The notes under the pieces are model-generated. The model was not told where the DNA came from, did not search any database, and saw only the letters and a list, made by a program, of their open reading frames with translations. DNA of 48,154 nucleotides from the NCBI GenBank assembly GCA_902787125.1, contig CADAEX010000003.1:1-48154 (forward strand), written 5' to 3'. Positions 1 through 48,154 of this stretch are shown here, piece after piece (positions within the stretch are counted from its first letter, which is position 1; each line of letters starts with the position of its first letter). The stretch is from an uncultured Spirochaetaceae bacterium. GTDB lineage: Bacteria; Spirochaetota; Spirochaetia; CADAEX01. Position numbers and translations under genes: made by a program.

Positions 1-1
1 A

Positions 2-247
2 TCTGACATCGAGCACAGCCTGCGTGACGAGTTTGCCACATACTACGACCAGAGCGGAGCTATCGGCCGCCGGTACAGAAGACAGGATGAGGTTGGAACT
101 CCATACTGTATCACAGTTGACTACCAGACCAAGGAAGACAACACAGTCACCCTGCGGTTCCGTGACTCCATGGAACAGGTCCGGGTCAAGATTGACGAGA
201 TTCCTGCATTCATCCGGAAGGCAGACAAAGAATATAAGAGAGTATGA
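2..247 (+). CDS. glyQS: glycine--tRNA ligase (dimeric class II GlyQS type), C-terminal fragment entering from the left edge
   Basis: Frame 2 is open from the window edge to TGA at 245-247. The translation [62 protein letters not shown]... matches the conserved end of the GlyRS anticodon-binding domain. The stop overlaps the tyrS ATG (GTATGA). It is absent from the ORF track because it has no start in the window. Confidence 0.8.
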
Positions 248-1467
248 CCATGAACAAAGCGCTTGAAGTACTTAAATCCAGAGGTTTTTTCCAGCAGTGC
301 ACAGATGTTGACGGTCTTTCGGCCCTTATGGACAAAGGTTCTGTCACCTTCTATGTAGGTTGCGACCCCACAGGCCCAAGCCTCCATATAGGCCACATGA
401 TTCCATTCTTCGCCCTCCGGCATCTTAGGAATATGGGACACCATGGTATAGCCCTGGTGGGCGGCGGCACTGCCCGTATCGGCGACCCCTCAGGCAAGAC
501 CGAGATGCGGAAGATGCTCTCCTACGATGTGCTGGACCAGAACACAGAATGCATCAAGAAGCAGCTGGACAAGTTTATAGGCTTCGACAATAAGACTGCA
601 TATTCTGCCAACAACAAGGACTGGCTGGCAGACCTGAACTATATCGACTTCCTCCGGGAGATCGGTTCCCAGTTCTCTGTGAACAAGATGCTCACCTTCG
701 AATCCTACCGGAAGAGGATGGAGACAGGTCTTTCCTTCATCGAGTTCAACTATCAGCTTCTTCAGAGCTACGACTATCTGATGCTCCACAGGAAATACAA
801 TGCATGCCTCCAGATCGGCGGTGACGACCAGTGGGGCAACATTGTTGCAGGTATCGACCTTATCCGCCGTCTTACAGGGGACGAGGCCTACGGTCTCACA
901 TTCCCTCTGGTTACAAGAGCAGACGGACAGAAGATGGGCAAGAGCGAGAAGGGTGCTATCTTCCTGGATCCTGAGCTTACCCCTGTATACGACTTCTTCC
1001 AGTACTGGAGAAATGTCAACGACCCGGATGTGGAGAAGTTCTTCAAGCTCTTCACCTTCCTGCCTCTTGAGGAGATTGACCAGATCTGCAAAGGAGACAT
1101 CAACGCTGCCAAGGAGCGGCTGGCCTACGAAGTCACCGCCCTTATCCACAGCAAGGAAGAGGCTGACAAGGCCCTTTCCGGAGCACGGGCTGCATTCAGC
1201 GGCGCCGGCAACAAGGAGCATATGCCTACAGTTGAGATTCCAAAGGCTGACTTTGAGGCTGGAATAGGCATTGTAGACCTGTTCTTCAAGGCAGTGGGGG
1301 GCACCAAGAGCGATGCCCGCCGGCTGGTGGAGCAGGGTGGTGCAGTGGTTGCCGACAAGAACATCCGCGATGTGAAGGCTGTGATCGGCGCCGATGTGCT
1401 TGATGCTGACGGTGAGGTTGTCATCAAGGCAGGCAAGAAGAAGATGTTCCGTGTGGTGACAAAGTAA
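244..1467 (+). CDS. tyrS: tyrosine--tRNA ligase
   Basis: 407 aa. It has the class I HIGH motif ([11 protein letters not shown]), a KMSKS-type loop (KMGKSEKG) and a C-terminal S4-like domain ([14 protein letters not shown]). Confidence 0.95.
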
Positions 1468-1504
1468 ACTTGTCATCCTGATTATTTCCAGTGATTCTTT
1501 ATAA

Positions 1505-1534
1505 ACACCCTGTAACCGCAGGGTGTTTTTTTTT
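1505..1534 (+). terminator. rho-independent terminator after tyrS
   Basis: Stem ACACCCTG (1505-1512), loop TAACCG, stem CAGGGTGT (1519-1526), then a T8 run (1527-1534). Confidence 0.8.
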
Positions 1535-1595
1535 GTTTGACTTTATAGATGAATCAGACGATAATTAATATAGAAAAAAGTGTAAGGAGCTGACC

Positions 1596-1886
1596 ATGGC
1601 TGAAACTACAGATAAGAGCAAAACAAAGAAAGTTATTCTTTTTATCATTGCAGTTATCATTATTATACTTGCATGCCTTTACGGATGCATAGCAAAGGGC
1701 AAGAGTGCACCATCCGCACAGGCAACAGAAGTTTCTCAGCCAGCCCAGGCTTCAATAGAGTCTGCCGCACCGGCTCAGCCAGCTCCGGCACCTGCACCGG
1801 CTAAACCTGCAGAGCCTGCTGCACCGGCACCTCAGCAGTCTATCTTCCCGGATAACAGTGCTGACTCACCTGTGACTGAGAAATAA
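1596..1886 (+). CDS. small membrane-anchored protein with a Pro/Ala-rich tail (hypothetical)
   Basis: 96 aa. It has an N-terminal TM helix (VILFIIAVIIIILACLYGCIA) followed by low-complexity PAQPAPAPAPAKPAEPAAPAPQ. An AAGGAG RBS lies 7 nt upstream. Confidence 0.55.
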   Translation: MAETTDKSKTKKVILFIIAVIIIILACLYGCIAKGKSAPSAQATEVSQPAQASIESAAPAQPAPAPAPAKPAEPAAPAPQQSIFPDNSADSPVTEK

Positions 1887-1956
1887 AAACACTATATTTA
1901 CAAACATTTATACTTATGCTAATTTAAAGAGAAGACTATTATATTAAGGAGACTTT

Positions 1957-2700
1957 ATGTCCGGTCATAGCAAATGGGCAAGTATCAAGCATAAAAAAGG
2001 TGCTGCAGACGCAAAGCGCGGTCAGATCTTCACAAAGATCATCAAGGAAATTACAGTAGCTGCCAAGATGGGCGGCGGCGATGAAGAGGGAAATGCACGG
2101 CTGAGGACTGCCATCCTTAAGGCAAAAGCAGCCAACATGCCTAAAGACAACATCGACAAAGCTATCAAGAAAGGTACAGGAGAGCTTGAAGGTGTTGAAT
2201 ATGTAGAACTTCAGTACGAAGGCTACGGTCCGGGCGGAATCGCACTTCTTATCGAAACACTTACAGATAATAAGAACAGAACAGCAGCAGATGTTAAGAG
2301 CGTTCTTGGAAAAGGCGGCGGAAACCTGGGAACTCCGGGAAGTGTATCCCACCTGTTCAAGAGGGAAGGAATCATCTGCTTCGATGCTTCCAAATATACA
2401 GAGGATGCAGTTCTTGAGGCAGCTCTTGAGGCTGGCGCAGAAGATGTTGCCACCGAAGATGATGAGATTGTTGTAAAGACATCCCCAGAGGATTTCATGA
2501 CAGTTCTCGATGCTCTCAATAAGGCTGGATTCGAGCAGACATCTGCCGAGATTGAGCGGAATGCCATGATGCTGAAGACTCTGGACAAGGAAAAGACAGA
2601 GAAAGTTCTTAAGCTGGTTGAGCGTCTTGAGGAACTTGATGATGTCCAGGAAGTTTCACATGACCTGGATGTTCCAGACGATTTCGAGCTGGACGACTGA
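1957..2700 (+). CDS. yebC: YebC/PmpR family DNA-binding transcriptional regulator
   Basis: 247 aa. The N-terminus MSGHSKWASIKHKKGAADAKRG is the family signature. It sits in the conserved position directly upstream of ruvC. Confidence 0.93.
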   Translation: MSGHSKWASIKHKKGAADAKRGQIFTKIIKEITVAAKMGGGDEEGNARLRTAILKAKAANMPKDNIDKAIKKGTGELEGVEYVELQYEGYGPGGIALLIETLTDNKNRTAADVKSVLGKGGGNLGTPGSVSHLFKREGIICFDASKYTEDAVLEAALEAGAEDVATEDDEIVVKTSPEDFMTVLDALNKAGFEQTSAEIERNAMMLKTLDKEKTEKVLKLVERLEELDDVQEVSHDLDVPDDFELDD

Positions 2701-2705
2701 ACTTC

Positions 2706-3188
2706 GTGAGAATTATCGGAATCGATCCGGGACTTGCATCTACAGGCTTTGGCATCATAGAGACTGTGGGTAATAAAATAAAATATGTTGCACATGGGGT
2801 CATCAAGACCTCGCCGGAAAAGCCGCTTGGAGAGCGGCTTTTTCACATTTATCAGGACCTTAACCAGGTCATTGATATGTACAAGCCGGAAGAGGGCGGC
2901 ATAGAGGCCCTTTTCTTTGCCAAGAACATAACCAGTGCACTTCCGGTGGCTCATGCCAAAGGTGTTGTCCATCTGGTTTTTGCCCAGCACGGTATTCCGC
3001 TGGGGGAGTATACCCCTATAGTCATCAAGCGGGCTGTTGTAGGCGAGGGACGGGCCGAGAAAGGACAGGTTCAGGAGATGGTCAAGGTTATTCTTAATCT
3101 GGATAAGGTGCCACGGCCAGATCATGCGGCCGATGCACTTTCTGCAGCTATATGCCATGTAAACAACAGGAGTTTTGCCAATGTTTAA
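2706..3188 (+). CDS. ruvC: crossover junction endodeoxyribonuclease RuvC
   Basis: 160 aa with a GTG start. It contains RIIGIDPGLASTGFG (catalytic Asp) and the C-terminal DHAADALSAAICH motif. Confidence 0.9.
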   Translation: MRIIGIDPGLASTGFGIIETVGNKIKYVAHGVIKTSPEKPLGERLFHIYQDLNQVIDMYKPEEGGIEALFFAKNITSALPVAHAKGVVHLVFAQHGIPLGEYTPIVIKRAVVGEGRAEKGQVQEMVKVILNLDKVPRPDHAADALSAAICHVNNRSFANV

Positions 3189-3786
3189 CAGTTTAAGCGG
3201 AACCCTTACATACAAGGGAATAGACAATATCTATCTTTTGAATTCCTGCGGCATAGAGTGGGATATCACAGTATCTGCCAAGACACTTCAGGCACTTCCG
3301 CCAGTGGGGGATGAGTGTCAGGTCTACACCTACTACCTGCACACCGAGAACATGGTCAAGCTTTACGGATTTTTCTCAAAGGATGAGCGCACCTTCTTCC
3401 TTGAGCTTAACAAGGTCAACGGAATAGGGCCTAAACAGGCAATGAAGATGCTCTCCTCCATATCTGCAAAACAGATGTCAGAGGCTCTGGACAAGGATGA
3501 TGTGGCTCTTCTGTCAGGTATCCCCGGTGTCGGCAAGAAGACAGCCCAGAAGCTTATGCTGGCCATGCGTGGCAAGCTGGTCATGGACGAGGAGATTGCA
3601 GCTGCACCTGCCGGAAATCCAAAGTTTGCAGATATAGTGAATGCTCTTTCCGATATGGGCTTTGATTATAAAAAGGCTCATAAGGCAGTGGAGGAAGTGG
3701 CCAAGAGTTCCGATATTATGAATATGAAGGACGATGAGCGCGAGAAAGAGATATTCAAGCGTGCCATTGTATTGCTGAGCACATGA
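3181..3786 (+). CDS. ruvA: Holliday junction branch migration complex subunit RuvA
   Basis: The ATG at 3181 (MFNSLSGTL...) overlaps the ruvC stop. The ORF-track start at 3175 is a TTG two codons upstream. The helix-hairpin-helix region is [16 protein letters not shown] / [15 protein letters not shown]. Confidence 0.9.
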
Positions 3787-4814
3787 TAGAGACAGAGAAC
3801 AACGATATTTTATCTGGCGAGATTATAGCGGAGGACAAGAAGGACTTTGCCCTTCGGCCTCAGACTCTTGACGACTTCCAGGGACAGAAAGCTCTTAAGG
3901 AGAATCTTAAGATATTCCTCAAGGCTGCAAAGGCCCGGGGTGAGAGCCTGGACCATGTATTCTTAAGCGGCCCTCCGGGACTTGGAAAGACTACACTGGC
4001 AGGCATCATTGCCCACGAGATGGGAGCTGAGTTCAAGGTTACAAGCGCACCTGCTCTGGACAAACCTAAGGATCTTGCAGGTCTTCTGACCACTATCTCT
4101 CCGAATACTGTCTTCTTTATTGATGAGATCCACCGTCTTAAACCGGCCATAGAGGAGATGCTCTATGTTGCCATGGAGGACTTCGAACTTGACTGGGTGA
4201 TCGGACAGGGACCCTCTGCCCGTTCAATCCGTCTTCCTATCCCCCCTTTCACACTGGTGGGGGCCACCACAAAAAGCGGCAATGTATCAAGCCCTCTCTT
4301 CAGCCGTTTCGGTATAAATATCAGGATGAACCTTTATGAGAAGGATGAGATTATCGACATCCTTACCCGTTCTTCCGCCATTCTTGATATCAAGATAGAA
4401 AAGAGCGCCATGAATGTGCTGGCTACCTGCTGCCGGGGAACACCCCGTGTGGCAAACAGGATCCTGCGCCGTATGCGTGACTTTGCCCAGATCTATGGTG
4501 ATGATGTCATAACTTTAGAGACTGTCAAGTTCGGTCTCGGCAAGCTGGAGATAGACGAGATGGGTCTTGAGGCCCATGACCGGGAGCTGCTGCGTGCCAT
4601 AATCGAGAAGTATGGCGGAGGCCCGGTGGGTGCCGATACTCTGGCCATTACAATAGGGGAATCCACCGAGACATTAGAGGATTTCTACGAGCCATATCTG
4701 ATTCAGCAGGGCTTTATCCAGCGTACCCCCCGGGGGCGTGTGGCAACCCCTGCAGCATACAAGCACCTTGGCCTTGAGGCTCAGCTTAATGAAGACCAGC
4801 GACTTTTCCTTTGA
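3783..4814 (+). CDS. ruvB: Holliday junction branch migration DNA helicase RuvB
   Basis: 343 aa. Walker A is GPPGLGKTT and Walker B is FFIDEIHRL, followed by [13 protein letters not shown]. There is a 4-nt overlap with ruvA. Confidence 0.95.
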
Positions 4815-5805
4815 CCTTCCCAATGAGCTTATAGCCCAGTATCCTCCTGAGGTGCGGGGTACCTCCCGCATGATGGTGCTGGACCGGACAGCAGGCACAT
4901 ACCAGGACCGCAATATTAAAGACATAGTGGACTACTTCGGTCCCGACGACGTCATGGTGGTCAATAACACCAGGGTGCGCAAGGCCCGCCTTTACGGCAC
5001 CAGCCCCACAGGAGGGAAGGTTGAGTTCTTTCTTCTGCATCCACTGGACACCAGATGCTGGAGCGTCATCTGCAAGAAAAGCCGCAAGCAGACAGTAGGC
5101 AAGACCTATGATTTTCCAGGTGGTGTGACTGGCTCAATTGTGCAGGACGACGGCGACTCCAAGGTGCTGGAATTCAGTGTCTCAATCGATGACACATATC
5201 TTGATGCCAATGCCCATGTCCCGCTGCCACCGTACATAAAGCGGAGCGACGAGGAGGCAGACTCGGAGCGCTACCAGACAATCTATGCCAAGGAGCTGGG
5301 TTCGGTGGCAGCCCCCACCGCAGGGCTCCACTTTACAGATGAAATCCTGGATAAGATACGCAGTAAGGGGACACAGATACTGGAGGTGACACTCCATGTG
5401 GGAGCCGGCACCTTCTTCCCGGTACGCACCGAGAATATAGAAGACCACAAGATGCATACCGAAGCCTACACCATATCCCGGGATGTAGCCGATGCCCTCA
5501 ACCAGGCCAAGGCCGCCGGGAAGAAGATCACTGCGGTGGGGACCACATCCATGCGCACTCTTGAATCGGCCTGCTCCGGAGGCCTCATGCCGGCCGGCAG
5601 CAGCTCCACATCCATATTCATATACCCAGGTTACCAGTTCAAGTTTGTGGATAGGCTGTTCACCAACTTCCATACCCCGGAATCAACTCTGCTTATGCTT
5701 GTCTCTGCCTTTGCCGGCCGGGACCTGATAATGCGCGCCTATAAACATGCTGTAGAGGAGAGATACCGCTTCTTCTCCTATGGCGACTGTATGATCATCC
5801 TTTGA
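4789..5805 (+). CDS. queA: tRNA preQ1(34) S-adenosylmethionine ribosyltransferase-isomerase
   Basis: The conserved N-terminus [19 protein letters not shown] begins at ATG 4789. The ORF-track start at 4738 adds 17 non-conserved residues. It also contains [11 protein letters not shown] and the C-terminal FFSYGD. Confidence 0.9.
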
Positions 5806-5918
5806 TCATCTTCTCAAACTCTCAGGAAAATGCTATACTATAAATGATCTCCTCCGTATGGCAGGAGCATAATATCTGATTGGAAAGCTTAGTGCTGACC
5901 ATAAAGAGAGGAAAAGCA

Positions 5919-6872
5919 ATGAAAAAATTTTTATGTCTCATCCTTTGTGCAGTCATTGCAGTATCTGCATTTGCATCTGGAAAAAAAGAAGAACAGCAGC
6001 TTAAAGAGATAAACATCTCCTATGTCCGCTCACCCTTCAACCTCCCGCTCATCATCATGAAGGAGAAGGGAATGGCTGAAAAAGCTTTCGGGGAGAAGGG
6101 AATCAAGGTCAACTATTATGAGATCACCTCTGGTGCCAAGCAGACCGAGGCTATTGCAGCAGGAAGCCTTGATATCGCATCTGTGATCAACTCTGTATCT
6201 GTAATCCTGGCCAATGCTGCCGGCAACCCTGTTGAGATATTCTCTGGTTTCAGCAAACCGGAGCAGATGTTCACCATCATGACCACCAACCCTGATGTGA
6301 AGACACCTGCCGACCTTAAGGGAAAGAAGGTGGCCGGTCCTAAGGGAACAGTGCTCAACGAGCTTCTGGTGGCTGCTCTTAACAAAGAGGGGATGACCCT
6401 TGATGATATTGAATACATAAATATGGGTATTCCTAACGCTGTGCAGGCAATGCTCTCAGGCAAGGTGGACTGTGCTCTGGCTGCCGCCGCTTCTGTAGTT
6501 GCTGCCGAGAAGAACGGTGCAAGAATCCTGGTTACCTGCGAAGGCTATGTAAGTCCGCTCCTTATCTCAGCCTGCTCAAAGGACTTTGCCGCCAATCATC
6601 CTGCAATGCTCAAGATTTACACCGACACATATAAGGAAGCTGTTAAGTGGATGAATGCCAATATGGAAGAGGCTCTTGTCCTTGGTGCCAAGGTACAGGA
6701 TATCTCTATGGAAGATGCCAGGAAGCTCTTTGCCTGGAGCAACTTTACCGATCATCTGACCGATGCAGACCTTGATGCTCTTGAGTATGATGTTAACTTT
6801 ATGGTTGATACCGGTATGATTGAGAAACACATTGACAAAAAAGACTTTGTCAACAGAATGGCTTTGAAATAA
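5919..6872 (+). CDS. ABC-transporter substrate-binding lipoprotein, NMT1/SsuA/ThiY-like family
   Basis: The start at ATG 5919 (MKKFLCLILCAVIAVSAFASG) gives a signal peptide, with GAGAGGAAAAG upstream as RBS. The body resembles periplasmic NMT1/THI5-like binding proteins. No permease or ATPase gene is adjacent. Confidence 0.7.
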   Translation: MKKFLCLILCAVIAVSAFASGKKEEQQLKEINISYVRSPFNLPLIIMKEKGMAEKAFGEKGIKVNYYEITSGAKQTEAIAAGSLDIASVINSVSVILANAAGNPVEIFSGFSKPEQMFTIMTTNPDVKTPADLKGKKVAGPKGTVLNELLVAALNKEGMTLDDIEYINMGIPNAVQAMLSGKVDCALAAAASVVAAEKNGARILVTCEGYVSPLLISACSKDFAANHPAMLKIYTDTYKEAVKWMNANMEEALVLGAKVQDISMEDARKLFAWSNFTDHLTDADLDALEYDVNFMVDTGMIEKHIDKKDFVNRMALK

Positions 6873-6894
6873 AGAGAACTGGAAGTTAAGCTCA

Positions 6895-6924
6895 AGAGGT
6901 CAGCTTCGGCTGGCCTCTGTTTTT
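6895..6924 (+). terminator. rho-independent terminator after the binding-protein gene
   Basis: Stem AGAGGTCAGC, loop TTCG, stem GCTGGCCTCT (one G-T pair), then GTTTTT. The hairpin overlaps the last codons of the convergent minus-strand gene. Confidence 0.6.
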
Positions 6925-7412
6925 CTGGCAACCTCCACATAGTGCTTCGGATGGGCATGGAGGCCTGCCACCTCTGCATCGGTAAGCTGCCGAACCGCTT
7001 TTGCCGGGCTTCCTATTATCATGGAACGGGGAGGGAATACTTTATCTTTGGTAACCAGAGCACAGGCTCCTACAATGGATTCATGACCTATCACAGCACC
7101 GTCAAGAACAGTGGCTCCCATTCCTATAAGACAGTTGTCCTCAACAGTGCAGCCGTGAAGAATAACCCCATGGCCTACAGTCACGTTATCTCCCACAGTG
7201 CAGGGGGTTCCTTCTGAGGTGTGCAGAATGCAAAGATCCTGTATATTGCTTCCTTTTCCCACAGTTATAGGCTCAATATCGCCCCGGAGGACAGCGCCGT
7301 ACCAGATGTTTGCATCTTCCTTGATAATCACATTGCCGGTTATAACTGCATTATCTGCAATAAATGCAGGCTTTTCGACCTTCGGCTCAATACCATTAAA
7401 TTTTGCTATCAT
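6900..7412 (-). CDS. gamma-carbonic-anhydrase-like / left-handed beta-helix (hexapeptide repeat) protein
   Basis: 170 aa. It contains IADNAVITGNVIIKEDANIWYGAVLRGD and GHGVILHGCTVEDNCLIGMGATVLDGAVIG, typical of the YrdA/PaaY gamma-CA family. Confidence 0.85.
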   Translation of the reverse strand: MIAKFNGIEPKVEKPAFIADNAVITGNVIIKEDANIWYGAVLRGDIEPITVGKGSNIQDLCILHTSEGTPCTVGDNVTVGHGVILHGCTVEDNCLIGMGATVLDGAVIGHESIVGACALVTKDKVFPPRSMIIGSPAKAVRQLTDAEVAGLHAHPKHYVEVARKTEASRS

Positions 7413-7451
7413 TTTGCCCTCCTGGCTAAATAATTGTAATATTTTTATGTA

Positions 7452-7480
7452 TTAACACAATTATTTTATTATGCTATAAT
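7452..7480 (+). promoter_or_regulatory. sigma70-like promoter for the AI-2E transporter gene
   Basis: TTAACA (7452-7457), a 17-nt spacer, then TATAAT (7475-7480). The region is AT-rich, so chance matches are possible. Confidence 0.45.
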
Positions 7481-7526
7481 TATATTTTGGATGAATAGTA
7501 ACAGTTTTAACAGAAAAGATAAAGCT

Positions 7527-8552
7527 ATGCACTCACTGTTTGTACTCCTGTTCCTTATCGGAGGCATTTTCTTTCTCAAGGCAACTGCGGCAGTCTTTGC
7601 TCCTCTTGTCTTTGCAGTGATGATAAGCTTCATGCTTTTCCCTGTGATGCAGCGGCTCGAGAGACTCCATATTCCCCGGGTCCTTGCAGTCACTATCATA
7701 ATGGTTGTCCTGGCGGTCATCCTCTATATCATTTTTGTGATCCTGCAGAACAGCTTCAACCTTTTCATGACCGATTATCCCCGTTATCTTAACCAGTTCC
7801 GGGATATATACTATGACATAACCAACAAGATCATGGAGAAATTCCAGCTGCAGGCAGCTCCTGATTTCTTTGCAGGAACCGACTGGAACAGGGTGGTTCA
7901 GAACTATGTCATAAGCCTTTCAAGCACATTCACCAAGATGGCAGGATATATCTTCCTTATCTTCATCTTCATGTTCTTCCTCTTCTTGGAATATCCGTAT
8001 CTTACACAGAAGATTTATCAGGCATTCAGCTTCAAGGAAGCCAAGAAGTTCACAATCATAAGTGCACGGATCCTTAAGCTGGTAGGACGCTATTTCATTG
8101 TAAAGACTGTAATCTCATTCTTCACCGGTCTTGAGGTCTATCTGGTTCTTACCCTCCTGAATGTGGATTTCCCGCTGGTATGGGGCGGTATAGCCTTTGT
8201 CCTCAACTTTGTCCCTACTGTCGGTTCTTCAGTAGTTGTAATCCTGATTTCTATCCAGGGAACAGTTCAGTTCTACCCGAATCTTTTCATGCCCACTCTG
8301 ATCTTCCTGCTCAACCTGGGAATTCAGCAGCTTATGGGTAACTTCATAGAGCCTCGTGTCCAGGGCTCCAACCTCAACTTAAGCCCAGTGCTTATCCTTA
8401 TCTCCTTGGCTTTCATGGCTTGGATGTGGGGAGCTGTAGGTGCCGTACTTGCAGTTCCTATAACTGTCATGCTCAGGGTTGTGTTCGGATACTTTGACTC
8501 CACCCGGTTCCTCAGCATTCTTATGAGCACGGGTTATTCCAAAAAGAAGTGA
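7527..8552 (+). CDS. AI-2E family (PerM/YhhT-like) transporter
   Basis: Polytopic membrane protein with the conserved C-terminal block NFVPTVGS...GNFIEPRV.G..LNLSPV..L.SL.FMAWMWG..GA.LAVP. The start is either ATG 7527 or ATG 7491. Confidence 0.8.
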   Translation: MHSLFVLLFLIGGIFFLKATAAVFAPLVFAVMISFMLFPVMQRLERLHIPRVLAVTIIMVVLAVILYIIFVILQNSFNLFMTDYPRYLNQFRDIYYDITNKIMEKFQLQAAPDFFAGTDWNRVVQNYVISLSSTFTKMAGYIFLIFIFMFFLFLEYPYLTQKIYQAFSFKEAKKFTIISARILKLVGRYFIVKTVISFFTGLEVYLVLTLLNVDFPLVWGGIAFVLNFVPTVGSSVVVILISIQGTVQFYPNLFMPTLIFLLNLGIQQLMGNFIEPRVQGSNLNLSPVLILISLAFMAWMWGAVGAVLAVPITVMLRVVFGYFDSTRFLSILMSTGYSKKK

Positions 8553-8564
8553 TGTGCTCAAGCA

Positions 8565-9104
8565 GTGAGTCATATCTGCCTTTACCTGTTCTGTGCCTTT
8601 TTTAAAATCTCTTTCTTTACGGTAGGAGGGGGACCTGTCATGCTTGCTGTCATGGATCAGGAGTTCCGGTGCCGCAAGAAGGTTCTTTCCGACAGCGAGA
8701 TGAATGATATTTTAGCCATCATCTATTCCATGCCGGGTGCAATAGGGGTCAATGCGGCCCTCAATATCGGTTATAAACTGGCGGGCAGAAAGGGTAGTGC
8801 CTGTGCCCTTGCCGGGGTCCTGATTCCTCCGGTTGCAATCATCCTTTTCATAACCACATTCATAGAGATGCTTAAGAATTCTCCTCTCACCGGGTACGCT
8901 TTCATCAGCATCCGGGCTGCAGTCACAGTATTCATAATCTATACTGTAGGCAATATGATGAAAAAAACTTTCCGCTGCTGGAAAGACATAGTTATAGGCC
9001 TTTTCGCTTTTTTGGCAGTGGAGTTTGTGGATCTTCCGGCTGTCTATGTGGTGGTTGCCTGCGGTATCTTGGGAATGCTTATGTACCGGGGGAATGAACA
9101 GTGA
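8565..9104 (+). CDS. chromate transporter (CHR) family protein, short-chain half 1
   Basis: 179 aa with a GTG start. It contains FFKISFFTVGGGPVMLAVM and the ...MPGAIGVNAA signature of CHR-family halves. Confidence 0.8.
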   Translation: MSHICLYLFCAFFKISFFTVGGGPVMLAVMDQEFRCRKKVLSDSEMNDILAIIYSMPGAIGVNAALNIGYKLAGRKGSACALAGVLIPPVAIILFITTFIEMLKNSPLTGYAFISIRAAVTVFIIYTVGNMMKKTFRCWKDIVIGLFAFLAVEFVDLPAVYVVVACGILGMLMYRGNEQ

Positions 9105-9517
9105 TTTACCTTATGCTCTACCTGGTGTTTGCAAAGATTGCTTTAGTGGCATTCGGAGGAGGTTATGCCAACCTGCCTATTATACAGTCTGAACTCTTAA
9201 GCCGGGGCTGGTGCACCGTTGAGCAGTTTGCTGACATTGTGGCCATAGCCCAGATGACACCGGGACCAGTAGTCATTAATACCGCAACCTATGTGGGCAA
9301 GACTCTTGCCGGTATCCCGGGTGGAATAATTGCAACCCTTGGTTTCATAACTCCTGCTGTCCTTATCACTGTGGCAATCTACTGTCTGGCAAAAAAACTT
9401 TCTTCTGTGGCATGGATCAGCCATGGAATAAGGGGAATCAGGGCTGGCGTGGCAGGACTTATACTTTGTGCTGTGATCTTTTTTATAGAAAATTCGGTTA
9501 TTATTGGAGGTCTTTAG
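9101..9517 (+). CDS. chromate transporter (CHR) family protein, short-chain half 2
   Basis: 138 aa with a 4-nt overlap with half 1. It contains FAKIALVAFGGGYANLPIIQ and ...AQMTPGPVVINTATYVG. Confidence 0.8.
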   Translation: MIYLMLYLVFAKIALVAFGGGYANLPIIQSELLSRGWCTVEQFADIVAIAQMTPGPVVINTATYVGKTLAGIPGGIIATLGFITPAVLITVAIYCLAKKLSSVAWISHGIRGIRAGVAGLILCAVIFFIENSVIIGGL

Positions 9518-10807
9518 TTGGATAAGTTAGCTGCCGAATTGAATGCGGTAATTGAGGACAAGCCTGTGTACCGGCTTTTGTCGGACCTGGGAAAAAGGAT
9601 GTATTTCCCAAAAGGAATCATCTCCCAGTCTGCAGAGGCCAAAAGAGATGCATATAAATACAATGCCACAATAGGAATGGCTATGGAGGATGGTCAGACT
9701 ATGTTTATTCCTTCCATGCGTAAACTGGTCAATGGTCTTTCTGCCACCGAAATGTTTGCCTATGCTCCTACAGCAGGACTTCCAGAGCTCCGGCAGATAT
9801 GGATGATGGAGATGATCAGGAAGAATCCTTCTCTTGTCAATAAGACTGTCTCCATGCCCATAATCACATCAGGCCTTACCCATGGCCTTTCCATAGTCTC
9901 AGATCTCTTTATCGATGAGAATGATGATGTTATCATCCCCAATATGTTCTGGGGAAACTATAAGCTTATCTTCAATGTGCTCCACAAGGCCAAGGTTGAT
10001 ACCTTTGCTCTCTTTGATGAGAACTACCACTTCAATGCCAATGCCATGGAGGAGACTATAAAGAGAATGGGGGAGAAGGTGGTTATTCTTCTTAACTTCC
10101 CTAACAATCCTACCGGCTATTCTCCCTCCACAGCAGATCAGCATCAGATTGTGCAGGCTCTGTTACGTCAGGCCGACTCAGGCAAGGATATTCTGGTTAT
10201 CTGCGACGACTCTTATTTCGGCCTTTTCTTCGAGAATGATATAGAGCATCAATCTATTTTTGCCTCTTTGTGTGATGCTCATGACAACATAACAGCAGTA
10301 AAGATTGACGGAGCCACCAAGGAGGAACTGGTGTGGGGATTCCGCACAGGCTTCATTACTTATGGCGGCAAAGCAATGGATGAGGCAGCCATATCAGTCA
10401 TTGAAAAGAAAATCATGGGTTCTATCCGCTCCACAGTCTCAACCTGTTCAACTATCTCCCAGAACATAATACTCAAGGGTATGAGAAGCATCACATATCA
10501 TCAGGAGAAAGCAGCTGTGGCAGCCAAGATGAAAGGACGCTATCTGCAGGTGCGCAAAGCTGTGGATTCCATGCCTTCTGATGTGCCTCTTGTGGCACTT
10601 CCGTTCAACTCCGGTTACTTCATGACCTTCGAAGTCAAGAAGATCGGTGCCGAGAATTTGCGTAAATACCTTCTTGAGCACTACGGAATAGGAACTATCT
10701 CCATAGGAGAGAAATATCTTCGTGTAGCTTTCTCCTCTGTTGATATAAACAATATCCACGACCTGTACGGGACGATATTCAAGGCTGCCAGGGAACTGGG
10801 GAGGTGA
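9518..10807 (+). CDS. PLP-dependent aminotransferase, class I/II fold
   Basis: 429 aa. The TTG start immediately follows the upstream stop, with GGAGG 8 nt upstream. It contains [14 protein letters not shown] and [10 protein letters not shown] motifs, with a candidate PLP lysine in IDGATKE. Confidence 0.8.
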
Positions 10808-10811
10808 GAAA

Positions 10812-12110
10812 ATGGATCTTAAAGAAAAATCATTGAAATATCACTGTTTTCCAATCGCAGGAAAAATAGAGGTCATGCCTTCAAAACCATGCAAGACACA
10901 GGATGACCTTTCCTGTGCCTACACACCGGGGGTCGCTTTCCCATGCCTTGAGATCAAGGCGGACCAGAGCCTGGTATCCACCTATACCAGAAGAAAGAAC
11001 CTTGTAGGTGTAATCACCAACGGTACTGCTGTTCTGGGACTTGGAAATATAGGCCCTTATGCGGGAAAACCGGTTATGGAAGGAAAAGGTGTCCTGTTCA
11101 AAAGGTTTGCAGATGTGGATGTGTTTGACCTTGAGCTGGACTGTGCCGACCCTAAGGCCTTCATTGATGCTGTAAAACTTATGGGACCAACCTTCGGGGG
11201 AATCAACCTTGAGGATATCAAGGCTCCGGAATGCTTTGAGATTGAGGACAGCCTCAAGGCTGTCATGGATATCCCTGTATTCCACGATGACCAGCATGGT
11301 ACTGCCATAATAACAGGGGCGGCTCTCCTGAATGCACTGGAGATCATCGGTAAGAAGATAGACCAGATCAAGGTTGTCATAAACGGAGCCGGTGCTGCCG
11401 GCATTGCCTGCGGCAAGTTCTATATTGCCCTGGGTGTAAGGAAAGAGAACATAATCATGTGCGACACAAAGGGAATCATCTACAAGGGCCGTACAGCAGG
11501 CATGAACAAATACAAAGAGTTCTTTGCAACCCCCGCAGAAGGCGGTACTCTGGCAGATGCCCTCAAAGGGGCAGATGTGTTCCTGGGTCTTTCCGGTAAA
11601 GGACTTGTGACCGGTGAGATGCTGAAGACTATGAATGCAGACCCGATTGTCTTTGCCCTTGCCAACCCTGATCCGGAGATAACATATCCTGAGGCAACTG
11701 CTGCCAGGGCCGATGTGATCATGGCTACTGGACGCTCCGATTATCCCAACCAGGTGAACAATGTCATGGGCTTCCCCTTTATATTCCGCGGAGCACTGGA
11801 TGTAGAGGCTTCTGCCATAAACGAGGAGATGAAAGTTGCAGCTTCCCATGCCCTGGCAGACCTTGCAAAGCTTCCTGTGCCTGAGGAGGTGCTTAAGGCA
11901 TACAATGCCAAGAGCCTGGAATTCGGCAGAGACTACATTATCCCTAAGCCGTTTGACCCAAGAGCCTTTGTCCAGGTTTCTGCAGCCGTAGCCGAAGCTG
12001 CTGTAAAAAGCGGAGTAGCTGGAGCTCCATACTCCTCCAAAGAGGCTTATATAAAGGCCTTGGAAGAGAGAATGGCCACATCTATAAGCCGATTCAAGGA
12101 GTCAAAATGA
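10812..12110 (+). CDS. NAD(P)-dependent malic enzyme (short form, no PTA domain)
   Basis: 432 aa. It contains [54 protein letters not shown] and NGAGAAGIA. Confidence 0.9.
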
Positions 12111-13270
12111 GAAAGATTCTTCTCTTAGTTCTTATTCTGATTCTTCCATCTGCACTCTTCGCAGATAAGAAGACCGAGCAGTTTGCAGTGCTTATTGGCT
12201 CCAATAATCTGGCCAAGATTGAAGCTGCAATCAAAGATGGAGCCGACGTGAACGGCGGCAGCGGCGATAAAGCCAGAACACCTCTTATGATAGCAAGCCT
12301 GAATGACGACTCCCTTGAGGTGGTTAAACTCCTTTTAAAGCACGGTGCAAAGGTCAACGAGACCGACACCCATGGTGACACCGCATTGCTTCTTGCCTCT
12401 CAGAGCACCACAAATATTGATATTTTCAACACTCTTATCGAGGCAGGTGCTGATGTTAATGTGCGGAACAGAGACCAGACCACACCTCTCATGGCCGCTG
12501 CCGGCGGAAACTTCAAGTCTGCTGTGACAGAGACCCTCCTTAAGGCTGGTGCCAAGGTGGATGACAAAGACATGGACGGCAGGACGCCCCTTGTCTTTGC
12601 TGTAACATATAACGAGAACCCGAAGGTTACCGAAGCCCTTATCAAGAGCGGGGCAGACTGCAATTCCAAGAACAGGTACGGCCTGCCTGTGATCATGATG
12701 GCAGCCCAGTCCAACAAGAATGCTGATGTCCTCCGTGTCCTTATTGAAGGTGGTGCTGACTATAACTGTGAGATCCAGAACTTCAACCCTATGAGCTATG
12801 CGGCTATCTACAATCCGAATCCTGCAGTGATGGAGCTCCTTCATAAGAAAGGTCTTTCCATAACCGAATATAATGCCAATGGCGTCTCTCCATTCCTCTA
12901 TGCCTGCTTCTACAACTTCTCATCAGACATGATCCAGAAGTTCCTGGAGCTGGGTGCAGATCCTAAGCAGACCGATGTGAACGGAATCTCCGCCCTTATG
13001 TATGCATCCATGCACAACGGAAACCCGGAGATCATCCATATCTTGGTCAAAGCTGGTGCTGATGTGAATGCCAAGGAGAAGAACGGCGGTCTTACACCTC
13101 TTATGCTGGCAGCCCTTCAGAGCGAGCATTCCTCTGTAATCAAGGCTCTCCTGGAGGAAGGGGCAGACATAAATATCAAGTCTGATGCAGGTATGACAGC
13201 CTATGAATATGCGGTCAAGAACGAAAGTCCTATCTCCAAGCTTGATATAGTTCAGGAACTGGAACCGTAA
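12107..13270 (+). CDS. ankyrin-repeat protein with an N-terminal signal peptide
   Basis: 387 aa. The signal peptide is [19 protein letters not shown]. About 10 ANK repeats follow (recurring G.D.N......TPLM.A...). There is an ATGA overlap with the malic enzyme gene. Confidence 0.85.
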
Positions 13271-13297
13271 ATATTTTATATATAAGTAAAATATTTG

Positions 13298-13327
13298 TTG
13301 ACAATTTATCCCTCTGTCCTTTATCAT
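13298..13327 (+). promoter_or_regulatory. sigma70-like promoter for the EF-G paralogue
   Basis: TTGACA (13298-13303), a 17/18-nt spacer, then TTATCAT (13321-13327). An AGGAGGA RBS lies 7 nt before ATG 13356. Confidence 0.55.
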
Positions 13328-13355
13328 ATATAAAGCCCAACAGGAGGATTTTTTT

Positions 13356-15440
13356 ATGGGATTTACTACTGAACAAATTAAAAACACAGCTATCACTGGG
13401 CATACAGGCACAGGAAAGACTACTCTTCTTGAGCATATTCTTTTTGCAAATGGTGCAATTCCAAAGGCTGAGACTGTAGAGAGTGGAAAGACAGTCAGTG
13501 ACTATACCGAAGAGGAGATCGACAAGAAGATTTCCTTCCATTCCACACTTTCATTTATTGAGAAAAACGGCAAGAAGCTTAATTTTATAGATACTCCGGG
13601 TGCATCCGACTTCGTAGGAGAGGTAATCCTTGGACTCCGGGCCTGCGAGACCGGCATGCTGGTTGTAGGTGCAGACGCCGGTGCTCAGATTGAGACAATC
13701 AAACTGTGGCGCCGTATGGACGGACGTAACATCCCACGGTTCATCTTCATCAACAAGATGGACAAGGACAGAGCTTCCTTCTCAGCAGCTATGGAAGACC
13801 TTAAGAAGAAATTCCATAAAACTTTTGTTCCTGTAGTCATTCCTATGGGCGATGCAAAGGATTTCAAAGGTGTCATCGACCTGCTGAATGAAAAGGCATA
13901 TATGGTTCCAGCCGGCGGCGGAAAAGAGGTTGCAACAGATATTCCTGCTGATATGGCAGATCTGGTTGCTCAGTATAAAGAAGCAATGATCGAGGGTGCT
14001 GCAGAAGGCGACGACGAGATCATGGAAAAGTACCTGGAAAGCGGTGAGCTCAGTCCAGAGGATGTTAAGAAGGCTCTTATCGAAGGTCTCCATGACAATA
14101 AGCTGGCTCCTGTTCTCTGCGGTTCCGGTCTTGCAGGTTCCGGTATCGAGGCACTTGTTAATTTCATCTCTGAGATTTCTCCGTCTCCACTTGGATTCAA
14201 CGATGTCCTCCTGGATGAGGAAGGAAAACAGACACTGGTTCCTATCACACCAGATGGCGATGTCAAGGTATTCACATTCAAGACAAATATTGACCAGTTC
14301 TCCGGTAAGCTCTCATTCTGGAAATGTATCACCGGTAAAGTCACAGCTGATATGGAGCTTATGAACTCCAGAGAGGGAAAGAAGGAGAAAGTCACCAAGC
14401 TGTATACAGCAGTTGGAAAGAAACTGATTGACCTTAACGAGCTTGTTGCAGGTGATATCGGTATCGCATCCAAGATGCCTCTTACTCTGACAAACGACAC
14501 AATGTTCACAGGCGAGCTTAAGGACACATTCATCAAGCTGCGTCTGCCGACACCTACATACGAAGTTTCTGTATCTGCCAACGACAAGAAGAATGAGGAC
14601 AAGCTGGCACAGTTCATGCAGAAGGCTTCCACCGAGGATAATACATTCCGTATCTCCTACAACAAGGAGACAGCTGAGACAATTGTTTCCGGAATGGGCG
14701 AGCTCCAGGTCAACATGATCCTGGACAAGATCCAGAACAACCAGAAGATTGGCATCACCACCAAGATTCCACAGGTTGCATACCGTGAGACAGTTACCAA
14801 GAAAGCTTCCGGCAGCTTCAGACATAAGAAGCAGTCCGGTGGTCATGGCCAGTTTGCAGAGGTTCATTTCGAGATCCAGCCTATCGAGAGAGGCGAGTAT
14901 CTCAGATTCATCAACACCATCAAGGGTGGTGCAGTTTCCAAGGGTTATATCCCTGGAATTGAAAAGGGAATTGCGGAAGGAATGCAGGAAGGTGTTCTTG
15001 CAGGATATCCGGTTGTAGATATAGAAGTAAACCTGTTCGATGGAAAAGAGCATCCTGTCGACTCTTCAGAAATGGCATTCAAGCTTGCAGCCAAGGGCTG
15101 TCTTAAGGATGTCATTGAAAAGGCTTCACCTGTTCTCCTGGAGCCTATCATGAAACTCACAGTATTTGTCGACGATCAGTATCTGGGTGATGTTCTTTCT
15201 GACCTTAGTTCCAAGCGTGGTAGAGTGCTTGGTCAGGACAGCATTGGTGGTGGTATGCAGCAGGTAAATGCAGAAGTTCCGCAGTCTGAGCTTCTGAGAT
15301 ATGCTATTGACCTGCGCTCCCTCACTTCAGGAACCGGCTCCTTCGAGGTTGAATTCGATCACTACAGCCCGATAAACGGCAAGATTGCTGATGCTGTTAT
15401 TGCAGAGGCAAAGGCTAAGAGAGAGGCAGCTCAGGCTTAA
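13356..15440 (+). CDS. elongation factor G paralogue (EF-G2-like translational GTPase)
   Basis: 694 aa. G1 is GHTGTGKTTL, G3 is DTPG and G4 is NKMD. It has the full EF-G domain II-V architecture, including HKKQSGGHGQFA. The G1 motif is of the EF-G2 type rather than the canonical AHIDAGKTT. Confidence 0.88.
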   Translation: MGFTTEQIKNTAITGHTGTGKTTLLEHILFANGAIPKAETVESGKTVSDYTEEEIDKKISFHSTLSFIEKNGKKLNFIDTPGASDFVGEVILGLRACETGMLVVGADAGAQIETIKLWRRMDGRNIPRFIFINKMDKDRASFSAAMEDLKKKFHKTFVPVVIPMGDAKDFKGVIDLLNEKAYMVPAGGGKEVATDIPADMADLVAQYKEAMIEGAAEGDDEIMEKYLESGELSPEDVKKALIEGLHDNKLAPVLCGSGLAGSGIEALVNFISEISPSPLGFNDVLLDEEGKQTLVPITPDGDVKVFTFKTNIDQFSGKLSFWKCITGKVTADMELMNSREGKKEKVTKLYTAVGKKLIDLNELVAGDIGIASKMPLTLTNDTMFTGELKDTFIKLRLPTPTYEVSVSANDKKNEDKLAQFMQKASTEDNTFRISYNKETAETIVSGMGELQVNMILDKIQNNQKIGITTKIPQVAYRETVTKKASGSFRHKKQSGGHGQFAEVHFEIQPIERGEYLRFINTIKGGAVSKGYIPGIEKGIAEGMQEGVLAGYPVVDIEVNLFDGKEHPVDSSEMAFKLAAKGCLKDVIEKASPVLLEPIMKLTVFVDDQYLGDVLSDLSSKRGRVLGQDSIGGGMQQVNAEVPQSELLRYAIDLRSLTSGTGSFEVEFDHYSPINGKIADAVIAEAKAKREAAQA

Positions 15441-15490
15441 ATGTCCCCAAGCCGGCACAGCCGTTTTAAATCTCTTATGTTTCAATTCCG

Positions 15491-15516
15491 ACCCCGGCTT
15501 TTTGCCGGGGTTTTTA
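15491..15516 (+). terminator. rho-independent terminator after the EF-G paralogue
   Basis: Stem ACCCCGGC (15491-15498), loop TTTTT, stem GCCGGGGT (15504-15511), then a T run to 15515. Confidence 0.75.
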
Positions 15517-15532
15517 CTAGGGGAAACAACTT

Positions 15533-16294
15533 ATGAAAAAAATTGCTATCTATGGAAAAGGGGGTATAGGAAAATCCACTGTCACCTCCAATATATCTGC
15601 CGCTCTTGCAATAAGCGGCTATAAGGTCATGCAGATAGGATGCGACCCAAAGGCTGATTCCACAATAAATCTGATGCATGGAAAACAGCTTGAGCCTGTC
15701 CTTAACTACATGCGGGATCATGATTCCAACCCCAAGATTGAAGATATTATCCACACCGGTTTCGGCGGGGTGATGTGTATGGAGACAGGAGGCCCCACAC
15801 CTGGTCTGGGCTGTGCAGGAAGGGGAATAATAGCCACTTTCCAGCTTATGGATGAGCTTAATGTGTTCGATACCCTTAAGCCTGATGTTGTCCTCTACGA
15901 TGTCTTGGGCGATGTGGTATGCGGCGGTTTTGCCGCCCCTATCAGGGAAGGCTATGCCCAGGATATATATATTGTGACCTCCGGGGAGAAAATGTCTCTC
16001 TTTGCTGCCAACAATATACGTACTGCCGTAAAGAACTTTGAGGACAGGGGTTACGCCCGGGTGCGGGGAATTATTTTCAATTCCCGTGGCCTTAAGGGAG
16101 AGGATGAGAAAGTGCAGGCCTTTGCCGACAGCATAGGGGTTCCTGTCATAGGCCATCTTCCGAGGTCCCAGGAGATAATGGATTTTGAGGATAAGGGAAT
16201 GACTGTTGTGGAGGGAAACAGAGACCTTCCTATAAGCAGGGAGTTCCTTTCCATTGCAGATAAAATAATGAAGTGTAAGAGCGATGAAAGCTGA
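15533..16294 (+). CDS. nitrogenase iron protein-like ATPase (NifH/BchL/CfbC superfamily), reductase component of a nitrogenase-like enzyme
   Basis: 253 aa. P-loop GKGGIGKST (residues 8-16), switch I DPKADST (38-44), switch II DVLGDVVCGGF (123-133). The cluster cysteines are C94 (GLGCAGRG) and C130. An AGGGGA RBS lies upstream. Confidence 0.92.
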   Translation: MKKIAIYGKGGIGKSTVTSNISAALAISGYKVMQIGCDPKADSTINLMHGKQLEPVLNYMRDHDSNPKIEDIIHTGFGGVMCMETGGPTPGLGCAGRGIIATFQLMDELNVFDTLKPDVVLYDVLGDVVCGGFAAPIREGYAQDIYIVTSGEKMSLFAANNIRTAVKNFEDRGYARVRGIIFNSRGLKGEDEKVQAFADSIGVPVIGHLPRSQEIMDFEDKGMTVVEGNRDLPISREFLSIADKIMKCKSDES

Positions 16295-17594
16295 GTTCAG
16301 GACTATAGGACAACTGGCATCGGAAAAAAGAGAGAATAAATCGGTACCTGTATTCGGCGGCTGCTGGCTGCACTACAATGGGCCTGGAAGCTCCGGCTTC
16401 GGGGTAAAGCGGACAGCCATGCTGCTGCCCGAAAGTGCAATGCTCATGGTGGGTCCCATGGGGTGCAGCCGCTCAGGCACAGTGGTGGCAGAAAAGTATG
16501 GCTTTGCCCACCGTATGTTCTATCTTAACCTGGATGACAGGAGTATATCCCTGGGTACATATCTTAAGAGAATTCCGGAGGCAGTCCAGTATATAAAAGA
16601 CCTTGGACAGTTCAAGGCTGTCCTTATATGCATGACCTGTCTTGATGCTCTCCTGGGAACAGATCTGGCAGGGTTGGGCAGAAAAATAAGCGCTCAGGTG
16701 GGGATACCTGTGACCACCACCTTTATGGATCCTATTGTGAGGGATGGAAACTATGGCCCTATGGTGCAGGTCCGGCAGGCTATAACTGACTGTTTCGAGG
16801 CCCAGGGCAACAATACTGGAGGCGATACATCAGTAAACCTTCTTGGAACCTTTGCTCCCCTTGAGAAGGAGAGCGAGCTTCTTAACCTTCTTGGAAAAGC
16901 AGGTATAAAAGAGATAAAGACAGTCGCCGGGTGCAGCAGTTTTGATGAGCTGCAGAAAATGGGAGGTTCCCGGGCCAACATAATAGTGCATCCACAGGCT
17001 GCTGCCTGCGGTGCAGACCTGGAAAAACGCCTTGGAATGCCCTATATAAAGCTTTACACATCATATATACCAGACGTAATAGAAGAAAATTATAAAAAAC
17101 TTGCTGCTTTCCTTGATACTGATATCAGCTGCGGAAAAGAGAAGATAGCAGCAGAAGAAAGAATCAAGGAATTTGCACTGAAGCATAAGGGCAGGAGGAT
17201 TGCAGTAGGAGAGGCGGTCTGTGGTAATCCCTTCGACATAGCCCTTATGCTCATAGAGGCAGGAATAGAGGTCCCCTTTGTCTTCCGTGATATGATTCAC
17301 CCGGAGGACTGGGATCTTATTGCAGTTCTGAATAAAGCAGCACCAGGGCTCAAGGTCTTTTCCGGAGTTCATCCTTCCACTGCCGCATGTCCATCCACCT
17401 TGCCCCAGGCAGACCTTATGCTGGGCCTGGATGCAGGCTATTACAATCAGGAAGCAATAAGCGCTGCATGGCCTTTTGACAGGACATTCTACGGTTTTGA
17501 CGGCATAAATGGACTTCTTGAAGTCATGGATAACGCTTTCTCCAATCCTAAGGGGCACAGAGAGCAGATGAAAGGAACATATCTTACGGTGTAG
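16284..17594 (+). CDS. nitrogenase component-1-type oxidoreductase, NifD/NifE/BchN-like subunit
   Basis: 436 aa with an 11-nt overlap with the upstream gene. Cysteines: C27 (FGGCW), C61 (VGPMGC), C119 (MTCLDALLGTDL). The C-terminal YGFDG block resembles NifD HGFDG. The FeMo-co ligand positions are not conserved. Confidence 0.8.
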   Translation: MKAEFRTIGQLASEKRENKSVPVFGGCWLHYNGPGSSGFGVKRTAMLLPESAMLMVGPMGCSRSGTVVAEKYGFAHRMFYLNLDDRSISLGTYLKRIPEAVQYIKDLGQFKAVLICMTCLDALLGTDLAGLGRKISAQVGIPVTTTFMDPIVRDGNYGPMVQVRQAITDCFEAQGNNTGGDTSVNLLGTFAPLEKESELLNLLGKAGIKEIKTVAGCSSFDELQKMGGSRANIIVHPQAAACGADLEKRLGMPYIKLYTSYIPDVIEENYKKLAAFLDTDISCGKEKIAAEERIKEFALKHKGRRIAVGEAVCGNPFDIALMLIEAGIEVPFVFRDMIHPEDWDLIAVLNKAAPGLKVFSGVHPSTAACPSTLPQADLMLGLDAGYYNQEAISAAWPFDRTFYGFDGINGLLEVMDNAFSNPKGHREQMKGTYLTV

Positions 17595-17602
17595 GGGGGA
17601 GC

Positions 17603-18547
17603 ATGAAAGGATTCTTCAGATATTTGGCACCTTTTGCTCCGGACTATTCAGGGGCAGTATCCGCATTATATGCCGAAGGTGGTCTTGTAGTACTTTGCGA
17701 TCCAGGTGGGTGCTCAGGCAATGTGGCAGGTTATGATGAGCCCCGGTTCTATGGCGATAAAGCCTGTTTCTACAGTGCTGCCATAAGAGAGATGGACACT
17801 ATTTTCGGCAGGGATGACAAGCTGAAGAAAAAGATATGCGCCGCAGCCTCCTTTGGAGAATATAAGTTCGTGGCTCTGGTGGGCACTCCTGCAGTATCTG
17901 TGATCGGCACCGACCTTACCGCTGCCGCAAAAGCTGTGGAGAAGGAGACAGGTATACCTGCATTCAGCGTAAATACATCGGGGATGGAGAATTATTCCTT
18001 CGGCGAGGCTAAGGCAATTCTGGCCTTGGTAAAGAAATTCCTGCCTGAATATTCTGAGAAAATATCCATATTCGGGGCTACTCCCCTTAATAGGGCTTTT
18101 GATGATGATCTTGTCTCCATTGCTTCGGAATTATCTTCAGAAGAGACACTATGCTTCTCTCCGGGTGCTTTGGAGGCTTGCCGCCTTATCAAGGAAAAGT
18201 CCGGAATTCCGTACAGGCTCAGTTATCCTGAGAGCCCTTCCCTGTTAAAAGCTGCAGAGGAGGCCGGCAGTGCAAAACGGGTACTTATTGTGCATCAGCA
18301 GGGAGTAGGGAACACACTGCGTAATATAATAAGGCGGACTTCTGATGCTGATATCACTGTAGGCAGCTTCTTCCTGCAGGATGCTGAATTTGCAGAGAAA
18401 CAGGACCTTTTCTTCCAGGGAGAGGATGAGCTTATTGCCGCATCAAAAGAGGCTGATCTGATCTATGCAGACCCTATGTATAGAAGGGCATTGGCATCTG
18501 ACGCAAGGTTTGTTCCATTGGTTCACTGCGCTCTGTCTGGTTGCTAA
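17603..18547 (+). CDS. nitrogenase component-1-type oxidoreductase, short NifK/NifN/BchB-like subunit
   Basis: 314 aa. A GGGGGGAG RBS lies in the 8-nt gap. It contains LCDPGGC (C32, C37), REMDTIFGRDDKL (compare tE.d.VFGG) and GTPAVSVIGTDL (compare TC....IGDD, with Cys replaced by Pro). Confidence 0.72.
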   Translation: MKGFFRYLAPFAPDYSGAVSALYAEGGLVVLCDPGGCSGNVAGYDEPRFYGDKACFYSAAIREMDTIFGRDDKLKKKICAAASFGEYKFVALVGTPAVSVIGTDLTAAAKAVEKETGIPAFSVNTSGMENYSFGEAKAILALVKKFLPEYSEKISIFGATPLNRAFDDDLVSIASELSSEETLCFSPGALEACRLIKEKSGIPYRLSYPESPSLLKAAEEAGSAKRVLIVHQQGVGNTLRNIIRRTSDADITVGSFFLQDAEFAEKQDLFFQGEDELIAASKEADLIYADPMYRRALASDARFVPLVHCALSGC

Positions 18548-18569
18548 CCGGGACAATTTGTTGTAAGAT

Positions 18570-19010
18570 ATGTATATGGTTAAAAAAGAATCTGCTGCAA
18601 GAGAGCTTATGCTGTTCTATCCCCGCCTTTTCAAGGGGCTTTTTATAATGCTCCTCACTGCAGTTATGGGGATTGCTCTTGCTGCTGCAGTAGTCTATCC
18701 ACTCTGGAGCACAGCAGTTCATTCCAAAGTGGCCTACAACTGGTTCATCCTTATCTGTGTGGTCCTGGCTCTGACATTAATTCCTGCTGTACGGATCCGA
18801 AGCCTTAAGAGGGCAGGTGTAAGCACAGGAGAGATCATCAGACATCATATATTGCCAGTTCTTGTCCGGATAATCTATTTCTTCCTTCTGTTTATGACAG
18901 CTCTCCTTGCCTGGGTATTTTTTGCCAATAATTATATTCTGGGTGGAGTCATCTCAATTATTTTTATCCTGCTTATTACAGGAATTTTTAAAATATATTT
19001 GAAAAAATAA
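18570..19010 (+). CDS. small integral membrane protein (about 4 TM), hypothetical
   Basis: 146 aa with four hydrophobic segments. It lies 22 nt after the NifK-like gene and upstream of the shared terminator at 19104. There is no clear SD, so the start could be ATG 18570 or 18576. Confidence 0.55.
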   Translation: MYMVKKESAARELMLFYPRLFKGLFIMLLTAVMGIALAAAVVYPLWSTAVHSKVAYNWFILICVVLALTLIPAVRIRSLKRAGVSTGEIIRHHILPVLVRIIYFFLLFMTALLAWVFFANNYILGGVISIIFILLITGIFKIYLKK

Positions 19011-19103
19011 AAAAAATATTAATAAATTTTACTCATGTTCCGATAATAAAAGTGTCGAGGCAATATAGTTCCCCTCCCAGTTAACTATTTGCAATTCGAA
19101 TCC

Positions 19104-19134
19104 AGGCTGATTGAAAAATCAGCCTCTTTTTTTT
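19104..19134 (+). terminator. rho-independent terminator, probable end of the nitrogenase-like operon
   Basis: Stem AGGCTGATT (19104-19112), loop GAAA, stem AATCAGCCT (19117-19125), then C plus T8 (19127-19134). Confidence 0.8.
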
Positions 19135-19153
19135 CCCCACCTATATTAAACAG

Positions 19154-19182
19154 TTGTTTTTTATATAGTTTTTATATATAAT
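19154..19182 (+). promoter_or_regulatory. sigma70-like promoter immediately upstream of secA
   Basis: TTGTTT (19154-19159), a 17-nt spacer, then TATAAT (19177-19182). The secA ATG lies only 6 nt after the -10 box, and no SD is visible. Confidence 0.4.
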
Positions 19183-19188
19183 TTTAGT

Positions 19189-21912
19189 ATGTTGCAGAAA
19201 GTTGTCGAGGCAATATTTGGATCCAAGCATGACAGGGATTTAAAGGCCCTTCTTCCTATATTACATAAGGTTAATGAGAAAGAGTCCTGGGCCATGGGGC
19301 TCAAGGATGATCAGTTCAAGGAAGTGACTCAGAATTTCAGAGAACGGCTTAAAGCGGGGGAGACTCTGGATGATATCCTGCCCGAGGCTTTTGCTCTTTG
19401 CCGTGAAGCTTCCCGCCGGGTGCTGGGCGAACGTCCATACGATGTGCAGATAATGGGCGGAATAGTGCTTCATCAGGGCAAGATCACAGAGATGAAGACT
19501 GGAGAGGGAAAGACTCTGGCCAGTGTCACAGCCGCATATCTTAACGCACTTTCGGGCAAAGGTGTCCATATAGTTACTGTAAACGACTACCTGGCTGAAC
19601 GTGATGCCCAGTGGATGGGCAAAGTCCATAATTTCCTGGGAATAACAGTGGGGACAGTCCTTTCCAATATGGACTTTGAGGCTAAACGGAAGGCATACAA
19701 CTGCGACATAACCTATGCCACCAACAACGAGCTCGGCTTTGACTACCTGCGGGACAACATGCGGTGGAGCGACGATCAGAAGGTTCAGCGTGGTCATAAC
19801 TTTGCCATTGTTGACGAGATAGACTCCATCCTTATCGATGAGGCAAGGACACCTCTTATCATCTCGGGTGCTGCCGAGGATGACACCAGCAAGTTCTATC
19901 AGGTGGATAAACTTATCCATTACCTGGATGAATGCAAGAAGAATCCGGAGACCGGTGAATATCCCGAGGAGGATAAAGATCTGGTGGGAGATTACAAGCT
20001 GGAAGAGAAGACCAAGCATGTTGTGTTCACCAATGACGGTATGAACAAGATTGAGTCCCTTCTGCTCAAAAACAAGTATATAGAAGGCTCCCTCTTCACC
20101 GACGACAACTTCGAATATATCCATTACTTCACCCAGGCCCTGAAGGCTCACAAACTGTTCCACCGGGATGTGGACTATGTAGTGCAGGCAGGGGAGGTTC
20201 AGATAGTAGATGAGTTCACCGGCCGTATCCTTACAGGAAGACGTTATTCCGACGGTCTCCATCAGGCTATTGAAGCCAAGGAGAAGATCAAGGTTGCCCG
20301 GAAGAACAGGACTCATGCCACCATTACTTTCCAGAACTACTTCAGGATGTACGACAAGCTCTCCGGTATGACCGGTACTGCAGATACCGAGGCACGGGAG
20401 TTCACCAAGATCTATGATCTGGATGTTGTTGTCCTTCCTACCAACCGTCCTGTTATCAGGGATGATATGGACGATGAGATTTATCTGAACGAGGAATATA
20501 AGTTCAAGGCTATATGCGACGAGATCTCAGCTGCCCATGCAAAGGGCCAGCCAGTGTTGGTGGGTACTGTCTCCATCGAGAAGTCGGAGCAGCTTTCATC
20601 CCTTCTTACCAAGCGGGGAATCCGCCACGAGGTGTTGAACGCCAAGAACCACGCCCGTGAGGCTATGATCATATCTGAAGCCGGTGCCAAAGGTTCTGTT
20701 ACTATTGCCACCAACATGGCTGGCCGTGGTACAGATATCAAGCTGGGGGGCAATCCGGAGTTCATGGCCCGGAAGATGTGTGGCACCGAGGCTGAGCCCG
20801 AAGAATACGAGAAAGCTCTGGCCAAGGCTACAGAGAAGTGGAAAGCTGATTACGAAGAGGTTAAATCTCTTGGCGGTCTCTATGTAATAGGTACCGAGCG
20901 CCATGAATCACGGCGTATCGACAACCAGCTCCGTGGACGGTCAGGCCGTCAGGGAGACCCTGGAAAATCCAAGTTCTACATCTCACTGGACGATACACTC
21001 ATGCGTCTTTTCGGAGGCGACAACCTTAAGTCAATGATGGCCCGCATAGGAATGAAAGGGGATGAGCCTATCCATCATCCATGGATAAGCAAATCTATAG
21101 AGAATGCACAGAAGCGGGTGGAGGAGCGTAACTACGAGATCCGTAAGCACCTCCTTGATTACGACAATGTGCTCAGTGAGCATCGTAAATATATCTACTC
21201 CAAGCGGGAAGAAGTTATTGCCGACAAAGACTTCATCGGCCATATAAAGAATATTATAGCTGAGTTTGCCGACGATCTTTTCGAGGGAATCAAGGAGATG
21301 TCTGAGGTGCCGGAGATCATCAAGCGGTTCCGGGAGACCCTCTATTACACACCTGATGCCCATATTGATGTGACACAGCCCAAGACATTGCCGGATCTTA
21401 AGCAGGCTATCCTGGACAACATCTATGGCGAGATGGATGACAAAGCTTCCAAAGTGGGGGTGGAGAACTTCAATATGTTTGCCAGGATGGAATATCTCCG
21501 TCTTATAGATATCAAGTGGCAGGAGCACCTTGAGAACCTGGATGCTCTGCGTGAGGCAGTGAACCTCCGGGCCTATGGTCAGAAAAACCCGCTTCTTGAG
21601 TATAAGCTTGAGGGCTTTGAGATCTTTGACAAGATGATAGATGATATCCGGAAGGTGATTGTACGCAAGGTCATTAATGTGAAGGTGGAGCGTTATTCAG
21701 AGCAACCGCGGCAGGTTCAGGCAGCATCGGTTGCAACTCATCAGGAGTCTTCCCAGTTCGATTCCCACCGGAACATGGCATCCCAGAGCGGAGCAGTCAC
21801 ATCCAATCCTACAGGAAATATTCAGGTGGTGCGCAGCACCCCGAAAGTGGGCCGCAACGACCCATGCCCCTGTGGCAGCGGAAAGAAATACAAGCACTGT
21901 CATGGTGCATAA
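19189..21912 (+). CDS. secA: preprotein translocase ATPase SecA
   Basis: 907 aa. It contains [28 protein letters not shown] and [19 protein letters not shown]. The C-terminal zinc-binding motif is [14 protein letters not shown]. Confidence 0.97.
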
Positions 21913-21923
21913 GGAGAGCATAA

Positions 21924-22541
21924 ATGATTAATACAGTAACTGAAATTGATGATATGGTGGCACTTATCCAGATCAACCCTGGTATCAGGATTTATTCCAC
22001 CGGCGGCACATACACCGCAATCAAGGGCTATTTAGGCTCTGCTGCCGACAAGAACCTTATCCAGGTTTCCGACTACACAAAGCAGCCTGAGATGCAGGGA
22101 GGTCTTGTAAAGACACTGGATTTCAAGATCTATCTGGGAATCCTTTCCGAGACCTACAACGATGCCCACAAGAAGGACATTGCCCGGACCAATGCCACAA
22201 TCTTTGATATGATAGTTGTAAACCTCTATCCATTCGAGAAGACAGTTGCAAAGGCAGAGTCCACATCAGAGAATGCCCGCGGAAACATCGATATCGGCGG
22301 CCCATGCATGCTCCGTGCTTCTGCAAAGAACTTCCTGAGAGTGGCTTCTGTCACAGATCCTGCAGACTATCCTGTTCTCCTTAAGAACCTTAAGGCCCAG
22401 AAGGGTGCCCTCAGCTTTGCGCAGCGGTTTGAGCTTGCCAAGAAGACATTCAGCACCACAGCAAAATATGACACAGCTATCAGTGCATATCTTGCAGGTC
22501 TTGCACCGGCTGATGCCGCCAAGGTATATAATCTTCACTAA
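21924..22541 (+). CDS. purH: IMP cyclohydrolase-like MGS domain protein (N-terminal half of PurH, encoded separately)
   Basis: 205 aa. It contains STGGT, VKTL, VVNLYPFEKT, NIDIGGPCMLRASAKN and DPADY, which are the IMPCH-domain blocks of PurH. It ends at TAA 22539-22541. Confidence 0.78.
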   Translation: MINTVTEIDDMVALIQINPGIRIYSTGGTYTAIKGYLGSAADKNLIQVSDYTKQPEMQGGLVKTLDFKIYLGILSETYNDAHKKDIARTNATIFDMIVVNLYPFEKTVAKAESTSENARGNIDIGGPCMLRASAKNFLRVASVTDPADYPVLLKNLKAQKGALSFAQRFELAKKTFSTTAKYDTAISAYLAGLAPADAAKVYNLH

Positions 22542-22552
22542 GGAGTCCGGCT

Positions 22553-23806
22553 ATGGCAGAAAATCTTAAGGATATGTACAAAAACATCAACAGAGACTCT
22601 TTCCCTCAGTTCATGGATATAAGCTTCAGGAACTCTGACAGCGACAGGCAGACCCTGTTCTACGAGAAAGTTCAGTGGGATATCGGTGGCGAGAAGCTGG
22701 GACTCCGTTACGGTGAGAACCCAGACCAGCCGGCTGCAATGTACAAGCTTATAAATGGCAATCTTGCCATCGGTGGAGTGGAGACTGTGCTCCAGGGCCG
22801 CTATCTGGCCTCTGATGTAGAGCTGCTTCAGTCAGGAAAGCACCCGGGAAAGATCAATATTACAGATGTGGACAACGGACTCAATATCCTCCGCTTCTTT
22901 TCCGAGACCCCTTGCAGTGTCATAATCAAGCATAACAACCCGTCTGGTGTTGCAAAGGGTGAGACACTGGCAGAGGCATTCCATAAATCCCTTATGGCAG
23001 ACCGCATTGCCGCATTCGGCGGTGCTGTAATCCTGAACAGAGAAGTGGATCTGGAGACTGCAGAGCAGGTGACAGAAGGCTATGTCGAGGTAGTTGCGGC
23101 ACCTGAATTCTCTCCGAAGGCTTTTGAGCTTTTCCAGAGCAAGAAGAATCTCCGTGTCATGCGGATCAAGAACATTGATAAGCTTCAGGATTTTGCCTAT
23201 TCCAGGTTCATGGACTTCAAATCTATCCTGGACGGTGGTGTCATCGCTCAGTGGTCATACCTTCCAAAGGCCAGGAAAAAGGAGGACTTCCTCCCGGCTG
23301 TATGCGAATACAAAGGAAAAGAATACAGGGTTAACCGGCAGCCTACCGACAAGGAGTTCGAGGATATTATCTTCGGCTGGCTGGTGGAGAGCGGTGTTAC
23401 CAGTAATTCTGTAATCTATGTTAAGGACGGAGTCACTGTTGGAATAGGAACCGGCGAGCAGGACCGGGTAGGTGTTGCCGAGATTGCCCGGGATAAGGCA
23501 TATAAGAAGATGTGCGACCGGATCTGCTGGGACCTCTACGAAAAGTCCTGGTATGAGCTTACAGATCCCGAGAAGCGTGCTTCTATTGAAGCTGTTGTAA
23601 AGGATGAGCACGGCGGACTTAAGGGAAGCATCATGGTTTCCGATGCATTCTTCCCGTTCAGGGACGGAATCGATATCGGCCTTAAAGAGGGAGTTACAGC
23701 TGTTGTACAGCCTGGAGGGTCCCTCCGTGACTTCGAATCCATAGAAGCCTGCAATGAATTCAATGCAGCCATGGTCTACACAGGCCAGAGGAGTTTCCGG
23801 CACTGA
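22553..23806 (+). CDS. purH: AICAR formyltransferase domain protein (C-terminal half of PurH, encoded separately)
   Basis: 417 aa with its own AAGGAG RBS. It contains LRYGENPDQPAA, IIKHNNPSGVA, GIGTGEQDRV, VSDAFFPFRDGI, VVQPGGSLRD and YTGQRSFRH. Confidence 0.85.
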   Translation: MAENLKDMYKNINRDSFPQFMDISFRNSDSDRQTLFYEKVQWDIGGEKLGLRYGENPDQPAAMYKLINGNLAIGGVETVLQGRYLASDVELLQSGKHPGKINITDVDNGLNILRFFSETPCSVIIKHNNPSGVAKGETLAEAFHKSLMADRIAAFGGAVILNREVDLETAEQVTEGYVEVVAAPEFSPKAFELFQSKKNLRVMRIKNIDKLQDFAYSRFMDFKSILDGGVIAQWSYLPKARKKEDFLPAVCEYKGKEYRVNRQPTDKEFEDIIFGWLVESGVTSNSVIYVKDGVTVGIGTGEQDRVGVAEIARDKAYKKMCDRICWDLYEKSWYELTDPEKRASIEAVVKDEHGGLKGSIMVSDAFFPFRDGIDIGLKEGVTAVVQPGGSLRDFESIEACNEFNAAMVYTGQRSFRH

Positions 23807-24936
23807 TGCTGAAGGGTCAGGTACGTTCCAGAATTCTTTTAATCCTCATGTTCTGCTGCCTTGCCGGTCTTCTTATATTCAATATAGTGACCCTGCAGGC
23901 TGTGAAAAAGGTTGGTGCCTCTGCCAAGGAGACAGCAGCGGCAGTTGGCAACCTGGATTATACCCTGCAGAACATGGGAGAAGATCTATCCGATGCCCGT
24001 AACGTACTTGGCCTCAAGATAAACAGCTATGGATCAGACTTGACCAAGGAGGCTCCCGAGGCTCCTGCTGATGACTATGCCTACTATTACAGCGCCCTGG
24101 ATCAGCTTATGTCAGAGTTCAGCGAATCCATGCTTAGGAAAGGATGCTCCTATTTCATGGAAAGCAAGGAGTGTCTGGACCTTTACCGCCAATATAACCT
24201 TACACCGGTGCAGAAGGGGAGAGATATACTCCTTTCAAGCGGTGGAAAGCTTTTCTACAGGCTCTCTATCCTGCCGTACACCACCGGAGGCAAGGTGCAG
24301 TTTGATACCGAGAGCTTTGACAGAGTATCCACTGCCAGAATAAGTACCGAAAGGGAGCTTGCTTCTTTTATACAAGCCAACAACATCCGTATTCAGGCCC
24401 ATTATGCTGCTCTTGAGCCTGTGGCTAAGAAGATGGATCAGTATTCCAGGAATCAGCAGCTTCTTTCTTATCTTTCGGAGCACAAGCTCTATATAAAGAA
24501 AAGAGATGCCGAGAATACTCAGACTGGCTACGACATACGCCGTACCGATGGTTCACTTCTCTGCAGTATGATGCTGGATCTGGTTGAGGGAAATATCACC
24601 CTTGGAAGCACCAGATGCAAGGATACAGATGAGCTTTGGGATAATCTTCTTAAGCTTCACACTATGTTCGATATCCGCACTGTCTCGGAGAAAAAGACAG
24701 AATCCAAGCTGGATGAGCTTTCTGCCATGGTCAAGGATCCAGCTTTTATGGCATTCCTTGAGACTAAAGGCTTTACAATTGCCCAGGAACCCAAGGAAAG
24801 CGATGAAAGCTACGACTTTGAGATCACAGACCGGGGCGGTTTTAAAATAGGAACCCTCTCCCTGGAAAAGGATACCGGCGAAGTCTACCTCTTTGACAGC
24901 GACAATGTAGTTGTCTCTTCCGTAAAAAAAAACTGA
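23806..24936 (+). CDS. membrane-anchored protein of unknown function, probably the N-terminal part of a frameshifted LCP-family gene
   Basis: 376 aa with a single N-terminal TM helix (RILLILMFCCLAGLLIFNIVTL). It ends ...VSSVKKN* inside or just after an A9 run (24924-24932). Confidence 0.6.
   Translation: MLKGQVRSRILLILMFCCLAGLLIFNIVTLQAVKKVGASAKETAAAVGNLDYTLQNMGEDLSDARNVLGLKINSYGSDLTKEAPEAPADDYAYYYSALDQLMSEFSESMLRKGCSYFMESKECLDLYRQYNLTPVQKGRDILLSSGGKLFYRLSILPYTTGGKVQFDTESFDRVSTARISTERELASFIQANNIRIQAHYAALEPVAKKMDQYSRNQQLLSYLSEHKLYIKKRDAENTQTGYDIRRTDGSLLCSMMLDLVEGNITLGSTRCKDTDELWDNLLKLHTMFDIRTVSEKKTESKLDELSAMVKDPAFMAFLETKGFTIAQEPKESDESYDFEITDRGGFKIGTLSLEKDTGEVYLFDSDNVVVSSVKKN
24924..24932 (+). 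repeat. A9 homopolymer at the junction of the two LCP gene fragments
   Basis: Nine consecutive A. One extra A would join frame 1 (upstream ORF) to frame 0 (LCP domain ORF). Confidence 0.95.
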
Positions 24937-24989
24937 ATTTTAATACAGGATCAGACTCTGACGGCAGATATACCATTCTTATCTGCGGA

Positions 24990-25751
24990 ATGAACCAGAG
25001 GAATACCGACACCCTTATTGTGGCCTCCCTGAATCTGAACTTGAATAAAGCCACCCTGATAAGCCTGCCGCGGGATCTTTTCTACAAGCGTACCAAGATC
25101 AACAGCATTTACCGCCGTTTCGGGGCAGATACCCTTAAGAACACAGTCTCTGAAATCACCGGACTCAGGATTGATAAATATGTGATGGTTGATATGTATG
25201 CCTTTGCCGAACTTATTAATGTGCTTGGTGGAATTGATGTGGAGCTTACCGAGCCTCTTGTGGATCCTACCTATAGGGTTAGAGATGAGAACGGCAAGTG
25301 GTCCACCCTCTATTATCCGGCAGGAGTGCATCATGTCAACGGCGTTCAGGCGCTGCGTATTGCCAGAGCCCGGCATTATACTCCGGTATTCTCCCGGGAT
25401 TTGCGGCAGCAGCAGATTCTCAAGGCTGTCAAGGATAAGCTTCAGTCCATTGGACTTTCCGATATAAACAGGCTGGGCAGAATCATAAAGCTGGGGTTCA
25501 GATATGTGGAGACTGATATATCCTGGCTTGAGGCTTTCAGCCTTTACCGCAGCTGTCAGGATATAACTATCATCCAGGCCGTGCTAAGCACAAACAATGT
25601 ACTTTGTGCCACTTACACCAATCTGCTTGCTACAGGATTGGCCGAGGATCAGGTGGACCAGGAGTTTGACAAAGGTGCCTGGATTGTGATTCCCCTTGAC
25701 AACGACTGGAAAGTTGTTAAAAAATTCATTGAGGAAAAGTTGGCTGAATGA
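24990..25751 (+). CDS. LytR-CpsA-Psr (LCP) family domain, as called from its first ATG (N-terminally incomplete)
   Basis: The LCP signature YTILICG-MNQRNTDTLIVASLNLN...LISLPRD starts upstream of the ATG. The same frame is open back to 24897 with no canonical start codon. Confidence 0.75.
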   Translation: MNQRNTDTLIVASLNLNLNKATLISLPRDLFYKRTKINSIYRRFGADTLKNTVSEITGLRIDKYVMVDMYAFAELINVLGGIDVELTEPLVDPTYRVRDENGKWSTLYYPAGVHHVNGVQALRIARARHYTPVFSRDLRQQQILKAVKDKLQSIGLSDINRLGRIIKLGFRYVETDISWLEAFSLYRSCQDITIIQAVLSTNNVLCATYTNLLATGLAEDQVDQEFDKGAWIVIPLDNDWKVVKKFIEEKLAE

Positions 25752-27037
25752 AAAAGTATTTTCTTGAGACATATGGCTGTCAGATGAACAAGGCAGAGTC
25801 CGATTCCCTTGAGCTTATACTCCAGAAAAGGGGCTGGGAGAGCTGCAGTTCCGACAGCCAGGCTGATCTCATTATCATAAACACATGCTCTGTACGTCAG
25901 ACTGCAGAAGACCGTATCTGGGGCCGTATAGGCTATTTCAAGAAACTTAAGGAGAGCCATGACTTCAAGCTGGTTATAATAGGCTGCATGGCCCAGCGGA
26001 TAAAGGAAGAGCTCTACACCACCTGCAGGGGAACTGTGGATCTGGTTCTGGGAACTCTGGAGAAGAACAATATACTTGAGTATCTGGAAGGACTGCCGGA
26101 AAAGGATGAAGGCACCTATACTTTCCAGGAATACCATTCCGATGGCAGGAGCTTCAAGACATTTGTCCCGATCATGCATGGCTGCAACAACTTCTGCTCC
26201 TACTGCATAGTTCCGTATGTACGGGGCCGTGAGGTATCCAGGTCTGCTGAAGATATACTCCATGAGATTGAGTTCCTTGAGCAGCATAATGTGAGGGAGA
26301 TAACCCTTTTAGGACAGAATGTCAACTCATACCGGGGCACATATAAGGGGAGTGAGATATCATTTCCGGAGCTTTTAGACCTTATCTGCAGCCACATAAG
26401 CTCCATAGGGTGGGTCCGTTTTCTCTCTTCCCATCCCAAGGATTTCAGCTCGAAGCTGATTGACACCATAGCGGCAAATCCTCAGGTCTGCCGTCATATA
26501 CACCTCCCTGTCCAGCATGGCAGCAACCGTATTCTGGAGCTTATGAACCGGCGTTACACCAAGGAGCACTATCTGGATATAGTGTCGGAGATCAAGGATA
26601 AGATTCCCGGAGTCTCCCTTACCACCGATATTCTGATCGGATTCCCGGGGGAAACTGAGGCGGATCTGGATGCTACTTTGGATCTTATGAGACAGGTGCG
26701 CTACATAGATGCCTACACTTACTATTATAACCCCCGTGAAGGTACCAAGGCCTGCACCATGGCCGACAGCCTGCCCCTCGAGACAAAGCTTAAGAGGCTT
26801 GAGAAGGTCATAGCCCTTCAGCACCGTATCAGCGCAGAGGAGAAGGAGAAGAAGGTGGGCCAGGTGAAGCGTGTTCTGGTGGAATCTGTCTCCAAGAAGG
26901 ACAAAACCGAGATGCTGGGACGCACTGAGGGGGATGAGATGGTTGTTTTTCCCGAAAAATATGATACAATAGGTAAGTTCATTGATGTTAAGCTTCTTTC
27001 CTGCAACGGAAATACATACAAAGGAGTCAGAGTATGA
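25748..27037 (+). CDS. miaB: tRNA (N6-isopentenyl adenosine(37)-C2)-methylthiotransferase
   Basis: 429 aa. It has the UPF0004 N-domain (ETYGCQMN, INTCSVR), the radical-SAM motif CNNFCSYCIVP and a C-terminal TRAM domain. There is an ATGA overlap with the upstream gene. Confidence 0.92.
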   Translation: MKKYFLETYGCQMNKAESDSLELILQKRGWESCSSDSQADLIIINTCSVRQTAEDRIWGRIGYFKKLKESHDFKLVIIGCMAQRIKEELYTTCRGTVDLVLGTLEKNNILEYLEGLPEKDEGTYTFQEYHSDGRSFKTFVPIMHGCNNFCSYCIVPYVRGREVSRSAEDILHEIEFLEQHNVREITLLGQNVNSYRGTYKGSEISFPELLDLICSHISSIGWVRFLSSHPKDFSSKLIDTIAANPQVCRHIHLPVQHGSNRILELMNRRYTKEHYLDIVSEIKDKIPGVSLTTDILIGFPGETEADLDATLDLMRQVRYIDAYTYYYNPREGTKACTMADSLPLETKLKRLEKVIALQHRISAEEKEKKVGQVKRVLVESVSKKDKTEMLGRTEGDEMVVFPEKYDTIGKFIDVKLLSCNGNTYKGVRV

Positions 27038-27327
27038 GATTCAGGATGATATTGTTTGTGATCTTCATCTGTTTTTACGCCCTTTTTGCGGCCCTTAACC
27101 TATCCAATTCCGCCGATATCAACTTCGGATTCATATCATTCACCAAGGTTCCGGTATTTCTTGCTGTGACAGTAGCTTTTGCGGCAGGAACCCTGTTCAT
27201 GCTTCCTTTTGCCCTTGTCAGGAGAAAACCTAAGGAGAAGAAGGAAAAGCCCATAAAGGAAAAGAAGAAAAAAGGCAAAGGAAATGATGTTCCAGTTGAG
27301 CAGTCTGAAAACAATCTGCCGTTATAA
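27034..27327 (+). CDS. LapA-like (DUF1049-type) small membrane protein with a Lys/Glu-rich tail
   Basis: 97 aa with two TM helices, followed by RRKPKEKKEKPIKEKKKKGKG. There is an ATGA overlap with miaB. Confidence 0.55.
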   Translation: MRFRMILFVIFICFYALFAALNLSNSADINFGFISFTKVPVFLAVTVAFAAGTLFMLPFALVRRKPKEKKEKPIKEKKKKGKGNDVPVEQSENNLPL

Positions 27328-28291
27328 CTTAATTCTCATTCTGCTGCTGTTTTCCACATCGTTGTGGGGAGCTGAGCTTGATCAGTACTATAAGACTCTC
27401 CAGAACCGCCAGGAGGTGCCGGACAAGGCTCTGAACGAGATTTTCAGGCAGGAGACCAGCGCCAGCAAGATTCTGGAGGCTGTAGGTTCCTGCAAGGAGA
27501 GAATCCAGGCTAAGTACGATATCTTTACAAAGGCTGCCAACCTGGCGCTGATGTGCGGCAAGTTTGACCTGGCCCAGCAGTATTTCCAGCTGGCCTTTGA
27601 TGCGGATCAGGAGGCCTGGTATTCCTTGTACATGTCTGCCGCGCTCCTTTACGAGCAGGGGGAGTTTGAGCTCCCTTATCTTAAGTTCAGGGTGGTGCAG
27701 GAGAAAGCAGGTGCCCCTCTTAAGGACAAAGCCAAGGCAATGGAAGGGGCAGTGCTCCTTTCCCAGGGTGAATCAAACAAGGGTATAAGGCAGCTTGCAT
27801 CCTGTCTTGCCACCAGCTCAGATGACAGTGTCCTCTATCTTGTATATGACATTGCATCAACTTTTTCTTTGTCAGAGATAAAAGCTGCTGCAGCCAAAAA
27901 GCTTAAGGCCGAGGGCTTTGAAGGCCGTCTGGCATCAGACAAGGCTGCATTCCCTATAACTCCATCCCGTATATTTCTCTCATCAGATTATTCTGTCACG
28001 ACTATAAGCAAAGCCGAGGAGAGCCAGACCCGCACCTCCAGCAAGGAAGAGCAGGATGCATCTGTACGCCGTCCTGTAGCAATCCAGGTGGGATCCTTCG
28101 GAAACGAGACCAATGCCAGGAATATGGAGAAAAAGCTTAAGGCCTTGGGGGTGAAGCCTTCGGTGAATGCGGTAAAGTCAGGGGATAAGACTCTCTATAA
28201 GGTCTCTATACCTGTTGATGCAGATATGGATGTGAATAATACCGTGCTTCTGCTTAAGGACAACGGTATAGAATCATACTACGTCTTTTAA
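27284..28291 (+). CDS. SPOR-domain protein with a TPR-like N-terminal region
   Basis: 335 aa with a signal or anchor segment (ILILLLFSTSLWGA). The C-terminal SPOR domain is VAIQVGSFGNETNARNMEKKLKALG...YKVSIPV. Confidence 0.7.
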   Translation: MMFQLSSLKTICRYNLILILLLFSTSLWGAELDQYYKTLQNRQEVPDKALNEIFRQETSASKILEAVGSCKERIQAKYDIFTKAANLALMCGKFDLAQQYFQLAFDADQEAWYSLYMSAALLYEQGEFELPYLKFRVVQEKAGAPLKDKAKAMEGAVLLSQGESNKGIRQLASCLATSSDDSVLYLVYDIASTFSLSEIKAAAAKKLKAEGFEGRLASDKAAFPITPSRIFLSSDYSVTTISKAEESQTRTSSKEEQDASVRRPVAIQVGSFGNETNARNMEKKLKALGVKPSVNAVKSGDKTLYKVSIPVDADMDVNNTVLLLKDNGIESYYVF

Positions 28292-28633
28292 TTTTTCCTT
28301 AAGGTCTGCCACAAAGCTTCTGGTATCTGTATGCCATGGAAGAAGGTCGACTCCTAAGAATTCAGCCTTAGAACTGTCATTTATTAAAAATGTACGACCA
28401 AAAAGTAGTATAAATTTACAATTATTTAAATTATACTTTGAAAAAAGATAGACACTTTCCCAGTAGTCTGGATAATCATCATAGTTGAACAGAATCACAT
28501 CAGGGTTCTTTTTTCCCATCTGATCCAGGGCAGCTATAGGATTATTGTGGAGCACCAGATTATGCTCCGGGGTGGCAGAGCGTTGAATCGCCTGCTGAAG
28601 ATTCTGGTTTTCTACAATACTGAAAATTGTCAT
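28274..28633 (-). CDS. small cytoplasmic protein with a receiver-like alpha/beta pattern (hypothetical)
   Basis: The start at ATG 28633 (MTIFSIVENQ...) has GAGG 8 nt upstream. The ORF-track start at 28660 adds 9 residues. The canonical phospho-acceptor Asp is not evident (DVILFNYDD). Confidence 0.5.
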   Translation of the reverse strand: MTIFSIVENQNLQQAIQRSATPEHNLVLHNNPIAALDQMGKKNPDVILFNYDDYPDYWESVYLFSKYNLNNCKFILLFGRTFLINDSSKAEFLGVDLLPWHTDTRSFVADLKEKLKDVV

Positions 28634-28722
28634 ATGATTCCTCATCTCATTATCCCACACATTTGTTCTTTAATCTATATTTAAATTATACTTTTTTTAT
28701 GTTATCTTGTTCTTGTGAAATT

Positions 28723-31700
28723 ATGATTGACGATTTCCTCAGAGAGCTCATCACCCGTTTCAGACCCCTCCCGGCCCATAAGAGGTTGGTGGATACTTTT
28801 TGCTCCAGACAATTTCCTATAACAGTCGGAGGTATCCGTAAGCTCCCTCTTGCTGCTGTAATTTCCGACCTTTTCCGTTATTCAAAAGGTTCTTTTCTTA
28901 TTGTTCTTCCCAACGAGAAAGAGGCAGAACTCTTTTATGAAGATGTTTCCCTCTGCTGCAAGGATGTATGCTATATTCCCGGGTGGAACACCCTGCCATA
29001 CAGGGGAGAAAGCCCAGGTTCCCAGAACTGTGGGAACAGGGTCAAAGGTCTTGCCAAGCTGATATCAAGCCCAAAGTGTATTGCTGTAACTTCGGTGGGG
29101 GCATTCCTTACCCCTATGGTTCCTGCAGATTTCTTTAAGAAGCATATCTCTTTCCTCAAAAAGGGGCAGAGTGTAAATACAGCAGAGCTTGAGAAGCAGA
29201 TGCAGGGCTGCGGCTATATCCGTACCCCGAAGGTATCGGTGCCTGGTGACTTTGCAATAAGAGGCGAAGTCTTCGACTTCTATCCTTTTGGCAGCGATGA
29301 GCCTGTCCGGGCCGTGTTTGAGTTTGACGAGATAGATGCTGTCAAGACATTTGATCCGATTACCCAGGCTTCCACAGGCAGGCTTGATAGTGCTGTGATT
29401 CCTCCATGCAAGGAAATACTATGGGATTCAGAGCATATTGAGACAGTAAGGAATATGGGGCTTCTGAAGGAGCCGGATCTTGAGAAGCTTGTGACTGAGA
29501 ACGAGGTTGCAGAGGAGGAATACATATTCCCTCTGACCTTTGAGAAGTGCGGGCACCTTGCTGATTATATGGGAGAGTTCTCCTCCCTGCTTCTGGTGGA
29601 CTATGAGCTTCTGGAGCAGCGTTCCGAGGCAATAATGGATGAATATAAGGCCTGTTACCGGCAGAGTGCCCATGATTCCTTTGCAAAGCCTCCTTTGCCA
29701 GACATTCTGCTGACAGATTTCGCAAAGGAGACCGAGGCTGTGGAGCGGCGTATAGTGCTGCCTCTTCTTCACGACAGCAGGCATAATACTGATGCTATAA
29801 CCTATTCCTACGAGTCGGGCCGCTCCTTCTTCGGCAACTTTGCCTATCTCAAGGATGAGCTTTCCCAGCTGATCAGCAACAAATATAAAGTCTATATATT
29901 CTCAAGCTCCGGTGTCCAGGCCCAGAGAATAAGCAAGATTCTTGAGGACCTTGATGTTAAGGTGATAATGGGAGCTATTTCTGGCGGCTTTGTCCTCCCC
30001 GACAGCCATATAATCGCCATACAGGAGAACGAGATATTCGGCCGCAAGAAAAGGCCGCCTGCATCGGTAAAGAAGGTCAAGAGCAGCCCTATAGATTCCT
30101 TTGTTGAGCTGAACAAGGGAGATTTTGTAGTCCATATAAATTACGGGATCGGCAGATTCATAGGGATAGACCGTATCAAGACATCAGGGACAGAGCGGGA
30201 CTATATACACCTGGAATATGCCGGGGAAGAGGCTGTCTTTATCCCTATTGAGCAGGTCAATCTGATACAGCGGTACATAGGCGGGGAGGGCAAAGCGCCG
30301 CACCTGGACCATATCGGAGGCAAGGGCTGGGAGGCCCGCAAGATCAAGGCCCGCAAAGCCGCAGAGGAGCTGGCCGCCCGGCTGGTAAAGCTCTATTCAA
30401 GGCGGCAGAATGCAAAAGGATATGCCTTCCCCTCCGATACCGACATGCAGATGGAGTTTGAGGCTGCCTTCCCATATGATGAGACCGGCGACCAGCTCCG
30501 TTGTATAGAAGAGGTCAAGGCAGACATGGAGAGAGCCAACCCTATGGACCGGCTTATCTGCGGCGATGTCGGATTCGGCAAGACCGAGGTTGCCATGCGG
30601 GCCGTGTTCAAGGCTGTGGCCGGAGGAAAGCAGGCTGCTTTCCTGTGTCCTACCACAATTCTGGCAGAGCAGCACTACAATAATTTCAAGGAACGGTTCA
30701 AGAACTTCCCTGTGGAGATCCGGCTCCTTTCCCGTTTTGTTCCACCGAAACAGCAGAAGGCAGTTATCCAGGACCTTAAGAGCGGCAGGGCAGATATCAT
30801 AATAGGGACCCACCGGATTCTGCAGAAGGATGTGATATTCAACAATCTGGGTCTTATGGTTGTGGACGAGGAGCAGCGGTTCGGGGTAAAGGACAAGGAG
30901 AAGATGAAAGAGCTCAAGACTTCCATCGACTGTCTTTCTCTCTCTGCAACTCCTATTCCTAGAACTCTACATATGTCACTGCTTAAGATAAGGGATCTTT
31001 CTGTCCTTGAGACACCGCCCCGGAACCGGCGTCCTATAGAGACCTTTGTCCAGCCCTACAGCATGGAGATTGTAAAAAAAGCTGTTCTCCAGGAAATATC
31101 CCGTGGCGGCCAGGTCTATTATCTGCATAACAGGGTGGAATCTCTTGAGAATGTTCGCCTTACCCTGGAGCACATGATGCCGGAGCTTATCATGGAGACA
31201 GCCCACGGCAAGATGAGCGGCACCGAGCTTGAGGATATAATGGACAGGTTTGTACATCAGGAGATTCAAGTCCTTATCTCCACAACCATAATCGAAAACG
31301 GTCTGGATATCCCTAACGTCAATACCATAATCATAGACCGGGCCGATATGTACGGCATATCCCAGCTTTATCAGCTCCGGGGCCGGGTAGGGCGTTCCGA
31401 CAAGCTGGCGTATGCATATCTCCTTTATCCGGAGCAGACTGCCATGACAGAACTGGCCATGAAACGGCTCCGCATTATTTCTGATAACACCGGCCTTGGT
31501 GCCGGATTCAAGGTGGCTATGAAAGACCTGGAGGTGCGGGGCGCCGGCAATCTTCTGGGCCGGGACCAGAGTGGAGAGATAAGCTCTGTGGGCTTTGACA
31601 TGTACCTGCGCCTTATTGACGAGGCAGTCCGCTCCCTGGATGAACAGAGGAAGGAAGAGCTTGATGTCCATGATGTCTATCTAGAGCTTGAGTATTCAGG

Positions 31701-32109
31701 GTTTATCCCCGATACATATATCCGGGATCAGAGCGAGAAGATGGAGATATACAAGAAGATTGCCTCTGTGGTCTCGGAAAGCGAGCTTGACACTATATGC
31801 AGCGAGCTGGAGGACCGTTTCGGTCCGCTTCCGGACGAGGTCGAGAGTCTTGTTTCCCTGGCCGAGATAAGGGTTCTCTGCGGCAAGCTCTATATCACTT
31901 CCATGAAAGAGCATCATGGTGTGATAGAGATAACCTTCGGAAAGGTTCATGTGATCAATCTCGAGAAATATATGCGTCTTATAAAAGAGAATGGAGGCAG
32001 GATAAAGCCGTCGCCTGATAAGGCAAATGTTCTGATTATAACCACCGGTCTTGTGGATTTAAAGGAAAAATCGGCTTTCCTCCGGGATAAGCTTATGCAG
32101 CTGGTATAG
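28723..32109 (+). CDS. mfd: transcription-repair coupling factor
   Basis: Walker A is GDVGFGKTEVAMRA and the DEAD-like motif is VVDEEQRFGV, followed by the RLRIISD and GAGNLLG TRG region. The start is probably ATG 28723 (MIDDFLRELI) or 28699. The ORF-track start at 28627 would overlap the divergent gene. Confidence 0.92.
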   Translation: MIDDFLRELITRFRPLPAHKRLVDTFCSRQFPITVGGIRKLPLAAVISDLFRYSKGSFLIVLPNEKEAELFYEDVSLCCKDVCYIPGWNTLPYRGESPGSQNCGNRVKGLAKLISSPKCIAVTSVGAFLTPMVPADFFKKHISFLKKGQSVNTAELEKQMQGCGYIRTPKVSVPGDFAIRGEVFDFYPFGSDEPVRAVFEFDEIDAVKTFDPITQASTGRLDSAVIPPCKEILWDSEHIETVRNMGLLKEPDLEKLVTENEVAEEEYIFPLTFEKCGHLADYMGEFSSLLLVDYELLEQRSEAIMDEYKACYRQSAHDSFAKPPLPDILLTDFAKETEAVERRIVLPLLHDSRHNTDAITYSYESGRSFFGNFAYLKDELSQLISNKYKVYIFSSSGVQAQRISKILEDLDVKVIMGAISGGFVLPDSHIIAIQENEIFGRKKRPPASVKKVKSSPIDSFVELNKGDFVVHINYGIGRFIGIDRIKTSGTERDYIHLEYAGEEAVFIPIEQVNLIQRYIGGEGKAPHLDHIGGKGWEARKIKARKAAEELAARLVKLYSRRQNAKGYAFPSDTDMQMEFEAAFPYDETGDQLRCIEEVKADMERANPMDRLICGDVGFGKTEVAMRAVFKAVAGGKQAAFLCPTTILAEQHYNNFKERFKNFPVEIRLLSRFVPPKQQKAVIQDLKSGRADIIIGTHRILQKDVIFNNLGLMVVDEEQRFGVKDKEKMKELKTSIDCLSLSATPIPRTLHMSLLKIRDLSVLETPPRNRRPIETFVQPYSMEIVKKAVLQEISRGGQVYYLHNRVESLENVRLTLEHMMPELIMETAHGKMSGTELEDIMDRFVHQEIQVLISTTIIENGLDIPNVNTIIIDRADMYGISQLYQLRGRVGRSDKLAYAYLLYPEQTAMTELAMKRLRIISDNTGLGAGFKVAMKDLEVRGAGNLLGRDQSGEISSVGFDMYLRLIDEAVRSLDEQRKEELDVHDVYLELEYSGFIPDTYIRDQSEKMEIYKKIASVVSESELDTICSELEDRFGPLPDEVESLVSLAEIRVLCGKLYITSMKEHHGVIEITFGKVHVINLEKYMRLIKENGGRIKPSPDKANVLIITTGLVDLKEKSAFLRDKLMQLV

Positions 32110-32117
32110 GAGAGAAT

Positions 32118-32819
32118 ATGGAAGAGATTTTTCATCGTACTGTCAAAAGCTTTGTGCTCAGGAGCGGTCGTATCACAAAACTGCAGCAGCATGCCCTTGA
32201 TAACTATGCCAAGCTGTACACCATCCCTTATGAGGCAGGGCAGAGGCTTGATTTTGCTGAAGTGTTCCATAATATCAACCCGACTTTGATCGAGATCGGT
32301 TTCGGAGATGGCGAGGCTACATATCAGATGGCAGAGGGCAATCCAGGCATGAACTATCTGGCCCTGGAGGTCTATCCCCCTGGAGTAGGGGCGCTCCTTG
32401 ATGTCATTCATACCAGAAATCTTGTCAATGTACGTATAGTTCAGCACGATGCCGCCGAGGTGGTGGAGAACATGGTGGCCGACAGTTCTGTGTCAGGCTT
32501 TCATATATTTTTTCCAGATCCCTGGCAGAAAAAACGGCATAATAAAAGGCGTCTGATAAACAGTACCTTTGTCTCTGTTCTTGCCGATAAATTAAAGGAG
32601 GGGGGCTATATCTACTGCGCCACCGACTGGGAGGACTATGCTTTCCAGATGCAGGAAGTGCTGCGGGGAGAGACTAGGCTTTCATCCCCTTTTAAGGGAT
32701 TTGTGGAAAAGCCTGATGATATTGTGCCCTGGCGGCCAGAGACCAAGTTCGAGCGCAAAGGTATTGCGGTGGGCAGGACTATTTTTGAATCCTATTTTGT
32801 TAAAGGAGATAGAGTATGA
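32118..32819 (+). CDS. trmB: tRNA (guanine(46)-N7)-methyltransferase
   Basis: 233 aa. It contains IEIGFGDGE and the FFPDPWQKKRHNKRRL signature. Confidence 0.9.
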   Translation: MEEIFHRTVKSFVLRSGRITKLQQHALDNYAKLYTIPYEAGQRLDFAEVFHNINPTLIEIGFGDGEATYQMAEGNPGMNYLALEVYPPGVGALLDVIHTRNLVNVRIVQHDAAEVVENMVADSSVSGFHIFFPDPWQKKRHNKRRLINSTFVSVLADKLKEGGYIYCATDWEDYAFQMQEVLRGETRLSSPFKGFVEKPDDIVPWRPETKFERKGIAVGRTIFESYFVKGDRV

Positions 32820-33091
32820 AAAAATGTATGGACAGCGAGAATCTTCATAAGAGAATCCGTAAAGTTGTGGGACAGCTGCAGGCTGTGGACAGGATGGTGG
32901 ATGAGGATAAGCCATGCGAGGATGTGCTGGCCCAGATAAGTGCCGCAAGCTCTGCGCTCCATAAAATAGGACAGGTGGTGCTTGAAGGACATATCCGTCA
33001 CTGTGTGCGGGATGGCATACAGCATGGAGATGCCGATAAGACTATAGAAAACTTTACCACAGCGGTAGAACGCTTTGCAAATATGAAATAA
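32816..33091 (+). CDS. csoR: CsoR-family metal-sensing transcriptional repressor
   Basis: 91 aa. The helix 1 motif is RIRKVVGQLQAVDRMV. The x-C-H-C ligand fingerprint is C34, H59, C63, with the same 25/4 spacing as Cu(I)-sensing CsoR. Confidence 0.85.
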   Translation: MKKCMDSENLHKRIRKVVGQLQAVDRMVDEDKPCEDVLAQISAASSALHKIGQVVLEGHIRHCVRDGIQHGDADKTIENFTTAVERFANMK

Positions 33092-33095
33092 GGCC

Positions 33096-33128
33096 TTGAC
33101 ATACATATACCTATGGGGGTATATGTAT
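33096..33128 (+). promoter_or_regulatory. promoter plus CsoR-type operator upstream of the P-type ATPase
   Basis: TTGACA (33096-33101), an 18-nt spacer, then TATATG (33120-33125). A perfect 11-bp inverted repeat, ATACATATACC (33101-33111) / GGTATATGTAT (33118-33128), surrounds a TACC-N-GGGGGTA core. Confidence 0.6.
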
Positions 33129-33131
33129 TAT

Positions 33132-35006
33132 ATGAGCAAAAAGACCATTCTTATCTCCCTTTCAGCAGCTTCGCTGATTCTAAGCTTTTTTAATGTTTTC
33201 AATTTACCATTTGACCTTGCCTGGGTGGCTGTACTGTTCTGCGGTATTCCCATTATCAAAGAGGCAGGTGAGGCTCTTGTAAAAGATTTTGACATAACTG
33301 CAGATCTCCTGGTTGCCATGGCTATAATAGCTTCGGTATGTATCGGAGAGTTATTTGCTGCCGGTGAGGTGGCCCTGATTATGACATTAGGAGAAGAACT
33401 GGAAGATTATACTGTTTCCAAAGCCAGAAAAGGTGTACAGCGTCTAGTCTCCCTTACTCCTGCCAAAGCCAGGGTTATGCATGGTGATATTGAGCAGATT
33501 GTGACTGTAGACCAGGTACAGGTTGGAGATATCCTTAAAATACTGCCGGGAGAGACTGTTCCTGTTGATGGTGTTATCCGATCAGGGCAGACATCCATAG
33601 ACCAGTCGGCAATGACAGGTGAATCTATGCCTGTGGATAAAAAGAGGGGTGATGAGGTCTCAAGCGGTACAGTAAATCAGTTCGGATCCTTTACTATGGA
33701 GGCTCTCCGCCGTGGAGAAGACAGCTCTATACAGCGTATGATCCAGCTGGTGGAATCGGCCGATGCCGGAAAAGCCAAGATAGTCCGTCTGGCCGACAGG
33801 TGGGCATTCTGGATTGTCCTTATAGCTCTTTTTACTGCTGTCATAACAGGTATTGTAACCAGAAATCTTATTCGCAGTGTAACTGTTCTGGTGGTCTTCT
33901 GCCCCTGTGCCCTGGTGCTTGCCACACCTGTCGCTGTTGTGGCTGCCATTGGCAATGTCTCTAAGCATGGGTTTCTGGTCAAGGAAGGAGATGCCTTGGA
34001 ACGTCTGTCTATGGTCAAGAAAGTGGCTTTGGACAAAACAGGAACACTTACCTATGGGATTCCTTCGGTAGTGGCAGTAGTAAGCACCAGCCCCGAGCTG
34101 CCAGAGCAGGAACTTTTCCATATTGCCGCTTCTGTGGAGCAGTTTTCAGAGCATCCTCTTGGGAAGGCAGTTGTGTCATCTTATAAAAAGACAACCGAAA
34201 GAATGCTTTCCGATACTTCTGATTTTGTCATGCTTCCTGGTAATGGGGTCAAGGCTGTGGTTGCAGGTGTTCCGGTGATGGCTGGCAACAGTATTTTTCT
34301 TCAGAACAGCGGCATTCTTCTTGAAAAGGAATTCCTTGCGGCTGCAGAGGTATATCAAAAACAGGGATGTACTGTAATCTATATTGCAAAGGAAGGGAGA
34401 ATAGCCGGCTTTATAGCATTGGCCGATGAACTGCGGCCTGAAAGCTGTCCACTTATGCGGCGGCTTAAATATTTAGGTGTCGAGCCGGTGCTTCTTACAG
34501 GAGATACCCATGCTGCTGCCAGTTCTGTCGTATCGCGCCTGGAAATTGAAGAGTTCCATGCCGGGTGTCTGCCCGAGGATAAAATGGCTCATATAGCACG
34601 GTATCAGAAGGAACATAAACCTGTATGCATGATAGGTGACGGCATAAATGATGCACCGGCTCTTAGATTGGCAGATGTGGGTATTGCCATGGGTAAGATA
34701 GGAAGCGATATTGCTGCTGTTGCCGCAGATATAGTGCTGATCAACGACCATATCCATGCCATAGACCATATCATTGCCCTGTCCCGGCGTATGATGACTA
34801 CAATCAGATGTAACATCATTTTCTCCATGTCCCTTAATTTTCTGGCTGTCGTCTTGGCAGTGACAGGCTGTATAAACCCTGTGGCAGGAGCTCTGGTTCA
34901 CAATGGAGGTTCGTTCTTGGTAATTGCAAATTCTGCTCTTTTATTATATTATAAAAGAGGAGGGGTGCTGCAGTGGCCAAAAGAAAAAATGGGAAAAAGA
35001 GCTTAA
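33132..35006 (+). CDS. heavy-metal translocating P1B-type ATPase without an N-terminal metal-binding domain
   Basis: The start is ATG 33132 (MSKKTILISL). It has TGES, CPC in TM6 (VVFCPCALVLATP), DKTGTLT and GDGINDAPAL. No CxxC HMA domain is present. The final TM region reads HNGGS. Confidence 0.9.
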   Translation: MSKKTILISLSAASLILSFFNVFNLPFDLAWVAVLFCGIPIIKEAGEALVKDFDITADLLVAMAIIASVCIGELFAAGEVALIMTLGEELEDYTVSKARKGVQRLVSLTPAKARVMHGDIEQIVTVDQVQVGDILKILPGETVPVDGVIRSGQTSIDQSAMTGESMPVDKKRGDEVSSGTVNQFGSFTMEALRRGEDSSIQRMIQLVESADAGKAKIVRLADRWAFWIVLIALFTAVITGIVTRNLIRSVTVLVVFCPCALVLATPVAVVAAIGNVSKHGFLVKEGDALERLSMVKKVALDKTGTLTYGIPSVVAVVSTSPELPEQELFHIAASVEQFSEHPLGKAVVSSYKKTTERMLSDTSDFVMLPGNGVKAVVAGVPVMAGNSIFLQNSGILLEKEFLAAAEVYQKQGCTVIYIAKEGRIAGFIALADELRPESCPLMRRLKYLGVEPVLLTGDTHAAASSVVSRLEIEEFHAGCLPEDKMAHIARYQKEHKPVCMIGDGINDAPALRLADVGIAMGKIGSDIAAVAADIVLINDHIHAIDHIIALSRRMMTTIRCNIIFSMSLNFLAVVLAVTGCINPVAGALVHNGGSFLVIANSALLLYYKRGGVLQWPKEKMGKRA

Positions 35007-35872
35007 AAAATAATTATCCCCTTATTGTGGCCGCCCTTATACTGCTGGCCGCTCTTCTTATCTTAGCAGCTGTCATAAACTATCACCCTTCTTCCAAGCC
35101 GGAGACTCCCGCCATACCTGAAACGCCGGAACCGCAGGTACAGCCTCAGCCGGAACCAGCTTCCGAGCCGGCTCCTGTGCCTGAAAAACCTAAAAAGCGT
35201 ATTTACATAATCCTGGATGACGGCGGTCATAACACACACCAGCTCAAACCGTTCCTTCAGTTCCCGGGAAAGCTTTCTATTGCTGTTATACCAAGGCTTA
35301 AATATTCCAAGGAGGCGGCAGAACTCATATACCAGAGCGGTAAGACAGTCATGCTTCATCAGCCTATGCAGCCCCTTGGAAAGGCAGACCCAGGTGCCGG
35401 TGCCATCTATGTGACTATGAGCAATGAGGATATCCGCAGGACTCTGAACGAGAACCTGGACTCTGTTCCTCATGTGGTGGGCTTCAACAACCATATGGGT
35501 TCTGCCGCCACCAGTGATGAGCGGGTTATGGATGTGGTGCTGAAGATAGCTGAGCAGCGGGGGCTGTTCTTTGTGGACAGCTTCACCCATTCTGGTTCTG
35601 TATGTGCCAAGATTGCCAAGAAGAATGGTATGCGTATTGCAAAACGTGATATATTTCTCGATAATGACAAAAGCAGGGAAAAGATAATGGAAGCATTCAA
35701 TGCAGGTAAGGCTATTGCAGATAAAAACGGCTATGCGGTTATGATCGGACATGTCTGGTCAGATGAACTTGCCAGCACCATGATAGAGCTCTATCCTGAA
35801 TTCATAGAAGAGGGGTATTGCTTTGAGTCTGTTGCTGATTTCTTCAAGCTGGAAGAAGATTCCGGGGAATAA
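34973..35872 (+). CDS. divergent polysaccharide deacetylase family protein (YibQ-like)
   Basis: 299 aa with a GTG start overlapping the ATPase 3' end by 34 nt. It has a TM anchor, a Pro/Glu-rich linker, then IYIILDDGGHN...LSIAVIP...VMLHQPMQP. Confidence 0.75.
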   Translation: MAKRKNGKKSLKNNYPLIVAALILLAALLILAAVINYHPSSKPETPAIPETPEPQVQPQPEPASEPAPVPEKPKKRIYIILDDGGHNTHQLKPFLQFPGKLSIAVIPRLKYSKEAAELIYQSGKTVMLHQPMQPLGKADPGAGAIYVTMSNEDIRRTLNENLDSVPHVVGFNNHMGSAATSDERVMDVVLKIAEQRGLFFVDSFTHSGSVCAKIAKKNGMRIAKRDIFLDNDKSREKIMEAFNAGKAIADKNGYAVMIGHVWSDELASTMIELYPEFIEEGYCFESVADFFKLEEDSGE

Positions 35873-35874
35873 AA

Positions 35875-36891
35875 GTGAATGTTCTTGGTATAGAGTCCTC
35901 TTGTGATGAATGTTCCGTTGCTGTCGTGGCAGACGGTAAAAAGATACTCTCAAATGTTGTTGCCACCCAGATTCCGCTTCATCAGCCCTATATGGGTGTT
36001 GTTCCTGAGATAGCCTCAAGAACCCATGTGGAATGGATAAAAGGGGTAGTGCATAACTCTCTGGAGACTGCGGGCTGCACCCTTAAGGATATAGACGGCA
36101 TAGCAGTCACTGCCAAGCCAGGTCTTGCCGGCTCTCTTCTTGTTGGACTCTCCTATGCCAAGGCTCTCTCCTATGCTGCAGACATCCCATACATCGGGGT
36201 AAATCATATATACGGCCACATCCATGCGGCCCATATAGAATACGACATTCAGTATCCCTATGTGGCGCTTCTGGTATCAGGAGGACACACCCTTATCGCC
36301 ATCATGGAGAACTATGACAAGATGCAGATTATGGGGACAACCATAGACGATGCCTGCGGCGAGGCCTTTGACAAGATTGCAAAGTTCTACGGCTGGGGAT
36401 ACCCGGGGGGAGTAGTCATAGACAGACTGGCTCAGAAAGGAGATCCCAATGCCTTCTCTTTCCCGGATCCATCCCTCCACAAGGGAGAACATAAGTATGA
36501 TGTCTCCTATTCAGGTCTTAAGACTGCGGTGATTAATCAGCTGCATCAGTTCCAGAATCCCGGCTATGAAGCAACACCCGAGAATATTGCTGCCTCATTC
36601 CAGAAGACAGCTATCGATATGCTTATACGCCGGCTTAAGAAGGCTGCAAAGGCTGCAGGGCTTAACACAGTAGTCACCGGTGGGGGAGTTGCTGCCAACT
36701 CGTACCTGCGCAAAGCCCTCTCGGAACTCGATGGTTTCAATGTCTATATCCCTTCCATGAAGCTGTGCGGTGATAACGGCGCCATGATTGCAGGGCTTGG
36801 TTACCATTTTCTCAAGGATGGCATGACATCTGACCTTTCTCTTACCATCATGTCCAAGGTTATGGCTTTCCATAGGAGTTATCCGCGGTAG
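35875..36891 (+). CDS. tsaD: tRNA N6-adenosine threonylcarbamoyltransferase
   Basis: 338 aa with a GTG start. It contains GIESSCDE, VNHIYGHI, LLVSGGHT and GGGVAAN. Confidence 0.93.
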   Translation: MNVLGIESSCDECSVAVVADGKKILSNVVATQIPLHQPYMGVVPEIASRTHVEWIKGVVHNSLETAGCTLKDIDGIAVTAKPGLAGSLLVGLSYAKALSYAADIPYIGVNHIYGHIHAAHIEYDIQYPYVALLVSGGHTLIAIMENYDKMQIMGTTIDDACGEAFDKIAKFYGWGYPGGVVIDRLAQKGDPNAFSFPDPSLHKGEHKYDVSYSGLKTAVINQLHQFQNPGYEATPENIAASFQKTAIDMLIRRLKKAAKAAGLNTVVTGGGVAANSYLRKALSELDGFNVYIPSMKLCGDNGAMIAGLGYHFLKDGMTSDLSLTIMSKVMAFHRSYPR

Positions 36892-37761
36892 ATGTCCAAA
36901 AAGAGCATTCTGTATATCATCATAACAGCCCTCTGTTTTGGAACCATGGAAGTGGCTCTCAAGATAGGGGGCAGCACTTTCACAGCCCTGCAGATGAATT
37001 TTCTCCGGTTCCTTATCGGCGGTCTTCTGCTTCTTCCTCTTGCTCTCAAGGAACTTAAACGCAGGCAGATTGTCCTGACTGTGGTGGACTGGGGCTATAT
37101 GACTCTCCTGGGTGTGCTGGGAATAAGCTTCAGCATGTCATTCTTCCAGATAGGTGTAATGTATCTGAATGCCAATACGGCAGCTATCATAATATCCTGC
37201 AACCCTGTATTCACTATGATGTTTGCCCATTTCCTGGTGCATGACCGCTTTACTTCCAACAAGGCGCTTGTATTAAGCATCTGTCTTATAGGACTTATGT
37301 TTGTGGCAAATCCTTTCCATCTGGCAGAAGGCAACACTCCTAAAGGATTTCTGTACATGCTTATTGCAATGATCTCCTTTGCCCTTTATTCTTCCCTTGG
37401 AAACATAAGAGCACAGCGGCTTGGCGGGGCTATACAGACCTGCATTCCTTTCCTTATAGCTTCTGTATTCAATCTTCTGATTCTTATTATGCTTAAGGAG
37501 CCCATATTCAGTGGCATCACCCTGAAAAGCTTTCCGGTTCTGCTCTATATAGGCTTTATTGTCACAGGTCTTGGCTACTTTACCTATCTTGGAGCTATTG
37601 AGATGGTGGGACCTTCAAACGCCTCCATCTCTTTCTTCCTTAAGCCTGTAGTTGCTGTTGCCACAGCTTTCCTGGTCCTTCATGAGGAGATAACCTGGAA
37701 TATTATCTTAGGTATTGCTATTATTCTTACAGGTTTTTGTATAAATATGAAGAAGCGCTAA
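36892..37761 (+). CDS. EamA/DMT-family transporter
   Basis: 289 aa, about 10 TM, with two EamA-like halves. It starts directly after the tsaD stop. Confidence 0.8.
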   Translation: MSKKSILYIIITALCFGTMEVALKIGGSTFTALQMNFLRFLIGGLLLLPLALKELKRRQIVLTVVDWGYMTLLGVLGISFSMSFFQIGVMYLNANTAAIIISCNPVFTMMFAHFLVHDRFTSNKALVLSICLIGLMFVANPFHLAEGNTPKGFLYMLIAMISFALYSSLGNIRAQRLGGAIQTCIPFLIASVFNLLILIMLKEPIFSGITLKSFPVLLYIGFIVTGLGYFTYLGAIEMVGPSNASISFFLKPVVAVATAFLVLHEEITWNIILGIAIILTGFCINMKKR

Positions 37762-39108
37762 GGCAAACAGAGCGCCGCATCCTTCTCCCGCAATAATCGC
37801 AGATACCAGTCCGGAAATCCCGAACAGCCTGTTAAGCAGATACATAAACGGAATATAGAACACCAGCTCACGTACTACTGCGTGGATAAATGTTCCAGTT
37901 CCGTTGCCCATAGCCTGCATGCAGAAAGATGAGTGGTAATTGAGGAACTGGAATGGGGATGCTATGCACCTTATACGCAGGAACACTATGCCGAAGGCAA
38001 TGGTGGTGAATGCCTCTTTTGAATAACTGGTGGAGGTGCTCATGAAAACCTGCACTATCGGAGATGCCAGGGCAAGGAACAGCACCATGCTTAAGGCGCT
38101 CACTGTCAGGCCGTAGCGGCGTCCGGTGCGGATGACGCTCTTCATCCTGTCATGGTTGCCAGATGCATAGTTATAAGCCACAATGGGGAGCATTCCCTGG
38201 CATATGCCGATGTTTATGGCATTGGGGAGCCGCTCGGCTTTCATAACTATACCTATTGCCGCCAGCTGCAGATCACCCCAGGCTGCCATGAGTATGTTAA
38301 GCACAATATTGGCTATATCGAACAGAAGTGTAAGGCAGGAGGATGGGATACCTACCGACATCAGGGCCTTGAAGTCTGCAATCCGCAGACCAAAGGCATC
38401 CTTCAGCCTGGTGCTGAGTGGTGCTGTAACAGATACCTTTTTCAGGAATGCCAGCAGGAAGATGCAGGATGCGCTGTTGGATATAGTGGTGGCAAGGGCT
38501 GCTCCAAGCACCTCGTTGCCAGGACTCATTATATGGAACATAAAGATAGGATCCAGTATCACATTCAGGATTCCGCCGCCGGAAAGACCTATGCTGGCCT
38601 GCTTGGAGTATCCTGTGTTACGCAGCAGGTGGGCGGCAGTAAGGGACACAATAGTAGGAAAGTTGCCTATGACCAGCACCACCAGCACATACTGTTTTGC
38701 ATAGGGCATTGTGGAGGGCGATGCTCCGAGAAAGCGGAGTATTGGAGTCAGGAACACTAATAGAAGCAGAGAATAGAGCAGGGCAGAAACCATGGCAAAG
38801 TAAAGACTGGCAGCAGCAACCTTTTTTGCGTTGTCCAGATCCTTGGCTCCCGAGAGCCGGGCAATCAGGCTGCCTCCCCCGATTCCGAACAGGTTGGCAA
38901 AGGATATATTCAGCATGAAAAGGGTAAAGGTGACAGTTACGGCAGCCATCATATAGGAGTTGCCGGTCCTGCCTATGAAGAATGTGTCTACAATGCTGTA
39001 TATCAGGTTTACCAGCTGGCTTATGATTGTAGGGACAGCCATAGCACGGATAGCCTTGGATACAGGCATGGATTCAAATAGATTCCTTTTGCCCTCGCTG
39101 ATTGTCAT
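37708..39108 (-). CDS. MATE-family efflux transporter
   Basis: About 466 aa from ATG 39108 (MTISEGKRNLF), with AGGA 9 nt upstream. It contains PTIISQLVNLIYSIVDTFFIGR, typical of MATE N-termini, and has 12 TM. The 3' end overlaps the EamA gene by 54 nt. Confidence 0.85.
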   Translation of the reverse strand: MTISEGKRNLFESMPVSKAIRAMAVPTIISQLVNLIYSIVDTFFIGRTGNSYMMAAVTVTFTLFMLNISFANLFGIGGGSLIARLSGAKDLDNAKKVAAASLYFAMVSALLYSLLLLVFLTPILRFLGASPSTMPYAKQYVLVVLVIGNFPTIVSLTAAHLLRNTGYSKQASIGLSGGGILNVILDPIFMFHIMSPGNEVLGAALATTISNSASCIFLLAFLKKVSVTAPLSTRLKDAFGLRIADFKALMSVGIPSSCLTLLFDIANIVLNILMAAWGDLQLAAIGIVMKAERLPNAINIGICQGMLPIVAYNYASGNHDRMKSVIRTGRRYGLTVSALSMVLFLALASPIVQVFMSTSTSYSKEAFTTIAFGIVFLRIRCIASPFQFLNYHSSFCMQAMGNGTGTFIHAVVRELVFYIPFMYLLNRLFGISGLVSAIIAGEGCGALFALALLHIYTKTCKNNSNT

Positions 39109-39133
39109 GTTTATGTCCTGTGATATTGTACAC

Positions 39134-39161
39134 AAAAAAAGGCATCCTGTAAAAGGATGCC
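39134..39161 (-). terminator. rho-independent terminator after ilvE (minus strand)
   Basis: On the minus strand: stem GGCATCCT, loop TTTAC, stem AGGATGCC, then T7. It sits between the ilvE stop and the MATE gene start. Confidence 0.75.
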
Positions 39162-39183
39162 TTTGAAAAAAATGCCTTTAAAA

Positions 39184-40209
39184 TCAGCAGATCTTTACAA
39201 CCCAGCCTTCCGGTCCCTTGATTCTTCCCATTTGGATACCGGTAAGAGTGTCGTACAGCTTCTTGGTGATAGGACCCATGGAGGTCATGCCGCTTGGGAA
39301 GCAGATTTCCTTGCCGTGGTCATTGATCTTTCCGACAGGAGAGATAACTGCTGCTGTTCCGCAAAGACCGCACTCTGCAAAGTCTGCAATCTCTTCCTTG
39401 TAAATCTCTCTTTCCTCAACATCGAGACCCAGATAGTCTTTTGCAACTACCATAAGGGATCTTCTTGTGATTGATGGAAGAATAGAGTTGGACTTAGGTG
39501 TTACAACCTTGTTGTCCTTGGTTACGAACAGGAAGTTTGCTCCGCCTGTCTCCTCAACCTTTGTCCGGGTTGCAGAGTCCAGGAACATATTCTCGTCGAA
39601 TCCTGCCTTGTGTGCATCTACGATGGCATGGAGGCTCATTGCATAGTTGAGACCTGCTTTGATATGGCCTGTTCCATGAGGTGCAGCTCTGTCGAAGTCG
39701 CAGATTCTAAGTGTAAGAGGTTTAACTCCACCCTTGAAGTAAGGTCCTACAGGGGTAACGAAAATTCTGAACTGATACTCGTCAGCCGGCTTTACGCCGA
39801 TAACTGCGCCGGTAGCGTTCATGTTAGGTCTGATGTACAGTGTTGCGCCTGAGCCATAAGGTGGAACCCATGCCTCGTTTGCCTTTACTGTGTCGATTAC
39901 AGCCTTGATGAACCGATCCTTAGGGAATACAGGCATCTCGAGCCGCTCTGCGCTCTGTTTCATACGCTCTGCATTCAGGTCAGGTCTGAAGCATACAATG
40001 CTGCCATCCTCGGTTGTATAAGCCTTAAGGCCTTCAAAACATGTCTGAGCGTACTGGAATACACCTGCACATTCTGTGATTGAGACAGTTGCATCAGAGA
40101 TGATAGCTCCCTCGTCCCATGCTCCGTTCTTGTAATTTGAAACAAATCTCTTGTCGGTCTGCATATAAGCAAATCCAAGATTTCCCCAGTCAATGTTTTT
40201 CTTTTCCAT
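39184..40209 (-). CDS. ilvE: branched-chain amino acid aminotransferase
   Basis: 341 aa. It contains FEGLKAY, YIRP, GTGHIKAGLNY and EETGGANFLFV, typical of class IV BCAT. Confidence 0.92.
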   Translation of the reverse strand: MEKKNIDWGNLGFAYMQTDKRFVSNYKNGAWDEGAIISDATVSITECAGVFQYAQTCFEGLKAYTTEDGSIVCFRPDLNAERMKQSAERLEMPVFPKDRFIKAVIDTVKANEAWVPPYGSGATLYIRPNMNATGAVIGVKPADEYQFRIFVTPVGPYFKGGVKPLTLRICDFDRAAPHGTGHIKAGLNYAMSLHAIVDAHKAGFDENMFLDSATRTKVEETGGANFLFVTKDNKVVTPKSNSILPSITRRSLMVVAKDYLGLDVEEREIYKEEIADFAECGLCGTAAVISPVGKINDHGKEICFPSGMTSMGPITKKLYDTLTGIQMGRIKGPEGWVVKIC

Positions 40210-40316
40210 AGTTCACTTCTCTTTTGATAAGATTTATATAAAAATTTTATCATTTAATAAAAAAATAGGGAATAGATTTTGTTGCAAAAAGGGGAGGAAA
40301 ATAATAGTATACAGGT

Positions 40317-40979
40317 ATGATCTGGTTTCCTTTAGGTGTTTTTGCACTTCTTATCATATTAGGTTTGACCTTTATCCCGGCTTCCAGGCGGAGTTCCGGC
40401 TTTATATTCAGCTGTGTCCTGGCTCTTCTGGTCTCTTTCCTGGTAAGCTTCCTCTACAGCTTCATAAAGAACTGTCTGCCCCTTACTGATGACACCCACA
40501 GGATTCTGGTCCATTATATGGTGCATGACCACCTTTTCTTCTACTTCCCTGGTGCGGCTGCAGTTATGCTGTGCATGCTCTGTCTCCGCAAAGAGGCTTC
40601 GATTGGAGAATCAAGGGCAATATGTCTTGTCCTTTCCTGCTTTTATATGCTGCTGGCTATGCTTGCCACATTCTTCTATTCCCCGCACGGATACTGGGCC
40701 GATCCCTATTTCCTTTTCTTCCTTACCGGAAGTCGTGTGCTTCAGTGTATTGTGATTGCTTTTGCAGTCCCTATGATTATTATTAAGCCGTATCAGTTCT
40801 GGAAGCTTATTCCTGCGCTTATTGTTCTGTCTGCTGTTCCGTTTGTCACAGCTTTTGTGTCATATCTCTATTATACCTGCCAAATCCATCAGTCTCTTAT
40901 ACTTCTGCTCTCCCTTTGCGGTGCTGCTCTGGCAGCTGTTGTTACACCAGCTGTAATTTTATGGAGGCATAAGGCTTGA
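40317..40979 (+). CDS. polytopic membrane protein, hypothetical
   Basis: 220 aa with 6-7 hydrophobic segments and no recognisable motif. Confidence 0.5.
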   Translation: MIWFPLGVFALLIILGLTFIPASRRSSGFIFSCVLALLVSFLVSFLYSFIKNCLPLTDDTHRILVHYMVHDHLFFYFPGAAAVMLCMLCLRKEASIGESRAICLVLSCFYMLLAMLATFFYSPHGYWADPYFLFFLTGSRVLQCIVIAFAVPMIIIKPYQFWKLIPALIVLSAVPFVTAFVSYLYYTCQIHQSLILLLSLCGAALAAVVTPAVILWRHKA

Positions 40980-41809
40980 GGCGGCTGCTTTGGGCTTTTA
41001 CAGCACTCCTTGCACTTCTTCTTGCAGGCTGCTCCGAAAAAGGAGATAAGCTTGTATTCTTCTACGACCGGGATTTCGGTCAGGTTGCAGAGTATACCCC
41101 GGCTCTTTTTCTGGGAGAGGAAAAGCCTTTTTTCAAAGAGATATCCGGTATTGCTCTGGAATCTGGTTATGCATTGAATCCTGTTTCTGTTGATATTCAG
41201 AAAGAAAATTATATCAATGCTTTTCAGAGCAGACTTGACAATTCCAGGAAGCAGGTTGTTATAACCTCATTCCTTTACAGTATACCTGAGATTCAGGAAC
41301 TTCTTTCCGATTATCAGGTTGCTGTGGTCGGTGCCGCCCTTGATATTCCTCTGGATAAGCTTGAGATTATAGGAAATGGTTTCAGAGTCATTGAGGAGGA
41401 GGGGCGCCTTCTTGTCTCAAGCGGCAAAAAAATAAGACTTGTGGCTCTTAAAAGCGGTTTCCAGCAGCTTATAAAAGAAGCTTTTTTAAATGGTGCCGGG
41501 GAGGATACCAAAGTGTTTGAGGCCAACCTCAATGCCCCAAGCATTATCATGCCCCTGTCCGATGACCTTATTGTGGCCAGTTACGGACCATGTTTCAAAA
41601 GCTTCTCTTCTCCCCAGAGCAGGACTGGAACCATCCGGGTTCTTAACTATCCTGGAGCGCCTGAATATGTGGATCCATATATGAAAAAGAAGGTGGAAGC
41701 CTATATCTGCTATGATTTTGCCACATCATTCAAGAGTGCAATTATAGAAATTGCTTCCGGCCAGAGTGAGAAAAAAAGCTTTTATTCCTTTGACCTGATC
41801 AGGCGATAG
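40976..41809 (+). CDS. lipoprotein, hypothetical
   Basis: 277 aa. A TTG start overlaps the upstream stop. The signal peptide has a lipobox (ALLALLLAGCSEKG). Confidence 0.5.
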   Translation: MRRLLWAFTALLALLLAGCSEKGDKLVFFYDRDFGQVAEYTPALFLGEEKPFFKEISGIALESGYALNPVSVDIQKENYINAFQSRLDNSRKQVVITSFLYSIPEIQELLSDYQVAVVGAALDIPLDKLEIIGNGFRVIEEEGRLLVSSGKKIRLVALKSGFQQLIKEAFLNGAGEDTKVFEANLNAPSIIMPLSDDLIVASYGPCFKSFSSPQSRTGTIRVLNYPGAPEYVDPYMKKKVEAYICYDFATSFKSAIIEIASGQSEKKSFYSFDLIRR

Positions 41810-42626
41810 GAGGGTAGGTGTTCACGAACACCACCTTGTTCTCCACCTGCTCCACACCTTCATAGGCTGCAACTGCCTGTCCAACCTGGTCAATAAGACC
41901 CCGGACCTCAACAGTACCCATGATGGTGGCAGTCTTGTCATGGACATCCACCTCCAGGAAGTGGACAGGAATCTTCTCCTCATACAGCAGATAGATAACA
42001 ATCTTCTGGGCAAGATAGAGTTCCTTGATCCGTTTTACCAGCTTTTCGGTGTAGTTCTCATGGTTGAACACCTCGATTGCCCCTTCCATCATCTTGTATA
42101 CAACTTCGGTGCCCAGGACATCAGTGTTGATGACCATATCGTAGGAGCCTGGGTCATCCCAGGACATATTGTAGAAGAAGCGGGTATAGCCGGCTCTTTC
42201 TTCATCCCGCTGGTTAACCAGCTTCCTGGCTGCTTTCTCGTCCAGGTGGTAGCGGTCCATAATCCGGCCGACACGTACATTCTCGCTTCCTATGATTCTG
42301 ATGCGGAGGACTCCCGGTACATTCTTCAGGAAGAATGCGCCGCCGCGGCCCAACAGAATGCACTGTGGGGTATCAATGACTTTCTCGAAGAAATAGAGCT
42401 TGAAATAGTTGTTGTATTTATCATGCTGATTTGAGAAACTTGCCAGTAAGCCTGGTTTCTTCTCGTCAAACTTGGAAATGCTTTTCTCTGTGATGCCGTA
42501 GTAACCTGCCAGCTCTTTGTTGATAAGATCTCTTGAGATGAACTGCCAGCCGAAACGTTCTGCCAGTCCCTGGGAGATTTCCTTGCTCAGACTTCCTTCC
42601 TGCCGTGCGATAGTGATGATAGCCAT
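41799..42626 (-). CDS. cytidylate-kinase-like family protein fused to a C-terminal BON domain
   Basis: 275 aa. The N-terminus IITIARQEGSLSKEISQGLAERFG resembles the cytidylate kinase-like family but with a degenerate P-loop. The C-terminus VDVHDKTATIMGTVEVRGLIDQVGQAVAAYEGVEQVENKV has the BON pattern. Confidence 0.65.
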   Translation of the reverse strand: MAIITIARQEGSLSKEISQGLAERFGWQFISRDLINKELAGYYGITEKSISKFDEKKPGLLASFSNQHDKYNNYFKLYFFEKVIDTPQCILLGRGGAFFLKNVPGVLRIRIIGSENVRVGRIMDRYHLDEKAARKLVNQRDEERAGYTRFFYNMSWDDPGSYDMVINTDVLGTEVVYKMMEGAIEVFNHENYTEKLVKRIKELYLAQKIVIYLLYEEKIPVHFLEVDVHDKTATIMGTVEVRGLIDQVGQAVAAYEGVEQVENKVVFVNTYPPIA

Positions 42627-42693
42627 ACATATACCTCCATGGTAATTTTACCACATATTTGATAAAAAAGGCAATTGTAAAAATAAAATGAAT

Positions 42694-42723
42694 TTGATAT
42701 AATTAATAAATCAAAATTATAAT
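42694..42723 (+). promoter_or_regulatory. sigma70-like promoter for efp
   Basis: TTGATA (42694-42699), a 17/18-nt spacer, then TTATAAT (42717-42723). The context is AT-rich. Confidence 0.45.
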
Positions 42724-42754
42724 TATGTAAACTTTTTAAATTCGGGGTATAAAA

Positions 42755-43327
42755 ATGAGCGAAATTATCAAAGCTGTAGCAATTGATAAGGGAATGTTCC
42801 TTATGATCAAGAATGCACCTTATTATGTTGTGGACAGAGAGTTTGTAAACCCAGGAAAAGGTTCCGCATTCTGCCGTCTCAAGCTTAAGAACCTTCTGAA
42901 CGGCCAGGGCCTTGCAACCACCATGAAGTCCAACGAGGATGTTGAAGTTACAGAGGTGACCGAGTGCAACTGCCAGTATATGTATGCAGATGACGAAAAC
43001 TACTATTTCATGGAAAGCGAGTCCTTCGAGCAGTTTGCTATGCCACGGGCTGGAATGGAAGATAAGATCTACTATATCCGGGAAGGAGAGGAATACAGAG
43101 TTATCAAATGGGAAGGCAATCCTGTAGATATCAAGCTTCCTCCAAAGATGGTGTTTGTTGTTGCCGAAGGTTCCGAAGGTATCAAGGGCGATACAGTCAC
43201 CAAGACAACAAAGCCTGTCAAGACAGAGACCGGTCTGGTTGTAAAAGTTCCTCTGTTCATCAAAGAGGGAGAGAAGATTCTGGTAAGCACAGACACTGGC
43301 GAGTACCAGGAGCGTGTTAATAAATAA
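42755..43327 (+). CDS. efp: elongation factor P
   Basis: 190 aa. It contains VNPGKGSAFCRLKLKNL (the modified-Lys loop) and the C-terminal KVPLFI.EGE.I.V.T..GEY..R. Confidence 0.95.
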   Translation: MSEIIKAVAIDKGMFLMIKNAPYYVVDREFVNPGKGSAFCRLKLKNLLNGQGLATTMKSNEDVEVTEVTECNCQYMYADDENYYFMESESFEQFAMPRAGMEDKIYYIREGEEYRVIKWEGNPVDIKLPPKMVFVVAEGSEGIKGDTVTKTTKPVKTETGLVVKVPLFIKEGEKILVSTDTGEYQERVNK

Positions 43328-43343
43328 CTTGTTATAATACAAT

Positions 43344-43376
43344 AAAAAAGCCGGTCATCAAGACCGGCTTTTTTTG
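43344..43376. terminator. bidirectional rho-independent terminator between efp and the convergent mscS-like gene
   Basis: A6, then stem AGCCGGTC, loop ATCAA, stem GACCGGCT, then T7. It is usable from both strands. Confidence 0.8.
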
Positions 43377-43396
43377 TATCAGCGTCACCAGTAAGA

Positions 43397-44260
43397 TCAG
43401 ATGTTCTTGATCTGGATCTTTCTTGATGGCAGTGGAATTCCCTGCTCCTGGAATGCATGTACCAGTGCGATGTTGTTCCAGGATTTTGCTGTTCCCTTGT
43501 CATCTACATTTGCAATTGTGATGTATGCGATCAGCTGGATTCCAAGCTCCTCGAAGGAAGCAATACGTACATCTGCCTTTGCCCCTTCCTTGTTGGCAGG
43601 GTTTTTCTCTATGGTCTCAGCCATGACCTTCATAGCCTTATCCACGTCGGCAGAGTAGTCAATCTTGATTGTTGTGTCGATTGCCACGCTCTTGTCATCG
43701 CCGAATGTATGGCTGTGGCATACTTCGGAGATAAGCATGGAGTTAGGAACAATCAGAGTCTCATTCATAAGTGTTGTCACTACGGTGCTTATGAAATTGA
43801 TCTTTGTGATATAGCCTTCTGTTCCGGAAATTGTGATTCTGTCACCTTCTTTGATAGGGCCTGTGAAAAGGATCACCAGACCTGCAGAGAAGTTGGAGAT
43901 AAGGGTCTGCAATCCAAAGCCGACGCCTATACCTAAAGCACCAAGGATAACTGCAATGGATGAAAGGTTGATGCCAAGCATCGTAAATCCTATGAACAGA
44001 GCCAGGACAGTGATTCCGTAGCTCACTATCTTTACTATACGGAACTGGGATGTCTCAGAGATAGGTTTGTTCTTGATTGAGAACTTGATTACTTTGCCCA
44101 CCAGCTTTCCTATCTTCTGTGCAATGATGATTACAGGGATGAAGAGCAGCAGGGTAAGGATTGAGATGTTGATGCTTCCTGCTGTCAGGAAAGGCTTGTT
44201 GATAAATGCATAAATGGCATTGAGCACATCCATGACACTTTCTGGAAGAATATTTTCCAT
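43397..44260 (-). CDS. small-conductance mechanosensitive channel (MscS family)
   Basis: 287 aa with 3 TM. The pore-helix block is ILGALGIGVGFGLQTLISNFSAGLVILFTGPIKEGDRI. Confidence 0.85.
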   Translation of the reverse strand: MENILPESVMDVLNAIYAFINKPFLTAGSINISILTLLLFIPVIIIAQKIGKLVGKVIKFSIKNKPISETSQFRIVKIVSYGITVLALFIGFTMLGINLSSIAVILGALGIGVGFGLQTLISNFSAGLVILFTGPIKEGDRITISGTEGYITKINFISTVVTTLMNETLIVPNSMLISEVCHSHTFGDDKSVAIDTTIKIDYSADVDKAMKVMAETIEKNPANKEGAKADVRIASFEELGIQLIAYITIANVDDKGTAKSWNNIALVHAFQEQGIPLPSRKIQIKNI

Positions 44261-44281
44261 TCTATTTTTCTCCTTTTTAAA

Positions 44282-44473
44282 TTATTTCTTGGGGTTGTCG
44301 GTGGAATAGAATCCACTTCCTTTAAAGATAATACCCACAGAAGAGTCCTGTGGAATAATCTTTTTTACTGCCTTGCCACATTTGATGCACTTCTTTATAG
44401 GCGCGTCAGACATGGATTGCTCAACTTCGAAGACATGCTTACAGCTCTGACATTCATATGTGTAAATAGGCAT
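44282..44473 (-). CDS. FmdB-family zinc-ribbon protein
   Basis: 63 aa. It contains MPIYTYECQSCKHVFE...CIKCG, two CxxC pairs with the family N-terminal signature. Confidence 0.8.
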   Translation of the reverse strand: MPIYTYECQSCKHVFEVEQSMSDAPIKKCIKCGKAVKKIIPQDSSVGIIFKGSGFYSTDNPKK

Positions 44474-44500
44474 TTTATTCTGTTCCTTTGTGTTAAATAA

Positions 44501-44752
44501 TTATTTCTTCATCTTTCCGAAGATATAGCCGAATGCTGCACCGGCAGCACCGCAAGCCAGGATCTTGAGCCGGATAGTGCCCAGGTCGGCAGCTTTGGCT
44601 GCAAGTTTCTTTACTCCATTTGAAGCAGGCAGGCACAGTGTCTTGAGTGAAATCATGTTTCCGTTCACTTTTCCAAAGATAAGGTAACCGATTACCAGAC
44701 CTACAATAATCCAGCATACAATTGCTACGATATTGCTGTTCTTTTTACTCAT
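44501..44752 (-). CDS. small two-TM membrane protein, hypothetical
   Basis: 83 aa. Its ATG overlaps the nifU stop (ATGA). It has two hydrophobic or Gly/Ala-rich helices. Confidence 0.5.
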   Translation of the reverse strand: MSKKNSNIVAIVCWIIVGLVIGYLIFGKVNGNMISLKTLCLPASNGVKKLAAKAADLGTIRLKILACGAAGAAFGYIFGKMKK

Positions 44753-45348
44753 TTTCTTCCTCCGAAAATATGAAGATAATCCTCAAAAAGCTCCTTGGCT
44801 TTCTCGACACAGCCGCCGCATACCTTGCCCAGCTTTGTCTTCTCCTGAAGCTCCTCAAAGGTTTTTCCGCCCTCTTTGACGAAATTCTCGATATCTGCGT
44901 CAGTTATATTGTTGCATACACAGATTACTTTTGCAACTTCTTTTTCAAGCATATCCTCTTTGCCTGTCTTCTTGCAGTAATCCTCGATTGCTGCCCGGAG
45001 AGCCCGGTCGCCCAGTACAGAGCAGTGGATCTTGTGGTCCGGCAGGCCGCCCAGCTGACCTACGATATCTTCGGGCTTGATTTTGTATGCCTCTTTAATA
45101 GGCATTCCTTTCACCATCTCGCTCATCATGGATGTGCTGGCAATGGCACTGGCGCAGCCGTAGGTCTTCCACTTGATGTCTGCAATCTTGTCATCTTTAA
45201 CCTGAATGGCAACAAGCATCTCGTCGCCGCAGGTTATATTTCCAACCTTTCCCCAGCCGTCAGCCTTGTAGTTTGCTTCGTCTTCCAATATATTGCGCGG
45301 ATTTGTGAAGTGATCCTTCACCTTCTCGGTATATACCCATGAAATCAT
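44749..45348 (-). CDS. nifU: NifU-type Fe-S cluster scaffold (IscU-like domain plus BFD-like [2Fe-2S] domain)
   Basis: 199 aa. It contains GNITCGDEM, TYGCASAIASTS, HCSVLG, and VCVCNNITD...CGGC. Confidence 0.88.
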   Translation of the reverse strand: MISWVYTEKVKDHFTNPRNILEDEANYKADGWGKVGNITCGDEMLVAIQVKDDKIADIKWKTYGCASAIASTSMMSEMVKGMPIKEAYKIKPEDIVGQLGGLPDHKIHCSVLGDRALRAAIEDYCKKTGKEDMLEKEVAKVICVCNNITDADIENFVKEGGKTFEELQEKTKLGKVCGGCVEKAKELFEDYLHIFGGRK

Positions 45349-46550
45349 TTTGTCTCTCCTTTCTTGTATACAGTGGACATCTTACGTATTCTCCCGATTA
45401 TCGGAGGAAGCTTCTCAAGAACGTAGTCTATATCTTCCTCTGTGTTCTCCCGTCCCAGGCTGAAGCGGATTGATCCGTGGGCCAGCTCTGCATCGACTCC
45501 GGTGGCCATAAGGACATGAGATGGCTCCAAAGACCCTGTTGAGCAGGCAGATCCTGTGGATACCGCTATGCCCTCCAGATCCATGTAGAGGAGGATAGAC
45601 TCACCCTCGGCCCCGGTGAATGATACATTCAGGGTGTTGGGGAGAGTGTGCTCCTGGTTTCCGTTTATCTTTATGTCCGGGATAGTTGCAATTATTCCAG
45701 CCTTAAGCTTATTCCGCAGTGCCATAAGCCGTGCTGATTCTGAAGCCAGTTCCTTTTCTGCCAGTTCTGCTGCCTTGCCAAGGGATACAATTCCGGTGGT
45801 GTTCATGGTTCCGGCACGGCGTCCTGCCTCCTGATGTCCTCCGTGGACGAACGGGCAGTAGGGAGCTCCCTTCCTTGCATAAAGGATACCTATTCCTTTG
45901 GGTGCATAAATCTTGTGGCCTGACATGCTCAGATAATCGATGCCCATAGCCTTCACATCAATAGGAATCTTGCCGATAGCCTGAACTGCGTCGGTGTGGA
46001 AAAGAACTCCCTTCTCGTGGCAGATCTGGGCAATCCGCTTTATATCCTGCAATGTACCGATCTCGTTGTTGGCAGCCATTACAGATACCAGTGCTGTCTT
46101 GTCAGTGATCAGGTCATACAGCTCCTCTGGGTTGACAAGGCCGGTTGAGTCCACCTTCATGAACTTTGTGTTTATGCCGCTTCCTTTGAGGAACTTCACT
46201 GTCTCAAGGATGGCAGGGTGCTCGATTGGGGTGGTGATTATCTCGTTCTTCACACACCTGGAGCAGTATTCTTTAGCAACGCAGGAGCTTTTCTGACAGC
46301 CTACATATTTAAGCACAGTATTGTCAGACTCAGAACCCCCTGCAGTAAAGATGATCTCGCTGGGGTCAGCATTTATAAGATGGGCAATCTGCTCCCTTGC
46401 CTTGGCTATGAGCATTCCAGCCTCACGGCCGTAACCATGCATGCTGGAACCGTTTCCATATACATCCAGGGACTCTATCAACACCTTTTTTACTTCGGGA
46501 TGGATAGGAGTGGTGGCATTATAATCCATATAGACATTTCTATGATCCAT
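45345..46550 (-). CDS. nifS: cysteine desulfurase, NifS type
   Basis: 401 aa. It contains YMDYNATTP, the PLP site SGHKIYAPKG, the active-site loop STGSACSTGS and the C-terminal SIRFSLG. Confidence 0.92.
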   Translation of the reverse strand: MDHRNVYMDYNATTPIHPEVKKVLIESLDVYGNGSSMHGYGREAGMLIAKAREQIAHLINADPSEIIFTAGGSESDNTVLKYVGCQKSSCVAKEYCSRCVKNEIITTPIEHPAILETVKFLKGSGINTKFMKVDSTGLVNPEELYDLITDKTALVSVMAANNEIGTLQDIKRIAQICHEKGVLFHTDAVQAIGKIPIDVKAMGIDYLSMSGHKIYAPKGIGILYARKGAPYCPFVHGGHQEAGRRAGTMNTTGIVSLGKAAELAEKELASESARLMALRNKLKAGIIATIPDIKINGNQEHTLPNTLNVSFTGAEGESILLYMDLEGIAVSTGSACSTGSLEPSHVLMATGVDAELAHGSIRFSLGRENTEEDIDYVLEKLPPIIGRIRKMSTVYKKGETK

Positions 46551-46670
46551 GATAACTCCTGAAATTCTTAGTAAAATATACTAAATATATAGGTTATATT
46601 CAAGTTGACCACAGAAAACTGTACATTTTTCAGTCTCTATGTTATTCTTTGATTGATTTAGGAGATACTA

Positions 46671-47735
46671 ATGAAGAAATACCTCTGTATAAACATACTT
46701 GTCCTGATGCTTCTCTGGGGCTGTGCCACATCGAAAGGCAATGTCTACAATGTCTCTCTATATAAGGCTGTGTCACCGGAAGATGGAGTGACATATGTGG
46801 TCGGACACCGGAATCCGGATACCGACACGGTTGGTACAGCAATCGCATATGCAAAGCTCCGCACTGCACTTGGTTTCAACACTGTTGCAGTCATCCCTGG
46901 AAAGCTGAATAAGGAAACTCAGTATCTTCTGGACTATTTCAAGGTTGAGACCCCTGAGCTGCTGGAGGATGCGGCAGGAAAGAACATCATTCTGGTTGAT
47001 CATGCTGACTATCAGCAGGCAGTTCCAAATATGGACAAGGCTAATATTATAGAAGTGCTGGATCATCATCAGCCTGCAGGACTCTCCTTTGAGAACAACC
47101 TTGTCTACCGCAGCGCTCCTATAGGTGCCACTGCCACCATGGTGTACAACGAATACAAGGTGAATCATGTCCATGTTGATAAAAAGACTGCCGGACTTCT
47201 GGCCGCAGCAATTATGTCAGACACAAACAATCTCAAGAAGGAGCGGACCACCGAGGCGGACCGGGTCTACCTGGCTGAGCTGTGCAGGAAGGCAGGAATC
47301 CAGAACCCTAAGAAATTCTTCAAGGCAATGAAGGCTGCAGGCCGGTCTTTCGATGGGCTTACTGATGAGGAGATCATGCTCACCAGCTATAAGGAGTATG
47401 AGTTCAGCGGCCACGTAGTCGGAATAGCAAGTGTGGACAACCCGGACGATGATGCACTGTGGGAGTTTACAGAGCGTATGGATAAGGCTATGGCAGAATA
47501 TGCCCCGAAGACAGATGCAGAGCATATATTCATGAAGCTTGATGCTGATGGCGATGAGGGACAGGAGGATTTCACTGTATTCCTGTACTGTGGCAAGGGG
47601 GCAGAGGAGGTTGCACAAAAAAGCTTCCCAAATTCCCAGGTCATCAACGGCCATATAGTCTGCACACCTAAGCTTAACCGGACCAATGATGTGGTTCCTG
47701 CCCTTAAAGATACATACGAAGGAATGGCTAAATAA
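46671..47735 (+). CDS. DHH/DHHA2 phosphoesterase homologous to family II (Mn-dependent) inorganic pyrophosphatase, with a lipoprotein signal peptide
   Basis: 354 aa. The signal peptide is MKKYLCINILVLMLLWGC (lipobox). It then matches PpaC closely: GHRNPDTDTVGTAIAYAKL..LGFN, ETQYLLDYF, ILVDHAD and EVLDHHQ. A DHHA2 region follows. Confidence 0.8.
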   Translation: MKKYLCINILVLMLLWGCATSKGNVYNVSLYKAVSPEDGVTYVVGHRNPDTDTVGTAIAYAKLRTALGFNTVAVIPGKLNKETQYLLDYFKVETPELLEDAAGKNIILVDHADYQQAVPNMDKANIIEVLDHHQPAGLSFENNLVYRSAPIGATATMVYNEYKVNHVHVDKKTAGLLAAAIMSDTNNLKKERTTEADRVYLAELCRKAGIQNPKKFFKAMKAAGRSFDGLTDEEIMLTSYKEYEFSGHVVGIASVDNPDDDALWEFTERMDKAMAEYAPKTDAEHIFMKLDADGDEGQEDFTVFLYCGKGAEEVAQKSFPNSQVINGHIVCTPKLNRTNDVVPALKDTYEGMAK

Positions 47736-48154
47736 TGAAAATTGTAGTAAAAATCGGAACTTCCACCCTGGCTTATCCCAGCGGAAGGCTCAATATCAGG
47801 CATACTGAGGAGTTATGCAAGATCATAAGCGATCTTAAGAATTCCGGGATAGAGATCATCATGGTCTCATCAGGATCAATAGGAATGGGGACAGGCAAAC
47901 TCTCTCTTAAGGAGAGGCCGTCAGACATGCCTACCAAGCAGGCTGCGGCAGCGGTGGGGCAGTGCGAGCTTATGTACACCTACGACAAGCTTTTCTCCGA
48001 GTACCGGCATACTGTGGCTCAGATACTGGTGACAGCTGAGGATATAGAGCATGAAGAGCGTCATAAGAACTTCTCCAATACCCTGAACCGCCTTCTGGAG
48101 CTTGGTATTATCCCTATCATAAACGAGAATGACTCTATTGCCACCGAGGAGATC
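47735..48154 (+). CDS. proB: glutamate 5-kinase, N-terminal fragment running off the right edge
   Basis: ATG 47735 overlaps the upstream TAA (TAATG). The translation is MKIVVKIGTSTL...MVSSGSIGMG...QAAAAVGQ..LM...IPIINENDSIATEEI, open to the window end (140 codons). Confidence 0.9.
   Translation, partial: MKIVVKIGTSTLAYPSGRLNIRHTEELCKIISDLKNSGIEIIMVSSGSIGMGTGKLSLKERPSDMPTKQAAAAVGQCELMYTYDKLFSEYRHTVAQILVTAEDIEHEERHKNFSNTLNRLLELGIIPIINENDSIATEEI

Follow-up and report, generated by a model that had tools for sequence, protein, structure and literature searches.

The window analysed here, a stretch of 48,154 nucleotides from an uncultured Spirochaetaceae bacterium, contains on its forward strand three co-directional ORFs (the H-D-K triad) encoding a NifH-like Fe protein of 253 aa (15533..16294; Pfam Fer4_NifH, 1.5e-91), a D-like component-1 subunit of 436 aa (16284..17594; Pfam Oxidored_nitro, 7e-32) and a shortened K-like component-1 subunit of 314 aa (17603..18547), which matches Oxidored_nitro (1.5e-11) in its N-terminal half only. 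The ORF list of the window reproduces exactly the three-gene layout, the lengths, the 11-nt overlap between H and D and the 8-nt gap between D and K given in the first-pass annotation. Upstream, a terminator-like GC hairpin with a U-run (15490..15515, forward strand; RNA fold -31.7 kcal/mol, z = -3.5) separates the gene for an EF-G paralogue from the NifH-like gene, ending about 17 nt before the start codon of the latter. Downstream, a gene for a predicted membrane protein of 146 aa (18570..19010, forward strand) starts 22 nt past K and is possibly co-transcribed with H-D-K, and a strong terminator-like hairpin with a T-run (19104..19135, forward strand; 9-bp stem, then a T-rich run, CTTTTTTTTC) closes this unit before secA. 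The membrane protein, for which Pfam and NCBIfam gave no match, has homologues only in close spirochaete MAGs (L001, L002 and L004, with the gene inverted in L001) and is no conserved partner of the family described below. Comparison with orthologues gave dN/dS values of 0.02-0.11 for the three triad genes (0.02-0.04 for the NifH-like gene, about 0.1 for the D-like gene), all of which are under strong purifying selection and therefore functional rather than chance ORFs; they are also intact across many genomes.

The triad is a member of a large nitrogenase-like (NFL) family, as yet unnamed and uncharacterised, in which it falls in a lineage that we call clade A, given its D and K motifs and cysteines as judged from alignments, a conservation table and NJ trees. 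At least 559 species genomes from anaerobes of the gut and rumen contain relatives, the family comprising 729 clusters at 50% identity (E <= 1e-30). Outside the spirochaetes, an SsuABC-like importer adjoins H-D-K in 13 of the 20 clade-A loci; a permease-ATPase-NMT1 set or a lone binding protein lies beside the triad in L005, L006, L081, L083-L089, L093-L095 and the P0073 contig. Genes for HydE, HydF and TM1266 are operon-linked in about six clade-A lineages, with differing gene orders and with scores of 499-522 bits for HydE (TIGR03956, cut-off 255), 559 for HydF (326) and 120 for TM1266 (61). In L088, L089 and L093, H is directly preceded by a radical-SAM gene, and an SsuCBA-like importer is encoded downstream. 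In the sister clade B1, which is without a transporter, the triad is followed by hypF-hypC-hypD-hypE-TM1266 (HypF in 71 of 73 loci, HypC, HypD and HypE in 60-62), some loci having hydE-hydF-TM1266 directly upstream as well, and clade B loci contain a second triad, B2. None of the 95 loci had a detectable HydG, and no Hyd genes were found within 8-30 kb of the spirochaete triads (window, L001-L004 and L007). The first-pass description of the system as an orphan thus holds for the spirochaetes, whereas elsewhere the neighbourhood survey links clade A to an SsuABC-like importer and to HydE, HydF and TM1266. We found no published description of an operon tie to Hyd/Hyp maturases.

The surroundings of the triad had been called housekeeping, and the rest of the 48 kb bears this out apart from one gene that had been missed; it contains no nifB, nifE, nifN, nifV, nifX, nifI, mod, bch or cfb genes elsewhere. 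The additional gene (5880..6872, forward strand) encodes an orphan lipoprotein-like substrate-binding protein of the SsuA/NMT1 family (Pfam NMT1 and NMT1_2), which scores 163.3 bits against the NCBIfam model SsuA_fam (cut-off 163.5) and shares 31-36% identity (E about 1e-60) with the binding proteins whose genes lie beside clade-A H-D-K operons. It lies 8.6 kb upstream of the triad with unrelated genes in between, and no transporter permease or ATPase gene to go with it was found in the window. We infer a link to the triad and consider this protein a candidate unlinked partner. Hyd and Hyp genes are absent from the window, as is any radical-SAM gene adjoining the triad, the only radical-SAM ORF of the window (25748-27037) having a UPF0004/TRAM, MiaB-like domain set.

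The translation of the NifH-like gene contains the motifs reported earlier, namely the P-loop GKGGIGKST, switch I DPKADST, switch II DVLGDVVCGGF and the cluster cysteines C94 and C130; C37, C82, C94 and C130 are invariant throughout clades A and B1 in the conservation table. Both the NCBIfam models (CfbC 314 bits, cut-off 402; nifH 311, cut-off 394; BchL 210, cut-off 345) and the PDB chains (NifH 238 bits, MarH 227, BchL 159) place this protein much nearer to NifH and CfbC than to BchL.

The motifs first reported for the component-1 subunits were also recovered, VGPMGC, MTCLDALLGTDL, YGFDG, IVHPQAA and SAAWPFDRTFYGFDG in D and CDPGGC, REMDTIFGRDDKL and VIGTDL in K. Alignments of D revealed the family motif NGPGxxGFGVKR, invariant C61, C116 and C119, and a C-terminal tail typical of clade A, HREQMKGTYLTV (clade pattern HREQMxGxYLTV), while K has a conserved N-terminus, PFAPDYSGA, followed by DPGGC37; C27, C170 and C217 of D and C32 of K are clade-specific. 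By hhalign, D C61 corresponds to NifD Cys88 and C119 to NifD Cys154, and D has no cysteine at NifD Cys62 or Cys275 and no equivalent of His442, given that Cys275 aligns with a gap or with His235, a variable column, and that the His442 region reads AAW396. K C37 is the equivalent of NifK Cys95, and P96 occupies the position of NifK Cys153. Among the P-cluster cysteines (NifD 62, 88 and 154; NifK 70, 95 and 153), only 88, 154 and 95 therefore have equivalents, and the FeMo-co Cys and His together with three of the six P-cluster cysteines are missing family-wide. The absence of Cys275 and His442, which had been proposed by eye, was confirmed with phmmer against NifD of C. pasteurianum and with hhalign against NifD and NifE of D. 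vulgaris. However, the wording that there are no cofactor ligands is right for FeMo-co and too strong otherwise, since the family keeps invariant cysteines of its own, D C61, C116 and C119 and K C37, besides the clade-specific ones.

AlphaFold models of D and K (AF2, pLDDT 89.9 and 87.7, respectively) match nitrogenase component-1 folds only. For D, Foldseek TM values were 0.62-0.71 to NifK, NifN, NifD, BchB and MarD, all component-1 chains scoring alike, and for K the closest structural matches were the NifN chains 9onk_B, 9ian_C and 9i0f_B. The top sequence-profile match of D is NifE, with 76 bits against the family profile, compared with 46 bits for MarD (PDB 9fmg_A). Curated models scored far under their cut-offs: nifD 38 vs 654 bits, nifE (TIGR01283) 59 vs 505, BchY 42 vs 425, BchB 30 vs 490 and, on K only, CfbD 29 vs 268. 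Some relatives have natural D-K fusions of 771-1002 aa, and therefore D and K act together.

These results were compared with the known nitrogenase-like systems. Like Mar (MarBHDK, Group IV-C, PDB 9fmg), an ATP-dependent NFL for sulfur salvage whose loci are associated with sulfur-compound transporters, the triad has an Fe protein nearly as similar to MarH as to NifH. Unlike Mar, it has no MarB or NifB, and the weak MarD match agrees with the earlier statement that there is no Mar match. The L-cluster ligands of MarD, Cys270 and His429, are reported from the region that in NifD binds FeMo-co; the triad does not have the NifD-type Cys and His of that region, the comparison with Cys270 and His429 being by description only, and does not belong to Mar. 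CfbCD (Group IV-B), which the first reading had also set aside, has a homomeric component 1 as opposed to two distinct component-1 genes, and both its models scored under cut-off.

The likeness to NifEN comprises the best profile match of D (NifE), the best fold matches of K (NifN), an interface [4Fe-4S], proposed in the case of the triad, held by three Cys from one subunit and one from the other, and the setting, since a NifH-type ATPase serves NifEN and triad relatives sit inside metallocofactor-assembly operons. In contrast, the triad is without NifB or NifX, and the assembly genes near its relatives are Hyd and Hyp rather than Nif. With the nifE model failed, the first of the ligands NifE Cys37, Cys62 and Cys124 (plus NifN Cys44) missing in D, where C116 seemingly replaces it, and the column of NifE Cys250 unconserved (His235 in the window D), membership of NifEN was rejected.

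The previous suggestion of an ATP-driven reductase other than nitrogenase, with no substrate assigned, is supported by the missing FeMo-co ligands and by the curated models under cut-off. Tentatively, and with slightly less than even confidence, we read the locus as a functional two-component, low-potential, ATP-driven NFL reductase of clade A acting on an imported small anion. As its motifs and the analogy with known systems suggest, the NifH-like homodimer would hold a bridging [4Fe-4S] cluster (C94, C130), bind and hydrolyse MgATP and dock on the D-K heteromer. The electrons would then be received by an Fe-S cluster where D and K meet, with D C61, C116 and C119 and K C37 as putative non-canonical ligands, and the clade-specific C27, C170 and C217 of D and C32 of K may leave room for a cluster bigger than a cubane; the sequences show no FeMo-co or L-cluster site. 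Because the SsuABC-like importer is the most consistent partner of the clade elsewhere, our best single guess is that an imported small anion would be transformed reductively, the likeliest case being a sulfonate whose C-S bond is cleaved, in the manner of isethionate reductase, to obtain sulfur. In the spirochaete of the window the partner genes would be unlinked, only the SsuA-like binding protein being near.

The imported-anion reading carries function over from relatives that are 40-60% identical. A sulfonate is only a candidate substrate of the transporter: scores lie at or under the SsuA subfamily cut-off, and the NitT/TauT family also transports nitrate, cyanate and bicarbonate.

Since the sister clade is without a transporter, a pure imported-substrate model fails to explain the Hyd/Hyp links. 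This linkage is real and implies that active-site assembly or function is tied to the Fe-CO/CN cofactor machinery. One unlikely explanation is that D-K is a NifEN-like scaffold or maturase which, together with the Fe protein, contributes an ATP-dependent reduction to the assembly of a hydrogenase-type Fe-CO/CN cofactor, for example in a HydG-independent route to the 2Fe subcluster of [FeFe]-hydrogenase or in supplying CO or CN by reduction of CO2, cyanate or thiocyanate. The operon linkage of HydE, HydF and TM1266 in clade A, the near-universal HypFCDE and TM1266 of B1, the hydE-hydF-TM1266 genes directly upstream in some B1 loci and the undetected HydG are all consistent with it, as is the second triad of clade B, which recalls NifDK plus NifEN. 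Rasche and Seefeldt are said to have found in 1997 that nitrogenase reduces cyanate to CO and thiocyanate to HCN, which would fit such a role. The NifE match of D and the NifN matches of K also point this way, but they are weak and unspecific, given the uniform Foldseek scores; moreover, the most constant partner of clade A is an importer, which would be unusual for a maturase, and the spirochaete triads have no Hyd genes nearby.

By context, the closest characterised analogue is isethionate reductase (Isr), which the first reading had not taken into account and which is compared here by published descriptions and motif tables only. Isr consists of IsrBHDK with SsuCAB, a Group IV-F NFL of Rhodobacter capsulatus (Morimoto et al. 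2024, PMC11423573); it requires SsuCAB, is without FeMo-co ligands and is predicted to hold a [4Fe-4S] cluster (PMC11423573; PMC13474568). It resembles the triad in its two-component NFL make-up, with an Fe protein of NifH type serving a D-K heteromer, in the simple [4Fe-4S] predicted in place of FeMo-co or L-cluster ligands, in its genetic coupling to an SsuABC-type sulfonate importer, like that in triad relatives, and in its anaerobe hosts, including Bacillota and Spirochaetota. These likenesses, the radical-SAM gene just upstream of H and the importer downstream in several relatives, and the report of Isr from Spirochaetota, Bacillota and gut bacteria (PMC11423573) would suit an Isr orthologue stripped of linked isrB and ssuCAB, but we find this improbable. 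IsrD has a Cys only at NifD 88 and IsrK has Cys at NifK 70, 95 and 153 (PMC13474568; PMC11423573 Fig. S3), which gives Isr one such Cys in D and three in K, whereas the triad has three in D (C61, C116 and C119) and one or two in K, the window K having only the Cys95 equivalent. In addition, the radical-SAM partner of the relatives, accompanied by HydF and TM1266, is a bona fide HydE by the curated model and not a BciD-like IsrB, no isrB gene is present in the window, the sister clade pairs with HypFCDE and not with a transporter, and the published list of Isr orthologues has no genera in common with the triad family.

It is highly improbable that the triad is a tetrapyrrole-modifying reductase of the DPOR/COR, CfbCD or proposed Group VI type. 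DPOR (BchLNB/ChlLNB) does combine an Fe protein with a heterotetramer that has simple Fe-S architecture and no complex cofactor, and its single asymmetric [4Fe-4S], the NB-cluster with three N ligands and one from B, resembles the three-plus-one arrangement proposed for the triad, K C37 lying at or beside the position of BchB Asp36; CfbC is, furthermore, nominally the top NCBIfam match of the Fe protein. However, all Bch and Cfb models scored far under their cut-offs, K is far shorter than its counterpart (314 vs about 520 aa), and no tetrapyrrole genes were found in the window or among the conserved neighbour clusters and Pfam lists of related loci, in line with the first-pass exclusion of DPOR/COR. 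The NifH of Group VI is sibling to the BchL group, in contrast to the NifH/CfbC-like Fe protein of the window, and its radical-SAM-rich tetrapyrrole-type neighbourhood (Elusimicrobia type), compared by description, differs from the contexts of the family. It is scarcely credible that the triad is a nitrogenase, be it true or alternative (Nfa-like), or the decaying remnant of one, despite the nifHDK-like gene order and the canonical Fe-protein motifs, given the P-cluster and FeMo-co ligands missing family-wide, the nifH and nifD models under cut-off, the K subunit of just 314 aa, the lack of nifB, nifE, nifN or other nif context in the 48 kb, and the low dN/dS of ORFs intact in many genomes; the triad thus falls outside Groups I-III, as already proposed from the first reading.

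Beyond the imported-anion reading, it is conceivable, if somewhat unlikely, that the A/B1 family is a new class of NFL metalloprotein, with an iron-carbonyl/cyanide species as its active site or as its product. In one version, HydE and HydF in clade A and HypFCDE in B1 would install a hydrogenase-type organometallic cofactor on the NFL enzyme; in another, the enzyme would be an ATP-driven reductive module in a HydG-independent pathway to the 2Fe subcluster of [FeFe]-hydrogenase or in an anaerobic route to CO/CN ligands. The spirochaete triad would then work with unlinked maturases. The intact triad of this rumen spirochaete cannot be a nitrogenase. What is new is its placement in a large unnamed family with an SsuABC-like importer and Hyd/Hyp genes as neighbours, surroundings that hint at a new job for nitrogenase-like enzymes.

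The three co-directional ORFs encode a NifH-like Fe protein (H, 15533-16294 (+), 253 aa; Pfam Fer4_NifH, 1.5e-91), a NifD-like subunit (D, 16284-17594 (+), 436 aa; Oxidored_nitro, 7e-32) and a NifK-like subunit (K, 17603-18547 (+), 314 aa; Oxidored_nitro, 1.5e-11, in the N-terminal half only), with an overlap of 11 nt between H and D and a gap of 8 nt between D and K. The ORF listing agreed exactly with the coordinates, overlap and gap reported in the first-pass annotation, and all the motifs quoted there were found in the translations. H is a canonical Fe protein, and the fold of D and K is that of component 1. AlphaFold monomer models of D and K, built from family alignments, were confident (pLDDT 89.9 and 87.7, respectively), and Foldseek searches of the PDB with both models retrieved nitrogenase-superfamily component-1 chains only; D matched NifK, NifN, NifD, BchB and MarD (TM 0.62-0.71), with none preferred, and the top matches of K were NifN chains. 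Relative to the orthologues of two related MAGs, dN/dS was 0.02-0.04 for H, 0.09-0.11 for D and about 0.07 for K, and therefore all three genes are kept by selection, which is strongly purifying.

When the proteins were compared with the NCBIfam curated models, no Nif, Bch or Cfb model reached its cut-off with H, D or K: the CfbC, nifH and BchL models gave 314, 311 and 210 bits (cut-offs 402, 394 and 345), nifE and nifD gave 59 and 38 bits (cut-offs 505 and 654), and CfbD gave 29 bits on K (cut-off 268). The complex-cofactor ligands are absent from D-K. The earlier claim that the FeMo-co Cys and His are missing from D was confirmed both by phmmer against the PDB, where 'LVQCHRS' of C. pasteurianum NifD lies opposite 'IIV-HPQAA' of D, and by hhalign of a 72-sequence family profile against D. 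vulgaris NifD and NifE, where the FeMo-co Cys falls opposite a gap or D His235, a variable column, and the NifD His442 region opposite AAW396 of D. Three of the six P-cluster Cys positions are kept, corresponding to NifD Cys88 (D C61), NifD Cys154 (D C119) and NifK Cys95 (K C37), and K has an invariant Pro (P96) where NifK has Cys153.

Membership of the true nitrogenases was rejected on the absence of the FeMo-co Cys and His and of three P-cluster Cys, together with nifH and nifD scores below cut-off; that of NifEN on the nifE score; that of DPOR/COR on the BchL score and the lack of bch genes in the window; that of Cfb on the CfbC and CfbD scores and the lack of cfb genes in the window; and that of methylthio-alkane reductase (Mar) because MarD (9fmg_A, from the solved Mar complex) gave only 46 bits against the family profile, compared with 76 bits for NifE. 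As had been claimed, the window contains neither nif accessory genes nor any of the bch, cfb or mod type, and the other genes are housekeeping, including those for an aminoacyl-tRNA synthetase, YebC, RuvCAB, QueA, malic enzyme and SecA, besides Mfd, TsaD, PurH parts, an ankyrin protein, an EF-G paralogue and others. Because of the model scores, the ligand alignments and the window context, the first-pass observation and its negative conclusions stand, and its overall interpretation is supported: the locus is real and encodes a nitrogenase-like enzyme (NFL) matching no characterised relative.

D has relatives of 80-98% identity in rumen metagenomes, followed by a graded series down to 33%, and when one genome of each GTDB species was scanned, at least 559 relatives were confirmed. 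Among the matches listed, 'Spirochaetia bacterium' MAGs from the ruminant gut are the closest, at 81-85% identity, and the window therefore most probably derives from a spirochaete of the rumen. More distant carriers include Blautia, Anaerobutyricum hallii, Coprococcus comes, Megasphaera, Mogibacterium, Eubacterium, Olsenella, Pyramidobacter, a Mailhella-like Desulfovibrionaceae and others. In a set of 1.84 billion representatives, a K profile matched 729 clusters, formed at 50% identity, with E <= 1e-30; many natural D-K fusions of 771-1002 aa are included, which argues for joint action of D and K. This is an NFL family with its own conserved Cys set: family alignments revealed as invariant in D the motif NGPGxxGFGVKR, which sits at the first P-cluster Cys of NifD, C61 and C116-x-x-C119, and in K an N-terminal PFAPDYSGA and DPGGC37. 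In rough NJ trees, with Nif, Bch and an NFL group that we call clade C as the only references, the lineage of the window (clade A) is sister to a large Firmicutes clade (B1), and the two together stand apart from a branch of B2 (a second triad of clade-B loci) and clade C, from NifD/E, from NifK/N and from BchN/B.

Gene neighbourhoods were surveyed in 95 loci, 80 from genomes (ORFs called and clustered) and 15 from metagenomes or annotated plasmids, and the associations of H-D-K proved to be non-random. Clade A, counted as 18 loci plus the intermediate L085 and L086, gives 20 loci. Outside the spirochaetes, H-D-K is followed by genes for an ABC permease, an ATPase and an NMT1/SsuA-family binding protein, and in Pyramidobacter and the two intermediates the binding protein alone lies beside the triad; the importer set or a lone binding protein accompanies H-D-K in 13 of these 20 loci. 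Genes encoding HydE, HydF and TM1266 are located within the operon in about six distinct clade-A lineages, with differing gene orders, and score above the cut-offs of their curated models (HydE 499-522 bits against 255, HydF 559 against 326, TM1266 120 against 61). No Hyp genes were detected in the clade A loci, intermediates included, and a screen by motif, length and BLAST, rather than by HMM, detected no HydG-like radical-SAM ORF in the 95 loci. The spirochaete triads, namely those of the window, of the close MAGs L001-L004 and of L007, from an unrelated spirochaete lineage of the horse gut, are stand-alone in housekeeping surroundings, and partner genes sought near the L007 triad were not found. 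The description of the locus as an orphan thus holds for these spirochaetes but not elsewhere, where importer, Hyd or Hyp genes are linked; likewise, the orthologue neighbourhood survey that had been proposed gave conserved partners outside the spirochaetes and none beside the spirochaete triads. An orphan SsuA/NMT1-family lipoprotein-like substrate-binding protein is encoded in the window at 5880-6872 (+) (SsuA_fam, 163.3 bits against a cut-off of 163.5). Its identity with the operon-linked binding proteins of other phyla is 31-36% (E about 1e-60), and no permease or ATPase gene was found anywhere in the window.

The EF-G paralogue directly upstream of the triad (13356-15440 (+), 694 aa, five EF-G domains), an arrangement also present in spirochaete MAGs L001, L003 and L004, is followed at its 3' side by a GC-rich hairpin with a U-run (15490-15515), terminator-like in sequence and predicted fold. 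Only about 17 nt separate the end of this hairpin from the H start codon (region 15441-15535), leaving therefore no room for a promoter after it, and in the predicted fold UCCCC at 15444-15448 pairs with GGGGA of the H ribosome-binding site; the hairpin and the paired site may exert read-through or attenuation control. An Rfam scan of the window gave no match, and accordingly no riboswitch is placed upstream of H. Just 3' of K, a small multi-pass membrane ORF of 146 aa without family assignment (18570-19010 (+)) precedes a strong terminator-like site starting at 19104. Given hairpins on both sides, the unit is therefore H-D-K, possibly together with the 146-aa ORF. As a partner, this ORF was rejected, since it is found in close spirochaete relatives only and is inverted in L001 (counterpart at about 10543-10896 (-)). 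Ankyrin-repeat proteins, which are unusual in bacteria, are encoded near the triad both in the window (12107-13270 (+), 387 aa) and in a Mailhella-like locus (L094:13983-15218 (-), 411 aa); because the two are alike at the repeat level only, the ankyrin protein was rejected as a partner, and its occurrence near both NFL operons is probably a coincidence. Elsewhere in the window, a PurH-like function is spread over two adjacent ORFs, 21924-22541 (MGS-like and the start of AICARFT/IMPCHase) and 22553-23806 (+) (the remaining AICARFT/IMPCHase), representing either a split gene or a frameshift, and two adjacent half-size chromate-transporter (ChrA-like) genes are located at 8565-9104 and 9101-9517 (+).

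In clade B1 (73 loci, L008-L080, from Firmicutes and Actinobacteria), downstream of H-D-K lie hypF-hypC-hypD-hypE and a gene of the TM1266 family, as exemplified by L024:5077-13379 of Anaerobutyricum hallii DSM 3353 and L016 of Blautia luti. HypF is encoded in 71 of the 73 loci, HypC and HypD in 62 each, HypE in 60 and TM1266 in 55, and by curated models these genes are bona fide (hypF 741, hypD 384, hypE 426 and TM1266 115 bits). Some B1 loci also have hydE-hydF-TM1266 directly upstream, and no hypA, hypB or hydrogenase structural genes appear among the conserved neighbour-gene clusters of B1 loci. Many clade-B loci contain the second, divergent triad B2 (L008:14919-17044, L013:15006-17083, L062:3614-7082, L070:3442-6985 and others), in which the Fe protein is about 50% and D 20-25% identical to those of the window; this layout of two triads plus Hyp genes recalls that of NifDK and NifEN. 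On plasmids no locus of isethionate reductase (Isr) was found, the top matches being clade C NFLs beside iron ABC transporters. Clade C consists of a NifH-like gene and two component-1 genes inside a FecCD-type iron ABC transporter cluster (L090:10599-18255, Treponema saccharophilum plasmid pTS1; L096:4907-13038, Sporomusa termitida plasmid pSPTER), to which the Sporomusa cluster adds TonB-dependent siderophore receptors and an alpha/beta hydrolase, a context which suggests that the clade C role is tied to siderophore, haem or corrinoid uptake.

Neither the PDB (to April 2026) nor NCBIfam (June 2026) has an entry or model specific to this family. A July 2026 Chemical Reviews article (PMC13474568) names uncharacterised NFL clades as the main challenge of the field, with genomic context hinting so far at sulfur or tetrapyrrole metabolism only, and distinguishes Groups IV-A (Nfa, function proposed), IV-B (Cfb, characterised), IV-C (Mar, characterised), IV-D and IV-E (no named system, unknown), IV-F (Isr, proposed), V (DPOR/COR, characterised) and VI (Elusimicrobia type, unknown). 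Group VI Fe proteins are BchL siblings, whereas that of the window is NifH/CfbC-like. The review does not mention HydE or HydF, and the 'hyp...' strings among its matching passages belong to unrelated words; a search of the PMC literature (bioRxiv lying outside its scope) returned nothing relevant on NFLs paired with HypF or hydrogenase maturation, so that, as far as checked, an association of an NFL with hydrogenase-cofactor maturases is undescribed there. The closest characterised analogue of the clade A system is Isr: IsrBHDK needs the SsuCAB importer, lacks FeMo-co ligands, with a predicted [4Fe-4S] cluster, and is reported from Bacillota, Spirochaetota and gut bacteria (Morimoto 2024, PMC11423573). 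Judged from the published descriptions and motif rows available, Isr membership nevertheless fails on Cys pattern, radical-SAM partner and genera. In those motifs IsrK has Cys at NifK positions 70, 95 and 153 and IsrD at 88 only, whereas in the window family D supplies three Cys and K a single one; the radical-SAM protein of Isr is the BciD-like IsrB, and that linked in clade A is HydE; and the published orthologue list (PMC11423573) and the window's family have no genus in common. The window triad is a context-poor spirochaete member of a large uncharacterised NFL lineage.

NFLs are rare ATP-driven, very-low-potential reductases, and every newly assigned clade (DPOR, Cfb, Mar, Isr) brought new chemistry. 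In the mechanism that we propose, the NifH-like dimer would hydrolyse ATP and pass electrons to an interfacial D/K Fe-S cluster, putatively ligated by D C61, C116 and C119 and K C37, which would in turn reduce the bound substrate. Clade A has further Cys of its own (D C27, C170 and C217; K C32), and therefore we do not insist on a plain cubane. Since clade A is accompanied most constantly by the importer, and given the Isr and Mar precedent, our best guess, a tentative one to which, its generic part included, we give slightly less than an even chance, is that the system reduces an imported small anion, most plausibly by sulfonate C-S cleavage for sulfur acquisition. The main rival, a rather unlikely one, is that D-K serves the assembly of an Fe-CO/CN cofactor instead, either as a scaffold resembling NifEN or as a reductive module, a role that fits the linkage to Hyd, Hyp and TM1266 genes, the lack of HydG in clade A and B1 operons and the NifE/NifN-like best matches better than anion reduction does, but that suits the importer less, unless its cargo is a ligand precursor (cyanate, thiocyanate or bicarbonate). 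Transporters of the NitT/TauT family are able to take up anions of this sort.

The ligand pattern of the clade A NFL lineage is distinctive, and its association with maturases of hydrogenase cofactors is striking. Members of the clade A/B1 family abound in gut anaerobes of humans, ruminants and other hosts, rumen spirochaetes included, and the strong context signal of the family had previously gone unremarked, comprising an SsuABC-like importer with HydE/HydF/TM1266 in clade A and HypFCDE/TM1266 in clade B1. Should the link to the Fe-CO/CN cofactor machinery prove functional, it would join two fields, those of nitrogenase and hydrogenase maturation, and could bear on the anaerobic source of the CO ligand and on the existence of HydG-independent H-cluster assembly; if these enzymes are instead Isr-like sulfonate reductases, they would add a widespread organosulfur route to the gut.
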